A stretch of 64,000 bases of DNA from a virus: positions 32,001 through 96,000 of IMG/VR virus record IMGVR_UViG_3300021962_008382. The stretch is one strand, 5' to 3'. A program made the position numbers and the translations under genes. Positions 1-64,000 of the stretch are shown here, in pieces (within the stretch, counting starts at the first letter, position 1; each line of letters begins with the position of its first letter). The notes under the pieces were generated by a model. That model worked only from the letters and a program-made list of their open reading frames with translations. It searched no databases and was not told where the DNA came from.

Positions 1-73
1 GGAATCGAACCCACAAGGGATATACCCGACAGATTTTAAGTCTGTTCTGTTTACCTAGTTTCAGCACACCCGC
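1..73 (-). tRNA. tRNA-Leu(UAA), 3' end runs off the window
   Basis: Minus strand GCGGGTG-TG-CTGAAACTAGGTAAACAG-A-ACAGA-CTTAAAA-TCTGT, long variable arm GGG-TATAT-CCC, T arm GTGGG-TTCGATT-CC. Confidence 0.9.
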
Positions 74-495
74 TTATTCTTACCTCTATAGGTGTCTGTC
101 GTTGCATGACAGTTAGGACAAAGAATACGAAGATTTTCCAATCTATGATCATATGTGTCACCGTTTATATGATCTAGCTCTAGTCCTATTTTAACACCTC
201 CCCATTCAGAAATCCCGCACATTTCACACTCATTCTTTTTAATACCTTCATCAAAGAGCCTTTTTTTAATTCCTCTTCTCTGGTACTGCGGGTGCTTTCC
301 TGCTAAAATATCTTCTGTTTCAATTACTGCTGGTCTGACTTTACTTACACCTTTACCAGGCTGATTAGTATTCCATACACCAAGTTTCTTCGCATACTTG
401 CGATACGTGTCATATTGTATCCCCAGCGATGCTGCCGCTTGAGCAGCTGATGGCAATTTCGATGCTTCAACAATCTTTTCTGCTGTAACTTTCAT
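61..495 (-). CDS. HNH homing endonuclease with zinc-finger motifs
   Basis: CEMC...LELDHINGD..DHRLENLRILCPNCH. Start moved from 507 to 495 because GGAGG (501-505) precedes that ATG. The last codons overlap the tRNA 5' end. Confidence 0.9.
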   Translation of the reverse strand: MKVTAEKIVEASKLPSAAQAAASLGIQYDTYRKYAKKLGVWNTNQPGKGVSKVRPAVIETEDILAGKHPQYQRRGIKKRLFDEGIKKNECEMCGISEWGGVKIGLELDHINGDTYDHRLENLRILCPNCHATTDTYRGKNKRVC

Positions 496-527
496 AGACA
501 CCTCCATGTACTATATGTATGTGTCTA
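495..527 (-). promoter_or_regulatory. Hairpin over the HNH ribosome-binding site, with a late-promoter-like TACATATA in the loop
   Basis: 7-bp inverted repeat TAGACAC (527-521) / GTGTCTA (501-495). Confidence 0.55.
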
Positions 528-537
528 CTACTTTTGA

Positions 538-562
538 GCGTATACCATTTCACCACTCGGGC
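538..562 (-). pseudogene. 5' remnant of a tRNA (acceptor 5' strand and D arm, Leu-like)
   Basis: GCCCGAG-TG-GTGAAATGGTATACGC; no anticodon or T arm follows. Confidence 0.65.
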
Positions 563-565
563 TTA

Positions 566-682
566 AGTGCTAGTCTTTCCTAGCTGTCAATAACGCCACT
601 GTTCTACCTGTATCTCTCATACCGCTGTTTCAGATATGCAGTTCCCTAATTACTAGGCCACCAGTTAAGGGAGGCGTTATCT
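566..682 (-). ncRNA. Candidate structured stable RNA 1
   Basis: Closing stem GATAACGCC/GGCGTTATT, internal hairpins, 3' hairpin GCTAG-GAAAGA-CTAGC; no ORF in the track; abuts the tRNA remnant. Confidence 0.55.
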
Positions 683-696
683 CCACCCATCAATTC

Positions 697-845
697 TTTA
701 GTTAGTGCTACACTAGGACAAACTTTCCAGTCGATGGCCGATCGTGGTAAGCCTTTGTCAGGGTTATATCAGACTTCGAAGAAGGCCCTTTGATGTCGCG
801 TAGTTGGTGTTCCTGCCAACGGTACCCCTTGTAGCACTAACTAAA
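697..845 (-). ncRNA. Candidate structured stable RNA 2 (about 149 nt)
   Basis: Perfect 16-bp terminal inverted repeat (697-712 / 830-845) enclosing hairpins such as GTTGG-CAGGAACA-CCAAC. Strand assumed from context. Confidence 0.65.
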
Positions 846-891
846 AAATACCGGTTACGGCTCCGGTGTCTGCTCAACAGACCGATTACGA

Positions 892-1869
892 TTAAGCTGC
901 TTTCGAATACTCCAGAGCCAGATCCAACGCTTTCTCTTTCTTAGCTCGGTTCAGACCATACCAGGCCGAAGTCAGGCGTGAATCTTTCGAACGACCCAGC
1001 GTATGATCGGTCATATACGTTACCGTATTGAACGCCTGCCACCAAGACCCTTCAGCAAACTTAGCACCCGGCTGCACATGAATCACAGCCATAGCTTCCT
1101 CAGCATTAGCCGATACGGCAGTTTTGCGAAGATCGATTTTCTTCAGCTCTTCCGGTTCCATGATCGGTGGGAAGACACGATTGAAGTACTCGGTCAGCGT
1201 CTCCTTATTATAACGTTTCGAGCCCAGGTATTTAGCCTGCTCACGATAACCGACCAGGCGATCCTTAGCGATACCTAGAGTCTCTTTCACCATATCACCA
1301 TCAAACTGACTGCGGTGATTCAATCGAACGGCGTGCTTAGCGCGATCCGACAGAGCCATAGTCAACGTATTGTTGCATACTACGCGGACCGGTGTAAATC
1401 GAATATCGATCGAGCGACCGAATTCATGAGGGTTAGAGAAGAGCAGATACCCCTCTACCTTATCCCCACCAAACAGCTCGAACGATTCTTTAATCTGAGC
1501 CAGCGCCCAGACCATCTTACCACCTCGCAAAGAACCAGCCGTATGCATCTCCATATCACCGGTCATTACGAAGTCGTTGAAGAACTCAAAGGCTTCCTGA
1601 TTCTGTACCGGTTTCCAGTTCTTGGAAATAACCGTCAGAAGCTTCTCATCAGAAGTCCGAATCAGAGCTTGCTGATTGGATTTTACCGGGCCGTTAGCCG
1701 TATCGTAGTACAGATCGCGTTTCTCGACCGTCCAATCCAGTCCAGCCGTAATCAACACCTGCTCAGGCGTCAGATCTGCCGGAACTTTCTTACCCAGACC
1801 GTGCCAGGGCGTTTCACCTGCATAGACCATCTGAGCTTCGCCGTTTACAATTTCAAGTTCATGTGCCAT
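892..1869 (-). CDS. DUF932 / TIGR03299 phage-plasmid family protein
   Basis: MAHELE...ETPWHGLG, AGLDWTV, TAGSLRGG, TPVRVVCNNTL motifs. Confidence 0.9.
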   Translation of the reverse strand: MAHELEIVNGEAQMVYAGETPWHGLGKKVPADLTPEQVLITAGLDWTVEKRDLYYDTANGPVKSNQQALIRTSDEKLLTVISKNWKPVQNQEAFEFFNDFVMTGDMEMHTAGSLRGGKMVWALAQIKESFELFGGDKVEGYLLFSNPHEFGRSIDIRFTPVRVVCNNTLTMALSDRAKHAVRLNHRSQFDGDMVKETLGIAKDRLVGYREQAKYLGSKRYNKETLTEYFNRVFPPIMEPEELKKIDLRKTAVSANAEEAMAVIHVQPGAKFAEGSWWQAFNTVTYMTDHTLGRSKDSRLTSAWYGLNRAKKEKALDLALEYSKAA

Positions 1870-1908
1870 AATATAATCCTCAGTTAAGTTATTTGTTCCT
1901 ACAACGTT

Positions 1909-1937
1909 ATTATAATCTGTTACGGGTTACAAATCAA
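1909..1937 (-). promoter_or_regulatory. sigma70-type promoter
   Basis: TTGATT-N17-TATAAT upstream of the DUF932 gene. Confidence 0.7.
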
Positions 1938-1944
1938 CTTTATT

Positions 1945-2361
1945 TTAAGCATCGAGCCAGGCAGTATCGGTAAGAAGTTCAATTTTCTCATCCCACTCAC
2001 CGTAACGAGTTTTTTCGACAATTCTAAACTTCTCCCCCAGCGCAACCCACTCCACTCTTAAAGTAAACCCTGCCATAGGGGGAAACGATATATGAGGATA
2101 CTGCTGTTTCAGATATTGATCGATAATATCATTGATTTTATCAGTTTCTCGACTCCATTCGGACTCATCTTCTATAGACTCCAGACTATCTATCTGCTCT
2201 ATCATCTCAACCAGAAACGGATCAAACAATAGATCATAGTTATGGTATTCGGTCCACCAGCCGTCACAAGAAAGAATCACGGCTACCTTATCATCACGAA
2301 TCTCTTTCTGCTTACTCATAGTAATAGTAATCTTATCCTGAACGGCAGTAGAGTCTTTCAT
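1945..2361 (-). CDS. Hypothetical protein
   Basis: ORF track; stop/start coupled to the upstream gene. Confidence 0.65.
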   Translation of the reverse strand: MKDSTAVQDKITITMSKQKEIRDDKVAVILSCDGWWTEYHNYDLLFDPFLVEMIEQIDSLESIEDESEWSRETDKINDIIDQYLKQQYPHISFPPMAGFTLRVEWVALGEKFRIVEKTRYGEWDEKIELLTDTAWLDA

Positions 2362-2636
2362 TATTCCTCACCAAAATACTGATTAATCGAGTATACCAGC
2401 TTCATGGCTTCATCATACGACAGCCTAATTACATCTTTACATTCGGTCTTAGATCCATTCTCATCGGTAGTTACATCATAATACCGAATCTCAATGGCAT
2501 CTACGTTACTTCCTACCAAAGGATTACCCACTTCATAGTAGTAATCTATGGTCTCCTTGCCTTCATCTTTAGTTGAGATAGTATAAGTAAGGTTTCTGTA
2601 TAGTTCAGTCATTTTTCTCTCTCCATTCCAGTTCAC
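2361..2636 (-). CDS. Hypothetical protein
   Basis: ORF track; the real start may be the second Met. Confidence 0.6.
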   Translation of the reverse strand: MNWNGERKMTELYRNLTYTISTKDEGKETIDYYYEVGNPLVGSNVDAIEIRYYDVTTDENGSKTECKDVIRLSYDEAMKLVYSINQYFGEE

Positions 2637-2991
2637 GTGTTAAAAGAATCTTAAATTGTGGATGAATTCTGAGCTGAGTACTCAAAATCGCTTGAATATG
2701 CTCTTCAGTCATATCCTTCACTAGTATATAGTGCAGCTTCTCCCGACCACTCTTACCATAAGTACCCCAAGTAACCAAATTTCTTGCAGTTTCATGGTCA
2801 GTTTCCAAGGTTACACTGCTGTCCTTAGCTGGAACTTTGTTAACCGACCGCCTCAGATAGTCTAGACCCCCATCTACCATGTAAATCTCACCGGAAATGG
2901 TGTCAGTATGTGATCGAAAATCATGTCTATGGCGGGATTCCAATACAGTCCCATCAGGAGTTATGATAGCATTACGGATAATATTAGTCAT
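2605..2991 (-). CDS. Conserved phage hypothetical protein
   Basis: NAIITPDGTVLESRHRHDF and MVDGGLDYLRR motifs resemble a recurrent phage family. Confidence 0.7.
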   Translation of the reverse strand: MTNIIRNAIITPDGTVLESRHRHDFRSHTDTISGEIYMVDGGLDYLRRSVNKVPAKDSSVTLETDHETARNLVTWGTYGKSGREKLHYILVKDMTEEHIQAILSTQLRIHPQFKILLTRELEWREKND

Positions 2992-3150
2992 ATGGTGTTA
3001 CTCTATAGTTTTCCATGTTTGCGCGCGGAAATTTTTCTATATTTCTCTATATCGCGCGGGAAAAAATTTTTAAGTAAGATGGTAACTACTCCTGAAACCT
3101 AGTTATACAGAGTAACTATACTTTTTTTGAGAAGTTGTACTACTGTTTTT

Positions 3151-3309
3151 CTATACCTCTTCTATACCGTCTATCTGACTCAGGCAGCCTTCTACTATCC
3201 ACACCTCAAAGCCTGTCTTAGCTGCTATCTCTTGTACGGAGAGCCCCTGATCATACAGCGACTTCACCATGTCCTTGAACTCGAACCACATGTTCTGTGT
3301 ATAGGTCAT
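3151..3309 (-). CDS. Small HTH-like protein
   Basis: LYDQGLSVQEIAAKTGFEVWIV pattern; start adjusted to MTYTQ. Confidence 0.55.
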   Translation of the reverse strand: MTYTQNMWFEFKDMVKSLYDQGLSVQEIAAKTGFEVWIVEGCLSQIDGIEEV

Positions 3310-3402
3310 GGAGTCACCACCAGGAACATCCAGGCTACGCCTACCCACATGACCATGGCTACTAGTGCCATGCCTACATCTACTATATCTTTCATTGTCA
3401 TA

Positions 3403-4293
3403 TCAAGCACCTTGAGTCAGGACGTATTTAGCCAGCGCCTTCCACTCGCCACCTTCATGAGCGATCTTCGATACAGCGATCAACGAGCGCAAGGACATGT
3501 TCGACACCTGGCCTACCATGGACTTCAGGAAGGCTACGGCGGCTTGCTTGTGCAGAGGCGGGATCTCGGGGAGGAACTCGTCGGACTTAGCGATGACTTC
3601 CATGCGCTCGATCTTCTGCTGCTCGGTCATGGACAGATCTACACACATGGCACGAGTACGTACGGCCTGATCGATCTTATCCATCTGACGATTCGAGATG
3701 AAGATCACGCGACCGGTGAACTGAAACGACTTGGGAAGGTCGTCATCACGCATATCGGCCATCCAGGAGATGTAACGCTTGGAGTATGAGTCCAGAGCAC
3801 CCTTCAGCAGGTTCGTCGCTACATCGTCCTTGAGGATTGAATCGCAGTCGTCGAATACGATCGTCGAACCGTTCGATTCGAAGAGAGTACGATACAGACC
3901 CTTGGCTGTCGAGAAGCCCTTCACCACGCGATAGCACTTGGATACGTTGAACGTGGTACCTACGGCAAACTCGGCCAGGTCGGTGATGTTCTTGAGACCG
4001 GCACGCTCGAGGGCTTTCAGAACCGTATAGGTTTTACCCAGGCCACCCTCACCGGTGATGATAACCGAAGGCATCGACGCCTTGGCCACCATGTTGACCA
4101 TCTGAGTCACGAAGTCAAAGCGCTGGTTGATCGAGAATTCCGATGGGCGAGCCTGGGCTTCTTTCACCGCACCAGACATCTCTTTGACCTTGGCTTTGAC
4201 GTAGTACTGCGAGGTCGACTTGACCACTACCTTGCCGGCTACGATGCCGTGATACTTACCGGAAACTGCGTCGTACTTAACTTCGTTCATCAT
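3403..4293 (-). CDS. AAA-type P-loop ATPase
   Basis: Walker A GEGGLGKT, Walker B IVFDDCD, RVIFISN. Confidence 0.85.
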   Translation of the reverse strand: MMNEVKYDAVSGKYHGIVAGKVVVKSTSQYYVKAKVKEMSGAVKEAQARPSEFSINQRFDFVTQMVNMVAKASMPSVIITGEGGLGKTYTVLKALERAGLKNITDLAEFAVGTTFNVSKCYRVVKGFSTAKGLYRTLFESNGSTIVFDDCDSILKDDVATNLLKGALDSYSKRYISWMADMRDDDLPKSFQFTGRVIFISNRQMDKIDQAVRTRAMCVDLSMTEQQKIERMEVIAKSDEFLPEIPPLHKQAAVAFLKSMVGQVSNMSLRSLIAVSKIAHEGGEWKALAKYVLTQGA

Positions 4294-4323
4294 CTCGTTA
4301 TCCTCTTCTCAATTTGTACAGCC

Positions 4324-4408
4324 ATTATACTACCGTTACGACCAAAAGGCAACTGTTTTTTCAAGAAAAAACACTAAGGAAATCAACAAGTTATAACCCA
4401 TTGATTTC
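4324..4408 (-). promoter_or_regulatory. Early promoter cassette 1 with upstream palindrome
   Basis: TTGCCT-N17-TATAAT (4352-4324); palindrome GAAATCAA-N3-GTTATAAC-N3-TTGATTTC at 4379-4408. Confidence 0.85.
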
Positions 4409-4418
4409 CTTGGAGAAA

Positions 4419-4787
4419 TTACCGACCTACGTAGCGCTGGAAGTTACTCGACACCGTAGTGGGTTTCATGAACGGATTCGGCATAACCGATTCTGACGCA
4501 TGCGGATCGCGATCCTTACCTGACTTAGCAACCATATTCTTGACTGCTGCTTTGCGGTCTTCACTCGCTTCCATGTCACTCTCGACGTCGCGAGTGTCGA
4601 CCACCGGCTTAGCTCTAACACCGGACTTCAGCAGCTTCGAAGCTTTGGTGTGGTATACGAAGGCATTGCCTTTCTTCACACCCAGCTCATTCATCAGACG
4701 CTCGATGCAGGCCTGCTTATTCGGGGTTACACGTACAATCTCTACTGCTTTCTGAAGGTTCGTCGTTTTCATCATATATCTCCTCAA
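4419..4787 (-). CDS. Basic hypothetical protein
   Basis: ORF behind promoter cassette 2; real start probably at MMKTT after GAGGAG. Confidence 0.65.
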   Translation of the reverse strand: MRRYMMKTTNLQKAVEIVRVTPNKQACIERLMNELGVKKGNAFVYHTKASKLLKSGVRAKPVVDTRDVESDMEASEDRKAAVKNMVAKSGKDRDPHASESVMPNPFMKPTTVSSNFQRYVGR

Positions 4788-4798
4788 TTGGTACAGCC

Positions 4799-4874
4799 AT
4801 TATACTACAGTTACGACCAAAATGCAACTGTTATTTTCTTCAATGAAATCAACAAGTTATAACCCATTGATTTC
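4799..4874 (-). promoter_or_regulatory. Early promoter cassette 2 with palindrome
   Basis: TTGCAT-N17-TATAAT; palindrome at 4845-4874. Confidence 0.85.
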
Positions 4875-4884
4875 ATTGGAGTTT

Positions 4885-5130
4885 TTAGAACGGTGCATCT
4901 TCACCGTAGCAGCCGTAGTCCTCATCGGTACCCCATCCGGCAGAGGCCAGAGCCGAAGCGTGGTCTCCGTCCATGGAATCATCACCGATGTACTCCTCAG
5001 ATTCCATAGCCTCCAAAACCGTCTGTACCCATTCAATCGGTACGGACAATCCTTTAGATACCTGCTCTACACTGTAGCCAGCGCACAGCATCTCTTCAAT
5101 ATCAATCATCACATCAGAAATACGTCCCAT
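4885..5130 (-). CDS. Small acidic HTH-like protein, paralog of 6911-7177
   Basis: Both share IDIE.ML, ASAG.GTDEDYG.YGE.APF. Confidence 0.8.
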   Translation of the reverse strand: MGRISDVMIDIEEMLCAGYSVEQVSKGLSVPIEWVQTVLEAMESEEYIGDDSMDGDHASALASAGWGTDEDYGCYGEDAPF

Positions 5131-5166
5131 CTTAGATCTCCTCTTGGTTTCTCATTTTGTACACGT

Positions 5167-5195
5167 ATTATACTACCGTTACGACCAAAAGGCAA
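5167..5195 (-). promoter_or_regulatory. Early promoter cassette 3
   Basis: TTGCCT-TTTGGTCGTAACGGTAG-TATAAT. Confidence 0.85.
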
Positions 5196-5286
5196 CTGTT
5201 TTTTACAGAAGAATACCTGAGCAGATCGATAGGATATAGAGGTACTCGCCCTGTTTGTCTCCCCCCGTCTCCGGTTGCCGTACGGC

Positions 5287-5360
5287 ATTATACATCATTT
5301 CGGTCGGAAAATCCACTAGAAAAACCCTAAGGAAATCAATGGGTTATAACTTATTGATTT
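5287..5360 (-). promoter_or_regulatory. Early promoter cassette 4 with palindrome, no ORF downstream
   Basis: TGGATT-N17-TATAAT; palindrome at about 5332-5360. Confidence 0.7.
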
Positions 5361-5671
5361 GCAAGGCCTTTTGTAGCTACCACCAACATAGCCATAGCTC
5401 GATCGATCACGCGGTGTGCACCACCGGCCACCCAGCCAGCTTCCTCGCAGAAGTCGACACTGGAGGACTTGTAGATGTCATCCTTCGTGGTAATACCGTT
5501 AGCGATGAACAGATCCAGCAACTCAGAGGCTGAGGTAGCTCGACCCACTCTCACTCGATTGACGTCTACTTCTAACGCCGATGCACGTGCACTGATGAAT
5601 ACATGGTTGATCATGGTACGCTCCCATTCACCGTTTACTTTTTTGAAGCCAGGTGGAGTAAAATAGGCCAT
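5351..5671 (-). CDS. Hypothetical protein
   Basis: ORF track; TAATG coupling to the upstream gene. Confidence 0.65.
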   Translation of the reverse strand: MAYFTPPGFKKVNGEWERTMINHVFISARASALEVDVNRVRVGRATSASELLDLFIANGITTKDDIYKSSSVDFCEEAGWVAGGAHRVIDRAMAMLVVATKGLANQ

Positions 5672-5904
5672 TACGCTTGCTCCGCATATTCCTGAACTTC
5701 ATCGATGCAGTTCATGAGATCTTCACACATTCCGAACATCTCATTGAACGCCTGGCGTTCTTCGCGTGACATGTCGTTCAAAAACTCATGAGCCCCTTCT
5801 CGACCGTTTTCCAACGCTTCTCGCATATTATCGATTAGCTGATCCATGGCTTGCTTGGTGTTCTCGAACATGCAGTATGACATATTAGGGTAACGGCTTG
5901 ACAT
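5671..5904 (-). CDS. Small acidic protein, paralog of 8142-8351
   Basis: Both share PNMSYC.FENT. Confidence 0.8.
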   Translation of the reverse strand: MSSRYPNMSYCMFENTKQAMDQLIDNMREALENGREGAHEFLNDMSREERQAFNEMFGMCEDLMNCIDEVQEYAEQA

Positions 5905-6137
5905 TAGATAGTCTCCAGTTGTTTTTCAGTATCGCGAAAGAGAACAGTGAATCTCATGAGACTCAGGTTCAGGTCAGTACCACAGATTTCAACCCGGTTC
6001 GAACCGTATTCAATCGTCAACCACGGTACCAGCTCTTCATTGGCATTTAGAACTAGTCTAATATCTACGATCTCACCACGAATAACACCCGCAACGCATT
6101 CCCAACGAACCCTATCACCAATCTGTATACTTTTCAT
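5904..6137 (-). CDS. Small SH3/KOW-like protein, paralog of 7367-7618
   Basis: Both share GDRVR, LVP...I.Y, VLFRD. Start moved behind GAGGAG because the track start lies inside the promoter. Confidence 0.75.
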   Translation of the reverse strand: MKSIQIGDRVRWECVAGVIRGEIVDIRLVLNANEELVPWLTIEYGSNRVEICGTDLNLSLMRFTVLFRDTEKQLETI

Positions 6138-6162
6138 ATCTATCTCCTCATTTCGTACAGCC

Positions 6163-6191
6163 ATTATACACCAGTTACGACCAAAAGGCCA
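6163..6191 (-). promoter_or_regulatory. Early promoter cassette 5
   Basis: TGGCCT-N17-TATAAT with GGTCGTAAC spacer. Confidence 0.8.
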
Positions 6192-6198
6192 CTACTTT

Positions 6199-6420
6199 TT
6201 ACTGGAAGTCAGGATAACCACCAATGATTTTGATCTGGTCGTATGCCTGCTGAATAGAGATGGGCCTAATACCGGCCGCGTCCAGATACTCCGGACCTAC
6301 GTACATCACCGGACACCAGCGACCGGTCTGACCCTGAGCTACTATCCAGGCACCCTTCACCGGTACCGGGTACTTGCGTTCGGTGAAGTCGCACTCTGTT
6401 ACCATGGCTCTCACGTACAT
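6199..6420 (-). CDS. Hypothetical protein
   Basis: GAGGAG RBS and its own promoter. Confidence 0.7.
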   Translation of the reverse strand: MYVRAMVTECDFTERKYPVPVKGAWIVAQGQTGRWCPVMYVGPEYLDAAGIRPISIQQAYDQIKIIGGYPDFQ

Positions 6421-6450
6421 ATCGATCTCCTCTTCTCAATTTGTACAGCC

Positions 6451-6479
6451 ATTATACACCAGTTACGACCAAAATGCCA
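6451..6479 (-). promoter_or_regulatory. Early promoter cassette 6
   Basis: TGGCAT-N17-TATAAT. Confidence 0.8.
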
Positions 6480-6482
6480 CTG

Positions 6483-6791
6483 TTATTTTACAATGCTCGT
6501 AGATGCATCTACAAACCCTTCCGAATCGACGGTGATATCCCGAACGAGAACTTTGGATCGCAACACTGCCTGAGTAAATTCATCCCGAATAACGCTGGTG
6601 ATTTCATCGATGTATTCATCCAACATACCGCATTCTACCTCAACTTTAATTGCATCCTCTAGTACCGAACTCGCACTTACATATGAGGCATAATCGCCGG
6701 GCATATCTGACATCATTTCCTTAGCGCGCGCCACGCAGAATTCCGTAAAATTTTCAACCAGCTGATTAATATATTCTTTTTGCATAACCAT
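6483..6791 (-). CDS. Acidic hypothetical protein
   Basis: GAGGAG RBS and its own promoter. Confidence 0.7.
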   Translation of the reverse strand: MVMQKEYINQLVENFTEFCVARAKEMMSDMPGDYASYVSASSVLEDAIKVEVECGMLDEYIDEITSVIRDEFTQAVLRSKVLVRDITVDSEGFVDASTSIVK

Positions 6792-6815
6792 CTCCTCTTC
6801 TCAATTTGTACACGT

Positions 6816-6900
6816 ATTATACTACCGTTACGCCCAAAAGGCAACTGTTTTTTCAAGAAAAAACTCCAATGAAATCAATAGGTTATAACTCGTTGATTTC
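6816..6900 (-). promoter_or_regulatory. Early promoter cassette 7 with palindrome
   Basis: TTGCCT-N17-TATAAT; palindrome at 6871-6900. Confidence 0.85.
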
Positions 6901-6910
6901 ATTAGACTTT

Positions 6911-7177
6911 TTAGAACGGTGCTTCTTCACCGTAGTACCCGTAATCCTCATCGGTACCGTAGCCAGCCGAAGCCATAGCCGTGTCCCAATCACCATCCAT
7001 TTCAGCCTGATATCGATCGATGCGGTGGGATTCCTCTTCGATCATCTCTTGGATCATCTCTTGGATTGGAGTTACCCATGAAGTCGGGATACCCAGCGCT
7101 TTCGCGGTTTCCTCGACCGTCTTTCCGTTCAACAGCATGTCTTCAATATCGATAGCAAGATCACTCATACGGCTCAT
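6911..7177 (-). CDS. Small acidic HTH-like protein, paralog of 4885-5130
   Basis: GKTVEETAKALGIPTSWV; ends YGEEAPF; start adjusted to MSRMSD. Confidence 0.8.
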   Translation of the reverse strand: MSRMSDLAIDIEDMLLNGKTVEETAKALGIPTSWVTPIQEMIQEMIEEESHRIDRYQAEMDGDWDTAMASAGYGTDEDYGYYGEEAPF

Positions 7178-7215
7178 ATCACTTTCCTCTTGTGGTTTCC
7201 TCATTTCGTACAGCC

Positions 7216-7300
7216 ATTATACTACAGTTACGACCAAAAATCCACTACTTTTTACAAAAAAAACTCCAATGAAATCAATAGGTTATAACTCGTTGAATTC
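7216..7300 (-). promoter_or_regulatory. Early promoter cassette 8 with palindrome
   Basis: TGGATT-N17-TATAAT; palindrome at 7271-7300. Confidence 0.85.
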
Positions 7301-7320
7301 ATTGGAGTTTTCGAAGAAGC

Positions 7321-7362
7321 GAGGGCCCGGGTGCAAAGAGGAGGAGAAGCACCCAGACCCCC
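7321..7362 (-). other. 14-bp RNA hairpin with a CU-rich anti-SD-like loop
   Basis: GGGGGUCUGGGUGC-UUCUCCUCCUCUUU-GCACCCGGGCCCUC; three G-U pairs form only on the minus strand. Confidence 0.7.
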
Positions 7363-7366
7363 TTAA

Positions 7367-7618
7367 CTAGCAGGTGAATCGACAGCGACTCTGCATAGCC
7401 ACGTCGCGGAACAACACCTTAATATCTTTAGTAACATCTACCATGGCAATACGGTTATAGCTGCCATCCATATACGAGATCTCTGCCACCGGTACGAGCT
7501 TACCACTGGCCGTCTCCTGAACCACGATGTTAGTAACCTCACCAAACCAATCGCTTGGATGATTCTTCAACGGGAACCGCACTCGATCCCCTACGCTCAG
7601 ATTGAATCGCTTACTCAT
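7367..7618 (-). CDS. Small SH3/KOW-like protein
   Basis: LSVGDRVRF; paralog of 5904-6137. Confidence 0.75.
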   Translation of the reverse strand: MSKRFNLSVGDRVRFPLKNHPSDWFGEVTNIVVQETASGKLVPVAEISYMDGSYNRIAMVDVTKDIKVLFRDVAMQSRCRFTC

Positions 7619-8073
7619 TACGCAGCCTCCACAATAGAACCCAACCGCTTCACCAGATCACGACCGTAATCCGTGAAGAGAATGCCCTGCATGTAAACCC
7701 AATGCTCTAAATCCTGTTCGCCCTGAACTAACCAGCGAAGTGCAGTCTCCTCGTCACCTGCTCCCATCTCAATGGTGTGTTGAACCAGAGCTTTGAACTT
7801 CTCTACTGCCTGAGCAGCTTCCTTCTTTTCGAAGTCGATAGATTCTACCACGCGATCCGACCATGCGATGCACTCTTCCTCGAGCTCAGCAATGGTCATG
7901 TTTGTGATATCCATCCGAACACGCCAGCCCTGAGCGTCCTTAGATGCATCTGAGATATATTGATACAGCTCCACTGCGTAGGCCTCCATTGCTACTTCAG
8001 GAGTGCTATAGCGGCTGGCATCAACGCCATCGGCGATTACGGTGTATCCTACGTAGTCTTGTGTGGTGTTCAT
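7618..8073 (-). CDS. Conserved phage hypothetical protein
   Basis: YISDASKDAQGWRVR and GAGDEETALRW; start moved to MNTTQ behind GAGGAG. Confidence 0.75.
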   Translation of the reverse strand: MNTTQDYVGYTVIADGVDASRYSTPEVAMEAYAVELYQYISDASKDAQGWRVRMDITNMTIAELEEECIAWSDRVVESIDFEKKEAAQAVEKFKALVQHTIEMGAGDEETALRWLVQGEQDLEHWVYMQGILFTDYGRDLVKRLGSIVEAA

Positions 8074-8098
8074 ATCGATCTCCTCATTTCGTACAGCC

Positions 8099-8127
8099 AT
8101 TATACCATGGTTACGACCAAAAGGCAA
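8099..8127 (-). promoter_or_regulatory. Early promoter cassette 9
   Basis: TTGCCT-N17-TATAAT. Confidence 0.85.
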
Positions 8128-8141
8128 CTGTTTTTTCAGGG

Positions 8142-8351
8142 TTACTCGTCGAGTACATGGTGCATAGTTTCGCTCAGGCGATCATATTCCTCGAGGAACT
8201 GTTGACAAAGGCTTCTCATGTATCGATAAGCACTGTACTCAGTTGAGTTCAGATCTAGATCTTGCCAGGTATTAGACTCTATCATAGCATCGACGCAATC
8301 ACGAAGATCCCCACTGGTATTCTCAAAACGACAATAGCTCATGTTCGGCAT
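8142..8351 (-). CDS. Small acidic protein, paralog of 5671-5904
   Basis: MPNMSYCRFENT; start adjusted. Confidence 0.8.
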   Translation of the reverse strand: MPNMSYCRFENTSGDLRDCVDAMIESNTWQDLDLNSTEYSAYRYMRSLCQQFLEEYDRLSETMHHVLDE

Positions 8352-8389
8352 ATCACTTTCCTCTTGTGGATTCCTCATTTCGTACAGCC

Positions 8390-8418
8390 ATTATACGGCA
8401 GTTACTTCCAAAAATCCA
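8390..8418 (-). promoter_or_regulatory. Early promoter cassette 10
   Basis: TGGATT-N17-TATAAT followed by the shared GGCTGTACG leader. Confidence 0.8.
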
Positions 8419-8432
8419 CAACAATAACATGC

Positions 8433-8873
8433 GGTATTAGTTTAAGTTAATCAAACGGATAAATACGTATATCCACTCTGCTTATTTCGAGAATATGATA
8501 TCTTTCAAAGTGTTTATAATAGAAGGTGGTGATACACTTTCACCACAGCACAAACAAGCTATAGCTAGAGGCAGAAGAGGTTCTAGACATTCGAGCACTA
8601 CTAAGCTTAAGATAGCTAAGTCCATGGAAGGTAAAAAGAACTTCGAAGGTGAAGAGCACACCGAAAGATCTAAAGATCTTATAGGCGCTAAGCGTGGCTC
8701 AGCCGATAGAATTAAAGGCAGGCGATGGATAGTCAATCGCCGCGGCAAAACTTACCGCAAGTATCAAGCCCCCGTAGGCTATAAGCTAGGCAAGCGTGAA
8801 TTTAACCGACGATAAGTTTCTGTATATTCTCTTCGCGATCTCTTACTTGTGGTATTAGTTTAAGTTAATCAAA
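8433..8873. repeat. Pair of 23-bp direct repeats (8433-8455 and 8851-8873) flanking a plus-strand gene
   Basis: GGTATTAGTTTAAGTTAATCAAA is identical in both copies. Confidence 0.9.
8495..8815 (+). CDS. Basic NUMOD3-repeat protein with a capsid-targeting-like N-terminus
   Basis: MISFKVFIIE; LSPQHKQAIA, HSSTTKLKIA, HTERSKDLIG repeats; GATAAATA upstream. Confidence 0.75.
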   Translation: MISFKVFIIEGGDTLSPQHKQAIARGRRGSRHSSTTKLKIAKSMEGKKNFEGEEHTERSKDLIGAKRGSADRIKGRRWIVNRRGKTYRKYQAPVGYKLGKREFNRR

Positions 8874-9153
8874 ACAACGTATACCTGTATATACTACGAC
8901 CAAAAGGCAACTGATTTTAAACTATTGATTTTAGTGGAGTTTTACCCTGTTTTTTCTCGATTTGCAATATTTTCCGACACTTACTCGATATCGCCGTAGT
9001 ATAATCGATTACGCGCAGTTTTTCTTTTTCTATATAATACCAATGTATCAGTTTAACGTTCTTAAATAGTAGTGTAATCTACTAACTAGTAGTGTATTCT
9101 ACTACTATTCGATCTCTTCAGCGAAGCTTCCAGCGATGTGGTCTAGCGAAGTG

Positions 9154-9420
9154 TTATAGCGAATAGCCATACTCTTCTACTAGTTTATCAAAGCGTTTCA
9201 GGGCTTTTTTGAGTCCTTTGCGAAGAGCTTTCACTTCATCTCTATGGCATTCTTTAATAGGACCACCGAAAGTATAATACTCAATATTCCTTTGAATGAT
9301 CTCTTCCCAAGTCTCTACTTCATTGACCTGACTCTGATCAGTATCACCGATCCATACAGTTTTACGAATACCCTTAGGGTCTAGATCTGCGGTACATACT
9401 ACGTCTAATACTGTTTTCAT
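9154..9420 (-). CDS. Hypothetical protein
   Basis: Translationally coupled to the paralog array. Confidence 0.7.
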   Translation of the reverse strand: MKTVLDVVCTADLDPKGIRKTVWIGDTDQSQVNEVETWEEIIQRNIEYYTFGGPIKECHRDEVKALRKGLKKALKRFDKLVEEYGYSL

Positions 9421-9671
9421 TATTCAACTCCGAACTTTTTTTCCACCGCTTCCATAGACTTATACCAGGCCGGTAGATTAGAAAGATCTATATGGTGTTT
9501 ATCCATCTGATCGCATAACTCATTTAAGCAATCTTTTACAATCAACTCGGCGAACTTTTGTACTTCTTCTAGGTCAGCATGACCATGAATGAAACATCTT
9601 CGCGGAGTTTCGTTATCCACATAGTTGAGCAATCCTGCATCTAAAGCAAGTTCACGAATTCGTTCATTCAT
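9420..9671 (-). CDS. MNERI-family small protein, copy 4
   Basis: MNERIRELA...KFAELIVKDC...FGVE. Confidence 0.85.
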   Translation of the reverse strand: MNERIRELALDAGLLNYVDNETPRRCFIHGHADLEEVQKFAELIVKDCLNELCDQMDKHHIDLSNLPAWYKSMEAVEKKFGVE

Positions 9672-9895
9672 TATTCAACTCCGAAATGTTCTTTAATGTG
9701 TCTAGCAATGATAGCACCCATATCATCATCACGATGACTATGTTTTAGTGATACTTGTTTACATTCCTTCACAATCAGCTCGGCAAACTTTTCTATTTGT
9801 TCATCAGTGAAAGCGGTAACTGTTCCGTTAGTGTAATAATCGTTTATCCGTTGGTATCCAGCTTGTAGAGCAAGTTCACGAATTCGTTCATTCAT
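9671..9895 (-). CDS. MNERI-family small protein, copy 3
   Basis: Same conserved blocks. Confidence 0.85.
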   Translation of the reverse strand: MNERIRELALQAGYQRINDYYTNGTVTAFTDEQIEKFAELIVKECKQVSLKHSHRDDDMGAIIARHIKEHFGVE

Positions 9896-10131
9896 TATTC
9901 AACTCCGAAATGTTTTCTAATCTGTTTGATATGTTTCATTGACCGTAGATACTTTTCAGTATTGTGGCCATCACGAGTAATGCCCATTTGAATAGTTAGA
10001 ATACATTCCTTCACAATCAACTCGGCGAATCGTTCTACTTCAGTCTGACTTAATCGCCAGTCTCCCTCGGCATCATATGATAACATACCTCCAGCAGCCT
10101 GATTTGCAAGTTCTTTAACTCGATTATTCAT
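9895..10131 (-). CDS. MNERI-family small protein, copy 2
   Basis: Same conserved blocks. Confidence 0.85.
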   Translation of the reverse strand: MNNRVKELANQAAGGMLSYDAEGDWRLSQTEVERFAELIVKECILTIQMGITRDGHNTEKYLRSMKHIKQIRKHFGVE

Positions 10132-10355
10132 TATTTTACACCAAAATGTTCTTTAATACCTCTCGCAATCTGCTCTTGACTGGGTTGGAACATCCATCGT
10201 GTTTCTTCTACAAACTTAGCGCATTCCTTCACAATCAGCTCGGCGAACTTTTCTAATTCAAACTCGGTGAATAACACACCATCATGCCTTCCCATAGCCA
10301 TTACATTACGCACGGCACCGACTTGCTTGGCAAGTTCTTTAATTCGTTCGTTCAT
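10131..10355 (-). CDS. MNERI-family small protein, copy 1
   Basis: Start set at MNERIKELA by paralogy. Confidence 0.85.
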   Translation of the reverse strand: MNERIKELAKQVGAVRNVMAMGRHDGVLFTEFELEKFAELIVKECAKFVEETRWMFQPSQEQIARGIKEHFGVK

Positions 10356-10480
10356 CTTTATCACCATATAATGCAGCGTGTAGTCTCTCAATTCGTTCTG
10401 CTGCTATAATCAATAACATCTGCAAAGCAATGTTATCTTGACTTTCACTGGCTTTTTTCAAGGTACTAATCAATTCTTGA

Positions 10481-10741
10481 TTAGTCATTTTTTACCTCTA
10501 CAAAAATACCCTCTTTGGTACTCGAAATACGAGTAATAGGCTTATTATCTACCTTATAGCCAATACTAACAAAGGGTCCACCTGAAGGATCAAAATAACC
10601 CAGATCAGTTTCGTCTAATTCTGTTTGCCCATCCTGAACACCAAACCTCATCCATTCGTCAGCACCTTCTTCCATATGGAATCGATAAGTGGTCTCAGAG
10701 ACCTTCTCAAACCAGTATTCTTTACCGTATCTATTCTTCAT
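10481..10741 (-). CDS. Conserved phage hypothetical protein
   Basis: MKNRYG...FDPSGGPF motif. Confidence 0.7.
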   Translation of the reverse strand: MKNRYGKEYWFEKVSETTYRFHMEEGADEWMRFGVQDGQTELDETDLGYFDPSGGPFVSIGYKVDNKPITRISSTKEGIFVEVKND

Positions 10742-10871
10742 TAATTACCCCAGTACCACCACAGGCATAGCAGATGTACTCATTCCCAGATTCTTCTTCA
10801 AATCCGTGATTACCAAACCCACCGCAACTGGGGCAGTATTCAAGCTCAGTCTTCTTACAGTATACGTTCAT
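10731..10871 (-). CDS. 46-aa DnaJ-type zinc-finger mini-protein (not in ORF track)
   Basis: Translated by hand: MNVYCKKTELEYCPSCGGFGNHGFEEESGNEYICYACGGTGVINEE, two CxxCxGxG motifs. Confidence 0.7.
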   Translation of the reverse strand: MNVYCKKTELEYCPSCGGFGNHGFEEESGNEYICYACGGTGVINEE

Positions 10872-11058
10872 AATAAACCACACAAGCTATTCCTATTAAT
10901 AACATAATCAACATATATACTCCCATCATCGAGCAGAAATCAATCGTGAATGACTCTGTTAAAGGTTAAAGTCATGATAGTCACCCATGATTTGACCAAT
11001 ACAGTATCCTATTACAAAAGAAATCGATACTGCCATCAACAACAAAAATAACATACCA

Positions 11059-11376
11059 TTAAGATCCTGTAGTCAGTATAAGTACGCCAGGTTGTCCCCT
11101 GCTTTTACTGAATCTCTCAATATACACATGATGTAAGTCATTACTCGTAAGAATACACTTATCTGCAGCTGCCCATAAATCTAACCAGCTTTTTCCGCAG
11201 ATAGGGGCTGATACATCGTTATACACTAACTCTACAGCATTGGGAAAAGGGTGAGGTTGATGGATTCTATTACCACACCAGACTTCGTAAATCGACCAGC
11301 ATGACGTAAAACCATAGCTAACTCGAATCGCTTCGAAGTAACTTAGTTTTTCTAAAAAGTTGTCCTTGTATTCCAT
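11059..11376 (-). CDS. Hypothetical protein
   Basis: WSIYE...SWLDLWAAADKCI...HHVYIE...TGS; has its own promoter. Confidence 0.75.
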   Translation of the reverse strand: MEYKDNFLEKLSYFEAIRVSYGFTSCWSIYEVWCGNRIHQPHPFPNAVELVYNDVSAPICGKSWLDLWAAADKCILTSNDLHHVYIERFSKSRGQPGVLILTTGS

Positions 11377-11400
11377 AATGTATCCTCTTATCGTACAGCC

Positions 11401-11429
11401 ATTATACCATGGTTACTACCTAAAATCAA
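11401..11429 (-). promoter_or_regulatory. Outlying early promoter cassette
   Basis: TTGATT-N17-TATAAT-GGCTGTACG. Confidence 0.8.
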
Positions 11430-11509
11430 GAGGCTAGGTATCGTGAAGGAAGTAAGCTATTAAGTAACCACTCACGAAAGCAATAAAAAATGCCAACAGT
11501 ATAGACAAA

Positions 11510-11962
11510 TCACTCATAATCTTTTTTCTTTACGATTTGTTCTACCAGATAATCTGACCAGCTATCTGAATGATGGCTTATCATTAAATCGTAACGTTCA
11601 GGTGGTTCGAATACCCTATTAGTATCTTCGTACCGTCCCTCTGGTATAGTATTAAGCCATACCGTGTAGTCAGGTTTTAAAATATCTCTCATATCAGCTA
11701 AAGGAGCTACCAGGTCTAACAGTATAACATCAGCTTTAGAATTGTTCGCTAGATATAACATCCTATAGCTTTGTCTAAGTCTGCCTTCTCGACTGAAATC
11801 CCAATCGTTGTGATCTTTTCTTACTTCATCAGCATTGAACCAGTCCACCGAGACATATCTCTCTAGTTTTTCTTTTAATTCTCTTGCTAGAGTGGTTTTA
11901 CCTGATCCTGGTAATCCCATAATTAAAACGGTTCTATACGGCATTGGATTCTGATTTTCCAA
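11510..11962 (-). CDS. cysC: Adenylylsulfate (APS) kinase-like protein
   Basis: MGLPGSGKTTLA, NADEVR, DFSREGR, FEPPE. Confidence 0.75.
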   Translation of the reverse strand: MENQNPMPYRTVLIMGLPGSGKTTLARELKEKLERYVSVDWFNADEVRKDHNDWDFSREGRLRQSYRMLYLANNSKADVILLDLVAPLADMRDILKPDYTVWLNTIPEGRYEDTNRVFEPPERYDLMISHHSDSWSDYLVEQIVKKKDYE

Positions 11963-12575
11963 ATTCTGTCATGTAGCTGCTGTCTGTAAACGTTACTCGA
12001 GTATTTTCTACTGTATATTCCGTCATATCAATTCGATAACCTGGGTTTTTAGAGATGGGATTATGTATCCAAGCATCATCATGCCAAATTATACGGTTGT
12101 TAGGGTAAAGAAAATAGTTACCTGAATCCTCTTTTATAAAATGAGCACACTTATGTTCTGGAGTCTCAGAAAAATTAGTGTTGAGATTGGTTCTGTTTTC
12201 CCATGACCAATCGAGAGTAAACATATAAACCCCGTAATGAATATCCCCTTTCCAATCTATCAGCTTGCATCGAAGACCCTGAAGTCTAGATCTCACGTTA
12301 ACATCAATATAAGGAGAAAAACAATCCCAGTACTGATGAATGTTTAAATCATAAACTGGAGCTTCTTTCTTCCAGGCAAAAGCTGTAATGGGGCGACGAG
12401 TCCAGTTTACCCCATTTTCTAACAAAGCTTCAAATAACGGAACTCTTTTTTCAATAGAGGCTACGGTATGAATATCACAGGGAGTATATTCACCGTGACC
12501 TTTTTCATGATTAAACAAATACTCGTTGCGAATATATCCAGTAACTGTAGGTATAGAATGATTAAGATACGCCAT
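11934..12575 (-). CDS. Conserved phage hypothetical protein
   Basis: YIRNEYL, WDCFS, YMFTLDW, EHKCAH, PNNRI motifs. Confidence 0.8.
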   Translation of the reverse strand: MAYLNHSIPTVTGYIRNEYLFNHEKGHGEYTPCDIHTVASIEKRVPLFEALLENGVNWTRRPITAFAWKKEAPVYDLNIHQYWDCFSPYIDVNVRSRLQGLRCKLIDWKGDIHYGVYMFTLDWSWENRTNLNTNFSETPEHKCAHFIKEDSGNYFLYPNNRIIWHDDAWIHNPISKNPGYRIDMTEYTVENTRVTFTDSSYMTEFGKSESNAV

Positions 12576-12786
12576 TTTTTAATAGTTGTACGTGAAGGAC
12601 CATATTTTCTACCAGAAGACTAACTAAACAGGCTTTTAGCATTATCGGATCATCATCCATCTCTTGACAGTGTAACGCCATTAAACGATACGCATCCTCT
12701 TTAGATACCTGAATTTCTGACCAATCAAATGAAATTTGCGATTCAGATTCTTTAGCTAGATCAACTAACTGATTAAGGGGAATCAT
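12562..12786 (-). CDS. Hypothetical protein
   Basis: ORF track; start adjusted to MIPLNQ. Confidence 0.65.
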   Translation of the reverse strand: MIPLNQLVDLAKESESQISFDWSEIQVSKEDAYRLMALHCQEMDDDPIMLKACLVSLLVENMVLHVQLLKNGVS

Positions 12787-13240
12787 GGAACGGGTTGTCG
12801 TACATATGTTCATAGGGAAGAAGAGATAACTCTCTGCTGAGCATAGCAATTGCTCGACAGTCTTCTAGTGCATTATGCGGTATTTTAGATTTACTAGAAG
12901 ACAGATCACGTCTTACCTCGCAGGAAAAAGATGGAACAGACATCATCTCCCCGGGTTTAGTTATAATCGATTGCATAAAATATTTAATATCCTCAGGCCA
13001 ATCTGATATCAGATTAAAGTCTGTATACCAAGCTAGAAAATACCAGAGTTTTTGTTGAAATATATAGTTAGGGATAGGTTCTTTATTGAGATAGGGTATT
13101 ACATGTTGCTCTACCCAAGGTTGAATTGGTTCAGATGTGTTTAATACTTCGTAAAATTCTGCTCCGTCCTCTGCCACTAAAGCCATGGAAATTAATTCAC
13201 CCCCATGTCCGTTAAATTCACAGTCGATGTATATGTTCAT
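12773..13240 (-). CDS. DEDDh 3'-5' exonuclease (Rv2179c-like)
   Basis: YIDCEF, LISMALV, HNALED. Confidence 0.8.
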   Translation of the reverse strand: MNIYIDCEFNGHGGELISMALVAEDGAEFYEVLNTSEPIQPWVEQHVIPYLNKEPIPNYIFQQKLWYFLAWYTDFNLISDWPEDIKYFMQSIITKPGEMMSVPSFSCEVRRDLSSSKSKIPHNALEDCRAIAMLSRELSLLPYEHMYDNPFHDSP

Positions 13241-13467
13241 ATTATTTTCTCTACAGATACCGCTTGTCTATATTCAGATTGAACTATAAAAACATGAAGA
13301 TTGTTGTTGCTATCCCAGATATTTAGTTCACCAGTGTAATCGTAATCAATAGCTTGTCGGGTTATTATTTCAGCTAGAATAATTGCATCTTGAGTTGATA
13401 GATCAAAATTTAAATGAGTACAAAAATGAGATCTAGTTCCATCAATTTCAAAATAAAATTTATTCAT
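13237..13467 (-). CDS. Hypothetical protein
   Basis: ORF track; ATGA overlap. Confidence 0.55.
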   Translation of the reverse strand: MNKFYFEIDGTRSHFCTHLNFDLSTQDAIILAEIITRQAIDYDYTGELNIWDSNNNLHVFIVQSEYRQAVSVEKII

Positions 13468-13584
13468 TATATTTTCTCTCTAGAACTGTAAATTCAAATC
13501 CTGAGTTACGGCCATAATGATAAGCTTCTTCGCGTGTGTTAAACCAAATAGTATGACCCATAGTATAAAAATAACAGCCGAACT

Positions 13585-13788
13585 TCATTGATACCTTCTA
13601 TTAGAGTGTTTTTTGTAATGATATTTTATATTGTTACTGGTTAATTTACCAGCGCTCTGTAAAGTTTTAAGTACCTCTATAAGTTCTTGTATATCTTTAG
13701 AATCTTTTTTAGGATCAATCTCGATATTAATCTCAATTTTTACTTTCATCCGATCTGGAATCCCTGGTTGTACTTTACTCGATTCCAA
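13585..13788 (-). CDS. Hypothetical protein
   Basis: ORF track; start probably MKVKIEI. Confidence 0.45.
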   Translation of the reverse strand: MESSKVQPGIPDRMKVKIEINIEIDPKKDSKDIQELIEVLKTLQSAGKLTSNNIKYHYKKHSNRRYQ

Positions 13789-13922
13789 CCCATTACATAC
13801 ATTTCACTCTTACCTTTAAGTAACTCTCTATCTTCCGGATCAACCATTTTAAGTCTATCTGAAGACATTCGAGAAGGAGTGACAATGTCTTTCTTTTTTT
13901 CTTTCTTAGCCATATAGATTTA

Positions 13923-14219
13923 TTAAAAAGAGGCCCATTCGTATATAGAGTTATTGGTTTTAAACCGAACATAATCACCATATTCCGTCTTACGAGACTC
14001 TATAATTTCTGTAATTACTGTTGTCTGCCACCAATCTTGACCGTACGTTCTAGTAAACCGGCTACCTACTCGCATAGCAACTCCAACAGCAGGGCGAGCA
14101 TCCTCTTTAACTTCCATGTGCTCTTTTCCCGTACTCGGATCAATAGTAAAGATTAAAGCCTGGCTCATAGAGCCACTATCTCCAGCACCATCCTGTGTAC
14201 GTCGCAAACTATATGTCAT
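13923..14219 (-). CDS. Hypothetical protein
   Basis: DWWQTT.ITEI...FKT.NS.Y.W; start adjusted. Confidence 0.7.
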   Translation of the reverse strand: MTYSLRRTQDGAGDSGSMSQALIFTIDPSTGKEHMEVKEDARPAVGVAMRVGSRFTRTYGQDWWQTTVITEIIESRKTEYGDYVRFKTNNSIYEWASF

Positions 14220-14220
14220 A

Positions 14221-14838
14221 TTAGTCCCATAAATGCTGATAGTATTTACCAAATAATACAAGACCGTTGTGAATACGATCCTGATGTGCTTTTAATCCTT
14301 TTCTATCTACTTTTAGATTTCTTAAATAATCTTCAAAAGAAGAACCTGCTTTAAATTCATCTTTGCTGTAAAATTGAGCTTCATTATCCTCTTTATTAAT
14401 GATCTGCTCAAATGACCAGATCATTTCATCCATTACCCAGTTCCATCGTTCTTCTAAAAAACTATCTTCTTCCTCAGTTACAGGAAATTGAGATCGAATA
14501 TTTCTGGGAAGATCTTTATCATTTACATAGCAGCAGCCATGCTGGGTTTCTTTAAGTTGTTTAAGCATAGGAACAATAATTAAAGCTAAAGTATGATCCA
14601 TACTCCAGGTATCATACTTATCAATTTTTATTTTAATTTTTCTTTCTTTATGGGCTTCCAACCATTCAAGAGCAAAACCCACCCAGGTATTACTTAGCCA
14701 TTCACCAAAATCTTCGACCCAGTTAGGATATATTTCTACTCCATACTTATCTTCCACCCGATCAACCCAAAAGCACAACAGTCGCGCTAGCTGATAAGGA
14801 CCGAAATAATTAGTATAAGGGCCAATGTTAATTTTCAT
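14221..14838 (-). CDS. Conserved T4-like hypothetical protein
   Basis: IDKYDTWSMDHTLALII.PML, WVMDEMIWSF, LFGKYY..LWD. Confidence 0.8.
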   Translation of the reverse strand: MKINIGPYTNYFGPYQLARLLCFWVDRVEDKYGVEIYPNWVEDFGEWLSNTWVGFALEWLEAHKERKIKIKIDKYDTWSMDHTLALIIVPMLKQLKETQHGCCYVNDKDLPRNIRSQFPVTEEEDSFLEERWNWVMDEMIWSFEQIINKEDNEAQFYSKDEFKAGSSFEDYLRNLKVDRKGLKAHQDRIHNGLVLFGKYYQHLWD

Positions 14839-15098
14839 TTCAAAAACTCTTTAAGAGTAAAATGAGCATCAAGAACGGATTGACCGTAGTTAAGAAGGGC
14901 GATAAACTCTTTTTCTGGTAAACAGGCAATTAACCTACCTCCTACCGATTCAACATAATAACCTTCTTTATTCAAACGCCAAAATGCTATAGTATAGCAA
15001 GTCCCGTTTTCTAGAAATTTAACAATTTCCGGGTCTCGATTACGGTCACTTTCCGATTCACCATGACGATATTCAAATGATCCAATACGAAGTTTCAT
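14835..15098 (-). CDS. Hypothetical protein
   Basis: ORF track; ATGA overlap. Confidence 0.6.
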   Translation of the reverse strand: MKLRIGSFEYRHGESESDRNRDPEIVKFLENGTCYTIAFWRLNKEGYYVESVGGRLIACLPEKEFIALLNYGQSVLDAHFTLKEFLK

Positions 15099-15297
15099 AT
15101 ATTTTACATTAAAGTGATAAGAGGGGCCACATATGGAAATAGAATAATTACAGCGAAAGTACTAATTGTAATAACAGTTTCAATACAGATTTGATTTACA
15201 GTTTTCATTGGGTTTCCTATGAATTAATTTCGTTGAGTTGACTCTTGTAAAGTCAACCCTATTTATATTCTCATATGGTTATACGAGAATAATTAAA

Positions 15298-15531
15298 TTA
15301 TAAATTGTTACTGCTTAATGTTCTACTATTTTTTTTTAACCTCTCTTTTTCTTGTTCCGTCTGTTCGTTACGAAGTCTAATAGTAGTAGGGCTTAAATAA
15401 CATAAAGCTTCTACCAAATGCTGTCTAGTAAGCTCGCTGATCTCACCTTTACCATCCAACAACGCTTTGGCAATATAACACCTAGCATTGTGAAGGCATA
15501 CAATATCTTCATCAGTTACTATATACTTCAT
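15298..15531 (-). CDS. Hypothetical protein
   Basis: ORF track; start adjusted to MKYIV. Confidence 0.5.
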   Translation of the reverse strand: MKYIVTDEDIVCLHNARCYIAKALLDGKGEISELTRQHLVEALCYLSPTTIRLRNEQTEQEKERLKKNSRTLSSNNL

Positions 15532-15694
15532 GGTTAGCCTCTTGTCGCACTTTATAATATTTAGTAAGCACCTCGAGGGTAGAAGTATTGTATTCCATAG
15601 CAATGTCTCTCATTACTTCCCTAAACTCATCTTTAGTGTCAAAACCACGAAGCATTTCGGTTTTTAACGTATCTTCTAGACTTATTCTTACCAT
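15512..15694 (-). CDS. Hypothetical protein
   Basis: ORF track. Confidence 0.5.
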   Translation of the reverse strand: MVRISLEDTLKTEMLRGFDTKDEFREVMRDIAMEYNTSTLEVLTKYYKVRQEANHEVYSN

Positions 15695-15704
15695 ATATAT
15701 TTTA

Positions 15705-16259
15705 ATGATCCATTACTATTGTTTTCACAAAACTAGACAAATAATCGTTTCTGATCTTCCTGTAGAAAAGATCAGAAAGAAATATGGTCATGAGTACGAA
15801 ATTCTTACTTCTGTAAAAGAAAAATCTTCTGTAGAAGTAATTAATGCTCGTACTGCTCGATCTTATTCCAAATATATTATAACTGAAGACTATTTAGTAA
15901 TCAAGAAGAGAAATACCGAAAAAGCTGTAGCTGCTGCAATTCTAGCTACTAAAGGTAAACCGAGAAGTGAGGAAGTAAAACGTAAAATATCTTTAAAGCT
16001 TAAAGGCCGGGGTAGATTTACGGGTAAAAAACATAGACCAGAATCTAAACAAAAAACTTCTGAAGCTATGAAAGGCAATACTAATTCTAAAGATTTATAT
16101 TGGGTTTACGATCCTAATTCTGATTATGAAACTCGTATTAAAAATAGAGAGGACCTTCCCCCAGGCATGAAGTTTGGTAGAGATTATTATTCTACTGAAG
16201 CAATATCTATGTTTAAATCTTCTACCAGGCCTCCCACCAATTCTCCCAAGGAAAAATAA
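15705..16259 (+). CDS. NUMOD3-repeat protein related to homing endonucleases, no clear catalytic motif
   Basis: GKPRSEEVKRKIS, GKKHRPESKQKTS, C-terminal W...P.G..GR; start adjusted to MIHYY. Confidence 0.75.
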   Translation: MIHYYCFHKTRQIIVSDLPVEKIRKKYGHEYEILTSVKEKSSVEVINARTARSYSKYIITEDYLVIKKRNTEKAVAAAILATKGKPRSEEVKRKISLKLKGRGRFTGKKHRPESKQKTSEAMKGNTNSKDLYWVYDPNSDYETRIKNREDLPPGMKFGRDYYSTEAISMFKSSTRPPTNSPKEK

Positions 16260-16659
16260 CCCAGCAAGGGTCTTCTAGCTTGTTAATTGTAAGCCCGGAA
16301 AAATCTGCCGTAAAAGTAGAAGACTCATTATCAATTAAATAGCAATACTTTACATTTAGTTTTGCATATCTAGAATCTAAATCTTGTTTTATTTTATGGG
16401 ATGATGACCCGGTGTCGTTTATATCATCTATAAACAATATCTTAATGTGAGGAAATATTTGAGGGAGGATTATTCCTACCCCTTTATTAATAATATAACA
16501 AGGTATATCATAATATTGACTGATGTAGTTCGCAGGAACGATGCCTCCTCTCGCTGGCCCTAAAACCAGATCCGGTCTCCAGTTTTTAAGAGTAAGTTGC
16601 CGAATAATATCAGAAGTATATTTTTTTACTTGTGTATCACTGATATACAATTTTTTCAT
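16222..16659 (-). CDS. Type I phosphoribosyltransferase (Gpt-like)
   Basis: ARGGIVPA, PRPP motif ILFIDDINDTGSS, WVIFPWE. Confidence 0.88.
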   Translation of the reverse strand: MKKLYISDTQVKKYTSDIIRQLTLKNWRPDLVLGPARGGIVPANYISQYYDIPCYIINKGVGIILPQIFPHIKILFIDDINDTGSSSHKIKQDLDSRYAKLNVKYCYLIDNESSTFTADFSGLTINKLEDPCWVIFPWENWWEAW

Positions 16660-16661
16660 AT

Positions 16662-17066
16662 TTAAGATCGAGTAATAGATATAATTTTATCTATTTGTTT
16701 TTGAATAAGGGCTGATCTGTTCGGCCAATGTATATAGTCTTTCTCTGGATTCTTCATTAAGTTAACCAGCAGAGGCATGATCATACTTTCTAACAGTTTA
16801 AGCTTTTCATTAATATCTTTACTAATTAATGCTTTATACTCTTCAGTGTCTAGGTTAGGAGTACTGGCTTGTTCTATTCGTTCTAAAATATTTACGACTT
16901 CTTCGATATTGGTTTCTAATTTTTTAATACGCTCTAGAATAGGTCCAGAAATTTCTTCTGTGCTTACTGCAGGAGCAGAAGGTACTGGGGTTTTATCTGG
17001 GTCGTCTACAGCAGAAAAACCAAAATCGAAACTTGATTCTAGATATTCTTTCGGTATGGTCGACAT
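16662..17066 (-). CDS. Conserved T4-like hypothetical protein
   Basis: FDFGFSAVD...PLLVNLMKNPEKDYIHWPNR. Confidence 0.75.
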   Translation of the reverse strand: MSTIPKEYLESSFDFGFSAVDDPDKTPVPSAPAVSTEEISGPILERIKKLETNIEEVVNILERIEQASTPNLDTEEYKALISKDINEKLKLLESMIMPLLVNLMKNPEKDYIHWPNRSALIQKQIDKIISITRS

Positions 17067-17073
17067 ATTACCT

Positions 17074-18786
17074 CTAAGCTATAGTACTGAAGTTATTTTT
17101 CTTTACAAATCTAATGACAGATCTAAATTTATCGAATAACGCATCTTTATGACTAATTACAAAGATGTTACTCTCTTCACCTATAGTATTTAGAATATTC
17201 ATTACATAATCTGTACCATTAAGGTCTAGAGACCCATCAAATACTTCATCCAGCAGAAGTAAATTAGTATTGGTAGAATTTTTCATCCTAGCAATAGTTC
17301 TCCAGGTAAATAACAATGCCAAGTCAATTTTAGCTTTTTCGCCTTCAGAAAACGAAGCATAGCTAAATTCATCTCGGTGTCTAGATTTAATAGTTTCGTT
17401 AAATGACTCATTTAGTTCAAAAGAAACAAAAAAATCCATAGATTGTAAAAATTTATTTACTAGTTTATTAATCAACGGTAGATATTGTTTAATAATTTTA
17501 GTCTTGATGCCCGTATCTTTTAATAAAATTTCTGCCATATTTAAATATTGACGTTCTTCAGCTGCAGCGGCTTTCTCTTCGTTAAGTTTTACGACCTCTT
17601 TAGCTATTTCTTTTAGTTTTAACTTCTCATCATCTATATTACCAGTATTAGTTCGACATTGTTCAATCTCTTTATTCATTCTACCAATGAGAGATTGCTC
17701 TGTAATAATATCGCTCGAGGTTTTATTAATTAAATTTTGATTAGCAATAATTTCATTTTTAATTTCATTTATTTGTTCTAATCTACTCTCTACATCCAGA
17801 ATTTGATTTTCAATCTGCTCTATAGCAGCTGCTAATTCATTCAATTTTTCTTCATGACTATGTACAGCTTGTACTTTAAACTCTTCATCTAAAGTTTGAC
17901 TGCATGTAGGACAGGTATCGTTATCTTTATAAAAATTAATCTCTTTAATAGAGTCTTTCTTTTTTAACTTTAACTTATCTAAAATAGCTTTTAGTTTACT
18001 CTCTTTTGATGTATTAGCGTCCAGATCAGTAATAGAGTTTTTTAGATTATCGATAATGCTTTGTTGCTTATCTCTAGTATCGATTAAGACTTGTATCTTT
18101 TCATTACACTTTTCTATCTCTGCTGTGAGTAGATTTACTTTTTCCAGCTTATCATTCTCTAGCGTTTCTATATACCCTTGCTGCAGTTTAGCTTTAGACT
18201 TTCCTAGCTGAATATTATTTTCTAATAAAGTTATATTATTTTTATTCTCGTTGTGCTTTTCTTTCAGCACATCGTTCATATACGAAAATATTTTAATATC
18301 CAGAAGATCTTCGATGATCTCTCGACGGTGACCGGCTGGTAGTTGCATGAATGGAGTAAAAGAAGCCGACCCCAGAATTACTATCTGAGTAAACGATTTA
18401 TAATTAAGCTTTAATACATGCTCTTCTAGATATTGCTGATAATCTCTAGAATCAGCTACTTGGTTTACCAGATCACCGTTTAGATATATTTCAAACACAG
18501 TAGGCTTAGCTCCCCGAACAATTTTATATTGCTTGGGACCTACATTAAAATCTATCTCCACCACCATTTGCTTTTGATTAATACTATTAACCAGCTGTGG
18601 CTTATTAATATTTCTAAACGGTTTATTAAACAGAACATAACAAATGGCATCGAGTATTGTACTCTTGCCAGCACCGTTTTCCCCTACAATAAGTGTAGTA
18701 GGAGATCTATCTAGCTTGATTTCAGTAAATTGTGCGCCCGTAGATAAAAAGTTACGATAGCGCACTGCTTTAAAGTGTACAGACAT
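17074..18786 (-). CDS. gp46: Recombination endonuclease ATPase subunit (Rad50/SbcC-like)
   Basis: GENGAGKST, CPTC hook, FSEGEK, LLDEVFD. Confidence 0.97.
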   Translation of the reverse strand: MSVHFKAVRYRNFLSTGAQFTEIKLDRSPTTLIVGENGAGKSTILDAICYVLFNKPFRNINKPQLVNSINQKQMVVEIDFNVGPKQYKIVRGAKPTVFEIYLNGDLVNQVADSRDYQQYLEEHVLKLNYKSFTQIVILGSASFTPFMQLPAGHRREIIEDLLDIKIFSYMNDVLKEKHNENKNNITLLENNIQLGKSKAKLQQGYIETLENDKLEKVNLLTAEIEKCNEKIQVLIDTRDKQQSIIDNLKNSITDLDANTSKESKLKAILDKLKLKKKDSIKEINFYKDNDTCPTCSQTLDEEFKVQAVHSHEEKLNELAAAIEQIENQILDVESRLEQINEIKNEIIANQNLINKTSSDIITEQSLIGRMNKEIEQCRTNTGNIDDEKLKLKEIAKEVVKLNEEKAAAAEERQYLNMAEILLKDTGIKTKIIKQYLPLINKLVNKFLQSMDFFVSFELNESFNETIKSRHRDEFSYASFSEGEKAKIDLALLFTWRTIARMKNSTNTNLLLLDEVFDGSLDLNGTDYVMNILNTIGEESNIFVISHKDALFDKFRSVIRFVKKNNFSTIA

Positions 18787-19847
18787 CAGTCATCGCCCTT
18801 ATTCTGAGCTTCAATATAAAGTGTTTTCATTAGAGTCTTCAAACGATTTTTATCACCCATAATATCAACACTGTCAATATATTGAGAAAGTAATGACATA
18901 GTATCTTCTACATCTAGATTATCATCCTGAAGTATGTCTGCTTCAAATTCTGACATATCTTCTATTATTTTTAACTCGATAGGACCATAATTATTAATCC
19001 TATCGATTAATTGATCAAACTTATAATAGTCTGTTTTATTTACTACCACCAGCTTCACGTGTTTATCTTTAAAATCATCTTCTGAATATCCCCAATCTTT
19101 AGTATCATCGTAATATACTTTTGTAAAGATAGTGAAGGGGTTTGGAATAAATTCTAGCTCAGCAGTATCAGTATTAAATAGGTGAAAACCTCGAGGATCA
19201 TCATAATCTGACCATGTCATTTCATACGGATTGCCCAAATAGGTAATATTACCTTCTGTAGATCTATGATGAAAATGACCTGAGCAAACTAAATCAAATT
19301 TATCGAATACTTTACGATCAAATCCTTCATGGTTATCATGGCCTTTATACATCTGAAACCCGGCAATCTCAAAATGACCAAACATAACTTTAGAGTTAGT
19401 TTCTTTTATTTTAGTCTGAAAGAGCTGGTAATTATCAGTACACACCCAAGGCATAAGTAATATTTGAGTATTACCTACTTTAATCTCAACTGGTATTGAG
19501 TGTGATATTACATTATTATACTCTCTAAGAAGAAGATCAGGAGAATTAACATCATTAGTATTCTTATGGTAGGTATCGTGATTTCCTACAATCATAACAA
19601 TACGAACATCACGTTTCTTAGCTTGATCAAAAAAATATTCTCTACAAGACTTAAGCGTGTTGTAGTTAATATATTTCCTTCTATCAAAACAGTCCCCTAG
19701 ATGAAAGATAGTTTTAATACCTTTTGCATCTATAGTTGGCCAGAAGCATTCTTCGTAAAACTTTTTAAAGAATGAATCGAAAGGAAGGGAATCTGATCTA
19801 GCTCCAAAATGAGTATCTGTTACTAAAGCTACTAGCTTATCCTTCAT
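18786..19847 (-). CDS. gp47: Recombination endonuclease nuclease subunit (Mre11/SbcD-like)
   Basis: TDTHFGAR, LGD.FDRR, GNHD, SGHFH; start adjusted to MKDKL. Confidence 0.96.
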   Translation of the reverse strand: MKDKLVALVTDTHFGARSDSLPFDSFFKKFYEECFWPTIDAKGIKTIFHLGDCFDRRKYINYNTLKSCREYFFDQAKKRDVRIVMIVGNHDTYHKNTNDVNSPDLLLREYNNVISHSIPVEIKVGNTQILLMPWVCTDNYQLFQTKIKETNSKVMFGHFEIAGFQMYKGHDNHEGFDRKVFDKFDLVCSGHFHHRSTEGNITYLGNPYEMTWSDYDDPRGFHLFNTDTAELEFIPNPFTIFTKVYYDDTKDWGYSEDDFKDKHVKLVVVNKTDYYKFDQLIDRINNYGPIELKIIEDMSEFEADILQDDNLDVEDTMSLLSQYIDSVDIMGDKNRLKTLMKTLYIEAQNKGDD

Positions 19848-20355
19848 AGATAGCGGAGTTTCCGGCATGTTCAAATACTTCAACAGATTTAACTCTTACT
19901 GTATGATTTAACAACTTACCATCGAAGAGTTTAATATGTAGGATTCTAGATAGCTCTTGATAGGCCATTTCGGCAAATCTCTCACAACCTACCCCAGGTA
20001 CGATTCTAAGATCACAAACAGCACCACGTTTATAAGCAACTGAACTTTCGAGATCAAGTGCTGTCATATCTACTATATTAGATAGTTCGCGAAAGGTACT
20101 AATATGAGGATCGTCTTCTGCAATGAGTAGAGTATGATCGAACATATAGTCTAGCCAATTTTTGAAATCTTTAAGACCGCCGAAATCCATTACCCAGTTT
20201 CTTTCATCTAAACTTTCACACTCAAAAATAACTTTAACACCGATAGAATATCCATGCAACGTAGAGCAGTGTGAATGCTTAGCTCGCCACTGACGAAAAC
20301 AGCACGACAGCCCACGATCAGTTCCATATGTCTTTGTAGAATAAAATTTGCCCAT
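19837..20355 (-). CDS. queD: 6-carboxytetrahydropterin synthase
   Basis: HCSTLHGY, WVMDFGGLK, FDHTL, GCERFA, EHAGNSA. Confidence 0.92.
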   Translation of the reverse strand: MGKFYSTKTYGTDRGLSCCFRQWRAKHSHCSTLHGYSIGVKVIFECESLDERNWVMDFGGLKDFKNWLDYMFDHTLLIAEDDPHISTFRELSNIVDMTALDLESSVAYKRGAVCDLRIVPGVGCERFAEMAYQELSRILHIKLFDGKLLNHTVRVKSVEVFEHAGNSAIYEG

Positions 20356-20361
20356 ATTATC

Positions 20362-20712
20362 TCACATTTTGCAATTAGTAAAGTCTGCAGTATACCAATT
20401 AGCTTGTGCTTCAGGTGATTTATCTTTCTGCCATTTTTTACTTACCGGGTCGTATTGGCCTACTCGAGAAGATATTTCTTTGATTACTTCGTTCATAACT
20501 TTATCGCCATTATAACCGTACTTAGCAATCTCCCCATAAGCAAATACAATAATATCTGCCATAGCATCTATGCGACCTTCTGTATCGGGAGCTGCAATAA
20601 ATTCTCCAAGCTCTTCGACGATCATAGAAACGAAACCATTACGATCAGGTGTTTGAAACGTAATCAGACGTTCATCAGACCAGTCTCTAATACGTTCAAA
20701 ATTAGTTTTCAC
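20362..20712 (-). CDS. MazG-like all-alpha NTP pyrophosphohydrolase
   Basis: EELGE...DAMADI acidic motif. Confidence 0.75.
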   Translation of the reverse strand: MKTNFERIRDWSDERLITFQTPDRNGFVSMIVEELGEFIAAPDTEGRIDAMADIIVFAYGEIAKYGYNGDKVMNEVIKEISSRVGQYDPVSKKWQKDKSPEAQANWYTADFTNCKM

Positions 20713-20878
20713 TCTTAACCTCTCGATCTTTAACTAAACTCATTTTTCTAGCCTGATCAGCACACAATTGAGCTGATACCACCGAACGCAGGTATTTACC
20801 TCTTTCGTGTTTATCTAGATATCTAGATGCGATAATTTTATTTTCCTTATTTAGTTTAAATGTATCGGTAGGTTTCAT
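20702..20878 (-). CDS. 58-aa basic hypothetical protein (not in ORF track)
   Basis: Translated by hand, MKPTDTFKLNKENK...KSEN; fills the gap and overlaps both neighbours. Confidence 0.65.
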   Translation of the reverse strand: MKPTDTFKLNKENKIIASRYLDKHERGKYLRSVVSAQLCADQARKMSLVKDREVKSEN

Positions 20879-21477
20879 TAGAACTCCATGAAGTACGGGT
20901 TTTCAAAAGTGTTAAATTCGTGTATTGATATTAATTTTCTTTGCGCTAGATCTATTTTAAAGACATGATTAGGAATAAGTGACTGACTATTCTCAAATTT
21001 AGTAGAAGAAAAATTCATCTGACTATCATAATACATAGGAGATATTTCATTACGAAAAACATACAGCCCGTCGTTATTATATAAGATACAAGCAAATGTT
21101 CCATCTATTTCGGAAAGAGAATCCCATCCCTGTTCTTTAATTTTTTGTAGTAACCAAATAGTATCCCACTGACCGGGTACTAAGGTTTTCTGTTTTACTA
21201 TACCATTATGCCAGAGATAAGAACCTCTATACACAGCAGGATGTATATTACTTGCTTGAGTAGTAGGAGCCTGTGAGTGACAGACTGTAAAATACGATTT
21301 ATCATTAAATAAAAAATCAGGAGCTACGCCTTTACCTCTTACTAACTCTTGCATAGTAAACTCTTCTTCCCACAAAGTAAAGTATGCAAAAGAATAACTC
21401 AAAGATCCTCTGTACGAATTTAGCGTATAAAGATCTTTGAGTTTATTAGAAGAGAAAGATGCGATTATAGAGCACAT
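20878..21477 (-). CDS. Class II (Ntn) glutamine amidotransferase-like protein
   Basis: N-terminal Met-Cys, RG, HSQAPT, HP, WHNG, DG.FA, RN..SP. Confidence 0.85.
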   Translation of the reverse strand: MCSIIASFSSNKLKDLYTLNSYRGSLSYSFAYFTLWEEEFTMQELVRGKGVAPDFLFNDKSYFTVCHSQAPTTQASNIHPAVYRGSYLWHNGIVKQKTLVPGQWDTIWLLQKIKEQGWDSLSEIDGTFACILYNNDGLYVFRNEISPMYYDSQMNFSSTKFENSQSLIPNHVFKIDLAQRKLISIHEFNTFENPYFMEF

Positions 21478-21479
21478 AG

Positions 21480-22067
21480 TTATTTTTTCTTACAGTTATC
21501 AAAATGCCATCTCTTAGCATTACCTATAGTAGTAGTATAGTTGCAATAAGGACAAGTTGCCATAAGTTTAGCAGGGTGTTTACCGGAACTAATAGCGTTT
21601 TTTGCTGCTATACTTTTTGCTGCCCGATCTTCTTTTGATCTAGTTTTACCTTTCCACCATTTATTAATACCTAACTTAATAAACGTTTCTCTAGCATCTG
21701 GTCTAGGTCTTCCTCTGTTAGCTTGAGAGATTTTTTGTTTCGATTCTTCGGAATGATAAAATACTCTTTCTAAATAATATGTGTAGCCTCCGTGACCCCC
21801 TATCGCTAAATTATAGCATGCTGGATCCTTAACAACATCTTCTGTAATAATTTTTTGCTCTTCCAAAATTAATTCTTTTTCTGTACTATGTATGGAAATA
21901 ATTTTTTTATTAAAATTTTGTTTACCGTATTTTTTAATAGCGGCTTTTAACCTCTTACCTGAACCAAAATATAAATCTTGCTCAGGGTCCTTTCCATCGA
22001 AAGCTCTTCTACCGTAATAATAATGATTATTTAAAACGTTAGTTATTTTATAAATGTAGTAAACCAT
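21480..22067 (-). CDS. Free-standing GIY-YIG (Seg-like) homing endonuclease
   Basis: YIYKITN..N..YYYG, YFGSG..LK.AIKKYG..NF, YNL..GG, NUMOD3 repeats, C-terminal CPYC...HFDNC; start adjusted. Confidence 0.92.
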   Translation of the reverse strand: MVYYIYKITNVLNNHYYYGRRAFDGKDPEQDLYFGSGKRLKAAIKKYGKQNFNKKIISIHSTEKELILEEQKIITEDVVKDPACYNLAIGGHGGYTYYLERVFYHSEESKQKISQANRGRPRPDARETFIKLGINKWWKGKTRSKEDRAAKSIAAKNAISSGKHPAKLMATCPYCNYTTTIGNAKRWHFDNCKKK

Positions 22068-22117
22068 TTTTTTTCCTAATAAACGTATATAATATATAGC
22101 TATTAGGATCTTTAGAT

Positions 22118-22852
22118 TTACCATGTAATTTTTATATTATACGGGGCGGGGTCTTTAAGTTTTAATTTTAAGAAAGCATTGATTCTTTCAGCACACGAGG
22201 GACACTTTCCGCATGAATAGCCGTTTTTTCCGGGGTTATAACACGTTATCGTGTTAGCTAAAAGGTCGGTATTACCATCAAGCTCCTGTAGAATTTTTAT
22301 TTCTTCATATTTACTTAAACTACTAAAAGGTGCAATAAGCTTGATTTTTATTATTCTATTTTCAGACAACAAGTCATTAACCTTACCAATCCATCGCGCT
22401 GTAGTGTCGTGATAATTATATTCATCCGTTGATTGAAGACCGCAAAGAATAGTATCTACATTTTTAGTCTCTGCATATGCAGCTGCAATCGACATAAGTA
22501 TCATATTGCGATTAGGGACATACGTTGGAGGACGAGGGTCCCCTAGAACATCTCTAATAGTAGGCATCTCAATGTTTTTATCTACATTAGCTGAGAAACC
22601 TTGAGATATATCTCCTAAGAAAGAAGCATCTACTACTTTATGACAGACCCCTAACATGCTTGTTGATAGCTTGGCGCATTCTATTTCAAATGCCTGTTTC
22701 TGACCGTAAAAAAAAGTAAGAGCCGAAACATTTTCAGCCCCATACTTTTCTACAGCCAGTCGCATGGTAATAGTAGAATCTAAACCACCGGAAAGAATAA
22801 CTACACAACCCTTGGTATCGGGTAGTAAATTAAGAGCTTCACTTAAGATCAT
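22118..22852 (-). CDS. queC: 7-cyano-7-deazaguanine synthase
   Basis: SGGLDST, YGQK, TYVPNRN, CY...CGKCPSCAER. Confidence 0.96.
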   Translation of the reverse strand: MILSEALNLLPDTKGCVVILSGGLDSTITMRLAVEKYGAENVSALTFFYGQKQAFEIECAKLSTSMLGVCHKVVDASFLGDISQGFSANVDKNIEMPTIRDVLGDPRPPTYVPNRNMILMSIAAAYAETKNVDTILCGLQSTDEYNYHDTTARWIGKVNDLLSENRIIKIKLIAPFSSLSKYEEIKILQELDGNTDLLANTITCYNPGKNGYSCGKCPSCAERINAFLKLKLKDPAPYNIKITW

Positions 22853-23075
22853 CTTTTACTCTCATCAACTCTTTTTGAATTCTATGAATATACACACAAG
22901 AATCCATAAGCTCTTCCTTGAGGTGTTGTATCCAGTCTTCCAATGATAGATCATTACGCTCAGTGGTAACACCGTATTTGGTAAATCCTTTTTGTGATCT
23001 GCTTACAAACTCTTCACATAGTTCATTTACATTCTTATCAGGTGAGTTCATTATTGCCTCGGTGTCTTTTGACAT
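22839..23075 (-). CDS. Small all-alpha NTP-pyrophosphatase-like protein
   Basis: G..KYG...W..HLKEELMD..VY. Confidence 0.6.
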   Translation of the reverse strand: MSKDTEAIMNSPDKNVNELCEEFVSRSQKGFTKYGVTTERNDLSLEDWIQHLKEELMDSCVYIHRIQKELMRVKDDLK

Positions 23076-23968
23076 GGACGAGTAACGTTAAGAATATTCG
23101 ATTGACGGTAAGCTAATTCATATGAAGAAGCTCGTATAGGGTTGATATCAATGCCCCCTCTCCGAGTATAGAGGCACATCACTAATAGCTCCTCGGGTTG
23201 TATTAGATCCCACAAACGCTTATAAATGCATTCGGTAATCTCTTCATGAAAGTGGTTCTCTTTTCGCATCGATACAATATACTTAAGTAAAGATTCCGGT
23301 GTAACCGCCTTATCCCCTTTAATATGGATATAGACATCTCCCCAATCGGGCTGATTAGTTACACGACAGTTCGATCGAAGTGAGTGTGAACGCCATCTTT
23401 CATACCGTCCAATGGATGGTACTACTTCAAGAATATCAGCTGATTCATTATAATCTGTAAATACCATTTTTTCAATATTACAATACTTCTCAAGCGAGAT
23501 GAAATCGCCTGTGACTGGTTTAAACGTATCTACATCACCTATATGGATAGTTACATTAACTTCACCGCCTACTACATCTGATAAATCCATAGAGATTTTA
23601 TCTTCTATGATCCATAAATCATCTAATGTGGTCATAATCTTATCCATATTATATGAATTAAGATATAACTTGACAGATTTAGATTCTACGATATTAGGTG
23701 TATTAGATTGGTATTGAAATTTTAACCAACCGGATACTGGAAATCCATTCTTAAGAAGAGTGGAAAATTCATACGCGTTCCAGGCATCACCACCTACGAA
23801 AGGCAGATTATCATCTTCGATACCGTAAGCAGTTCTATTAAGAGAACGAGGAACACCGACTAAGAGACTGCTGTCTACTTTATCGGGCGTAACGTATGGT
23901 TTTACTACAGATCCATCTCCAGCTTTACCAAGATGGACCGAAGCTAGTTCGTTAATTTTATCGACCAT
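23051..23968 (-). CDS. queF: preQ0 reductase, bimodular QueF
   Basis: QueF motif ESKSVKLYLNS, catalytic SNCRVTNQPDW, FHEE, YTRRGGIDINP. Confidence 0.95.
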   Translation of the reverse strand: MVDKINELASVHLGKAGDGSVVKPYVTPDKVDSSLLVGVPRSLNRTAYGIEDDNLPFVGGDAWNAYEFSTLLKNGFPVSGWLKFQYQSNTPNIVESKSVKLYLNSYNMDKIMTTLDDLWIIEDKISMDLSDVVGGEVNVTIHIGDVDTFKPVTGDFISLEKYCNIEKMVFTDYNESADILEVVPSIGRYERWRSHSLRSNCRVTNQPDWGDVYIHIKGDKAVTPESLLKYIVSMRKENHFHEEITECIYKRLWDLIQPEELLVMCLYTRRGGIDINPIRASSYELAYRQSNILNVTRPCQKTPRQ

Positions 23969-24491
23969 TAATCACCTCAAGTACTTGATTGACTCTTTCT
24001 CTTACGGAGCCGGATACATAATGCACCGGTATGTTATGTTCTTCAATTACATCTATGAAGGATCTATTGATCTGATTCCGAAATGATGTATTGGTAGAAC
24101 GAACACCATCTGAAACTATATCAAACTCTGGTTTAATAAAGAACAGATAATCATAATAAGAAATAAGCTTATGAAACACATTATAGGCTATTTCCATAGT
24201 TTCTTCTTTTATGTTACCGCTCTGTCTTAGCCATTTCGTATACACTAAACCATCTAATACAGTTCGATCAGTAATCATATTCTTATTTAAAAATATATTA
24301 TAAACATGTTTCATCATGATTAACTCTTGAGTATGGTCATTACCTTGCTCGTTAATTGGTAGACCGATTTTTTTTACCCATCGAGTTACTTCGTCACACA
24401 CTACGTAATCTTGAAATTCCTTTTCTGATCTTAGAGCGTTAAGCAGAGTTGTCTTACCTACTGACTGCGACCCCGTTATTCCAATACGCAT
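23958..24491 (-). CDS. P-loop nucleotide kinase-like protein (AAA_28/NadR-like)
   Basis: GITGSQSVGKTTL, TDRTVLD, DGVR. Confidence 0.8.
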   Translation of the reverse strand: MRIGITGSQSVGKTTLLNALRSEKEFQDYVVCDEVTRWVKKIGLPINEQGNDHTQELIMMKHVYNIFLNKNMITDRTVLDGLVYTKWLRQSGNIKEETMEIAYNVFHKLISYYDYLFFIKPEFDIVSDGVRSTNTSFRNQINRSFIDVIEEHNIPVHYVSGSVRERVNQVLEVINGR

Positions 24492-25023
24492 TAGTTCTCA
24501 TCCTCATGAATTGTGTCCACGATTGTAATGACAATTCCTTTAAAGTTCCATATACTTCATCTAAGTTTTTTGCCAGATTCTTTTGGTGCTTCTTAGTATA
24601 AATCTCACCAGCATCTACTTCAGGTATTACTCTATGAACTACTGATCCCAGAGTATTATATTTACCCTCCCATGTTCTTACTTGCGGGTCCTTACCTTTG
24701 AGTTCTGGGTAGATATCAATAGCTGCAGGGTGGCCATTATAAATCTCATACATTTCACAAACGTCTTGTGGTACAAGTCGAAGATATCCATGCAGGGTAA
24801 TTATAGTATCACAGGGTCGCCAAAGGGTCTGTTCTCGTAAGAAGGTCATCAGCATATCGTGACTGCCATACTGAATCGGCGCACCAATCATTCTAAGCTT
24901 AGGGTTAATTTTTAATGTCGTCTCGTAATTATTAGTAGCAATTAAATCCGGTACTTTGTTTAAAGATTGGGATAACTGAACAATCTCAGAACCGGTCTGA
25001 CTAAAAAATGCAATCCATTTCAC
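24454..25023 (-). CDS. PurN-like formyltransferase, candidate preQ1 formyltransferase (DpdN-like)
   Basis: FFSQTGS, LHGYLRLV, YNGHP, G.VVHRV..EVDAG. Confidence 0.85.
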   Translation of the reverse strand: MKWIAFFSQTGSEIVQLSQSLNKVPDLIATNNYETTLKINPKLRMIGAPIQYGSHDMLMTFLREQTLWRPCDTIITLHGYLRLVPQDVCEMYEIYNGHPAAIDIYPELKGKDPQVRTWEGKYNTLGSVVHRVIPEVDAGEIYTKKHQKNLAKNLDEVYGTLKELSLQSWTQFMRMRTNAYWNNGVAVSR

Positions 25024-25829
25024 TCATAATCTCCTGTTACAATTTGTCTAAACACATCAATATTCAAGTCAATAATATCAGAAGAAATATTATCAGGTTG
25101 AGCATTAATAAGGTTAACCAGCTTGGTAGATTCTTTAGTCATCAGACCGGTAGATTCATACATTATATTTTTTAGACCATGTACTATAGGGTTAGATGTA
25201 TCGACTGATTCTATCCAATCAAACCCGTTACGATAAAATAGGAATTCAATAGGAAGAGAACAACCTAACAGATGATGTGGTTTACTTTGATTTATAATAC
25301 CTTCTTCCAACATCCTACTCAGTACATGAACTCGGCCTAGCGCAAATGATACCCACTTATTAGGGTGTGGAAATACTTTTTGATAATAAGAATAATCAAA
25401 AGAAATAGCCAACTTATCTACGTTGATTATTTCATCTAGATACCGATAACAGCCAACAATTTCTTCATATGATCTACCCTGAGCCACTCCAATACTTTTA
25501 CATTGCTGTGGAATACTATCTGCATAAGTAGTCTTCCATTTAACCGCATTAGTAATAGTAGAGATACTATCTTCTAACGCATCTGGAAGAATATATTCGG
25601 TTGGAACTAGTTTCTTAACCCACTCTGCATACTTATTCATATCGAATGCAGTTCCTAATTCGAATATCGAGTTATCTAAAATAACCTCTCGACCCATTTT
25701 AAGAGAATCAACAAAGAACTCATGATATTGTGGTATTTCATCTAGAAGGTGTACTAAACAATAATCATAGTCATTATACACTCTCGAATGTTCGAGCATC
25801 GATAGAGGGGATTCATGTGAAATTTTCAT
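25020..25829 (-). CDS. dpdA: TGT-fold base-exchange enzyme (DpdA3-like)
   Basis: ILDNSIFE, LPD, IGVAQG, HLLG, SVDTSNP follow the TGT/DpdA motif order; lies inside the que operon. Confidence 0.75.
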   Translation of the reverse strand: MKISHESPLSMLEHSRVYNDYDYCLVHLLDEIPQYHEFFVDSLKMGREVILDNSIFELGTAFDMNKYAEWVKKLVPTEYILPDALEDSISTITNAVKWKTTYADSIPQQCKSIGVAQGRSYEEIVGCYRYLDEIINVDKLAISFDYSYYQKVFPHPNKWVSFALGRVHVLSRMLEEGIINQSKPHHLLGCSLPIEFLFYRNGFDWIESVDTSNPIVHGLKNIMYESTGLMTKESTKLVNLINAQPDNISSDIIDLNIDVFRQIVTGDYE

Positions 25830-26263
25830 TGTAATTGCTCAATTATCTCTGTTTTTACTGGGACCCACAACAATAAATCACCAAATTTATTAGGTTTTTT
25901 CCTAGATAAATTTGCCCGTATATAATCTATCATATCATTAACTTTATAACGGTAGATGGATTTTGTTTCAGTATCTACACCATAAATTTCTTTTGCTGCA
26001 GATGAATATATCCACCCAACATTTTCACGTCTTTTATTATAAAGTTCAACACCAAGGTAACCTTTAAAATAATTGGACTTTACATCTACCGGTACACCAT
26101 TAATAATAAAGTCAATCTTTAAATTAACTTGACTGTTAGGATCTACTTTGTGTTCGTAATTAAGCTTATTATGCTCACAGTAAATACGAACAATCTCTTC
26201 ACCCTCGTCCCCTTTGGCTCCGTTAGTACCGTATCTACCTTCTGAATTATTATACCAGGTCAT
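25826..26263 (-). CDS. PD-(D/E)XK restriction-endonuclease-like protein
   Basis: G..GEE.V helix, IDF, VDVK, E...GW. Confidence 0.65.
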   Translation of the reverse strand: MTWYNNSEGRYGTNGAKGDEGEEIVRIYCEHNKLNYEHKVDPNSQVNLKIDFIINGVPVDVKSNYFKGYLGVELYNKRRENVGWIYSSAAKEIYGVDTETKSIYRYKVNDMIDYIRANLSRKKPNKFGDLLLWVPVKTEIIEQLQ

Positions 26264-26264
26264 A

Positions 26265-26942
26265 TTAGCGTTTAATTAAAGACATAAACTCAGCACGGGC
26301 TTCAGGTTCAGTTCTAAAACACCCACCCAGCTTAGCAGTGTAAGTATAAGAGGAATGATCTTCCACCCCTCTCGACTTTACACAATAATGAACCCCTTCA
26401 ATAACAACTGCAATATCCTCAGTACCAAGAATAAATGCAAGAGAATGATATACTTGCTCAGCAATGCGTTCTTGGACCTGCGGTCGTCGAGCAAAATATT
26501 CAACGATACGATTAAGCTTAGACAAACCGAGAACTTTATCTTTAGGAATATATGCTATATGGGCTTTACCGTCAATAGTTACAAAATGATGTTCGCAGTT
26601 AGACATTAATGTAATGTCTTTTTCAATTACCATCTCATCGTAACCCATCTTATTCTGAATTACAGTTACCTTAGGAAAATTATCTGGTTTCAACCCCCAG
26701 AAAATTTCATTTACATACATCTTTGCAACACGTTTAGGGGTATCAATAAGAGAATCATCTTGAAGATCTAAACCCAAAGTTTCCATAATAGATGTAAAAT
26801 ATTTTTCGATCTTTTTAATCTTCCATTCTTCTTTCTTAAGAAGAGGATCAATCAGCGTAGGGGTATGAACCCCTTTCGATTTTAAATACTCTTCCACTTT
26901 ATAACCGAGCTCGGCATCGGTTTTACCTTTTTGAAACGACAT
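26265..26942 (-). CDS. folE: GTP cyclohydrolase I
   Basis: TPKRVAKM, CEHH, GLSKLNR, RPQVQER, HYC..SRG. Confidence 0.97.
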   Translation of the reverse strand: MSFQKGKTDAELGYKVEEYLKSKGVHTPTLIDPLLKKEEWKIKKIEKYFTSIMETLGLDLQDDSLIDTPKRVAKMYVNEIFWGLKPDNFPKVTVIQNKMGYDEMVIEKDITLMSNCEHHFVTIDGKAHIAYIPKDKVLGLSKLNRIVEYFARRPQVQERIAEQVYHSLAFILGTEDIAVVIEGVHYCVKSRGVEDHSSYTYTAKLGGCFRTEPEARAEFMSLIKR

Positions 26943-26960
26943 ACTTTACTCCTTAGTTAA

Positions 26961-27797
26961 TTAAGTTCCCCACTCGTTTTTGAAAAGAGGAACCTGCAAT
27001 CTATCTGAATATCTCCATCCTCTCTTCATAGCCATCTCAGCTACTGTTCGATTATTGAGATGATATACTGATTCCACACCACCTACGGGCATCAAGTATA
27101 CAGGACCTTTAAACCCAGCTTGCCTGTATAGTTTAACAGCTTTCTCGGCATCCTCTGCATCTTCTTTTGTTGCTACCACAAACTTAAGATAAGTATACCC
27201 TACCTCTTCATAAGATGCTACGATATCCGGTAGAATAGCATCTTCCCATTTTTCACCTGAGACCGGTAGTTTAGGTGATACGGAAAATGTGATACCATCC
27301 CATTTAAAACCGTAAAGTGAACGCTCAAGTTCTTCAGTAATTACTTGTGTTCCGTTAGTTTCAAAAGTGACATCTGTCAACGTCATCATCTTTTCGTTTT
27401 CTAACAAAGCCGGGTAAGCTCGTTGCCACCCGAGAAGTGGTTCCCCACCAGTTATAACTAAATGCTCTCCATCCCATACACCATGGGGAAGTAATTGTAT
27501 AATCTTTTCTACGATAGTTTCAACCGACAGCATCGGTGAAAGATGTTTAAACCTTACGTCCCAAGATGCGTAAGAATCACATCCTGTAGAGACTAAAGGT
27601 AACTCTTCGTATTTTTTGAAAGACTTTGCATCGGTAGCGATTATATCACGCTCAGTAGAAACTTCACCTATAGGCATACCGAAGCCTGAGCAAGTAAAGT
27701 TACAACCGAAGGTACGGAGAAACACAGACGGTACGCCCATGTACCGCCCTTCACCCTGAATAGAGTAAAACAGTTCTGCTATTTTTATCTTGGACAT
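26961..27797 (-). CDS. queE: 7-carboxy-7-deazaguanine synthase (radical SAM)
   Basis: FYSIQGEG, GCNFTC...CDS, TGGEP, ETNGT, SPKL. Confidence 0.95.
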   Translation of the reverse strand: MSKIKIAELFYSIQGEGRYMGVPSVFLRTFGCNFTCSGFGMPIGEVSTERDIIATDAKSFKKYEELPLVSTGCDSYASWDVRFKHLSPMLSVETIVEKIIQLLPHGVWDGEHLVITGGEPLLGWQRAYPALLENEKMMTLTDVTFETNGTQVITEELERSLYGFKWDGITFSVSPKLPVSGEKWEDAILPDIVASYEEVGYTYLKFVVATKEDAEDAEKAVKLYRQAGFKGPVYLMPVGGVESVYHLNNRTVAEMAMKRGWRYSDRLQVPLFKNEWGT

Positions 27798-27799
27798 TT

Positions 27800-27840
27800 A
27801 TGCTCCTAGTTTTGTTAATAGGTGGAAGGGCACCTATCAC
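27800..27840 (-). promoter_or_regulatory. Candidate riboswitch-like pseudoknot 5' UTR of the que operon
   Basis: UGAUAGGUG-CCCUUC-CACCUAUUA-ACAAAACUAGGAG; the loop can pair with the SD. Confidence 0.45.
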
Positions 27841-27846
27841 CTGCAC

Positions 27847-27875
27847 ATTATAAATTATAACAATCAGAAAATCCA
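27847..27875 (-). promoter_or_regulatory. sigma70-type promoter of the 7-deazaguanine operon
   Basis: TGGATT-N17-TATAAT, the same -35 variant as early cassettes 4, 8 and 10. Confidence 0.75.
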
Positions 27876-28466
27876 CTACTCCATATCTGAATTATCCGAT
27901 TCATCGTAACTATCAACCTTTTTTTCACGCTGCTTAATCATCTTGCGTTCTGGTTCGATAGTATCATTATGTTTCTTTACTAGCTCCAAAAGATAATTTA
28001 CAAATTCTTCATTATCTTCTGCTTGCGAGACAATTTGATCGATATCAATATTATCTAGTAACCTATATTTAGTTGCCTGATACTTTTTTTCTTTCTGAAT
28101 TCTTCTTACGAATGCAAAAAAAGTTATCTGAGTGTAGTAAGCAAAGGGGTTTGAAAATCTCGTAGGGTCAAATTTATCGACTGCAGATAAGCAATTTTCT
28201 ATACCGTCAGATATCATATCATCTTTAAAAGTATAGTTAATAAAATTACCCTTATAAGAAAGGTGAGTTGCTATCTTAATGAAGCAATCGCCTATGTAGT
28301 TACTTACTTTAGGTTTGGGCAAACCCTTGGCAGCTGCATCTGCAACTTGAGCTCTATACTCAATTAAAGCTTCGAGAAATTTTTTATTATCAACGTAGTG
28401 AGCATTTCTAAGCTCAATGGATTGTTGGCTTTTCTGCGACTTCGCTTTCTTCTTCATCATCTGCAT
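27876..28466 (-). CDS. gp55: Late transcription sigma factor
   Basis: HYVDNKKF, YIGDCF.KIA, NF..YT...DMISDGIENC, NPFAYYTQI; start uncertain. Confidence 0.95.
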   Translation of the reverse strand: MQMMKKKAKSQKSQQSIELRNAHYVDNKKFLEALIEYRAQVADAAAKGLPKPKVSNYIGDCFIKIATHLSYKGNFINYTFKDDMISDGIENCLSAVDKFDPTRFSNPFAYYTQITFFAFVRRIQKEKKYQATKYRLLDNIDIDQIVSQAEDNEEFVNYLLELVKKHNDTIEPERKMIKQREKKVDSYDESDNSDME

Positions 28467-28815
28467 TACTAATATAGTCCATGAGTTCGTTTAGATAAGA
28501 ATATTCTTCGGAATCTTCTTTGCCTACCATTCTAATATATTCTTCGTACTTATTAGAAGCTTCTTGAGATAGCCTTGCAACAGCAAGAATAGAACTACCT
28601 TTGATGTGTATTATACTATCATCAGTCATATTAATCCACGGGTTTATAGAACAACCTTGATATACTCTGCCATTTTTATCAGCAGTTCTATAATAATTAA
28701 CGAGCATAGGGTGATGAAGTTCAACTAGTTCTGAATCTTCAAAATAAAAAATATCCTCAGCAATTTGTGCTAAAAGCTCATCACCGCTTATGAGTTTAAT
28801 TATTCTATTATACAT
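28414..28815 (-). CDS. Conserved T4-like hypothetical protein
   Basis: IKL.SG.EL.A, PW, C-terminal TIH; usual position between uvsW and gp55. Confidence 0.75.
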   Translation of the reverse strand: MYNRIIKLISGDELLAQIAEDIFYFEDSELVELHHPMLVNYYRTADKNGRVYQGCSINPWINMTDDSIIHIKGSSILAVARLSQEASNKYEEYIRMVGKEDSEEYSYLNELMDYISNADDEEESEVAEKPTIH

Positions 28816-30293
28816 TAGATATCTACCTTTACAGTATTGTAATCGAATTTTTCATCGTTGTAGATTTTAATTCTTTCGATCATATGAAGCAAGGTATAGT
28901 TTTTTCTACCTTTCCATTCCATATCATCACCAATATCGTAAAGCTTGCATTGCTCTTTCTGATCACCTTTTCTCAGCCCTCGGCCGATAGACTGAAGATT
29001 TCTAATTCTTGATTTACCAGAGGATGCAAATATAATATTATGAAGGTTTTTTATATTTATACCCGTACTATAAGTACCATATGATGCGACAATTATAGCA
29101 TCAGTTTCTTTCTCTATAATCTTTCTTATTTGTTCTCTTGACTCAGTTTCAGTAGCACCTGATACAAAAAATACTTTTCGATTTTCAGCTTTCTTAGATA
29201 TCATATCATGTAATAGCTTACCGTGCTTCTCAACATACTGAAACAGTACCAGTGTGTTACCTTGCTGAGAGGTAGCAAGGTTTCTTATAAACTTATTTCT
29301 TGCTTCGTATTGTAGTAGAAAGTCTACCTCTTCCTGATATTTAAGTTTGGAGTTTTGTTTTCTTATTTCTGGTGAGTAAGACAATACTAAGCAAAATATT
29401 TTTATATCTGCAAGTTGATCTTTATCAATTAACTCTCTTGTTGTAGTAACATGATACACTTGACCGAACATACCTTCTAAAACTAGCTTGTGAGTCTTAG
29501 TGCCGTCTAGCGTACCGGTTGTACCTATCCTGTATTGAGCTTTAGTTAACTTACCCATGATACTGGTAAGAGACTTTGCTTTGAAAGTATGACTTTCATC
29601 ACCTACGACGACATCGAATACCTCAAACCATTTCTTAGGCAATTCATAAACCGATTGCCAAGTAGATATTACAATTGGCAGATCCGTTATCTTTTCATGA
29701 CCCGAATATATTCGATGGCAGTTAGTAATTACATCCCAACCATTTAAGCAGGAATAATCCTGAAAGTCAGAATACATTTGTTCAACTAGTGACGTAGTAG
29801 GTACCAGGATAAGCTGTCTCTTTTCAAATTGTTCGTACCATCTAAGTAGACAATAGATTATTAGAGATTTACCAGACCCTGTTGGAGATAGTAGCAAGCG
29901 TCTTTCATCACAAATAGCTTTGTATACTGCCTCTATTTGATAGTCGCGAATCAGAAGAGGGTTACCTCCTGATCCTAGATTTAGATTGCTGCAAAACTCA
30001 GCAACTTGATCGTAAGTAACATCAGTATCTTTAGTCGGAAGATCTGTACTATCGATAGGGTAGTTATTTACTTCACAAAAATGCTTTAAGTAAGGAAGAA
30101 GACCGACATACAGCTCTTTTGTCACTAATGAGTATAGTCGAAGTTTACCATCCCACATTTTGTTGCGATACATAGGTGTAAATTTCGCACCAGGTACTTC
30201 AAAAGTAAAGTGCTCAGAAATCTCTTGTGCGATAGACATCTCGCACAAAACTTTCATATAGACTTCATCGCGCTTAATTATTTTTACAGACAC
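28815..30293 (-). CDS. uvsW: SF2 helicase
   Basis: RDYQ, SPTGSGKS, DESH, TTGT, QSIGRGLR. Confidence 0.96.
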   Translation of the reverse strand: MSVKIIKRDEVYMKVLCEMSIAQEISEHFTFEVPGAKFTPMYRNKMWDGKLRLYSLVTKELYVGLLPYLKHFCEVNNYPIDSTDLPTKDTDVTYDQVAEFCSNLNLGSGGNPLLIRDYQIEAVYKAICDERRLLLSPTGSGKSLIIYCLLRWYEQFEKRQLILVPTTSLVEQMYSDFQDYSCLNGWDVITNCHRIYSGHEKITDLPIVISTWQSVYELPKKWFEVFDVVVGDESHTFKAKSLTSIMGKLTKAQYRIGTTGTLDGTKTHKLVLEGMFGQVYHVTTTRELIDKDQLADIKIFCLVLSYSPEIRKQNSKLKYQEEVDFLLQYEARNKFIRNLATSQQGNTLVLFQYVEKHGKLLHDMISKKAENRKVFFVSGATETESREQIRKIIEKETDAIIVASYGTYSTGINIKNLHNIIFASSGKSRIRNLQSIGRGLRKGDQKEQCKLYDIGDDMEWKGRKNYTLLHMIERIKIYNDEKFDYNTVKVDI

Positions 30294-30733
30294 TAAAATG
30301 CACCATTAGTAAACTTAGTATATTCTATTGCTGACTTAATATCCCAAGTTCTAGAATTTATCGAGCGTATAATTTGCTCAAGCGTATAAATTACAGTTTT
30401 AAAATACTCGACTTTGTCGACTAGCTCTACCAGGTCAGTATCGCTTTGCAAGAATTCATCCATCTCAGCTTTGAGAGGTTTATTGCCTTGGTACTGCAAC
30501 CAGTCCATCGCTTGAAGTTCTTCTTGAGTTAGTTCGCCTCGATAGTAACGATACTTTATCTTGCGAGTACGTAGATAATCTGACTCTGCTTTTCTAAGCT
30601 GTAACTTAGCTTTAGATAACAGAGTCAGATACTTGGCGTGTAAAGTTGGAACCTTAGTTGCTTCTCTACCAAGGTTCAACTCATCAATGGCCGAATCAAT
30701 AGCCCATTGATCGGTGATATCAGTTAATTTCAT
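30293..30733 (-). CDS. uvsY: Recombination mediator
   Basis: W..DS.ID, P.LHAKYL, YY.G, R.WDIK.AI. Confidence 0.92.
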   Translation of the reverse strand: MKLTDITDQWAIDSAIDELNLGREATKVPTLHAKYLTLLSKAKLQLRKAESDYLRTRKIKYRYYRGELTQEELQAMDWLQYQGNKPLKAEMDEFLQSDTDLVELVDKVEYFKTVIYTLEQIIRSINSRTWDIKSAIEYTKFTNGAF

Positions 30734-30751
30734 AATATAAGATTAATCTAC

Positions 30752-31621
30752 TTAGTCAGGAAGATCAATCGTTTTTACTTCTTGTGGTACCGGTTGTTGT
30801 TGTTGTGGTTTTTCCCAGTTAATGATCGCTTGCGGGTTACCCTGGAAGCAGAAATGACCGTAATGGTTTAGAGAAATAGTAGGATCTAACCAGATATCAC
30901 CGCCAATATCCTGCCAGCGACGACAGAACGTATAATCTTCTGAAAGGTATCGACGATCTACCGGGTCAATCATAGTATCAAATAGCGCATAGAAATTATC
31001 TTTAAGATCGCCGTTATTGATTACTACATCGTTGTTGTACTTAATTTCCGGGTAAGCGCGAATCAGCTTTAGAATAGCGTCTCGCTTGATCATCATGAAA
31101 CCGGTGCCTGCGTCGTGTAATTTAACAAGACCATTCTCTACAGCGATTGATTTGGTTTCACGATTAGTAAATTTAAAGTTAACAGCGTAGTCAGAACCGT
31201 GAGCTGCTATTTCTTTATCTGTAAGCGGTTGGTCGAGAGGAGTAGTGTGCATATTTTGACGAATACGATTCCAGGCAACTCCTTTCTTAGGATACGCCCC
31301 TACAGCCACTTCTTTATCTGCTGCGTAGAGCTTCAACACATCCTCTACACTAAACTCGATATCTGCGTCAATAAAGAGAAGATGTGTATAATCTGAATTA
31401 AGGAAATACGCTAGTAGTACGTTACGGGCTCTAGTAACTAGAGACTCGTTAGCAATTGTACCGAATGCTAGAGGAATTTGATGCTGGTTGAAAAAGGTCA
31501 TCATTCTGATGGTAGACCTAAAATAAGGCTCCATCAATTGACCACCATAGCAGGGGGTTGCGATAAAGAATTTATTCTTGCGGATTTCTTCCAGACTAAT
31601 CTGGCGAGTTTGGTTTTGCAT
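30752..31621 (-). CDS. GT-A fold glycosyltransferase-like protein
   Basis: IATPCYGG, RARN, LFIDADI, GTGFM, SEDY.FC. Confidence 0.8.
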   Translation of the reverse strand: MQNQTRQISLEEIRKNKFFIATPCYGGQLMEPYFRSTIRMMTFFNQHQIPLAFGTIANESLVTRARNVLLAYFLNSDYTHLLFIDADIEFSVEDVLKLYAADKEVAVGAYPKKGVAWNRIRQNMHTTPLDQPLTDKEIAAHGSDYAVNFKFTNRETKSIAVENGLVKLHDAGTGFMMIKRDAILKLIRAYPEIKYNNDVVINNGDLKDNFYALFDTMIDPVDRRYLSEDYTFCRRWQDIGGDIWLDPTISLNHYGHFCFQGNPQAIINWEKPQQQQPVPQEVKTIDLPD

Positions 31622-31639
31622 GATCTACTCCAAGGTTAA

Positions 31640-32227
31640 TTATAATGTTTCAATTGTTAACGTTCTGAACTTAAAAGTTGCTCTTGAGGTTAGATACTCT
31701 AAAGAACCACCCGCAGTAGTAGTATCGAAATCCAAAGGCTCTACTGATATAGGGAATAAGTCTTTGAGTATTATATTAGTTTTAGCATTATTATTGCTAT
31801 CTAAAATGGTCAAAGTTCCGTCTGAATATCCCAAAACTTCATTATTAGATGAACCAGCTTTAAAGGGAAATCTATTAAGTCTTTCATTTGCAAAGTTTTT
31901 AAATTCAGCATAATTGTTAGGAAACCCTAATGCTGTAACCCATTCATATAGCTCAACGTAATTGCTTAGATCTTCTGCAATAATAAATTTAATAGTTAAA
32001 TCGGTGTACATGAGCTTGTCACCGATAATTGGTCTATCAATAAAAGGTGTAGGTTGGTTAATGAAACCTAACTGAATACCAGGTAGGTTAGCAGCCTGGC
32101 AAGTATAAGAAACTTTAGGGAGGTCTTTTATAACTAATCTAAAACCGTTAGGTCTTAGAAAGTTATGGACTGCAACAGAAGGAGATGTTACAGTCGACTT
32201 TAATTCTGAAAGATTAGATGTGTACAT
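31640..32227 (-). CDS. gp3: Tail tube terminator / completion protein
   Basis: NFL.P.GF, CQ.ANLPG, GDKL, EDL.NY.E; position after gp23. Confidence 0.85.
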   Translation of the reverse strand: MYTSNLSELKSTVTSPSVAVHNFLRPNGFRLVIKDLPKVSYTCQAANLPGIQLGFINQPTPFIDRPIIGDKLMYTDLTIKFIIAEDLSNYVELYEWVTALGFPNNYAEFKNFANERLNRFPFKAGSSNNEVLGYSDGTLTILDSNNNAKTNIILKDLFPISVEPLDFDTTTAGGSLEYLTSRATFKFRTLTIETL

Positions 32228-32243
32228 ATCATTATTTATCTCA

Positions 32244-32272
32244 TAAAAATAGGGGGAGCTTAGCTCCCCCTA
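32244..32272 (-). terminator. Intrinsic terminator after gp23
   Basis: AGGGGGAGCT-A-AGCTCCCCCT followed by ATTTTT. Confidence 0.85.
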
Positions 32273-32297
32273 ATACCACTCTTAATTGGTGGTTCAA

Positions 32298-33629
32298 TTA
32301 CATCAGGTTTACAACTTTGGTACGGCGATAGTACTGGTTGCGGTTTGCTGTAAATGTATCACCATCGGCAGCAGCGCTTCCACCAGTAGTTGTAACGTAC
32401 GGGTTAGCAATCATACCGTAGCGAGTCTTGAAGCCAATCTTTGGCTGGAAGCTACTTGGATCTACTGCACGAACCATCTGGAGAGGTACGTAAGGACAGT
32501 AGAAGATACCTGCGTCATAAGGCGAAGTACCTTTGTAACCAACTACGTAGAACTGCGAGGCTGCACCAAGGTTTGCAGAATATGGATCTACATATACTTT
32601 GAAGCGACCGTTCAGAACACCGGCAAAAGTATTACCAGTATCATCTACGTTCAGGTTGGTTGAAAGAGCGGGTGCATAGTCAAGTACACCAGCCATTGCT
32701 AAGGCGCTTGCAACGTCTGCAGAACAGACGATGAAGTTACCTTTGCCACGACGGGTATCCTGACCGATGTGGTTGGCATCACGTTCGATGTTGAACAGAA
32801 GACCTTTGAAGCGTTCTACCGACCAGCGACCGTTGGAGTCAACGTCAAGGTTAAAGGTACCAGCTGTTGCAGTAGCAGGCGAACCGGCTTTAGCAACTGT
32901 ATAGATGGTACGAACAACTTCACGGTTAATTTCAAACATAATTTCCTGTGACAGGATGTTTGAAAGTTCCGACTCTGCATCAAGACCATGAACTGCTTTC
33001 AGGTCCTGCGCAAGTTCAAGGGTGTATTCAGCTTTCAGAGCACGGGTGCGAGCAGTAACCGTGGTCTTATCGATAGCGAATGCCATTGAACCGAAGTTAT
33101 TAGTAGAAGCGTCACCAAGAGCTTCACCCTGTGCATTGGACATACCTTTGCCAGTAGTGTAAGAACCATCTACTGGGTTATCACCAGCATGTGTTCCGTT
33201 CTTAGGTGTACCGGCGTAGTCGGCATCGAAACCAGATGACGAGAAGTCGGTATCGGCTTCGTTGAAGAGAGCTTCGGTTAAGCCTGAATCAGTACGAACG
33301 TTACCGTATACTGAACGCATTGCAAAAATAAGACCGGTAGGACCAGTCATAGGCTGAACGCCACAGATGTCGTAAGCCATCAGGTTAGGCATCGAACGAC
33401 GAACAAGACCGATAAGGATTGGATCGTAACGATCAATACCTGCGGTTGAATCGTAGTTGTTAGCTGGTGCTACTTCGGAAAGCATCTGACGCTCTTCGCG
33501 AAGTGCTTTCTCCTGGTTTTCAAGAAGAACTGCGGTTACAGACTTCTTGTAGCTGTCTTTGATTTCTGGCAGATCTGCGTGGTCTAGGACAGCGCCCCAC
33601 TTAGTCTGAAGTTGTTCTGATAAGTACAT
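32298..33629 (-). CDS. gp23: Major capsid protein
   Basis: LLENQ, GVQPMTGPTGLIFAMR, RALKAEYTLELAQDLKAVHGLDAE, FQPKIGFKTRYG. Confidence 0.99.
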   Translation of the reverse strand: MYLSEQLQTKWGAVLDHADLPEIKDSYKKSVTAVLLENQEKALREERQMLSEVAPANNYDSTAGIDRYDPILIGLVRRSMPNLMAYDICGVQPMTGPTGLIFAMRSVYGNVRTDSGLTEALFNEADTDFSSSGFDADYAGTPKNGTHAGDNPVDGSYTTGKGMSNAQGEALGDASTNNFGSMAFAIDKTTVTARTRALKAEYTLELAQDLKAVHGLDAESELSNILSQEIMFEINREVVRTIYTVAKAGSPATATAGTFNLDVDSNGRWSVERFKGLLFNIERDANHIGQDTRRGKGNFIVCSADVASALAMAGVLDYAPALSTNLNVDDTGNTFAGVLNGRFKVYVDPYSANLGAASQFYVVGYKGTSPYDAGIFYCPYVPLQMVRAVDPSSFQPKIGFKTRYGMIANPYVTTTGGSAAADGDTFTANRNQYYRRTKVVNLM

Positions 33630-33657
33630 TACCTTCTCCTTTTTAGAAGTTCTAAGA

Positions 33658-33665
33658 TATTTATA
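33658..33665 (-). promoter_or_regulatory. T4-type late promoter
   Basis: TATAAATA upstream of gp23. Confidence 0.8.
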
Positions 33666-33667
33666 TG

Positions 33668-34768
33668 TTATCGAGTTTTGATAGCGCGCGAGAGATGTCT
33701 CACGTACTGATCAACCGTTGTGTTATTTTCAAACGAGCTAGCGCTGTTTATAGCGGTTTCTTCAACAAGAACCTGCTCTGGTGATTTACCTGTGTGAGTA
33801 GGGAAATAATTTTCCGTAATTACAGCAAGCTTTTCACGATACAGGTCTTCTGATTCAAAATCGACCCCTTCTACTAACTTTTTAAGTTTTTGTGCTTCAG
33901 TAGAAGTTAGATTTTTAGTCTGCTCTTCGAAGATACTAGCTTTTTTAACAGAACTAAGTTCTTTTGAAGTCTCGACATTCTTTTCAATTGCTTCATCAAG
34001 CTTAGCGCTTAATTCTTCGTTCTTAGCTTGAAGGTCAGCAAGTACATCATACTTCTCTTCAGGAATATCTATGTAATGTTCTTTGAAGAGTTCTTTCATA
34101 CCGGTAATGAAGTCTTCTGCAATCTCGGTACGAAGACCTGATTCAACAGCTAATGCATTCTCATCCATCCACTGTTCAACAACATAGTTGAGGTATGAAT
34201 CTACTTTTTCAACTAATGACTCAGTGTATTCTTTAAGCTGGTTTGCATTAGCTTCTTCTAATTTAGCAGTTACTTTTTCCATCTCGTGATTAACACGAGC
34301 GATAACAGCAGCTTCAAATATAGAAGTAGCTTTCGCTTTGAATTCCTCAGATAGTTCTTCTCCGAAAATTGAGTTTAGCTGAGCTGAAACATCAACGTCG
34401 TTTTCGGAAATAGCATTATCTTGTTCTTGTTTTTCTTCCATGTTTGGAACTTTTACTGACTTAGCGTCGCCTTTAGTGGCTGGGACTGGTGCTTTTGATA
34501 CTGAAGAAGAATTCTTGGCACCTAAATTAGTGTCATCTTCGTCAGATGTTGTGAAAGAAGCGTCTTGTGAGGATCCCTGCTTAGGCTGTGTGGTATCACC
34601 AGCTGTAGCTGCCTGACCTGCTTTAGAAGTATCCTTCTTAGCATTTGAAGCGGCTTTTGAGCCGGTGTCGGCCATTCCACCTGCAGCAAGGTTCTCAGTA
34701 GATTCTTCAGTCAGTTTTTGCTTATCTTTTCCAGATAGCAACTGTGCAATTTTACTTTCCACTGACAT
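33668..34768 (-). CDS. gp22: Prohead core scaffold protein
   Basis: LSEEFK.KA..IFEAAV, VDSYLNYVVEQW. Confidence 0.95.
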   Translation of the reverse strand: MSVESKIAQLLSGKDKQKLTEESTENLAAGGMADTGSKAASNAKKDTSKAGQAATAGDTTQPKQGSSQDASFTTSDEDDTNLGAKNSSSVSKAPVPATKGDAKSVKVPNMEEKQEQDNAISENDVDVSAQLNSIFGEELSEEFKAKATSIFEAAVIARVNHEMEKVTAKLEEANANQLKEYTESLVEKVDSYLNYVVEQWMDENALAVESGLRTEIAEDFITGMKELFKEHYIDIPEEKYDVLADLQAKNEELSAKLDEAIEKNVETSKELSSVKKASIFEEQTKNLTSTEAQKLKKLVEGVDFESEDLYREKLAVITENYFPTHTGKSPEQVLVEETAINSASSFENNTTVDQYVRHLSRAIKTR

Positions 34769-34804
34769 CCGTATTTCTCCTAAGAGTTTTTTGTTTAACG
34801 TTAT

Positions 34805-34812
34805 TATTTATA
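34805..34812 (-). promoter_or_regulatory. T4-type late promoter
   Basis: TATAAATA upstream of gp22. Confidence 0.8.
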
Positions 34813-34820
34813 TGGCTGAG

Positions 34821-35465
34821 TTACTTGATACTTCTCAAGAAAGAATTGAAAACCTTTAGTTTTGTTTCATTTAAACTGTGTTTTGACGCTTTCTTAATAG
34901 CTCTCTGCGCATACTCAACATCAACGGCTTTCCACACCCCGTTGTCTAAAATCCATTCAGCTGATTCCATAATGCCATTAACAAAAGCATCAGGGGCTGA
35001 TGGGTCGGCAACAATATCTACGGTTGCAAGATGAAAATCATCCTGTACTTCGTTGATACCGTCTTTTTCTTTTAAAGAGCCAAGACCACGCGAGGATACT
35101 CCCAATCTCACCCCTTCTTCAATAAAGTTCTGAGCAATCTTTCCCATTGGAGTGTCTAATACCTTGGCACGTCCAATAACATCATTGCCTGTGAACTTTA
35201 ACTCAGTAATAAGATGAGAAACATTATTTAAATTAATTTGAGGATTAGGAGGATGACCTAGCTCTCCTAATGCTCTTTTTTCTTTAATAAGATCTTGATA
35301 ACGGCTAACTTCTCTTTCCATAACTGCTTTTGGATAACGTCTGCCATTACGGTTGTCTTTATCTGCCTGCATAAAGATACCTTCAATAAAGATACCTTTC
35401 TTACCAGACTCTTTAGCTTCAGTAATATACTTAAGCTCTTGTGAAATTTCTTTAATTAGTTTCAT
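34821..35465 (-). CDS. gp21: Prohead protease
   Basis: IEGIFMQA, NRNGR.Y, ALGELGHP, GVSSRGLGS, DIVADPSAP. Confidence 0.97.
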   Translation of the reverse strand: MKLIKEISQELKYITEAKESGKKGIFIEGIFMQADKDNRNGRRYPKAVMEREVSRYQDLIKEKRALGELGHPPNPQINLNNVSHLITELKFTGNDVIGRAKVLDTPMGKIAQNFIEEGVRLGVSSRGLGSLKEKDGINEVQDDFHLATVDIVADPSAPDAFVNGIMESAEWILDNGVWKAVDVEYAQRAIKKASKHSLNETKLKVFNSFLRSIK

Positions 35466-35878
35466 TAGTATGGATCCACTCCAGGGCCTTGGTGTTGAAG
35501 GTTACGATCGATATAACCATTCCCTTTTGTAAACTGAATGATCATAGTACCTTGAGCGGCACCTAAATTAACTTCTACGTTAGCGTTAGCTTGGTCACCT
35601 AGTACACAGCCAATCTTTTCGGTAAGGTTAAACTCACCGGAGCCAGATACCGCTAGAATTAAATTACCACCCCTGGTAATATTAGCAGCATTACCAACAT
35701 CGTAAGCAATATCCGTAATAGTTAAAACTACGTTTGCAGGGGTAACAATCTGAGTATCAGTTGTAGCGTTCGGGCCAGGGTGAGCTAGCTCATAAATAGA
35801 GATATTGGCGTTACCAGACCCTACAATTGCAACGGCTGCTTGACGCTTTGTAATTTTTAAAATGCGTTTATCTGCCAT
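35465..35878 (-). CDS. Head-module hypothetical structural protein
   Basis: Coupled to gp21; position only. Confidence 0.7.
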   Translation of the reverse strand: MADKRILKITKRQAAVAIVGSGNANISIYELAHPGPNATTDTQIVTPANVVLTITDIAYDVGNAANITRGGNLILAVSGSGEFNLTEKIGCVLGDQANANVEVNLGAAQGTMIIQFTKGNGYIDRNLQHQGPGVDPY

Positions 35879-36842
35879 CGTTCATTCTCTTTTTCTTTTT
35901 GTGGTTACCGTGATATTCAGCAAGCATTATATCAAGATCCTCTGTATACACCTTATGAATACCGTCTTTGAATTCTACCATATACCATTCAACCTGACCT
36001 TCGTCATTAGGGTCAGCGTGCTGAGCTTCTAATACAACCCCGTCACCAAGAAGAGCTGAGCGAACGTGCTTAGCGCAGTAATGAACATCTTCTTTCCTGA
36101 TAATACCAGCATCTTCGAGATCTTTTTTGCGCTTTAAAGTATCTTCGATGTTTTTCTTGTACCATGCTTGTCTTTGAGCTAGGGTCTCCCCGGTCTCTTT
36201 TCTAGTTAGTTTATCCCAGCGGTCGTAGACTTTTGCTGCACCGAACAGCTTAGTTTTTTTAGCTTCTTCTATCTCACCTTCTTCTTTTTCACCTTCTTCT
36301 TTTTCATCTACATCTTGTTTGCTGTGCATTAAGAAGTCGTGAACAGAATCTAAATAATCAGAAGCCATGGTAAGCTTAGACTGTACCCAACCATCCAGCT
36401 GAGTATCATCATTCATTATTCTTGCGAGGCCAGATGCCTGATTTACCATGCGCATCAGCTGACCTTTTGCCATGGCTCCTTCATCATCAACGGCTTCTTT
36501 TACACTCGAGGTAGGTTTATTACCTACTATTCTTTCATGCGCTCTTTGAATGCCTTTTAAGCGCTGAGCGAGTTTAGTTTTAGTTTTCGGAATTCCGTAT
36601 ATAGGGTCTACAGCTTTCTTAACATAACTTGTTAGGGTCGATTTTTTTAGTTCATCAATCTGGGTTGATTCTTCAGCAACACGCTTAGCTGTCTTTGTAG
36701 CTATGGCCATCTTCATACCCATGGGCATATCTGGGTTTTCACGCTCAATAGCTTTAGCTACCTCTTCACGCTTCTTTTTTTCGGCGGAGGTAAGAGTCTT
36801 TTCTGTAATATGATTTCGAAAAGAGAAAAAATCTTTAGACAT
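35868..36842 (-). CDS. Putative internal head / prohead core protein
   Basis: N-terminal FFSFRNHITE and repeated hydrophobic-x-E sites (IDE, VKE, IEE) resemble gp21 cleavage sites. Confidence 0.65.
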   Translation of the reverse strand: MSKDFFSFRNHITEKTLTSAEKKKREEVAKAIERENPDMPMGMKMAIATKTAKRVAEESTQIDELKKSTLTSYVKKAVDPIYGIPKTKTKLAQRLKGIQRAHERIVGNKPTSSVKEAVDDEGAMAKGQLMRMVNQASGLARIMNDDTQLDGWVQSKLTMASDYLDSVHDFLMHSKQDVDEKEEGEKEEGEIEEAKKTKLFGAAKVYDRWDKLTRKETGETLAQRQAWYKKNIEDTLKRKKDLEDAGIIRKEDVHYCAKHVRSALLGDGVVLEAQHADPNDEGQVEWYMVEFKDGIHKVYTEDLDIMLAEYHGNHKKKKRMNDGR

Positions 36843-37026
36843 GGTCGCTGGTCTCTGTATCTTCTTCTGGTGCGGAATAGACGTTTTGAGCTATTTCCAT
36901 TTTCTTATCGTTAAGCGCAGAGTCTAATTTTGATGCAAGGATTGCATAGACATCTTCCTGCGCCTCTGCATTTTCACCGTTAATAATTTTGTTAACTAAA
37001 TTGTTGACTAATTCTTTATCTGACAT
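36835..37026 (-). CDS. Small acidic prohead core protein (gp67-like)
   Basis: Size, acidity and position after the portal; GATAAATA at 37044-37051. Confidence 0.65.
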   Translation of the reverse strand: MSDKELVNNLVNKIINGENAEAQEDVYAILASKLDSALNDKKMEIAQNVYSAPEEDTETSDHV

Positions 37027-37046
37027 AAATCACCCATTAATATTAT

Positions 37047-38591
37047 TTATCTTACTTCTCTGCTTAGAGCAGCTACTTGTTCAGACCCCGGCATTCCTGG
37101 TTGCGATACTGGAGGCTGTTCTTCATTTTCTGCTTCTATTCTTTCTATTTCCGCGTCGGTCATTTTAAGAACATTCTTTTTAACATAACTTTGACTGAAA
37201 TATACTCCAACGTACGGAGACATTTGATTCAATACGTCAAGTCTATTTCTTAAATTCTCAGCTTCTTTCATTTCTTGATAATATTGATCTTGAGCATACT
37301 TGTAATTTATACTTTGTTTTATTTCTTCCCATTCATCTAATCTAATTACTTTTTTAAGCACCAATTGTGTCTTAAGAAGATCATCAAACAGAGCATTAAA
37401 TTTTCTACGGAGTCTAGAAATAAACTTTGCAAATTTAATTTCATCTCTAGAAATTTCAGCCTGTCTGCCGAAATTAAAACCAGATGATTCTTGAAATCTT
37501 GATGTAGGTACATTGAGCGATTGATATACTTTATTCTGAAAGTATTCAATATCTGCGATCTGACCAAGATTCTCTCCTCCAGGTAGAGTACTAATCTCAG
37601 TACCTCTTCCCCCTTCTCGTCTTGGTAACCAGAAATCTTCTAACATAGTCATGAACTTACGGTCATCTTTAATTTCACCCGTGGTGGAATCATAAACAAT
37701 CTTATTTCTATATCTGGTCATTAAATCTTTCATATATTGTTCAGCTTTCTGCTTCGGCAGATTACCAACGTCAATGTAGAAGATTCTTCTTTCTGGTGCG
37801 CGGGATAGACGATATATTACTAGCGAATCTGCCATCATCTTAAGCTGATTAACAGGCTTAATAGCTTTATGAAGGTATCCGTTTATAATATTTCTGTCAA
37901 GATCTAATAGACCGGAAGGAACAAAAGTAACTGCATCAGGGCTTATCTTTATTCCTGTGTTTGTTTGAGCAGGAGCAGCACCCGGAGTATATGACATACC
38001 TTTTTCATTATAAAGAAAATACTCGTCAACAGATTGAATAAGCTCGACGCCTGTATCGTCAACTTTATCTTTTTTAACTTCCCTTACTTTACGAATTTTC
38101 TTAGGATCAATATATCTTAATTCTAAAATTCCTGCAACAGGCTTTGAACTATTAATTAATTTTTGATAGTACAGTCTTCCGTCTACGTACCATCTTCTAA
38201 AAATGTCATGGGCTTTATCTTTAAAATCTAGAAGTTGAAGAATCTTATCAAATTCTTCTCTTATAGATTCTTTTATGGAGTCCGGGATTTCAAGATTATC
38301 AACATCGATAGTCACAGGGTTCTCGCTGTCGATAGCAGCGATTGCCTCTGTGACTATCTCTTCTATAGCGTTATCACAATCTGGATACTTTGCAATCTCT
38401 CTATATCTGGAAATTAGATCTGCTTCATTTCTAGCTGTAGCGTCTATATCGACGTAAGTGCCGTAGTAACCCCCGGCATTTACTGTAGACGCACCGTCAT
38501 CAGACACAGGCGTGATGAATTCTTGCTTCTTCGACGGCTGTGTCTGATCGGTTTCACGACCAATCGTAAATCCAAATAAGGTAATCGCCAT
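37047..38591 (-). CDS. gp20: Portal protein
   Basis: FRRWYVDGR, YRLSRAPERRIFYIDVGNLPK, EDFWLPRREGGRGTEI. Confidence 0.98.
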   Translation of the reverse strand: MAITLFGFTIGRETDQTQPSKKQEFITPVSDDGASTVNAGGYYGTYVDIDATARNEADLISRYREIAKYPDCDNAIEEIVTEAIAAIDSENPVTIDVDNLEIPDSIKESIREEFDKILQLLDFKDKAHDIFRRWYVDGRLYYQKLINSSKPVAGILELRYIDPKKIRKVREVKKDKVDDTGVELIQSVDEYFLYNEKGMSYTPGAAPAQTNTGIKISPDAVTFVPSGLLDLDRNIINGYLHKAIKPVNQLKMMADSLVIYRLSRAPERRIFYIDVGNLPKQKAEQYMKDLMTRYRNKIVYDSTTGEIKDDRKFMTMLEDFWLPRREGGRGTEISTLPGGENLGQIADIEYFQNKVYQSLNVPTSRFQESSGFNFGRQAEISRDEIKFAKFISRLRRKFNALFDDLLKTQLVLKKVIRLDEWEEIKQSINYKYAQDQYYQEMKEAENLRNRLDVLNQMSPYVGVYFSQSYVKKNVLKMTDAEIERIEAENEEQPPVSQPGMPGSEQVAALSREVR

Positions 38592-38609
38592 AACTAGTTA
38601 AATACTCAC

Positions 38610-39188
38610 TTATTGATTATTAAATAAACCAGCGAAATCAACTGTACCGCCAGCTGTTGTGGTGGACGTGGTGAAGTGCTGATACTGCCAGGTAACAGTA
38701 AACTGTGAGATCTGATCGTTAGCACCAAAGTCTAATGCCACTGGCGACAGGTCTACAGGGAACGCGTTAACTAGCTTGTAAGACTTAAGTACGTTACCAT
38801 TTCTATCTAGCTGGAATACGTCTAAATCTCTTTGATACTGAGCTGGCTGTAATCTGCCGGTCTTAGTAGCATAGTCTTCCATTCCACCCATCCATTCTTC
38901 TATAGCATTTCTAATGGACATTTCTGAATCGTTTAGAACGGTAATAGTCCATGGTGCGAAGATACGATCGCCAACAAATTTAACCTCACGGCCGCGATAC
39001 TGCACGACCGCTGGGTTAACTGTCTGACCTGGTAGCTCTGCAACTGAAACTAAGAACGGTGAACGCGCTACGGCAGTTGCTTGACCAGTTACATACGTTG
39101 GGTATGATAACTGTACAGCAAACTGGTTAGGGCGAGCACCACCATTGGTAAGAGCTGATTTAAAACGCTCTACGTTAAATGTAGTCAT
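38610..39188 (-). CDS. gp19: Tail tube protein
   Basis: GGARPNQF, GDR.F.PWTITVLND, QLDRNG. Confidence 0.95.
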   Translation of the reverse strand: MTTFNVERFKSALTNGGARPNQFAVQLSYPTYVTGQATAVARSPFLVSVAELPGQTVNPAVVQYRGREVKFVGDRIFAPWTITVLNDSEMSIRNAIEEWMGGMEDYATKTGRLQPAQYQRDLDVFQLDRNGNVLKSYKLVNAFPVDLSPVALDFGANDQISQFTVTWQYQHFTTSTTTAGGTVDFAGLFNNQ

Positions 39189-39200
39189 CTATTCTCTCCC

Positions 39201-40874
39201 TTATGCGCCAACTTCTTCGAATGCAATACCAGATCTGGTTGCAATGAAGTTCAACTTAATGAAGTTAATCGAGCGTGATGGCTTAACATAAATGTCAGCT
39301 ACAAACTCGTTTCTATCGATAACTTCACCTGTGTTGTTTGTTTCATCACACACAACCTTGTATTCTGTAACACCGCGGCGACCTTGTACATCACGAAGGA
39401 ATGGTTCTACCAGATTACGGAATTGCGCGCGAGTAAAGGCATCATTGAACTCGAACAGCTGGAATTTAGCTGCCGAAGCAATTGCTTTCTCGATCGTGAT
39501 GAACAGTCTGCGTACATTTATTCTATCGAACGCAGATGGTTTAGCAAGCAGAGTCTTATCACCATACAGAACAGTACCCTGACCAGGCATTGAAACTACC
39601 GGATTAACCCCTTTTCTGTATAAGCTATCCCGCTGAGTTTTCGATGGCGACCAGGCTAGCTTAACTGAATTTTTAATCTGACCGCGGTTTAGACCAGCTG
39701 GCGAGAACCAAGGATCAGCGGTATAATCAGTACGAACTGCTGTACCTGCTACGTCACCATTTAAAGGAATCCAGCGGTATACATCGTTATAGCGGTCGTA
39801 CTGGTATTTCCAGCCCGAATCCATTACTGCGTAGGATGAGGATGGAAGAGCATCGCGATATGCAGTAACATCTGTTACTTCTGAACCACCGTTGTTGTAC
39901 ACATCGTCTAGATCTGGGGATACGAATACTACACAATCTTTACGAGCTTCAGCTATGTTTGTAATTACATAACTCGCTACTGCATTAGAAACTGCGCCTA
40001 CCGGAATTAGCGAGATATCGTAAAGTTCATCATTCGCAAATGTTAAGAACCCTACCATGAGGTTACCATCGTTAGGGGCATCGGCAGATACACCACCGGC
40101 TAGCGATACTGTAACGTTAGCTGTTAGGTTAGCAAAGGTTACACCTTGAGCAGATGAACCCCAGTTTGAACCGGCCGATGGGTGATCCATCCACCAGATA
40201 TATTTCGACTGATTGTTTAGTACGTCTTTGTAATAAGCAGATGTACCGTCTGGTCTCTTAGCATCGGTAGCTTTCGAAAGATAAGAAAACTTCTCTAGAA
40301 CACTACCAGATACACCTGTCCACAGACCGTCTTCATCAATTACAATTACATGAAGTTCATCATGGCTTCCGCCAAGATCGCTTGCGTATGTAGACGTAGA
40401 AGGGGTTGTATCGAATTGCGAGGCATAAGCCCAAGAGCTATATGTATTAGCATCTGCTACGGAAACTTTTAATGAGTTACCTAATGCACCTGGATACTTA
40501 GCTGCAAATTCACCTACAGTTGCAGATCCATCCGAATAAGTATCTTCATATTTGGTTTCGTTTGTAATAAGTAGGGCGTTAGCTGATTGTACAACGGCGT
40601 TTTTAGCAGTAGCTTTGTTAACAACGCGGACTACCTGTAGGTTGTTTCCATATGACAGAAAGTTAGCAGCAGTAAAGAAAGATTGATAAACCGTACTGTT
40701 TGGTTTACCAAATCTTTCTACTAATTGATTTTCTGATTCTACAACAACAACTTGATCTACAGGACCCCATTGAAAAGCACCAGCAAAACCGCCAGCAGTA
40801 GTAGCAACCGCAGGAACGACAGCTGTCAGATCCTTTTCGGTAACTAGAACACCTGGTGAAAGCTGAAAGGTCAT
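39201..40874 (-). CDS. gp18: Tail sheath protein
   Basis: LSPGV..TE.D, F.WGP, FLSYGN, PWFSPAG, FDRINVRRLF. Confidence 0.97.
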   Translation of the reverse strand: MTFQLSPGVLVTEKDLTAVVPAVATTAGGFAGAFQWGPVDQVVVVESENQLVERFGKPNSTVYQSFFTAANFLSYGNNLQVVRVVNKATAKNAVVQSANALLITNETKYEDTYSDGSATVGEFAAKYPGALGNSLKVSVADANTYSSWAYASQFDTTPSTSTYASDLGGSHDELHVIVIDEDGLWTGVSGSVLEKFSYLSKATDAKRPDGTSAYYKDVLNNQSKYIWWMDHPSAGSNWGSSAQGVTFANLTANVTVSLAGGVSADAPNDGNLMVGFLTFANDELYDISLIPVGAVSNAVASYVITNIAEARKDCVVFVSPDLDDVYNNGGSEVTDVTAYRDALPSSSYAVMDSGWKYQYDRYNDVYRWIPLNGDVAGTAVRTDYTADPWFSPAGLNRGQIKNSVKLAWSPSKTQRDSLYRKGVNPVVSMPGQGTVLYGDKTLLAKPSAFDRINVRRLFITIEKAIASAAKFQLFEFNDAFTRAQFRNLVEPFLRDVQGRRGVTEYKVVCDETNNTGEVIDRNEFVADIYVKPSRSINFIKLNFIATRSGIAFEEVGA

Positions 40875-40924
40875 GTTCTTCTCCTTATAATGTGTAATTT
40901 TTCATAATAAAAATCTCTCGTGTA

Positions 40925-40932
40925 TATTTATA
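40925..40932 (-). promoter_or_regulatory. T4-type late promoter
   Basis: TATAAATA upstream of gp18, part of the palindrome TATTTATAAATA (40925-40936). Confidence 0.8.
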
Positions 40933-40944
40933 AATAGCAAAATT

Positions 40945-42606
40945 TTAACGAGTATAATTTTCACGTATGAATGCTTGGAGATCTTTATTATATGAGTCTG
41001 TAAGCCAGAGATCACTGCCTGCTACTTCTACTGCATCTTCAGGTACACCATTATCAATAAAGCCGAATGGTGTTAAATCTTCTTCTATATTCTTAATTTG
41101 TTGGCTGTATAAGGCTTTACGGTTATTAGAATTCATTAGATCTTTAAATAACGGGTCGTTAGAGGCCCATGCAAAAAGAACTAAAGTCATTACTAAGTCG
41201 TCATTATATCCTTCATCTGCTTCAAACGACCCTTTATTTTCAACAAATGTTGAGATTTCGGAAATAATATCTTTATCAAAAATTAACAGTTTACTATTTT
41301 CAACCAGAGATTTTAGAGATGAACAACCTATTCTCTTAATCTGTTTGGTTGTTCTAATACCTAGGCTGGAGTTTTTACCGGATATAGATAGCGTCTGACC
41401 GTACCTTGCATCGCTCCCCACCCATATCATATTTTCATATTCTAATTCATTATATATTAAATCAGCAACTTGTTGACCTATATCATTTATCTCAACAAGA
41501 ATATAAGCGTTATTATAATCTTTAGCCAGTTTTACTATAATATCCGGGTACAACAGCGGGCTGATTGTATTATTGCGATATTTAGCTACTACAGAAAACG
41601 GATACTTTGTAGTATCAATAACGGTAAAAGCAGAGTAATCTCCTCCTACCCCTCTTGATGTATCTACTGTTATAAAATAAGAATTATTTAATTGAGGAGA
41701 TTCTAGTATATCTAGATTATCTTTTTCGTATATGTAACTCTTCGGTGAAAGATTAGAAATAACATCAGGGGAGATAAGTGTGTTAGTGGAACCTAAGAAC
41801 TTACACAACACCTCTTGATTAAACTTAACTTCACCTAGAAGTGCTTTCTGCTCTTCAGCCCACTTTAAATCTCTCTTTGGATGTTCGAAATATTCCACTT
41901 TAATTGGAATAAATCCGTTTGTACCTCTTTCTGCTTCATTCCAAAACTTCCAGAAGTGGTTATATCCTAGCGGAGTAGATGTAAGAATGATCTTGGTTGT
42001 TTGACCGGCTGATACTACGGGATATACGGATGTAAAGAATTGCTCTGCGATGTTATTTGGTACAATTGCCACCTCGTCCACATACAGTAAGTTTACTGAC
42101 TTACCACGAATACCAGACTGAGATGTTGCTGCTGTAAATACGGATGACCCGTTCTCAAGCTCTACGTCACCCTTATTCCATGTCTTTATACCCTGCTGCA
42201 TCCACAAAGGTAGGTTTTCATACATTAATTGATAACGAGATAAAATTTCCATTGCACCATCTGATTTGTGTGCAAGGATAGCAACTGTTTTGTTTCTATT
42301 AAAAAGCGTATACCAGAGAACATATGCAGCCACTACCTGGGACTTACCCATCTGTCTAGGCTGCATACTAATAACGCGTCTATTTTCTTGAATTGCATTT
42401 AGAAATCTTTCTTGATAAGGAAAGAGATCAAAAGGAATAAGCATCTCTGAGTCAAGAGATACTATCTGGCAATATTTACGAATAAAATAGATCGGGTCGT
42501 CTTTGCAAATCATTAATTCAGATACCTGTTCTGAGGTATACTGAATTACGAAACCTATTTGCTTGAGTGATCTATTACCGTTGTAGGAGTTTTTACTTTG
42601 AGTCAA
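40945..42606 (-). CDS. gp17: Terminase large subunit
   Basis: PRQMGKS, YVDEVA, STPLG.NHF, VD.SRG.GGDYSAF, DDLVM. Confidence 0.97.
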   Translation of the reverse strand: MTQSKNSYNGNRSLKQIGFVIQYTSEQVSELMICKDDPIYFIRKYCQIVSLDSEMLIPFDLFPYQERFLNAIQENRRVISMQPRQMGKSQVVAAYVLWYTLFNRNKTVAILAHKSDGAMEILSRYQLMYENLPLWMQQGIKTWNKGDVELENGSSVFTAATSQSGIRGKSVNLLYVDEVAIVPNNIAEQFFTSVYPVVSAGQTTKIILTSTPLGYNHFWKFWNEAERGTNGFIPIKVEYFEHPKRDLKWAEEQKALLGEVKFNQEVLCKFLGSTNTLISPDVISNLSPKSYIYEKDNLDILESPQLNNSYFITVDTSRGVGGDYSAFTVIDTTKYPFSVVAKYRNNTISPLLYPDIIVKLAKDYNNAYILVEINDIGQQVADLIYNELEYENMIWVGSDARYGQTLSISGKNSSLGIRTTKQIKRIGCSSLKSLVENSKLLIFDKDIISEISTFVENKGSFEADEGYNDDLVMTLVLFAWASNDPLFKDLMNSNNRKALYSQQIKNIEEDLTPFGFIDNGVPEDAVEVAGSDLWLTDSYNKDLQAFIRENYTR

Positions 42607-43009
42607 TTATATTAGCCTTCTGCGCACTTATTAATTTCATAAGTTCTGCTGTAGACCCTGCAAATAATATATTGTTAGTTTGATTACCTATCTTTGATGT
42701 AGGTACCTCATCACCTTTTAATTCACGATTCTGCTTTTGCACCGATAGAAGGCTCTTAGCAATTTCGGTTTGTGTCTTAATCAACTGACCGGCTACTTCG
42801 TATGCAGATCCTCTCTCAGACCTCTTAGCGTTATCTACCATGTTATTGATGAGATCGTTATTAACATCAATAAGTTTTCTAAGAGTATTTCTTGCCAGAT
42901 TAAAATCACTAGTAATCTCATCAGTATTATCTTTCTCGATAATAGGAGATATTTCTTGTATAGCAAGTTCTACATTGAAAAGATTGGAAAGATTTTGATC
43001 CATTAACAT
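42593..43009 (-). CDS. gp16: Terminase small subunit
   Basis: DF..AR, AYEVAGQLIK, NN..F.GSTAEL. Confidence 0.9.
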   Translation of the reverse strand: MLMDQNLSNLFNVELAIQEISPIIEKDNTDEITSDFNLARNTLRKLIDVNNDLINNMVDNAKRSERGSAYEVAGQLIKTQTEIAKSLLSVQKQNRELKGDEVPTSKIGNQTNNILFAGSTAELMKLISAQKANIIDSK

Positions 43010-43758
43010 TAGAAATCCTCAAACATTTCAATGAAATCAATATCATCCCCTGGTACAGCAGTTCCTGGATCTACCGTTGCACTGTATCTTAGTATCTGTT
43101 GAGTTCTCGCTTCATCATTAAAGATATTAGCAATAGAAGTACGAATGAGACTTTGTCTGCTCGCCGGTCCAAAGAAGTTAAGCTTGAGTGTAAAATTAAG
43201 TGTCCATATAATAGATCTACGAGAAGTAAAATTACCTTCATAAGTATCTTCGTAAGCCACATTATCTAATACGATAGATAGGTCGTTCTTAATATTCATA
43301 CTCGGAACAGCATTCAATGTTAAGTTAAAATCAGGATTGAAATAAGGAAGAATCTGCTCTATTACCTGCAGACCGTCATCTTGATTTTTTGAATACAGGT
43401 ACAACGACATAGAAACATTATATGGTGTTGGTACAAATTGAACAGTACTGGTTGACGTTGAGGTATTATTTACTCTATTTTTTTGAACCAGACTTAATTT
43501 TCTATTTGGGTCGTAAGACAGACCGGTCATTTCAAACGCCATTCTAGGCAAACTTATTTGAAATTTAGCATTTGGAAGATCTGGCTCAGCTTCAACTCTT
43601 GCTAGAAATTTTTGTCTAGGTGCGTACGACAAGGGTACTTTCAACGTCTGTACAACGTTACCAGACGAATCTAATCTATCGAGGTAGATATCGTTAAATA
43701 TATTACCAAAAGCTACAACCGATTTTCGAATCGTACCCCAGTAGAATTTTTGAAGCAT
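43009..43758 (-). CDS. gp15: Tail sheath stabiliser
   Basis: FG..FN, VPLSYAP..KFL, LPRMAFE, EQILPYF.P. Confidence 0.95.
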   Translation of the reverse strand: MLQKFYWGTIRKSVVAFGNIFNDIYLDRLDSSGNVVQTLKVPLSYAPRQKFLARVEAEPDLPNAKFQISLPRMAFEMTGLSYDPNRKLSLVQKNRVNNTSTSTSTVQFVPTPYNVSMSLYLYSKNQDDGLQVIEQILPYFNPDFNLTLNAVPSMNIKNDLSIVLDNVAYEDTYEGNFTSRRSIIWTLNFTLKLNFFGPASRQSLIRTSIANIFNDEARTQQILRYSATVDPGTAVPGDDIDFIEMFEDF

Positions 43759-44501
43759 TATAGAACCTCTCCAAATGGGTTAGTTTCAGAGAAATCTAGA
43801 ATACCTGATTCGTCCTCAAAGTTTTCATTTTGTGCAGAGGGGTCAATTACATTAAGCAGGAAGTTTTCTAGGATAAGCGGAACTTCGGCTTCTGCTTCAA
43901 TTAAGAATCTTGAATTATCTTCTAAATCTAAAGTATATTCTTCAGTAATAGAAATAGATTCTATATCTGCTTGATCATTTATTGAGTCGATAGTTGTGTT
44001 GAATCTTTCTGACGAGAACTGCATTAGCTCGCATTCCAGTTTGTATACGTAAAGCTTACCAACCTGGAAAAACGGGTCGCGTGTCTCGACTCTTCTAATC
44101 TCAAAGAAAGAATTTGTAAGAGGGAAGAATAGAACATCACCTTCAGCAGGTCTTGTAGTAAGCGCTGCTGTTCCTGATTTAGCTACTACATCATCCCATC
44201 TTCTTCTCGATACGATAAATGTTGCAGTATCTCTTATCTCTACCCCAAACTTAGAAAGAAGATCACCCTCGCCTTCGAAACCGGTTACGTTACTCATATA
44301 CATCTCCAACGGAAATGCATTATCGTATTTTTGTAAGGCGTCTTCTGTAAAAATCTGGTCTTTATTTACAGCTGTTTTCGGCAGATAATATACATCGAAT
44401 CCATATATTCTCAGGCATTCGATTATGATGTCCTCCATGAGCAGCTGCTCTGAGGCTCTTCCCCCGGGTATACCAGACTGAAAATAAAAGTTAGTGGGCA
44501 T
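43758..44501 (-). CDS. gp14: Neck protein
   Basis: G.DVYYLP, LSKFG.EIRD, RP.EGD, DFSE.NPFG. Confidence 0.95.
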   Translation of the reverse strand: MPTNFYFQSGIPGGRASEQLLMEDIIIECLRIYGFDVYYLPKTAVNKDQIFTEDALQKYDNAFPLEMYMSNVTGFEGEGDLLSKFGVEIRDTATFIVSRRRWDDVVAKSGTAALTTRPAEGDVLFFPLTNSFFEIRRVETRDPFFQVGKLYVYKLECELMQFSSERFNTTIDSINDQADIESISITEEYTLDLEDNSRFLIEAEAEVPLILENFLLNVIDPSAQNENFEDESGILDFSETNPFGEVL

Positions 44502-44569
44502 AGACGGTATCTTTGCGGTGGCCGTAGATTTCAGTTACTGCTATAATGCATATGTCGAACATGAGAGAA

Positions 44570-45523
44570 TCAACCTACAAACATATCAACGGGTAACTGA
44601 TATGTTTTTTCTGCTTCATCTCTAAGTTCTTTTAACTCTTCAGTAGCTTCATCAAAGATCTTTTGACCATTCAGTGTAACACCCCCGGGTAATTGAACAC
44701 CTTCAAATTTCTTTAGATTAACACCCCATTGTTGCTTTAATAATGCAGTTGCGTATCGTTTGAGAAAATGATCGTTATATACGTCAGTGAATGTACTAGG
44801 ATCAAGAATTCTATACGCTTCGATAACAACGTAGTCTCCGATTTCAACATCAGTATTCCAGTCCATATCGATGTACAAACGATTTTGATGTCTATTAAAG
44901 CGAGTAGGTTTTTGTCCTACAAGAATATCATTGATAAGATTAAGCTGCGTCTTAACCTGACTGTAATATATTATATCGGTTGATTGTAAGGAATATAGAT
45001 CGTTTAGCAGGATTTGATATCTAACATCAAACATATCGATTCCTCGAGTCTTGGAGGAAAACGGCATGATCTTTACAACACCTGTAATGTTATCATTTAA
45101 TGAAAGATATTTGTTATCAAAATTACCTAAAGTAACAGAACTAATCACCGCAGAAGTACTTGACGTACCCCCTGAAAACGTCTCACCAGGGGTAAATGTA
45201 CCGGATACATTCTTAATGGATATTCTATTAGCAGAAATATTAGATATTACAGTAGCAGTCGCACCAGAAGATACACCTGTTAGTCTTTCACCATTTAGGA
45301 AAGATGCAGCATTAACCCCGGTAATTTGAAGAGTACTTGCCGTTATCTTCTCAGAAAGATATACAAGCTCAACCGAATCATAGTGAAACTCGCGATAAAA
45401 TTGAAAAGCTTCGTCAATTCTATCTTCGATCTGGTCGTCATCAATATTAATTTCAAGTACAGGATGACCTAATTTTCTCAGACAATAATCTATAAGTTCT
45501 TGTCTAGATGAAGGATTAGCCAT
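44570..45523 (-). CDS. gp13: Neck protein
   Basis: YCLRKLG.PV.EIN, QWG.NL.KF.GVQLPGGVTLNG. Confidence 0.95.
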   Translation of the reverse strand: MANPSSRQELIDYCLRKLGHPVLEINIDDDQIEDRIDEAFQFYREFHYDSVELVYLSEKITASTLQITGVNAASFLNGERLTGVSSGATATVISNISANRISIKNVSGTFTPGETFSGGTSSTSAVISSVTLGNFDNKYLSLNDNITGVVKIMPFSSKTRGIDMFDVRYQILLNDLYSLQSTDIIYYSQVKTQLNLINDILVGQKPTRFNRHQNRLYIDMDWNTDVEIGDYVVIEAYRILDPSTFTDVYNDHFLKRYATALLKQQWGVNLKKFEGVQLPGGVTLNGQKIFDEATEELKELRDEAEKTYQLPVDMFVG

Positions 45524-45562
45524 AAATTTTCCGTAAATTTAATTAATATTTATTCTTTTTAC

Positions 45563-45796
45563 CTACTCATGAATAGGGACTATTTGATATCCTATCAGTT
45601 TTTTAGAGTCAAATACTTTTACGAAGTTATTCGTTTTAAAAGTTATATCACTTCTACTTTGAAATAGACTTTCAAGATGAGTTACAGCGTGATCGGGGTC
45701 GGTGAGTGTACCATTGATTGTTAAGTCAGGGGTAAATTCAATCAAGTGCATTCTGCCGTTTCTATCAATCACGTAAATCTTTTTAGTACTGTTCAT
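45563..45796 (-). CDS. Hypothetical protein
   Basis: Last gene of the enzyme cluster. Confidence 0.6.
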   Translation of the reverse strand: MNSTKKIYVIDRNGRMHLIEFTPDLTINGTLTDPDHAVTHLESLFQSRSDITFKTNNFVKVFDSKKLIGYQIVPIHE

Positions 45797-45798
45797 AG

Positions 45799-46722
45799 TT
45801 ACCTCTTAGTATTGATACGTCTAATCATATCTTCAATTGCTAGGTTATTTATTGCAGTATATCTGCTATCATACATCTTAGGTTCTTGAAACTCTTCAAA
45901 TACCTCATCAGTATCATCTATCCAGAATAATAAATCAGGATTTAAAATGCTGCGTTGTTCGTCGAGAGGGCAGACTGAATTAATTAGTACAATATCATCT
46001 GCGGCCGAATTACGAGCCATAGTTAAAAGTCTGTTAGTATGTCGTAACCTACCTCCTTCTGTATAGTCAATATCTTTATGTATTACTCTCTGTTCTCTAC
46101 TATTAAGTACTCTGCACTGATCAAAATGCTTTGTTAGTTCATCTACTACTAGCTTTCTACTCGAACCGGGCTTACCCATTACTAAAACTCTGAAGTGTCT
46201 ATCAGTTATTAATCTATAATATTGAACTAAATTTGAATCCAGTGTATGGAATACCCACGGTCTTATAAAAACACCTTGATTTGGTTCTAGCATTACGTTA
46301 GTGTGTAGATCCCATTCGAATAAGTTTCTGTAGTTAAATTCATAACCCTCTAAAGCAGATTTTGCATCTATTGCCCCGTTTTTATTTTTATGATGAAATA
46401 AATTTAAGGTATTTTTTTCAAGTGCTACTATGAAACACCATTCATTGAGAGAGTTAAAATCTTCGAAATGAATAATGTTGTTGAAGGGTCTACGAAATAT
46501 TCCAGATCTTTTATGATCAATTATTACGCGTTCGCCCAGTACTCTACCTAATATAGGTTCTAACCCGCTTAAAACCATATTAAAATTATCTAGCTCGTAA
46601 CCGTACTCTTTTTCGCTGAACCTAATATCTCTGACTACAGCTGCGCAGCGCTCTACATCTCCAGCTGGAAAAAATCCATCTGCATGGAGCATTTTTACCA
46701 TGGGTCTATTAGATGCTTTCAC
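45799..46722 (-). CDS. Fusion of a 2OG-Fe(II)-oxygenase-like domain and a degenerate APS-kinase-like domain
   Basis: N-half DGFF, IHFED, VFH; C-half aligns by eye to 11510-11962. Confidence 0.6.
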   Translation of the reverse strand: MKASNRPMVKMLHADGFFPAGDVERCAAVVRDIRFSEKEYGYELDNFNMVLSGLEPILGRVLGERVIIDHKRSGIFRRPFNNIIHFEDFNSLNEWCFIVALEKNTLNLFHHKNKNGAIDAKSALEGYEFNYRNLFEWDLHTNVMLEPNQGVFIRPWVFHTLDSNLVQYYRLITDRHFRVLVMGKPGSSRKLVVDELTKHFDQCRVLNSREQRVIHKDIDYTEGGRLRHTNRLLTMARNSAADDIVLINSVCPLDEQRSILNPDLLFWIDDTDEVFEEFQEPKMYDSRYTAINNLAIEDMIRRINTKR

Positions 46723-47491
46723 AAACTTTCTCCGCTATAGATCTGTAAATATCGCTTATTTTACCGGTATTAAAAGCTATAGGTATTCCTTGATCTGCTT
46801 TTATTCTAATTGATGTCTGAAGAGGTATCTTACCGAGAACTGGTACTGAATACTTCTCACTTAAACTATCAGCACCATTTTCCCCAAAAATATAATCGAC
46901 ATTATTACAATGGTTACACAAGTGTCCACTCATATTTTCTACAATACCCACTATCTTAATATTTCTTTGTACGAATAGCTCAATACCTTTCTTACAATCT
47001 AATAATGCTACATCTTGAGGGGTTGTTACGATTACAGCTTTAGCGTGTGGAATAATCTCACAAAGTGATATCTGAATATCACCGGTACCCGGGGGCATGT
47101 CAACTATAAGATAATCCAATTCACCCCATACCGTATTTAATAATAAGTTTTTAAGGGCAACAGTGGCCATTGGTCCTCGCCAACTTACAGCTTGATCATC
47201 TCTAATACTACTAGCTATCGACATTATTTTTAGTTGGTAAGCTTCAAACGGTAAAGTAAATTTTTTATCTTCTGTAAGATTATATGGTTGATTGTTCTCC
47301 AATCCGAACATCATAAACTGACTAGGACCGTATATGTCAGAATCAAACATACCTACTTTAAGATTTAACATAGAAAGAGAAGCTGCAAGATTAGCTGCAA
47401 CAGTACTCTTACCCACACCTCCTTTTCCAGAGGAAACTAAAATAACATTTTTTATTTGCTCTATACCCATATTATTCCGAATAAATGTCAT
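46709..47491 (-). CDS. mrp: Mrp/NBP35 (ApbC) Fe-S cluster carrier ATPase
   Basis: SGKGGVGKST, DIYGPS, WRGPM, DMPPGTGD, ENMS...CNHC. Confidence 0.95.
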   Translation of the reverse strand: MTFIRNNMGIEQIKNVILVSSGKGGVGKSTVAANLAASLSMLNLKVGMFDSDIYGPSQFMMFGLENNQPYNLTEDKKFTLPFEAYQLKIMSIASSIRDDQAVSWRGPMATVALKNLLLNTVWGELDYLIVDMPPGTGDIQISLCEIIPHAKAVIVTTPQDVALLDCKKGIELFVQRNIKIVGIVENMSGHLCNHCNNVDYIFGENGADSLSEKYSVPVLGKIPLQTSIRIKADQGIPIAFNTGKISDIYRSIAEKVCESI

Positions 47492-48407
47492 GGTTAATAA
47501 TATTACACCAATGTTTCAACTCAGTTTTTGAGAAAGACATTATACCATCGTTTATTCTATCTGTAAATTCGCCGTCTACACCTCCGAGCCTGATAGGGTT
47601 ATATACAGGCTGTCTATCTTCTTTCCTAAAAATCCTGAAATGATCTGGATATGTTACATTTTTCTCGAAAGTTGAGCCCATGAATACAGCACCGGGCTTA
47701 TCAAACGCGCGCGCCATATGCTGACCAACCGAATCACACCCTACAAAATAATCACACTCACTAATTAAAGCCATAAACATTCGAAGATCAGTATTAAGAT
47801 TTTGAAAATCTACCGATATATTATCGCCCGGATGTCTAAGTTCCTTAGGACCGAAAAAGAATATTAAACTATCTTTGCTAATATTTTCTATCATATAGAG
47901 ATAGTCGTCGCAATCTAAGCTCCGATGAGAAGTATCATAAGGCCTATTATTATTAATCTGCATTGAACTGCCGTAAGGCTGAAATACAATTACTTTACTC
48001 TTATTTTTATTCGTTTTAAACTCCTGTATTATTCTTTTAACCGAATTTTTTTCGTATGTACTTAGATATAGATTAGGCTTGGTAAGATCTGAATGATCTT
48101 CGGTCTTATTTATTTCTCGATCAAAAGCTTCAGTAAGAGAAATCTTCTGATTATAATAATCATAAAGATAGTAAGGCTCTGGGCACACAACAATATTAGG
48201 CTTTACATAATTATCAAATATATCTTTCTGATGTATACCTATAGTTCGCTGTTGAAGTAGAGGATGACTCCAGTACAGACTCTCCCACCCATGAACAAGC
48301 ACCTTAAAGTTATTACCCGGGTTGAGACGATGAAATTTCTCTAAAGCGGGTATTGCCGTTATAACCCTACCTGCACCACCGTTAATTATAAAAGTTGTAT
48401 TAGTCAT
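47472..48407 (-). CDS. GT9-like glycosyltransferase
   Basis: GGAGRVI.AIPAL, CDYFVGCDSVGQHMARAFDKP. Confidence 0.8.
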   Translation of the reverse strand: MTNTTFIINGGAGRVITAIPALEKFHRLNPGNNFKVLVHGWESLYWSHPLLQQRTIGIHQKDIFDNYVKPNIVVCPEPYYLYDYYNQKISLTEAFDREINKTEDHSDLTKPNLYLSTYEKNSVKRIIQEFKTNKNKSKVIVFQPYGSSMQINNNRPYDTSHRSLDCDDYLYMIENISKDSLIFFFGPKELRHPGDNISVDFQNLNTDLRMFMALISECDYFVGCDSVGQHMARAFDKPGAVFMGSTFEKNVTYPDHFRIFRKEDRQPVYNPIRLGGVDGEFTDRINDGIMSFSKTELKHWCNIINHDIYSE

Positions 48408-49065
48408 TTATTAACATATTCCAGGGGGCAATGATACCCTCACAATGTATACTTTCTACTTCCATTAATTTAGATTTATCAATATACATGAACATAGCTT
48501 CTTCAATAGTTATGCCTTGAACTAAGTGTTCATAAAATGATTTGGATATTAAATTACCCATATTATCAATTAGCGTACCACATACGGACCAAAGTCTTGT
48601 GTGTAGGGATATAGCATTATAATCGTTAGTATGGCGAGTTTTAAATACATAACAGTCGTGTAGATTATTATAAAAATTAATATCGAATTGATCACTTAGT
48701 TTATATCGACCAGATATCTTAAAGATTCTCTTTGGAGCTAATTTATTTAGTATTATTAGATCTAAAGCTACTAGTAACATATATGCTTCGCCAGCACCTT
48801 TTGCACCTGAATTGTTTAGCTCTTTACAAGGTGTTCTACTTCCAATATCAATAAAGAAGGTTACATTTTTTGAAAGCTCATTATACCATTTATTTTCAAG
48901 AGGAAAAGAAGAATTATCTATTAAGATAATTATTGCAGCTGGATCTTTTTTCTTTATAGAATCTATAGTTTCGAGTGTTTGTAGATACCGATCACTTATC
49001 GAAATATGTCCCCATGGTGTGTTTATAGTAGATGTGATAATAAAGATATTATTTAGTATACTCAT
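48400..49065 (-). CDS. Glycosyltransferase-associated hypothetical protein
   Basis: IITS.IN, R..QT.ETI.SI, IDNS, FKISGRY; start adjusted to MSILN. Confidence 0.6.
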   Translation of the reverse strand: MSILNNIFIITSTINTPWGHISISDRYLQTLETIDSIKKKDPAAIIILIDNSSFPLENKWYNELSKNVTFFIDIGSRTPCKELNNSGAKGAGEAYMLLVALDLIILNKLAPKRIFKISGRYKLSDQFDINFYNNLHDCYVFKTRHTNDYNAISLHTRLWSVCGTLIDNMGNLISKSFYEHLVQGITIEEAMFMYIDKSKLMEVESIHCEGIIAPWNMLIND

Positions 49066-49831
49066 CCCACCAGGTTTCCCATTTAATAAAAGGGTCTTTC
49101 TGCTGATCAAACTGTAAATGTAATGCTAGACTTGGTATAGGATTAAATCTTATCGCTCGATTATCTAACCAAATATTCCATATGGTGTTTGATTCTTCAT
49201 AATGTTCTGTTCTAGGTTTAAGATAATTCCCGTTATATTTAAGTGCCAAGGTCTCAAACAGCCCCCAGTTAGATTTAAATATCTGAGGTGTAGTGAATAA
49301 GACATTTGTAGTAAAAACACCGGTACGCCAATGCCTGTTAGAGCCATGTACAATAAAATCCGTTCTACTTGGGGGATTATATTCACTTGGTTCATCAAAA
49401 GGGTACAATACTATATCATCTCGCTTTAATCTATCAGAGAAGGTATAAAAACTATCAATCATTTCTTGAATAGCAGAAGGCTGGTGCAGATAGTCATCTT
49501 CAACGGAGTATACTAAATCTGCATGACTATCTCTACATAGCAACCATTGTTGATGCGCTGAATAATTGTACCCCTGCTCCGGTAAAGATATAAACTCACC
49601 GTTAACTTCTTCTATTATTTGTTTTATCTTACTAACAGTTTCCTCAGAGGAACTATCATCTAATACTGTTAATTTGATAAGTACATCGCGTACATTTTTT
49701 ATACTATTTACAAGCGATCTAGTACAGCCTACAACAATATCATTTTTTGGAATATCACAGTATCTTACTCTCCAATCTACGTGAACGTTAGTTCTGTCAC
49801 AGGTTCTTAAGATAATATCTAATGTTTTCAT
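49049..49831 (-). CDS. GT2-like glycosyltransferase
   Basis: VLDDSS, VYSVEDDYLH. Confidence 0.75.
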   Translation of the reverse strand: MKTLDIILRTCDRTNVHVDWRVRYCDIPKNDIVVGCTRSLVNSIKNVRDVLIKLTVLDDSSSEETVSKIKQIIEEVNGEFISLPEQGYNYSAHQQWLLCRDSHADLVYSVEDDYLHQPSAIQEMIDSFYTFSDRLKRDDIVLYPFDEPSEYNPPSRTDFIVHGSNRHWRTGVFTTNVLFTTPQIFKSNWGLFETLALKYNGNYLKPRTEHYEESNTIWNIWLDNRAIRFNPIPSLALHLQFDQQKDPFIKWETWWDEYTK

Positions 49832-49849
49832 GACTTTATTATTTCAACA

Positions 49850-50620
49850 TTATTTACGCCAAACTTCTAAACCATGATACTTATTTAAAATGTCCGGGGG
49901 TAGGATAAAATCCCTAGCCTTGAATTCTACTCGCTTTCTTACATCATGTAGCTTTATACCGATTTCCTGATCATACTCATCCCAACTTGCTTCTACATTG
50001 TTAAAATCATGCTGAAAATAAGGCTCATCAATAAAATTATACAGGGCTTTTAACATTTGCTCAGGTTGTTTAGCTAGTTGCTCATACTCTAAGATAAAAA
50101 GTAAATTTTTTTCTAGACCGGTTATTGCTTGCTTAATACCCACATAAGGAAAACCTACTACACCGGCTTCTGAAAAAAGGGATTCTGCTCTGGAATAAAC
50201 CGAACCTGAAAGACCCCCGGTTACTGTATTAGTTGAGAAAGGATTGCGTCTGTGCGCTAGTTCAAAACTATCCAAGACCCAGTTAATATCTCTAACACAT
50301 ACAATAAATTTAGATTTAGGGTAAAGATCTTTTATAACACCCGTTAAATATGTCCAAGCGCGATTAGTATTAAAAATAATCGGCTTATCAACATCTTGAT
50401 AGAAACCGTCAAACAACCCGGCAACTATATTTTTTCTTCGCTGTACAGGAACCTCTGCTTTCGACCCGGGGCTATCTTGTGTAGCCTCAATTACCCCTTT
50501 TACTAAATTAGCTAAAGGGTCGGTGATAGAGGAATGAAAGCGGGGGTTCTGTCTTAGTATTGAGGTAAGAAGGGTTGACCCTGATCGCGGTAAGCCAGTT
50601 ATAAAATGATATTGTTTCAT
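49850..50620 (-). CDS. PAPS-dependent sulfotransferase
   Basis: 5'-PSB GLPRSGSTLL, 3'-PB VRD...VLDS, YE.L...P. Confidence 0.9.
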   Translation of the reverse strand: MKQYHFITGLPRSGSTLLTSILRQNPRFHSSITDPLANLVKGVIEATQDSPGSKAEVPVQRRKNIVAGLFDGFYQDVDKPIIFNTNRAWTYLTGVIKDLYPKSKFIVCVRDINWVLDSFELAHRRNPFSTNTVTGGLSGSVYSRAESLFSEAGVVGFPYVGIKQAITGLEKNLLFILEYEQLAKQPEQMLKALYNFIDEPYFQHDFNNVEASWDEYDQEIGIKLHDVRKRVEFKARDFILPPDILNKYHGLEVWRK

Positions 50621-51972
50621 AATTTACTCATTAATTTAAGTACTTCTTGTTTAACATTATTAAGCGGTGTGTGCCAATCTCTCACTTTAGTTTGTTTGTG
50701 AACTTGAAAATTGTCACCATACCAAGGGGTAGTGGTACCTTTATGCGAAGTGGACCAGATATAGTATTCAGCAATAGGTACAACAACAAAGCATGTCTTT
50801 CCTATCGCTCCTGCTGCATGTACTAAACTGGTGCAGCTGCTTACAATACAATCCATTTGATCAATAAAATCTAAAGTATCCTCCCAAGTATCAATTCTAC
50901 TGCCTAAGTCAATACAACCTGGGTGACCATCTTCTTTATCAATGTAATAAACCTCTGCACCCTCAGGTATATAGCTGAGCAACAACTCAAGAGGTATCTT
51001 GCGGTATTCATCTTGGGAAAAATATGGATTACCGGAACATTTAATACCTATCTTAAATTTGTCACTATTGATTTTATTTTTAGGATTCCTTACCGGGATA
51101 AGATAAGGTTTTCGCCAAAGCTTATCCTCAGTTAAATTAAGATACCCAGGCAAGCTCATCATAGGAGTCCATAGCTGTCTTCTATCTATAGAGTATGTTT
51201 CAGTTATTACTTCATATCCGTTGCGACGAAACAGACTAACTGTATCCTCTCTATACTTTGACCAAGTAGAATATAATATTGGTCTCATACCTAGATCTTT
51301 AATATGATCAAAGAATCTTATGTTAATTATCTCGTCACCAATACCTCCCTCACCATCAACGTAAATAATTCTGCCTGGTTGAATTGTACCGGACCATTTA
51401 GTCATACCTAAAGCATCTTCAAATCTTCCGTTCTTAGGTTTAATAGAGCCCATGAACGCCAGTACACCTTCAGCGATCCTTCCTTCTCTTAATACCTTTC
51501 CGCTTAAAGCATTCTTCATATCATCAGCTTTTTCAGGGTGTTTTTCAGCCAAAGAAAGTAACAAATCTTCGGAAGTTTTTCTATCACCCATTAAAGCTAT
51601 ATTAAATGCTCTTTGTGTTTGAGTTTCAAAATCATCTGGGGTTAATTTTAAATTAAGATCGATATAGAAAAGAGCTTTTTCCGGCTGATTCAATGCATTA
51701 TAGGCTTTATATAAATTAGCGCGAGCAATGTAAAGTTGATCGGCGTTTTCAGCTCTAGAGTAAGCAGCCTCTGCACATTTCAAGTAAAGAGGTCTATGCT
51801 CTGCTTTTAGGGAAAGATATCCAAGTGTATCAAAATCTTCTACTGAATCTGCACGCTTAAAGTAATGTTCAAGCATTTCAAAAACGATTTTTCGTTTTTC
51901 ATTACCAAGCAAATCCATTACAACAGTAGTTAAATCTTGGATCTTAAATTCTTTATTCTTTAATGACGACAA
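50617..51972 (-). CDS. TPR-repeat plus GT9-like glycosyltransferase
   Basis: Helical TPR-like N-half; EGGIGD.I...RF, MSLP, EDT...I..MD.IVS.CTSLVH.AGA.GK. Confidence 0.85.
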   Translation of the reverse strand: MSSLKNKEFKIQDLTTVVMDLLGNEKRKIVFEMLEHYFKRADSVEDFDTLGYLSLKAEHRPLYLKCAEAAYSRAENADQLYIARANLYKAYNALNQPEKALFYIDLNLKLTPDDFETQTQRAFNIALMGDRKTSEDLLLSLAEKHPEKADDMKNALSGKVLREGRIAEGVLAFMGSIKPKNGRFEDALGMTKWSGTIQPGRIIYVDGEGGIGDEIINIRFFDHIKDLGMRPILYSTWSKYREDTVSLFRRNGYEVITETYSIDRRQLWTPMMSLPGYLNLTEDKLWRKPYLIPVRNPKNKINSDKFKIGIKCSGNPYFSQDEYRKIPLELLLSYIPEGAEVYYIDKEDGHPGCIDLGSRIDTWEDTLDFIDQMDCIVSSCTSLVHAAGAIGKTCFVVVPIAEYYIWSTSHKGTTTPWYGDNFQVHKQTKVRDWHTPLNNVKQEVLKLMSKL

Positions 51973-52510
51973 GTTTCACCCACAATTCTTCAATAATATT
52001 ATTATGTTGTTTTAAATAAGCTTCTACTTCATTTCGCGGCATGCCTACAAACTGATCTTTAAATTCTTTAGAAGGTATGTAATTCCAGTCTAAAATCTCA
52101 AAATCAACACCAAAATAAAAACCTAATCTCGAAGAAGCAGCGCCCTGCTCTTCGCACAGTCTGTTGTGTTTTTTACTAAATAAAAGCAGACCACCAACAG
52201 TTACTGGTCTACGATGAGTGGGATCGTCGTAGAAGTAATCGTGTCGATGATGGGGTACACGTATATCGATAGTAGCACCGTGCTTGCAGACTCGATACAG
52301 TTCTTGCAAGCAATGGAAGTAGCCCTCTCCTAGATGCTCTAATACATGATGGGCTACAACTACTTCGACGGAATTGTCCGGGAAGGGGAAAGGATCTTTT
52401 TCTAAATTAAAACAATAATCTGGATTTTCTCTAGCATCATAATCACAGGTTACGAAACCTTCAATTTTTGTTGACCCTGCACCAATATTAATCTTCATAA
52501 TTTTATCCAA
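51953..52510 (-). CDS. Class I SAM-dependent methyltransferase-like protein
   Basis: NIGAG, PFPDNSV, HVLEHL, ELYRVCK.G, DPTH. Confidence 0.85.
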   Translation of the reverse strand: MDKIMKINIGAGSTKIEGFVTCDYDARENPDYCFNLEKDPFPFPDNSVEVVVAHHVLEHLGEGYFHCLQELYRVCKHGATIDIRVPHHRHDYFYDDPTHRRPVTVGGLLLFSKKHNRLCEEQGAASSRLGFYFGVDFEILDWNYIPSKEFKDQFVGMPRNEVEAYLKQHNNIIEELWVKLVVIKE

Positions 52511-52553
52511 GTAAAAATAACAAATTAAATTATATAGTATATTTTATTAAAAA

Positions 52554-53903
52554 TCAATACTTTTGAATACCAAGTGAGTGTAATCTTCCAGCACTTACTT
52601 CGTACCAGCCAACAGAACCCCCTACGACAGAAACGGGCGATGATCTTGATGATGACTGGTTTTCCCCTAACATACCGTCGGCGTTATTACCCCAAGCCCA
52701 AGCTGTTCCATTTCGTCTTACTGCTAACGAATGACCGTATTTACCTGCGCTTATTTGACACCAGTCAGTAAATCCTCCTACCACGGAAACCGGTGATGTT
52801 CTATCAGTAGCACTATTATCCCCTAACTGACCATTGGCATTACGACCCCAGGCCAGTAGGCTACTATTACCTACAATACCTAGCGAATGACAATACCCAG
52901 CACTTACTTGACTCCAATTACTAAAGCCTCCTATGATAGATACAGGTGATGAGCGGCTAGTAGTTGTATTATCGCCTATCTGTCCGCAGTTATTCCTTCC
53001 CCACCCCCATGCTGTACCGTTCTGTCTTACGGCTAATGAATGACCACCGCCAGCACTTATTTGACACCAGTCGGTGAAGCCACCCACAACTGATACAGGC
53101 GAGGATTTGCTAACAGTAGTATTATCACCTAGTTGACCGTCAGTAGCACAACCCCAACTCCACACCGTACCATTAGTTCTTAGTGCAAGGGAAAACTTAA
53201 ATCCGGCACTTACTTGACACCAGTCAGTAAACCCTCCTACCACAGAAACCGGGGATGATCGTGGTATATTAGTACTGTTATTACCTAACACACCATAATT
53301 ACCAAACCCCCATGCCCAAAGAGTACCATTCTCTCTTAAACCTAAGGAATGACAGAATGCAGATACCTGACACCAATCGGTAAAACCTCCTACTACGGAG
53401 ACTGGGGAGGATCTATGTAAATTACAATTATCACCTAAATTTCCGCTACCATACTGCCCCCAACTCCATGCGGTGCCGTTATTTCTAACTGCCAATGAAT
53501 GATTAACACCGGCGCTTATATCATACCAGTCAGTAAAACCACCTGCAACCGAAACGGGGGAGGATCTATCATTAACATCGCCCAACCCGAGTTTGCCTCG
53601 ATAATTGTCACCCCACCCCCACGCTTGACCTGACGTACAGTCCTGTCGTAAAATACGGTTGTCTAGAGACATCCAACAACCAGCACCGGCTACTACCGGT
53701 ATACAGAGAGATTGTACAAATATTACTGTACCTACTGAAATACTATTAGTAGCTTGATCAGGTAAATCACCCGTATCAGACACTACTATTGAACGATTAG
53801 TAGTAGCATTGCTAGTTTCAGCAGCGAGTACAACCATCTCGGTTACTTCAGAGTTGGCTGTTAAATTTGTTATACAAGTTTGAATTTCACTGAGTGTTGG
53901 CAT
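52554..53903 (-). CDS. RCC1-repeat beta-propeller protein 6
   Basis: Seven blades of the form WG.N..G.LGDN....SSPVSVVGGFTDWCQVSAG..HSL. Confidence 0.93.
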   Translation of the reverse strand: MPTLSEIQTCITNLTANSEVTEMVVLAAETSNATTNRSIVVSDTGDLPDQATNSISVGTVIFVQSLCIPVVAGAGCWMSLDNRILRQDCTSGQAWGWGDNYRGKLGLGDVNDRSSPVSVAGGFTDWYDISAGVNHSLAVRNNGTAWSWGQYGSGNLGDNCNLHRSSPVSVVGGFTDWCQVSAFCHSLGLRENGTLWAWGFGNYGVLGNNSTNIPRSSPVSVVGGFTDWCQVSAGFKFSLALRTNGTVWSWGCATDGQLGDNTTVSKSSPVSVVGGFTDWCQISAGGGHSLAVRQNGTAWGWGRNNCGQIGDNTTTSRSSPVSIIGGFSNWSQVSAGYCHSLGIVGNSSLLAWGRNANGQLGDNSATDRTSPVSVVGGFTDWCQISAGKYGHSLAVRRNGTAWAWGNNADGMLGENQSSSRSSPVSVVGGSVGWYEVSAGRLHSLGIQKY

Positions 53904-53904
53904 T

Positions 53905-55260
53905 TTATATACTCTGCAGTGGGACTGTTGCTATTGTTCTGCCTAGTGAGAATCTTCGACCCGCACTAACTTGGGCCCAGTTAGTAAAACCACCTACAAC
54001 AGAAACAGGAGATGATAAATCTCCTGTAGCATTATTCCCCAACTGACCGTAATTATTATCCCCCCAAGCCCAAGCTGTACCATTGGTTCGAACCCCCAGG
54101 GAATGCCGAAAGCCTGCTGAAGCCCGACACCAATCGGTGAAACCACCTACTATTGAAGCAGGGGTAATACAACAATAATTACCCCCTTTATTAACACCTA
54201 TCTGACCGTAACGCGTGGATCCCCATCCCCAGGCAGTCCCGTTTGATCTTACCCCTAACGTAAAATTATTACCCGCGCTAACCTGAATCCAATCAGTATA
54301 TGTTGACACCTGGGTAGGAGATGAGGCACTAGTGTTACCCCCGTTACCTATCTGCCAGTAATTATTACGCCCCCAGGCAAAGGCAGTCCCATTTGTTCTT
54401 ACTGCTGCTGAATGCGTATGGCCAGCGCTAATATTACACCAGTCAGTAAATCCTCCTACCACAGAAACCGGTGATGATCTATTAGTAGCACTATTATCAC
54501 CTAATCGACCCGAACCGTTATACCCCCAAGCCCAGAGGGTCCCGCCTGATCTTAATGCTAAAGAATACTTGTAACCAGAACTTATTTGACACCAGTCGGT
54601 GAAGCCACCCACAACTGATACAGGCGAGGATTTGCTAACAGTAGTATTATCACCTAGTTGACCACTTTCGTTACTACCCCAAGCCCAAGCCGAACCATTA
54701 GTTCTTACTGCTAAAGTAGAATTTCTCCCGGCGGCCGCTTGACACCAGTCAGTAAATCCTACAACAGAAACCGGTGATGATCTGTTAGTAGTACAATTAT
54801 CACCTAATCGCCCCTGGCCATTGCATCCCCAAGCATACAACACACCATTAGTTCTTAACCCTAAAGAGTGTTGATAACCGGCTGACACCTGACGCCAATC
54901 GGTAAAGCCTCCTAATACGGAAATTGGCGAAGATTTATTTACAGTAGTATTATCTCCTAACACACCATTATAGTTACGTCCCCATACATATGCCTGACAG
55001 CTTACCGCATGCGAAAAGGTTGAAAAATCGCTGTTCCACGCCCCTTGAACAGCGTAGTAATATTTGTTTTCATCATCCACATATACCATTCTACCATTAT
55101 AAGTAGTAGCGTTAGGTAGATTGGTGCAAGTAGAAACTTTAAAAACTGGCTGGCACAGAATAGTAAGTGCGTTTTCTGCTTGGCAGCACTGCAAAGAGGT
55201 TAAGCCTCCTGCGCATAGCAGGCTGCATATTTTATCTATAAGCGGTTGAGTATTAATCAT
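53905..55260 (-). CDS. RCC1-repeat beta-propeller protein 5
   Basis: Same repeat. Confidence 0.93.
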   Translation of the reverse strand: MINTQPLIDKICSLLCAGGLTSLQCCQAENALTILCQPVFKVSTCTNLPNATTYNGRMVYVDDENKYYYAVQGAWNSDFSTFSHAVSCQAYVWGRNYNGVLGDNTTVNKSSPISVLGGFTDWRQVSAGYQHSLGLRTNGVLYAWGCNGQGRLGDNCTTNRSSPVSVVGFTDWCQAAAGRNSTLAVRTNGSAWAWGSNESGQLGDNTTVSKSSPVSVVGGFTDWCQISSGYKYSLALRSGGTLWAWGYNGSGRLGDNSATNRSSPVSVVGGFTDWCNISAGHTHSAAVRTNGTAFAWGRNNYWQIGNGGNTSASSPTQVSTYTDWIQVSAGNNFTLGVRSNGTAWGWGSTRYGQIGVNKGGNYCCITPASIVGGFTDWCRASAGFRHSLGVRTNGTAWAWGDNNYGQLGNNATGDLSSPVSVVGGFTNWAQVSAGRRFSLGRTIATVPLQSI

Positions 55261-55262
55261 AT

Positions 55263-56666
55263 TTAATCGAATGTAATTCCTACGCTAAGTCTACCACCGG
55301 TGGTTACTTGAAACCAGTTATTGATACCTACAACTGATACAGGTGAGGACCTGCTGGTATTATTGTTTGTACCGAGTTGGCCGTAGTCATTATTTCCCCA
55401 CGCCCAGGCAGTCCCCCCTTGTTGTACAGCTATATTATATCGGCAGCCGGCAGATACCTGACCCCAGTTAGTAAATCCCCCTACCACGGAAACCGGGGAT
55501 GAGCGATTCGTCCCGTATGGACTGCAATTATTTCCTAACTGACCCGAACCACTTGCTCCCCATGTCCAAAGGGTACCGTTAGTTCTCACTGCTGCTGAAT
55601 GATCATAGCCAGCGCTAATATTACACCAGTCAGTAAAACCACCTACCACTGTAACAGGGGATAAGCAACTTACTGTGTTATTATTACCCAGCCTACCTGA
55701 ACTCCCATACCCCCATGCATAAAGGACCCCGGTTTGAATTAAACCTAAAGAATGCTGGGCACCTGCTGATACCTGACACCAGTTAAAAATCCCCCCTGTT
55801 ACGGAAACAGGGGATCGACGACTAGTTGTCGTACCATCGCCTAACTGCCCTCGATCGTTTAACCCCCACCCCCATGCTGTACCGTTCTGTCTTACGGCTA
55901 ATGTGGTGTTTCTGTTGGAGGTACCGGTTCTGTTACCTGAAATTTGACACCAATCGGTAAACCCACCTACTACTGAAACTGGCGATGATTTATTAGCATT
56001 AGTATTGTCCCCCAATGCCCCCTGATAGTTATACCCCCATCCCCAAGCAGTACCGTTCTGCCGTATACCAACAGAAAATCTATGCCCTGCACTAATATTA
56101 CACCAGTCAGTGAATCCTCCTACTACAGATACAGGAGAGGATCTACTAGTAGTACAATTGTTACCTAATCTACCAGCTTCTCCAGACCCCCAAGCATAAA
56201 GGACCCCATTATTACGTAAACCAAGCGTATGCTGACAACCTGCGCTCACTTGACCCCAATCGGTAAATCCTCCTATTGTGGAAACAGGTGACGACCTCGA
56301 TTCTGTACAATTATCTCCGAACTGCCCTACACTATTACAACCCCACGCCCAAACTGCATTATTGTATTGCGCGTCTGTTCTTAAAACTGTACCATCCAGC
56401 GCAAGCCAAGTATTACCTGAACTTACAGCAATAATACCTAACGATTCAACATAATATACCATTCCATCGGGTAATATATTACTACCATAATAAAGATACG
56501 GTAAACTATACTTATTTTCAGCAGTGATAATACTGATGTCGTTTAAGTTGTTACCAGACAAAGCATACGCTAGAATATCGTCAGGGGTATAATCCACCAG
56601 ATTATACGGTCTGCATAATTGAGTATTTAATTTAGATAATATACAGCTAGCATTTACCGTTGGCAT
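55263..56666 (-). CDS. RCC1-repeat beta-propeller protein 4
   Basis: Same repeat. Confidence 0.93.
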   Translation of the reverse strand: MPTVNASCILSKLNTQLCRPYNLVDYTPDDILAYALSGNNLNDISIITAENKYSLPYLYYGSNILPDGMVYYVESLGIIAVSSGNTWLALDGTVLRTDAQYNNAVWAWGCNSVGQFGDNCTESRSSPVSTIGGFTDWGQVSAGCQHTLGLRNNGVLYAWGSGEAGRLGNNCTTSRSSPVSVVGGFTDWCNISAGHRFSVGIRQNGTAWGWGYNYQGALGDNTNANKSSPVSVVGGFTDWCQISGNRTGTSNRNTTLAVRQNGTAWGWGLNDRGQLGDGTTTSRRSPVSVTGGIFNWCQVSAGAQHSLGLIQTGVLYAWGYGSSGRLGNNNTVSCLSPVTVVGGFTDWCNISAGYDHSAAVRTNGTLWTWGASGSGQLGNNCSPYGTNRSSPVSVVGGFTNWGQVSAGCRYNIAVQQGGTAWAWGNNDYGQLGTNNNTSRSSPVSVVGINNWFQVTTGGRLSVGITFD

Positions 56667-56668
56667 AA

Positions 56669-57292
56669 TTACTCAACTATGGTGATGGCCAACAATTCTT
56701 CTTTAGTATCAGCAGTATCTATTTGATCTGAGATATTTAACTCCCAATCAAAGCAAGATTGAATATACTGATTACCTGCTTGTACAACTAATCCTAGCTC
56801 TTGCTTGGTCAAAGTTAGCCAACCTTCAGGAAATTTCCAATTTACAGTATCACTATTAGCCATTAGTAAGTATTTTTGAACAAAGATATCACGCGCCCCT
56901 CGATTGGTATCAATAGTCACTGTCTTATCTTGAATTGTTGCTGTTGTACCTAAAACTTCTCTTTTATATCTTTCTTGAGCTGCAACTTGTTTTAAATTGT
57001 ATCTCATAGAATCAATCGGTGAGTCATGAACTTCGTAATTAGCTATGACCACATCATCAGTAATGTTCCAAAGCGGGCCATAGTAGTATTCTACAAGCGG
57101 ATTCATTTCCGGTCTAACTTCATCTACACTCATGATTTTAGCATGATCATTAATTATTAATGGTAGGGTATCTGGGGCAGTTCTTGGTAGGGGGTACTGT
57201 ATACCTTGACGCTCTAATGTACCTTGAAACATGCCGCGATTCCAATTCATTGGACCCACCAGCACTCTATTGTCATAAATTACCGCATACAT
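56669..57292 (-). CDS. DUF4376-like tail-associated protein
   Basis: AA.ERY.RE..G, IDT.R, VNWK, YIQ.CF.WE, A.T.EEL.AI. Confidence 0.75.
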   Translation of the reverse strand: MYAVIYDNRVLVGPMNWNRGMFQGTLERQGIQYPLPRTAPDTLPLIINDHAKIMSVDEVRPEMNPLVEYYYGPLWNITDDVVIANYEVHDSPIDSMRYNLKQVAAQERYKREVLGTTATIQDKTVTIDTNRGARDIFVQKYLLMANSDTVNWKFPEGWLTLTKQELGLVVQAGNQYIQSCFDWELNISDQIDTADTKEELLAITIVE

Positions 57293-57327
57293 GTTTTTAT
57301 CTCCTGATATTATTTATTTAGTGTTTA

Positions 57328-58704
57328 TTATGATATTCGTGTGCTTCTTATTGCTAGCGCATGGTAGTAATGTTGGGGGTCGCTGATGATCGCCCAGTCA
57401 GTAAAACCACCTACAACAGAGACTGGCGAGGATTGGTTGCTAGTACCATTATCTCCTAGACTACCATTATATGACTCCCCCCATGACCATACAGTACCGT
57501 TTTGTCTTAACCCCATACTTTTTCTATAGCCAGCGGAAACTTGACACCAATCGGTAAAGCCCCCTACTACGGAAACAGGGGATGATCTATTAGTAGTACA
57601 ATTATTACCTAGCCTACCTGAGGTTCCGCAACCCCATGACCATGCTGTTCCATTAGTTCTCACCGCTAAAGCATGCGTACTGGCGCTGACTTGACACCAA
57701 TCAGTAAAACCACCTACAACAGACACGGGCGATCTCTTACTTACTATTGTATTATCACCTAATCTACCAGCCGTATTATCTCCCCATGCATAAAGAGTAC
57801 CGTCTTGTCTTACAGCGGCAGTAAAATAACCTGTGCTCACCTGACACCAATTAGTAAATCCCCCTACTACTGATACCGGCGATGATTTATTAACATTAGT
57901 ATTGTCCCCTAATTGACCCTGACCGTTATATCCCCACGACCAAAGTGTACCATCTTGTTTTACACCATGACCTCTTCCGGGTCCGCTCGGTGTCGCGGCA
58001 ACTTGACACCAATCGGTAAAGCCCCCTACAACGGAAACAGGGGATAAAACAACAGCACCGGAACCGGTATTATTACCTAAACCCCCATTATCACGATAAC
58101 CCCATCCCCAAGCAGTACCGTTAGATCTTACACCTAGACTGGTAAAATTACCAGCAGAAACCTGACACCAGTCTGTAAACCCCCCGACCACTGATACGGG
58201 CGAGGATTTAGCTACTTCAGTATTATCCCCTAGTCTACCTCCGACACCGTTACCCCATCCCCATGCTGTACCGTTAGTTCTGACTGCTAGCGTGTGGTTA
58301 TAACCAGCGCTTACTTGACACCAGCTAGTAACTCCTCCCACTACTGATACCGGTGATGATTTACTAACAACAGTATTATCTCCTAACTGACCGCAATTAT
58401 TTCTACCCCAAGCATATGCAACATTATTATAAACAGGATCAGGTGAAACTTGTGACCAAACATTACCGTTACTAAAATATAAACGATCTACATTCTGCAC
58501 AAAGTACAGCCAACCTTCATGTACTGAAACGTTGGGTAAATTGCAGGTTTGATCTATTGTTCTAATTTGACCCATGTTGAAAGTTTGAGCTGCCTTAGCA
58601 AGCTCAATATAGTACATGGTAGAATTAACGTTATCCGCTGCAGCCAATGTATTGGCACTCTCAACAGCAGATTGAAACTGTACTTGTAGGTTGTTTATGT
58701 TCAT
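57328..58704 (-). CDS. RCC1-repeat beta-propeller protein 3
   Basis: Same repeat. Confidence 0.93.
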   Translation of the reverse strand: MNINNLQVQFQSAVESANTLAAADNVNSTMYYIELAKAAQTFNMGQIRTIDQTCNLPNVSVHEGWLYFVQNVDRLYFSNGNVWSQVSPDPVYNNVAYAWGRNNCGQLGDNTVVSKSSPVSVVGGVTSWCQVSAGYNHTLAVRTNGTAWGWGNGVGGRLGDNTEVAKSSPVSVVGGFTDWCQVSAGNFTSLGVRSNGTAWGWGYRDNGGLGNNTGSGAVVLSPVSVVGGFTDWCQVAATPSGPGRGHGVKQDGTLWSWGYNGQGQLGDNTNVNKSSPVSVVGGFTNWCQVSTGYFTAAVRQDGTLYAWGDNTAGRLGDNTIVSKRSPVSVVGGFTDWCQVSASTHALAVRTNGTAWSWGCGTSGRLGNNCTTNRSSPVSVVGGFTDWCQVSAGYRKSMGLRQNGTVWSWGESYNGSLGDNGTSNQSSPVSVVGGFTDWAIISDPQHYYHALAIRSTRIS

Positions 58705-60059
58705 GAGTCTAAATTATACCTTATACCTAGCACATGGCCAAAACCTGCTGAAACTTGACACCAATTAGTTAATCCCCCTATTACTGATACAGGGGATGAT
58801 CTACTGAAGGCTTGAAGCCCTTCACCTAATTGACCGTAGTTGTTTTGACCCCATCCCCAAATTGTACCGTTAGTTCTTACAGCCGCAGCATTACCAACAC
58901 CTGCATCTGCCTGACACCAATCTGTAAACCCACCTACTACAGAAACAGGTGATGAACTGTCAGTAGTACTATTATTACCTAATCGACCCGAACCGTTATA
59001 CCCCCAAGCCCAGAGGGTCCCGCCTGATCTTAATCCAATACTAAAACTATTTCCACCTGATACTTGACACCAATCTGTAAATCCCCCTACAACAGATACG
59101 GGGGAGGATTTAGAAACAGTAGAATTATCACCTAATCTTCCGTTACTACCGTTACCCCAAGCCCATGCAGTACCATTTTGTCTTACCCCTAGGGAATGTT
59201 GGGACTGACTGAGTGCAGCGCTTACCTGACACCAATCAGTAAACCCTCCTACAACAGATACAGGAGAGGTTCTAGTAGTAGTACTATTATCACCTAAGTT
59301 ACCATTACTATTATTTCCCCAACCCCAAGCAGTACCGTTTTGTCTTACAGCTAAAGCAAAATCGGACCCCCCTGATACCTGACACCAGTTAGTAAATCCC
59401 CCTACTACAGAAACAGGGGATGATTTACTTACTGTAGTACTATCACCTATTTGACCTTGAGCGTTGTAACCCCAAGCCCAAAGAGTTCCGTTTTGTCTTA
59501 CACCTAAAGAGAATCTTATATTATTACCAAAAAACCCCCCGGCACTTATCTGACACCAATCTGTAAAACCACCTACAACCGATACAGGAGATGATCTAGA
59601 TGTTGTAGAATTATCACCTAAACTACCGTAAAAGTTTTGACCCCAGCCCCAAGCAGTACCATTGGTACGCACGGCAAGTGAATTACGTGTTCCTGCTGAA
59701 ACTTGACACCAATCTATAAAATTACCAACAACTGACACTGGAGAAGTTCTTTGTGTAACTGTATTATCACCCAATTGACCGGCATTATTAAACCCCCAAG
59801 CATACATAAATCCTTGAGGTATTTGATTGATAGTATCTATTGATACCCAATTAGTACTATTACTATAATAAATTCCCAACCCTCTAACATAATACATTTT
59901 ACCAGTAGATGCAGATGCCGCAGGTAAATCCACTATAGCATTTACGTGATTTACTTGACCTGCTTTCATTAAGTCAACTGACTTAGTTACAGCTAACTGA
60001 TTATAGGTATTATCGCTAACTTTAGATTGAAGCTTTAAAATTAAATTAGTAATATCCAT
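58701..60059 (-). CDS. RCC1-repeat beta-propeller protein 2
   Basis: Same repeat. Confidence 0.93.
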   Translation of the reverse strand: MDITNLILKLQSKVSDNTYNQLAVTKSVDLMKAGQVNHVNAIVDLPAASASTGKMYYVRGLGIYYSNSTNWVSIDTINQIPQGFMYAWGFNNAGQLGDNTVTQRTSPVSVVGNFIDWCQVSAGTRNSLAVRTNGTAWGWGQNFYGSLGDNSTTSRSSPVSVVGGFTDWCQISAGGFFGNNIRFSLGVRQNGTLWAWGYNAQGQIGDSTTVSKSSPVSVVGGFTNWCQVSGGSDFALAVRQNGTAWGWGNNSNGNLGDNSTTTRTSPVSVVGGFTDWCQVSAALSQSQHSLGVRQNGTAWAWGNGSNGRLGDNSTVSKSSPVSVVGGFTDWCQVSGGNSFSIGLRSGGTLWAWGYNGSGRLGNNSTTDSSSPVSVVGGFTDWCQADAGVGNAAAVRTNGTIWGWGQNNYGQLGEGLQAFSRSSPVSVIGGLTNWCQVSAGFGHVLGIRYNLDS

Positions 60060-60062
60060 AGT

Positions 60063-61406
60063 TTAAAATCCGCAACTCTTTCTTATAGCCAAGCTAGAAT
60101 TTCCCCCGCCTGATACATCCCACCAATCTGTATACCCGCCTACCACAGATACCGGTGACGACCGATTAGTAGTACAATTATTACCTAAGGAGTCGCCGTT
60201 CCCCCAACTCCAAAGCGTACCATTTTGTCTTAATCCTAGCGAATGTGTAGAACCAGCACTTATTTTACACCAATCGGTAAATCCCCCTACTACCGATACT
60301 GGTGAAGGTTGACTACCAATGGCACTATTATTACCTAATTGTCCGCTTGCACCTCGTCCCCAACCCCAAGCCGTTCCGTTTTGTCGTACACCTAATGAAA
60401 ACATGTACCCGCCGGATAATTGACACCAATTTGTAAATCCTCCTATTACTGATACAGGGGACGATCTAGTATATCCTGCGCCGCTGTAGCCATCGCCTAA
60501 TTGACCGTAATAATTGTTGCCCCATGCCCAAGCTGTGCCTCCTGTTCTTATCGCTAAAGAATGTTTAAACCCGGTCGATAGCTGGCACCAATCGGTAAAC
60601 CCTCCTACTACGGAGACTGGTGAACTTGTAGATGATGTACTATTATTCCCCAACTGACCACAGTCATTAAACCCCCAAGCCCAAATTGTTCCATTAGTTC
60701 TTAAACCTAGGGAATGAAATCCTCCTGCAGATACACGAGACCAGTCAGAAAATGCAATGATAGAAACAGGAGATGTTCTATTAGTAGTACTATTATTTCC
60801 TAATCTTCCGCTGCCACCGCAACCCCAAGCCCAAGCCGTGCTATTGGTTCGTACCCCCAGGGAATGTTCTCTTCCTGCTGAAACCTGACACCAATCTGTA
60901 AACCCACCTACTACCGAAACAGGTGATGATTTATTTTCCGTTGTATTATCCCCTAATCTACCACACGTATTATTTCCCCACGCCCTTGCAGTACCGTTAG
61001 AACGAACGGCTAATGAATGACAAAGACCGGATGAAACTTGACACCAATCTGTAAAGATTCCTACAACAGATACGGGTGAAGATTTATTTACCGTAGTATT
61101 GTCTCCTAACTGCCCATCGCTATTATTTCCCCACGACCAAACAGCGCTCGTTATACCGCTTACATCGCTTGTCCAAGCAGCCCCGGTGCTAAAATAGTAC
61201 TTAGATTCATTTGTAACGTATACAAATCTACCAGTATTACAAGAAGCGGTAGGCAATGAGGCTTGACATGCAACACTAAAAACAGTACATTTATCATTAA
61301 GCTGACATTCAGAACCAGTTAACTGAAGTATCTCTAATGCAGTTAAATTAGATCGAGTAGCTGCTTGATTTATACAGTTGATTAAATCATTAACACCAAA
61401 AGTCAT
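60063..61406 (-). CDS. RCC1-repeat beta-propeller protein 1
   Basis: Same repeat. Confidence 0.93.
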   Translation of the reverse strand: MTFGVNDLINCINQAATRSNLTALEILQLTGSECQLNDKCTVFSVACQASLPTASCNTGRFVYVTNESKYYFSTGAAWTSDVSGITSAVWSWGNNSDGQLGDNTTVNKSSPVSVVGIFTDWCQVSSGLCHSLAVRSNGTARAWGNNTCGRLGDNTTENKSSPVSVVGGFTDWCQVSAGREHSLGVRTNSTAWAWGCGGSGRLGNNSTTNRTSPVSIIAFSDWSRVSAGGFHSLGLRTNGTIWAWGFNDCGQLGNNSTSSTSSPVSVVGGFTDWCQLSTGFKHSLAIRTGGTAWAWGNNYYGQLGDGYSGAGYTRSSPVSVIGGFTNWCQLSGGYMFSLGVRQNGTAWGWGRGASGQLGNNSAIGSQPSPVSVVGGFTDWCKISAGSTHSLGLRQNGTLWSWGNGDSLGNNCTTNRSSPVSVVGGYTDWWDVSGGGNSSLAIRKSCGF

Positions 61407-61409
61407 TGT

Positions 61410-62045
61410 TTACCCCAGTGCTAATATAGATAACGTTCTCGCGTATTGATCGGTAACTCCTTCTGCCCCACCACCAGTTGCTGTGGAGTTAATTCTACCA
61501 TTAGCGTCGATAGTTATACTTTGTCCGGCTGTTAGAGCTGCTACAACTCTAGTATTAGTAAAATATAGATTACCGGATTCAGCTATGTTAGCCGTTGAAA
61601 GAACAACTGTACCGGTAAGACCGTTAACGGAATCGACTGCACCACCACCAGTTGCTGTGGAGTTAATTCTTCCATTGGCATCGATAGTGATACTCTGGCC
61701 AGCTGATAGCGCAGCAATAGACCTAGCATTGGTAAAATATAAATTACCGGACTCGGCTATGTTAGCAGTAGTTAAGGTGACTGTACCAGTAAGATCGTTA
61801 ACGGAAACGACATTAGCTGTAGAGCTAAAGACACCGGTACCGCTTGAATAGCTTAAACTTCCGCTAGCGCTAAATTTATTTCTTATATTAGCAGTATCAA
61901 CTTCAAGATTAATTCTGGCGTTGGCAGCATCTTCTGCACCTGTACCACCGTAAGATACCGAGACAACATCCCCGGATAAAAATTCCCCTAAAGCGGTTAC
62001 ATTTGAACCGTCATAAATTGCTTTTACCGGAATACGGGTAGTCAT
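61410..62045 (-). CDS. Tail-fibre-like repeat protein
   Basis: YGGTGA..A..AR.NL and SVNGLTGTV.L.TANIAESGNLYFTN repeats. Confidence 0.8.
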   Translation of the reverse strand: MTTRIPVKAIYDGSNVTALGEFLSGDVVSVSYGGTGAEDAANARINLEVDTANIRNKFSASGSLSYSSGTGVFSSTANVVSVNDLTGTVTLTTANIAESGNLYFTNARSIAALSAGQSITIDANGRINSTATGGGAVDSVNGLTGTVVLSTANIAESGNLYFTNTRVVAALTAGQSITIDANGRINSTATGGGAEGVTDQYARTLSILALG

Positions 62046-63250
62046 TAGTTAATCCTTAATGTGGTTACGCTTGAACCATCACTCTTAGTAAATGGTAGAT
62101 ATACATTAGCTAGAGATTGATTCAGAATAGTATCTGAAATCCTCAGTTGAATCGACTTATAAACGTTAGTATTATCATAAAATGGGAATACTTTATTAGT
62201 TGACCCAATAGTGACAGTATTTGTAACGTTGTTAGTTGTAACATCTAATAATCCGGCAGCAGCAATAGTTAATGTTGATTCACCGTTTGCATATAAACTA
62301 CTCTGACCGGTAACACTTATTGTGGTAAAAGAGTTTGATACTGTACCAGTGCCGGTTGCTGTAGAGGTAATCAAACCATTAGCATCGATATTTATGCCGG
62401 CTCCTTCAGTGAAGGCGTTTATGGCTCTTGCATTAGTAAAGTATAAATTACCCGATTCAGCTATATTAGCGGTAGTTAAGGTAACTGTACCGGTAAGACC
62501 GTTAACTGAAACGACATCTCCAGTTACTGTCGAAGATATTAACCCGTTAGAATCGATATTAATACCAGTACCTTCCGTGAAGGCATTAATTGCTCTGGTA
62601 TTAGTAAAATAAAGATTAGTTAATTCAGTAACGTTAGCAGTTGTTAGACTAGCTGTATTAGCTTTGGTAGCTAATGAATTAATAATACTTGTTGAAAAGC
62701 TAGCGTCATTTCCTAGAGCATTTGCCAGTTCGTTCAACGTATCTAGGGTCGCAGGGGCTGAATTAACAAGGTTTGCAATCTCATTACTTACATGCGATAC
62801 AGTTGCATATCCGATACTAACTACATTGGAATATACTCTAGCATTAGTAAAATACAGATTGCTTGATTCAGCTATATTAGCGGTAGTTAAGGTAACTGTA
62901 CCGGTAAGACCGTTAACGGAATCGACCGCGCCCCCGCCAGTTGCGGTAGAGTTAATTCTACCATTAGCATCAATAGTAATACTTTGACCGGCTGTTAGAG
63001 CTGCTACAACTCTAGCGTTAGTAAAGTATAAATTACCCGATTCGGCTATGTTAGCAGTTGTTAATACAGATATGTTACTGTTAAGGTTAGCAACATCTGT
63101 CTTTAAAGCTAAAGGAAATCCCCCTGCAGTTGACCCGTCATGAACAACTACAGTCTTTTTAGAAGTATCTACTGTAACTTCTGCTGCAGCACCAGTAAAT
63201 GTGCTGTGAGCAAGAGTATTACCTTTTCTTAATTGAAGTTGAATGGCCAA
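62045..63250 (-). CDS. Tail-fibre protein with Mtd_N-like N-terminal domain
   Basis: QLRKG...H.TFTGA..EVTVDT.KKTVVVHDG.TAGG.PLA; AP.TLDTLNELA.ALGND; NLYFTN repeats. Confidence 0.85.
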   Translation of the reverse strand: MAIQLQLRKGNTLAHSTFTGAAAEVTVDTSKKTVVVHDGSTAGGFPLALKTDVANLNSNISVLTTANIAESGNLYFTNARVVAALTAGQSITIDANGRINSTATGGGAVDSVNGLTGTVTLTTANIAESSNLYFTNARVYSNVVSIGYATVSHVSNEIANLVNSAPATLDTLNELANALGNDASFSTSIINSLATKANTASLTTANVTELTNLYFTNTRAINAFTEGTGINIDSNGLISSTVTGDVVSVNGLTGTVTLTTANIAESGNLYFTNARAINAFTEGAGINIDANGLITSTATGTGTVSNSFTTISVTGQSSLYANGESTLTIAAAGLLDVTTNNVTNTVTIGSTNKVFPFYDNTNVYKSIQLRISDTILNQSLANVYLPFTKSDGSSVTTLRIN

Positions 63251-63745
63251 TCAAAGATCCCCATAATCGACTGTAGCGCTACTAAACGGTTCATACACAA
63301 AACCATAATCAAAGGCTCCGCTTGAAGTAGCAATATCTACAGTTACCTGACTACCAACAGCCGAAGCTGTTATTCCTGTTCCAGTAAAGTTAATCGATGA
63401 TACTGAATTTGTTATGTAAGTGCCTTGATTAAGTACTGATAGGTTTGACTGAACCGCACTTACTTGTACTTTAGCTATACCATTAGCTCTATCAATAATA
63501 TCAAAACCCGATTCATTAAACTGTAAGATTCTTACATCGGAAACGGATTTTGAGACTGTATTGCTTGTATCAGCTAGTTGAATGGTAAGATTAGAACCAA
63601 CGACGATAACATTACCTGAACCGTCTTTGGTGTAGAGGATACGATCGACAAGGTTTACAACGGGTTCGCCGACTTGTACGTTAGCAGCGTCTGGTATTTT
63701 ACCCGACACTGATGATCGTTTTAATTGTATACTATTGCCAGCCAT
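63251..63745 (-). CDS. Tail-fibre-associated protein
   Basis: IQLKRS...GK.P......GE..VN..D..LY N-terminus; DYG C-terminus. Confidence 0.75.
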   Translation of the reverse strand: MAGNSIQLKRSSVSGKIPDAANVQVGEPVVNLVDRILYTKDGSGNVIVVGSNLTIQLADTSNTVSKSVSDVRILQFNESGFDIIDRANGIAKVQVSAVQSNLSVLNQGTYITNSVSSINFTGTGITASAVGSQVTVDIATSSGAFDYGFVYEPFSSATVDYGDL

Positions 63746-63796
63746 TGACGGCTTTTTCCTTTGCTATATAGCGAATTCTAGACTATGTAGTCTAGA

Positions 63797-63979
63797 TTAA
63801 TATTCTGAAGGTTTTTCTTTTTTCTTCTGCTTATCAATCTGCTCGTTAAGTTTACTATTTATCTCTACTGCTAACTGCAATTGAGATTCTAAAACTATTA
63901 CCTGGGCTTGTAAATCATTTAATTTTTTATTAGTTTTTTCCATAACTAAATTCATAAATTTAGCGTTATCAATCTGCAT
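63797..63979 (-). CDS. Small coiled-coil protein
   Basis: Heptad pattern; GAGG RBS. Confidence 0.65.
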   Translation of the reverse strand: MQIDNAKFMNLVMEKTNKKLNDLQAQVIVLESQLQLAVEINSKLNEQIDKQKKKEKPSEY

Positions 63980-64000
63980 AAAACCTCATAAGGGGGGACA

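Follow-up and report, generated by a model that had tools for sequence, protein, structure and literature searches.

The route by which some phages replace 100% of the guanine in their DNA is an open question. The sole paper on DpdA3 assumes that the exchange is post-replicative but could not reconstitute it, and Cui et al. (2023) propose such insertion for all DpdA proteins (PMC10516641). The window analyzed here, a 64,000-nucleotide stretch of DNA from an uncultured T4-like phage (positions 32,001 to 96,000 of IMG/VR record IMGVR_UViG_3300021962_008382), carries a large 7-deazaguanine operon that bears on this question. On balance, we consider it likely that this operon puts formyl-preQ1 in place of guanine in phage DNA by way of the nucleotide pool. 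If true, DpdA3 would be the first nucleotide-acting TGT and the operon would represent an enzymatic route to 7-deazaguanine dNTPs.

The operon consists of 14 open reading frames on the minus strand, all present in the order given by the initial annotation and flanked by gp55 (27876-28466) and gp47. Intergenic gaps range from -38 to +18 nt, the exception being 50 nt before the likely start of a GIY-YIG gene, and the run extends by overlap into gp47/gp46. This gene order is common to about 20 T4-like contigs. The supposed extra parts of the earlier account are ordinary components of the cassette in this large clade of T4-like phages. Family matches indicate that the full preQ1 pathway is encoded: queE (26961..27797; CDG synthase, radical SAM, PF04055), folE (26265..26942; GTP cyclohydrolase I, PF01227, E 4e-61), queD (19837..20355; CPH4 synthase, PTPS/QueD), queC (22118..22852; preQ0 synthase) and queF (23051..23968; bimodular preQ0 reductase, QueF_N+QueF). 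Co-encoded with these are dpdA3 (25020..25829), a minimal TGT-barrel guanine transglycosylase identified by homology and predicted fold, and dpdN (24454..25023), a PurN-like formyltransferase (PF00551, Formyl_trans_N). The 145-aa product of 25826..26263 is a probable PD-(D/E)XK nuclease, a lead that comes from its neighbours in the Atlas, where a minority of members are labelled PDDEXK_14 or NOV_C; an ORF in the same slot of locus L417 matches NERD, and most T4-like relatives have a 120-175-aa ORF 5' of dpdA3. A GIY-YIG/NUMOD3 homing endonuclease (SegE; 21480..22124, probable start 22067) is a sporadic insertion that most relatives lack. The stand-alone Ntn glutamine amidotransferase (20878..21477; 199 aa, weak GATase_7 match, Cys2) has homologues adjoining queC in KVP40, VH7D, phi-ST2, phi-Grn1 and pf16, and is the probable ammonia donor for QueC. 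A 58-aa basic ORF with no assigned function (20702..20878) occurs in some relatives. Additionally, a purine phosphoribosyltransferase-like gene located downstream of gp46 on the same strand (16222..16659; PF00156, E 4e-10) possibly serves guanine salvage, and PRTases are also found near the clusters of immuto and phiST.

Judged by homology, the operon belongs to the DpdA3/DpdN (fdPreQ1) type represented by Flavobacterium phage immuto_2-6A, in which LC-MS showed complete replacement of dG by fdPreQ1. DpdA3 is 54.5% identical to its immuto counterpart (244 aa, E 3e-81) and 43-44% identical to Firehammervirus homologues, and dpdN is both homologous to and syntenic with immuto YP_010114479. A search of PDB sequences with DpdA3 gave no match; its predicted structure (pLDDT 93) is closest in fold to arcTGT (Z 18.3) and to DpdA 7UI4 (Z 17.6). 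The protein is a bare barrel of 269 aa that is devoid of the zinc-site cysteine motif of TGT. Residues D51, D82, Q116 and D209 are invariant in 120 homologues and align with motifs of 9g DpdA1, and it is by motif order alone that they are equated with the catalytic Asp pair and the base-binding Asp/Gln of TGT. Because orthology and gene order are shared with immuto_2-6A, the earlier prediction of fdPreQ1 is well supported.

What substrate DpdA3 acts on is best addressed through its neighbor, a P-loop nucleoside/nucleotide kinase (23958..24491; AAA_28, dNK). A nucleotide kinase lies no more than three genes from dpdA3 in all 46 DpdA3 clusters (clustered at 80% identity, from a sample biased toward relatives of two queries). 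The P-loop kinase is present in 34 of these, and the other 12 have only an unrelated DUF3310 protein that occupies the same slot, a non-orthologous displacement that is also seen in a complete 160-kb genome. DUF3310 proteins belong to the T7 gp1.7 family of kinases, whose substrates are dTMP and dGMP (PMC10700055, PMC11897194), and the clusters that bear it do not form a single clade (p-AU 1e-4). Neither kinase occurs in the DpdA2-type cassettes of pf16, VH7D and the sister T4-like loci L155 and L744, the DpdA2/DpdA1 control set being small at about six cassettes. The universal kinase, its in-slot replacement and its absence from DpdA2 cassettes are new here, and the kinase swap together with the DpdA2 control points to the missing partner of DpdA3. 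Moreover, a P-loop kinase-like gene sits beside dpdA3 or dpdN in each of the three phages whose replacement was measured at 100%, namely CP220, immuto and phiST (CGPG_00066 in the latter; AAA_18, E 9e-7), and the best phage matches of the kinase are in DpdA3 phages. Its fold resembles the NadR kinase (Z 18.9) and dGK, dNK and TMPK (Z 14-15). On the other side, remoter homologues occur in Streptomyces phages that lack DpdA3, and the top fold match, NadR, is a nucleoside kinase domain, so the enzyme may act at the nucleoside or the nucleotide level. The genome also has no other recognizable dNMP-type kinase and no member of the T4 gp1 family, so the P-loop kinase may be a general dNTP-supply enzyme.

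Pre-replicative exchange had previously been argued in part from two pyrophosphatases thought to remove dGTP, and this part of the argument is not supported. The 116-aa all-alpha protein (20362..20712) is PRA-PH/MazG-like (PF01503, E 5e-6). In most cases a dUTPase/DCD-fold gene takes its slot, which is also used in the DpdA2 phage pf16. No trimeric dUTPase was found in this genome, and the protein is probably a dUTPase-type pyrophosphohydrolase. The same label finds no support for the 78-aa helical viral protein (22839..23075), which matches no known family: it has no Pfam or annotated PHROG match, its Atlas clusters are unnamed, and profile comparison does not link it to the 116-aa family. 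It does have a conserved EExxD motif, and neither immuto nor a complete relative encodes it; an immuto ORF located after queF was rejected as its homologue for want of similarity. The two-pyrophosphatase argument is thus weak because one member has no MazG match and the other alternates with a dUTPase-fold gene. The real support for the pre-replicative reading, which still has to be inferred, comes from the kinase.

Several alternatives must be weighed against exchange on free nucleotides. The most substantial, though in our view rather unlikely, is that DpdA3 acts on newly made DNA, with DpdN formylating the base either ahead of its insertion or afterwards, and a kinase that only supplies ordinary dNTPs or rescues released nucleotides. 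DpdA3 keeps the TGT/DpdA fold, whose characterized members all act on polymers, with DNA being the substrate of DpdA1, DpdA2 and bDpdA; the published proposal and the lack of a second dNMP kinase are likewise in keeping with it. However, it leaves unexplained the association of kinase with dpdA3, the in-slot DUF3310 replacement and the absence of both kinases with DpdA2, and swapping each G in a genome of 160 kb via abasic intermediates would presumably be costly. In E. coli, DpdA3 gave no DNA modification under a test in which DpdA2 worked (PMC10516641), and ADG nucleoside has been detected in the cytoplasm of CP220-infected cells. Palindrome avoidance gave no clear signal, and the charge of DpdA3 was discarded as an indication that its substrate is not DNA, since the DNA-acting 9g DpdA1 is equally acidic. 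On the kinase evidence, we favor base exchange on free nucleotides over the post-replicative model with reasonable confidence. It is improbable that the DNA base is instead a mixture or another derivative such as dPreQ0, dPreQ1, or dG+ made via the amidotransferase and QueC. Such a product is suggested by Gat-QueC fusions that make G+ (PMC10516641), by the lack in immuto of a stand-alone amidotransferase next to queC, and by the fact that DpdN activity is itself only predicted; yet phi-ST2 and phi-Grn1, in which this amidotransferase likewise adjoins queC, produce a preQ1 derivative, and queF and dpdN are retained together in >90% of clusters. Finally, the TGT fold and que genes could indicate queuosine supply for host or phage tRNA, but this is very improbable given that the nearest characterized homologues are DpdA3 proteins of phages with fully substituted DNA, that the barrel lacks the TGT cysteine motif, and that queuosine synthesis has no role for DpdN.

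Under the nucleotide-pool reading, FolE, QueD, QueE and QueC make preQ0 by established chemistry, with ammonia presumably from the stand-alone amidotransferase, and QueF reduces it to preQ1. DpdA3 would then act on a free deoxyguanosine nucleotide, in all likelihood dGMP, and put preQ1 in place of its guanine, and DpdN would formylate the aminomethyl group. The kinase would lift the modified monophosphate to the diphosphate, a step that host kinases may do poorly, and the modified triphosphate would be incorporated by gp43. The swap itself would drain dGMP, so that the phage could do without a dedicated dGTPase, and the PRTase could recycle the guanine that is released.

How the operon might be controlled is suggested by its leader, which is missing from the earlier account. 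A 43-nt leader RNA that we term motif A (27800..27842, minus strand) is a riboswitch candidate on the basis of covariation and gene association. It comprises a P1 stem, a 6-nt loop (NCCUUC) and the tail AACUAGGAR, and the CCU of the loop can pair with the AGG of the queE Shine-Dalgarno to form an H-type pseudoknot that buries this site. Both stems covary, P1 included, and the middle P2 pair is C-G in 79 sequences and A-U in 5 with 0 mismatches. An alternative register, UUCC:GGAR, is possible, but covariation among the tandem copies follows CCU:AGG. Of 28 unbiased matches, 27 lie 5' of que genes, versus 0 of 87 stemless ones. The loci L354 (a chance pattern match), L369 and L375 were not counted against the link. 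The first loop base is C in 58, A in 5, U in 2 and G in 1, and a U precedes AGG; the L1 uridine and L3 adenine with which preQ1-I aptamers read the minor-groove edge of the ligand are not kept. A C before the P1 3' strand and the G-C floor are invariant in 41 sequences, an invariance that the search pattern fixes in part and that also holds in loci retrieved through their DpdA3. Motif A is absent from the cultured phage loci of immuto, CP220, phiST, 9g, pf16, VH7D and BUCT-ZZ01, and the matches listed from bacterial genomes, many of them due to chance, include one genuine copy, which lies on a phage-like contig that also carries dpdA3. A preQ1-like match in locus L048 falls inside coding sequence and is due to chance. 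A second preQ1-I-like motif (motif B) heads folE/queD in the immuto lineage, the leader of which gave no PreQ1 match with Rfam. Upstream of motif A is a candidate promoter (27852..27862, minus strand) with an extended -10 (TGnTATAAT) at 27862-27854 and a second TATAAT from 27852, and relatives have TATAAT- or TAAATA-type boxes just 5' of the motif. That one promoter heads the run is nonetheless unproven, as three more such sites lie within it, sigma-70 matches are at chance level (43 versus 40.4), and the overlaps continue onward into gp47/gp46.

Motif A looks like an uncatalogued phage riboswitch. Phages are also known to use protein-bound translational operators, as in the autoregulation of T4 gene 43 and gene 32, and the leader could be an operator of this kind bound by a phage or host protein, a reading we consider unlikely but deserving of attention. 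Class I aptamers contact preQ1 through L1 uridines (PMC10622847) that are missing from the 6-nt loop, Rfam PreQ1 (RF00522) scores 21.6 bits (E 0.94) against a gathering threshold of 39, and phage riboswitches are rare (PMC5473149). On the other hand, the G-C floor, the C before the P1 3' strand and the CCU:AGG pairing of type III are retained, the motif occurs in tandem forms and heads que operons whichever gene is first and with either DpdA3 or DpdA2, and motif B occupies a comparable position in the immuto lineage. This 40-nt candidate is present in >80 distinct sequences of phage type, some of them in tandem, and a cultured phage has a sister motif. As a riboswitch, the pseudoknot would shut over the queE Shine-Dalgarno when a product of the pathway accumulates and thereby lower translation; since the uridine that reads N9 is lost, its ligand is possibly a nucleoside or nucleotide. 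We put forward only tentatively the composite picture, in which DpdA3 acts pre-replicatively on free dG nucleotides with either kinase and a new minimal phage riboswitch class sensing a 7-deazaguanine product provides operon feedback.

Comparison with known systems places this operon closest to immuto_2-6A (PMC10516641), which shares DpdA3, DpdN, QueF, FolE, QueD and QueE, the order dpdA3-dpdN-kinase-queF, and a nearby PRA-PH gene and PRTase. Unlike immuto, which has Pol A, the genes here form one compact operon in a T4-like chassis with a family B polymerase, have an added nuclease, Ntn amidotransferase, 78-aa ORF and homing endonuclease, and are headed by motif A rather than the motif B that precedes immuto folE. 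Campylobacter Firehammervirus CP220 (dADG) and Cellulophaga phage phiST (dDG) also have a P-loop kinase-like gene next to dpdA3, together with an HD or MazG hydrolase nearby, but they have no dpdN or queF beside dpdA3 and make another base. The cassettes of Vibrio schizoT4 phages (VH7D, phi-ST2) and Pseudomonas pf16 share the order folE-[dpdA]-queF-queC-amidotransferase, with a pyrophosphohydrolase in the next slot of pf16, yet they are DpdA2-type (assigned by motif and position), give low modification, and lack both kinase and DpdN. The leader shares with the preQ1-I type III riboswitch (RF00522; E. coli, PMC10622847) a short G-C-closed P1, a pyrimidine loop, CCU:AGG Shine-Dalgarno pairing, a C just before the P1 3' strand, an A-rich tail and a position before que genes; it differs in its 6-nt loop, the lack of UU in L1, UC for AC, U for the ligand-contacting A27, its tandem forms and its occurrence so far in phage-type contexts only. 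The proposed scheme also has features in common with T4 (hmC) and Z-genome phages, which substitute a base completely and before replication by way of the nucleotide pool and use a kinase of their own. Here, by contrast, no dedicated dGTPase was identified, and it would be a TGT-fold transglycosylase that makes the modified nucleotide.

The record that holds the window (158,915 bases, 94% complete) comes from a myovirus of the T4-like type, with a capsid protein closest to those of Pelagibacter phage Mosig and Methylophilales phage Melnitz (66%). It is nearly a full circle, since the gp43 polymerase gene is split over both record ends (158127-158915 and 1-2019). All 14 ORFs that the initial annotation placed between gp55 and gp47 (19837-27875, minus strand) were found, mostly overlapping, with Pfam support for QueE, FolE, QueF, QueC, QueD, the formyltransferase, the P-loop protein and the GIY-YIG endonuclease; the single promoter also proposed was not borne out by sequence analysis of the operon. 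Because the same order recurs in about 20 contigs, what had been regarded as extra parts is a clade-wide cassette in which the homing endonuclease alone is sporadic. A probable PD-(D/E)XK nuclease gene (25826-26263), which is coupled to dpdA3 and whose slot in relatives holds diverse ORFs of 120-175 aa, could cleave unmodified host DNA. A PRTase gene lies at 16222-16659, and PRTases also occur near the cluster in immuto_2-6A, phiST, BUCT-ZZ01 and several relatives. Among the comparison loci, a hydrophobic ORF of 54-59 aa is often located between the leader RNA and queE (L007, L015, L016, L020-L030), and a 231-aa gene 3' of queD in L007 and L023-L025 (Vut_1/YhhQ-type in L007) is a possible precursor transporter.

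The 269-aa ORF at 25020-25829 matches, among cultured phages, only DpdA3 proteins (immuto_2-6A, 54.5%; Firehammerviruses, 43-44%), members of a large family of 4,884 clusters. Its predicted model (pLDDT 93) is a TGT barrel, as had been anticipated, with an archaeal TGT as nearest fold (Z 18.3, rmsd 2.9, 234 aligned) followed by DpdA (Z 17.6). All dG in immuto DNA is replaced by the formylated 7-deazaguanine base fdPreQ1 (PMC10516641), and the dpdA3-dpdN-kinase-queF order of that phage is identical to the one observed here. The DpdA3 match and this common gene order back the earlier prediction of formyl-preQ1, and fdPreQ1 is very likely the base in this DNA. Since homologues of the stand-alone amidotransferase (20878-21477) adjoin queC in Vibrio phages that produce a derivative of preQ1 (PMC10516641), this protein would most likely supply ammonia to QueC, not function in G+ synthesis. 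Judged by its genes, gut phage contig L477 (dUTPase-kinase-queC-dpdA3, with dpdN and queF not nearby) is a distinct DpdA3 cassette that retains the kinase. The cultured T4-like Synechococcus phage BUCT-ZZ01 (ON615601) has the order queE-PRTase-queD-folE followed by two unannotated genes of 416-447 aa, and neither DpdA3 nor motif A was found in it.

Cui et al., who did not achieve DpdA3 activity in E. coli, proposed post-replicative insertion for all DpdA proteins and did not mention a kinase (PMC10516641). Four results argue against extending that model to this operon. The P-loop kinase (23958-24491) has its best matches, among 50,697 phage records, in DpdA3 phages, and the previously unassigned CGPG_00066 adjoining dpdA3 of phiST is a P-loop protein as well. 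When DpdA3 proteins were grouped at 80% identity, all 46 clusters with sufficient flank had a kinase gene at most three genes from dpdA3. Of these clusters, 12 lack the P-loop gene and have a DUF3310 gene flanked by dpdN and queF, and a P-loop kinase was found nowhere in a complete genome of 160 kb. T7 gp1.7, a kinase of dTMP and dGMP, belongs to the DUF3310 family (PMC10700055, PMC11897194). In the tree, a single clade for the 11 rows with DUF3310 only is rejected (p-AU 0.0001) and at least two changes are forced, so either the swap or its reversal took place repeatedly or these genes undergo recombination. Finally, neither kinase type was found where a DpdA2-type gene occupies the place of dpdA3 (pf16, VH7D and the T4-like sisters L155 and L744), a control set that is small. 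The kinase may instead be a general supply enzyme, as no T4 gp1 family was found in the genome, and its fold is nearest the NadR nucleoside kinase domain, then dGK, dNK and TMPK. That one slot takes two unrelated kinase folds, and does so alongside DpdA3 and not DpdA2, fits a step that would phosphorylate a modified monophosphate. Post-replicative insertion is unlikely here and a pre-replicative route probable, with the route and the fdPreQ1 product jointly somewhat better than an even prospect. As side observations, a DUF3310 gene occupies the kinase slot at L417:8574-8816, and one lies 3' of queF in L430, L435 and L437, where others have the 78-aa ORF.

The earlier argument from two pyrophosphatases that would remove dGTP is not supported. 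The 78-aa ORF (22839-23075) matched no named family in profile searches; it occurs commonly in Pseudomonas siphoviruses of 43 kb and is missing from immuto and a complete relative (G005). The 116-aa ORF (20362-20712) is PRA-PH-like, and it is more simply read as a dUTPase because its slot holds a DCD/dUTPase-fold gene in most relatives, no trimeric dUTPase was found in this genome, and DpdA2 phage pf16 also has a pyrophosphohydrolase there; two loci with both genes keep this from being certain. Consumption of dGMP by DpdA3 would make a dGTPase unneeded.

The 78-nt gap 5' of queE contains a hairpin followed by AACUAGGAG (motif A, 27800-27842, minus strand), for which Rfam gave only a below-threshold PreQ1 match. 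Loci retrieved through DpdA3 alone carry motif A, either following gp55 or preceding queE, and of 61 long loci 59 have it at most 9 kb upstream of dpdA3. IMG/VR was also scanned with a pattern that required no stem and no gene; queE was at most 1.5 kb downstream in 27/28 matches with a stem of at least 4 pairs versus 0/87 stemless matches. A metagenome scan yielded 83 distinct copies, with a que gene first downstream in 71 and 7 cut short. The motif also heads DpdA2 operons, including those of L155 and L744, and as it precedes both operon types alike its signal is probably common to the two pathways, not the formylated product. Tandem copies, in which the tail of the first directly meets the stem of the second, occur at L007:7640-7700 and L016:1670-1730 and in L156, L351, L494 and L498-L500; in L423 the two copies are separated by 230 nt. 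Shorter variants with the second stem pair reversed precede folE in DUF3310-type marine contigs (L441:3888-3920, L443:3864-3894).

Stem P1 has both-side changes in 5/7 pairs and scores 0.36 against at most 0.07 for slid controls, in an alignment chosen for stems so that the paired fraction is not independent. In the tandem upstream copy the middle pair is changed on both sides (79 C-G, 5 A-U, no mismatch), although the five may represent one lineage. The loop CCU is able to pair with AGG of the Shine-Dalgarno sequence, and we moderately favor motif A as a candidate OFF switch functioning like the RF00522 riboswitch. Riboswitches have been reported as rare in phages (PMC5473149), and a protein operator is a somewhat unlikely alternative.

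A second leader, motif B, resembles preQ1-I type II and consists of a 4-bp stem, the loop UCGUAGNAC and the tail AAAAAC. It occurs before folE of immuto_2-6A (L001:10270-10306), a cultured phage whose DNA is proven to contain fdPreQ1, in L501-L619 and before many queD genes. In IMG/VR, queD, folE or queE is first downstream in 52/56 stemmed matches and 0/29 stemless ones; an Rfam search of the immuto folE leader gave no match.

Motif A shares with preQ1-I type III the G-C floor, the specificity C and the CCU:AGG pairing. However, it lacks the uridines of L1 and the adenine that contacts the ligand; it is not a member of RF00522, and our literature search found no paper describing it. At the gene level, the operon appears from its sequence to be a previously unreported member of the DpdA3/DpdN system. 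It is set apart by this uncatalogued leader RNA and by its clade, in which gene exchanges make the pre-replicative model directly testable.

Follow-up and report, generated by a model that had tools for sequence, protein, structure and literature searches.

The locus analysed here raises the question of what is modified by a block of putative enzymes whose genes directly follow six RCC1 propeller genes of an uncultured aquatic T4-like phage. The sequence-only reading had proposed an assembly line that builds a sulfated or methylated glycan on repeated acceptor sites of the propellers. We approached the question through the observed gene content, folds, linkage, gene fusions and motif statistics of the window (the whole 64,000-nucleotide stretch of DNA that was analysed) and of related phage loci. 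The earlier observation was confirmed in part: the layout of the locus stood, but the frequency of the third propeller motif and a working APS kinase did not.

Layout of the locus and its enzymes

From 63745 to 44570 every gene lies on the minus strand, and neighboring genes overlap or are separated by gaps of at most 43 bp. The order and positions of the six RCC1 genes and the enzyme block, as first read from the sequence, were borne out; a DUF4376 gene that had been overlooked divides the RCC1 array into two groups of three.

62045-63250, minus: fiber-like gene with an Mtd_N domain (PF18454, E 6e-11) and no Cys; has repeats in common with 61410-62045
60063-61406, minus: RCC1 propeller 1, 447 aa, 16 Cys; 7 blades after an N-terminal anchor of ~85 aa
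58701-60059, minus: RCC1 propeller 2, 452 aa, 7 Cys, every one in W-C-Q (Pfam; structure model)
57328-58704, minus: RCC1 propeller 3, 458 aa, 10 Cys (Pfam RCC1 repeats)
56669-57292, minus: DUF4376 tail-fiber-associated protein (PF14301, E 5e-10; PHROG 10508 and 1348, 'tail fiber protein')
55263-56666, minus: RCC1 propeller 4, 467 aa, 13 Cys (Pfam RCC1 repeats)
53905-55260, minus: RCC1 propeller 5, 451 aa, 15 Cys (Pfam RCC1 repeats)
52554-53903, minus: RCC1 propeller 6, 449 aa, 13 Cys (Pfam RCC1 repeats)
51953-52510, minus: SAM-dependent methyltransferase (PF08241, E 4e-7)
50617-51972, minus: TPR-GT9 glycosyltransferase (fold search with structure model)
49850-50620, minus: sulfotransferase (PF13469, E 2.5e-15; PAPS-binding loop GLPRSGST intact)
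49049-49831, minus: GT2/GT-A-like glycosyltransferase, weak assignment (PF00535, E 0.005, under cut-off)
48400-49110, minus: conserved protein, possible GT-A fold; kept in relatives and S-SRM01
47472-48407, minus: GT9b, stand-alone GT9-family transferase, phrog_8954 (weak match, under Pfam cut-off; WaaF E 0.008)
46709-47491, minus: Mrp/ApbC Fe-S carrier ATPase domain (PF10609, 298 bits)
45799-46722, minus: putative 2OG-Fe(II) oxygenase (1-172) fused to a degenerate APS-kinase-like domain (176-292), from sequence comparison
45563-45796, minus: conserved hypothetical protein, 77 aa, seen in close relatives only
44570-45523, minus: gp13-like neck gene, downstream boundary, before gp14-gp18-like genes
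11510-11962, minus: APS-kinase-like paralog, a gene of its own whose P-loop is intact (PF01583, E 1.4e-9, over cut-off)

The gene at 62045-63250 forms the upstream structural context of the array together with 63251-63745 and 61410-62045. The boundary gene at 44570-45523 we take to be gp13 from its position and by sequence recognition; a Pfam search gave no match to it. The sequence AATAAATA, which has one mismatch to the late promoter, lies 26 nt upstream of the DUF4376 gene and again 31 nt upstream of the gp13-like gene. The late-promoter octamer was not more frequent in the window than expected by chance, yet exact copies still precede the major structural genes. An exact late promoter was present ahead of the enzyme block in 3 of 17 relatives, and none was found there in this genome.

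Among the earlier gene labels, those of the methyltransferase, the sulfotransferase and Mrp were upheld by Pfam matches over the cut-offs and that of TPR-GT9 by its fold, but the GT2 and GT9b labels are weak. The sulfotransferase is assigned to the PAPS-dependent type by its 5'-phosphosulfate-binding loop and its Pfam score. The protein encoded at 48400-49110 had no match in Pfam, PHROG or NCBIfam. Mrp retains the deviant Walker A, WRGP and DxPPGT motifs and the C-terminal CxxC; its score with the ApbC model (291 bits, cut-off 348) falls short because the protein is shorter than full-length ApbC. It is ~50% identical to proteobacterial ApbC. Mrp is sporadic and, where seen, always immediately follows GT9b; it was found in a minority of loci and was rejected as a core part of the module.

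The gene that had been described as an oxygenase/APSK fusion is indeed fused, but its Walker A motif reads GKPGSSRK, compared with GxxGxGKT/S in intact proteins, and is degenerate. PF01583 matched only the paralog at 11510-11962, which is 37% identical to the fused domain and, judged from its sequence, is a candidate for PAPS supply. The oxygenase half carries H85-x-E87...H159, a triad kept in 9 of 10 sequences, and gave only weak DSBH leads (PhyH, 2OG-FeII_Oxy_3, DUF6445); a comparison of the fusion with PDB sequences returned nothing significant. The two parts are separate genes in many relatives. Genes of the ADP-heptose pathway adjoin the cluster in many relatives, and also in marine cyanophages; a heptose pathway was not found in this genome.

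RCC1 arrays and TPR-GT9 across phages

PF00415 scored over its cut-off in all six RCC1 genes, with 6-7 Pfam RCC1 repeats per gene, and propeller 2 was modelled as a seven-blade propeller (pLDDT 93) resembling the RCC1-like domains of UVR8 and HERC (TM 0.84-0.91). The N-terminal anchors gave scattered tail matches and nothing else in PHROG, and the DUF4376 protein had no significant match among PDB sequences. A lead from Pam3 gp24/gp25 was not supported.

In the TPR-GT9 model (pLDDT 91.8), residues 1-180 form TPR helices. A fold search matched residues 181-451 to WaaF (Z 16.4), to TibC (Z 15.8, with 240 residues superposed at rmsd 3.2) and to WaaC (Z 14.5), so that the catalytic domain is tied between WaaF and a protein heptosyltransferase. 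The model indicates that TPR-GT9 is a GT9-family enzyme with a GT-B fold of the WaaC/WaaF type. The GT41 enzymes OGT and SPY share the combination of TPR and GT-B and were the top Foldseek matches, but they fitted poorly overall (rmsd 11-17). A better superposition of the catalytic domain was obtained with GT9 enzymes (Z 14.5-16.4, rmsd 3.2-3.8, versus Z 11.2 and rmsd 16 for OGT), and PF13844 did not match; a GT41 identity (OGT/SPY/HMW1C) was therefore rejected. A search of PDB sequences with TPR-GT9 gave nothing significant. More than 600 clusters of TPR-GT9 homologues were found, and one Cys is invariant in the family.

Co-occurrence of the RCC1 and enzyme genes, on which the proposed assembly line depended, was strongly upheld. 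In each of the 21 TPR-GT9 loci whose upstream DNA could be seen, RCC1 genes lie upstream. Of 53 new phage loci that were anchored on RCC1 and dereplicated, 41 carry TPR-GT9, whereas it was not found near any of 40 bacterial control RCC1 loci; about one-fifth of the RCC1 loci with enough flanking sequence are without it. The module recurs in T4-like phages, in cyanophages S-SRM01 and BUCT-ZZ01, and in one complete 37-kb phage. In several lineages, enzyme genes sit between RCC1 genes. Sulfotransferase and TPR-GT9 are fused in four loci (L026, L030, L033 and L034), and in BUCT-ZZ01 the methyltransferase and TPR-GT9 HMMs match a single 574-aa ORF (L114). We conclude that TPR-GT9 is the core partner of phage RCC1 arrays.

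Such pairing could still be incidental, as tail-fiber regions are insertion hot spots. The two blocks might be neighbors in a hypervariable structural island, co-inherited without any direct enzyme-substrate relation, an explanation that would fit the highly variable gene content beyond the sulfotransferase, the enzyme-free RCC1 loci, and the possibility that SSP-type RCC1s are a single clade. However, RCC1 and TPR-GT9 genes stay side by side or intermixed even where the enzymes are 24-30% identical, and do so across unrelated phage types, the enzymes are joined by gene fusions, and a complete phage with a bacterial-type RCC1 (G006) has no TPR-GT9; we consider island co-inheritance quite unlikely.

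Candidate acceptor motifs and cysteine-dense fibers

WC(Q/N) occurred in 28, NGT in 25 and N(T/S)T..SS in 10 of 42 blades, so the claim that these motifs recur in nearly every blade was overstated for the last. The near-invariant element is S/T-S-P, with S/T preceding P in 97% of parsed blades. In the propellers, Cys averaged 2.7% (1.5-3.6%) versus a genome median of 0.9%, and N-x-S/T reached 3.1-4.9 per 100 aa versus 0.8 in the genome; such sequons are found at 2.3 times the shuffled expectation (z=10). Phage RCC1s also exceeded GC-matched controls in Ser/Thr (22.9% versus 18.6%) and N-x-S/T (3.25 versus 1.47 per 100 aa), although the controls are mostly bacterial and phage ancestry is thus confounded with the enzyme cluster. 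GC bias was not supported as the source of the Asn enrichment. Recent duplication was likewise not supported in this genome as the source of the repeated motifs; synonymous identity among six perfect-match blades was 0.36, the same as between genomes. The RCC1 blades of relatives are partly homogenized (0.48-0.66).

NGT was rejected as a general acceptor, and S-S-P could not be upheld as an enzyme-linked one. NGT corresponds to the ordinary D/N-G-T turn of RCC1 proteins, and Asp is kept there in many cluster-bearing lineages. Asn occupies this turn in 84% of blades from loci with GT9b, 32% from loci without it and 11% of bacterial blades; one lineage (L061) has the Asn without the Thr, and N/(N+D) before a +2 Ser or Thr was not higher than elsewhere in the same proteins (0.61 versus 0.68). 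S-S-P comes close to 100% in the RCC1 loci of phages, whether a TPR-GT9 is nearby or not; it is not attributable to the enzyme or separable from ancestry.

The suggestion that Cys content tracks with the cluster failed, as Cys-dense fibers occurred at 8/23 TPR-GT9 loci and 25/55 others (p=0.46), and many cluster-bearing RCC1 arrays are Cys-poor. Fiber Cys tracks instead with one gene, GT9b. Sequence comparison places GT9b in the GT9 family as a predicted WaaC/WaaF-type GT-B enzyme; PF01075 matched 17 of 40 members, the family comprises 2825 homologue clusters, and its alignment has no N-terminal extension and no invariant Cys. Cys-dense fibers of unrelated folds adjoin 30/38 GT9b loci versus 3/40 other loci, and 8/9 GT9b loci of cultured or single-cell phages, P-SSM2 among them; P-SSM2, S-SSM7 and S-CAM1 carry GT9b together with proteins of 8-12% Cys. 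Examples of such Cys-rich proteins are PSSM2_304/306 and SSSM7_114-116. The link covers RCC1, beta-roll repeats and other scaffolds, and both deep branches of the GT9b tree. It was not significant in the RCC1-anchored set (p=0.12), where GT9b loci were too few for confirmation: two of the five GT9b matches were weak (25-31 bits), and the GT9b of the sole WC-type array lay just outside the locus.

One could envisage that GT9b represents a large phage family of Cys S-glycosyltransferases with relaxed specificity, which would let fibers of unrelated fold gain surface Cys that is glycosylated and then sulfated or carbamoylated, yielding a thio-linked glycan coat on the virion alongside TPR-GT9 modification of RCC1 blades. 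We regard this proposal as doubtful. To our knowledge no GT9 S-transferase or virion S-glycan has been described. Glycocin S-glycosyltransferases of the SunS/GccA type share the Cys-linked sugar, but they are GT2 enzymes, not GT9, and act on the Cys of one short bacteriocin peptide.

The Cys may instead be structural or metal-binding, in disulfides or in Fe-S clusters loaded by Mrp, with GT9b merely marking a lineage, which we hold to be quite possible without favoring it and which is compatible with fiber-tip decoration. The operon includes an intact Mrp, a gene seen only in Cys-rich lineages, W-C begins the same strand in every blade of the propeller model, Cys-dense Gly-rich proteins occur without GT9b (S-SRM01, G060), and GT9b occurs without Cys-dense fibers (G061, a complete genome, and G052). 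Conversely, most Cys-rich loci lack Mrp, only 17/43 Cys positions outside W-C are shared between orthologues, and the association with GT9b extends over several scaffolds and both branches. Moreover, the Cys sits where other RCC1s have polar, variable residues, and it is missing from their own Cys site; surface exposure was judged from alignment column composition.

Proposed fiber-tip decoration and its alternatives

The pairing of RCC1 and enzyme genes in many unrelated phages suggests that the phage coats its own tail proteins, and we think it fairly probable that it decorates its fiber tips with a sulfated or methylated glycan. The assembly-line interpretation thus keeps its support from co-occurrence and from enzyme types that fit protein decoration, but not its acceptor logic, as far as Cys tracking and NGT are concerned. 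As to virion location, substrate, sugar donor, acceptor residue and purpose, we infer the following. The locus would be a mobile fiber-tip module in which the product of every RCC1 gene is a virion appendage, made of a propeller head that can be exchanged and an N-terminal anchor particular to its position. The adjacent soluble enzymes would modify these proteins in the cytoplasm of the host, either ahead of assembly or while it proceeds. TPR-GT9 would bind the propeller and add the first sugar, probably heptose from host ADP-heptose, most plausibly to Ser/Thr; GT-A enzymes would lengthen the glycan, and the sulfotransferase and methyltransferase would cap it. A second transferase, GT9b, would be optional and go together with surface Cys. 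The outcome is likely an anionic coat altering adhesion, receptor range or stability. Observations that also count against decoration are that the best structural match, WaaF, is equally an LPS enzyme, that the genome has no heptose pathway, and that the enzyme block here is not preceded by an exact late promoter.

TPR domains generally point to a protein client, which argues against the alternative that in infected cells the enzymes act on the surface of the host, remodelling its polysaccharide or LPS for superinfection exclusion or grazing defense, with the RCC1s as receptor-binding proteins fitted to the same surface. LPS heptosyltransferases make up the GT9 family, WaaF is the top structural match, and cyanophage glycosyltransferase clusters have been taken as makers of outer polysaccharide (Iyer et al. 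2021, PMC7824862; likewise PMC12801897). Yet the heptose-pathway versions occur in marine cyanophages whose Synechococcus hosts have LPS without heptose (PMC4515613), arguing against an LPS target there, and GT9b co-varies with the amino-acid composition of neighboring fibers, which an LPS enzyme would not predict. We judge LPS remodelling unlikely. Hypermodification of phage DNA or synthesis of a small metabolite is highly improbable: DNA-modifying phage glycosyltransferases are well known and the genome has what we take from sequence to be genes of the 7-deazaguanine type and, elsewhere, another cluster of sugar enzymes, but the block lies in the morphogenesis region, after fiber and not replication genes, in all relatives examined.

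The earlier statement that no characterised example exists was too strong for the general idea, since mycobacteriophage virion glycosylation and TibC-type heptosylation are characterised and tail-collar sulfation was predicted in 2010. TibC heptosylates Ser (PMC4358343), and the TibC/TibA and AAH/AIDA-I systems (PMC4358343; PDB 4RAP) likewise place a GT9-fold transferase gene beside a repetitive Ser/Thr-rich surface protein; ADP-heptose genes are adjacent to the cluster in relatives, though absent from this genome. They differ in that a TPR domain replaces the N-terminal beta-barrel in TPR-GT9, the four-Cys iron finger is absent from TPR-GT9 and GT9b, the phage protein is a propeller and not a beta-helix adhesin, and sulfo-, methyl- and GT-A enzymes are added. 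In mycobacteriophages, glycosyltransferases encoded by the phage decorate virion proteins, the targets being, in the account available through PMC12619734 (citing Freeman et al. 2023), the C-termini of capsid and tail-tube proteins. In the present locus glycosyltransferase genes are linked to structural genes, RCC1 tips are the presumed targets, and the predicted system uses GT9 enzymes together with sulfation. In a prediction by Iyer et al. 2010 (PMC2938197), tail-collar or collagen-like proteins are the substrates of 2OG-oxygenase/sulfotransferase operons, in which genes for a sulfotransferase, an oxygenase, a methyltransferase and PAPS adjoin that of a structural protein of phage-tail type, the proposed substrate; those operons lack RCC1 and GT9, and the hydroxylation followed by sulfation is likewise a prediction. 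The jumbo coliphage phAPEC6 has six RCC1-like proteins in its virion MS table (PMC7247149), tandem paralogues as here; they were proposed to be inner-body proteins, are distant (16-18% identity to such proteins), and were reported without a modification cluster. Our literature searches for the RCC1/TPR-GT9 module found no paper, and the module itself appears to be uncharacterised.

If decoration is confirmed, many aquatic phages, and not a few mycobacteriophages alone, would glycosylate and sulfate their virions, given the more than 600 TPR-GT9 and 2,800 GT9b homologue clusters, and there would be a possible explanation for the glycosyltransferase, sulfotransferase and heptose clusters of cyanophage tail regions, usually read as host-LPS genes. 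A GT9 enzyme that S-glycosylates folded proteins would, if real, be new chemistry and a useful tool. Both pairings exist in cultured phages, RCC1 with TPR-GT9 in S-SRM01 and BUCT-ZZ01, and GT9b with Cys-rich proteins in P-SSM2, S-SSM7 and S-CAM1.

Organization of the propeller and enzyme genes

The source contig belongs to a T4-like phage of 158.9 kb, of which the window covers bases 32001-96000; the contig ends overlap by about 280 bp, and its DNA is present in estuary, marine and freshwater metagenomes. From 63745 to 44570 every gene lies on the minus strand with intergenic gaps of at most 43 bp. The six RCC1 genes that the sequence-only reading had placed upstream of an enzyme operon were confirmed, with a DUF4376 tail-fibre-associated gene mid-array. 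Of its enzyme calls, the methyltransferase, sulfotransferase and Mrp exceeded Pfam cut-offs, but GT2 and the stand-alone GT9-family transferase GT9b (47472-48407, minus strand) matched weakly, and profile searches found no family match for 48400-49110. The predicted fold of TPR-GT9 (50617-51972, minus strand) comprises TPR at 1-180 and a GT9 domain that matches WaaF (Z 16.4) and TibC (Z 15.8) about equally well. The APSK half of the oxygenase fusion has lost the P-loop lysine. Its paralog lies among small genes 34 kb from the cluster:

11510-11962, minus strand, stand-alone APS-kinase-like gene with an intact P-loop

PAPS could be supplied by the host or by this stand-alone kinase. An exact TATAAATA was seen upstream of the major structural genes, and the RCC1/enzyme block has one-mismatch copies only.

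Several other regions were recorded. GC content climbs to 45-47% across consecutive small ORFs at 1-11400, compared with 33-38% in replication genes, and a tRNA-like sequence lies just upstream, beyond the window edge. A TGT-like gene together with QueD-, QueC-, QueF-, FolE- and QueE-like genes (19837-27797, minus strand), recognised by their sequences, suggests 7-deazaguanine DNA modification; Mrp may have this QueE as its client instead. A glycosyltransferase-like gene (30752-31621, minus strand) lies a short way downstream of the gp23 region, and other phages have a similar protein next to GT9b (L019:2731-3393, for example). In two large phages (loci L134 and L150) the same block is joined by a small Cys-rich protein and a carbamoyltransferase, and there too Mrp comes straight after GT9b. 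Elsewhere on the contig, outside the window, G000:2020-16000 holds a second sugar-enzyme cluster (several GTs, an epimerase, a DegT-like aminotransferase, an FkbM-like methyltransferase and an acetyltransferase) that adjoins replication genes and is followed by a TonB-receptor-like gene.

Pairing of RCC1 propellers with TPR-GT9

Co-occurrence of the two blocks was borne out: RCC1 genes were present in 21 of 21 TPR-GT9 loci with visible upstream DNA, representing about a dozen lineages. When new dereplicated phage loci were anchored on RCC1 only, TPR-GT9 was found in 41 of 53, and in 32 of the 40 with at least 3 kb downstream, whereas the pairing was not found in the bacterial RCC1 control loci. 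It occurs in the cultured phages S-SRM01 and BUCT-ZZ01 and in a complete 37-kb phage. TPR-GT9 is fused to the sulfotransferase in small non-T4 phages (L026, L030, L033 and L034) and to the methyltransferase in BUCT-ZZ01 (L114:8272-9993). The module core is RCC1, TPR-GT9, sulfotransferase and often methyltransferase; its accessory genes comprise GT2, GT9b, Mrp and the oxygenase.

The predicted model of propeller 2 (58701-60059) has two N-terminal helices, a small beta-domain and seven blades. Compared between phages, each N-terminal anchor is 49-69% similar to its counterpart but 13-40% to the remaining genes, which marks the anchors as position-specific orthologues; the propeller domains show no such preference, with 55-66% similarity to every paralogue. 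A constant anchor bearing an exchangeable head would be in keeping with a receptor-binding tip. Virions of phAPEC6 contain distant RCC1-like proteins (PMC7247149).

Of the motifs said to recur in nearly every blade, WC(Q/N) occurs in 28 of 42 blades, NGT in 25 and N(T/S)T..SS in 10, so that description overstates the third. NGT was rejected as the general acceptor, being the usual D/N-G-T turn with Asp retained in many cluster lineages. Cluster-linked propellers contain 3.25 N-x-S/T per 100 aa versus 1.47 in GC-matched bacterial RCC1s (observed/expected 2.2 versus 1.1), and their Ser/Thr content is also higher. The conserved Pro is preceded by S/T in 98% of cases versus 46% in controls; phage loci without TPR-GT9 nearby also come close to 100%, and the trait may thus be ancestral. 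The Terrimicrobiaceae MAG contig L063 (6.4 kb) carries a phage-type Cys-rich RCC1 array, is probably a mis-binned phage contig, and is unusable as host evidence.

The reading we favor, and consider fairly probable, is that the phage decorates its own fibre tips in the cytoplasm: TPR-GT9 would modify the tip proteins, GT-A enzymes would extend its product, and the sulfo- and methyltransferases would cap it. Remodelling of the host surface by these enzymes, the reading given in PMC7824862, appears unlikely. Many relatives have ADP-heptose genes next to the cluster, whichever GT9 is present; in marine cyanophages these genes follow GT9b, and the Synechococcus hosts have LPS without heptose (PMC4515613). 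None was found in the genome of the T4-like phage studied here, so a heptose donor would need host supply. Incidental adjacency of the RCC1 and enzyme blocks is also unlikely, and action of the enzymes on DNA or a metabolite is very improbable.

Cysteine-dense neighbours of GT9b

Whether Cys content tracks with the cluster had been proposed as a test; it does not follow TPR-GT9. Taking stretches of 5 or more Cys per 100 aa as Cys-dense, we compared 78 dereplicated loci with fibre-like sequence: such stretches occurred in 30 of 38 GT9b loci versus 3 of 40 others (Fisher p 6e-11, with relatedness ignored and loci partly retrieved with GT9b). The corresponding counts, likewise partly GT9b-retrieved, were 27/32 versus 0/15 where sulfotransferase or TPR-GT9 was present and 9/11 versus 1/22 for gp13-containing loci. 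The link was not significant in the RCC1-anchored set (p=0.12). In a prospective check of cultured or single-cell phage loci, Cys-dense neighbours were present in 8 of 9 (P-SSM2, S-SSM7, S-CAM1, Sf-FS3, two marine single-cell viruses, Vibrio D505 and Aeromonas HJ05), and whole-record searches of low-Cys complete genomes did not find GT9b. The Cys-rich partners belong to several scaffold types, among them RCC1s and beta-roll repeats, and occur on each of the two deep branches of the GT9b tree. The association is not absolute: complete genome G061 has GT9b and no Cys-dense fibre, and G060 and S-SRM01 encode Gly-rich Cys-dense proteins without GT9b. Gly-rich proteins of 340-360 aa with 9 Cys per 100 aa, possibly gp38-like adhesin tips, lie from L380:5258 and from L338:3173 (S-SRM01) onward, in genomes without GT9b.

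In cultured cyanophages L351 (P-SSM2, 4976-13513), L352, L353 and L358, tandem proteins of 260-360 aa with 8-12% Cys directly precede GT9b, with a carbamoyltransferase and an ADP-heptose pathway. In Vibrio phage D505 (L354:8729-13999) and Aeromonas phage HJ05 (L357:6300-7979), a lone GT9b relative directly adjoins a tail protein, one segment of which is Cys-dense.

In blades from GT9b loci, Cys reaches 91%, 21% and 16% at positions which in other RCC1s are polar and variable, and 0% at the position that holds Cys in those other RCC1s. Only 17 of 43 Cys positions outside the Trp-Cys motif are kept between orthologues, a pattern easier to reconcile with a surface property than with fixed disulfides. 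A structural or metal role is conceivable and deserves some weight; that the cysteines are S-glycosyl acceptors is rather doubtful.

Relation to known systems

In its proposed working the module is like TibC/TibA and like mycobacteriophage virion glycosylation. It is not a bacterial autotransporter heptosyltransferase system, the beta-barrel and iron finger of which are both absent here, and TPR-GT9 is not a GT41 member. The module resembles operons predicted in PMC2938197. A region just outside the window, G000:98704-102545, is comparable to the hydroxylation/sulfation operons of that prediction: a fibre protein with Pro-Gly-Asn repeats adjoins two DUF6065-like genes, a 2OG-Fe(II) oxygenase and a second sulfotransferase-like gene. 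Our literature search found no published description of the module. It is real, widespread and apparently uncharacterised, and the hypothesis is testable in cultured phages, the D505 and HJ05 loci offering the simplest two-gene case for the GT9b-Cys pairing.
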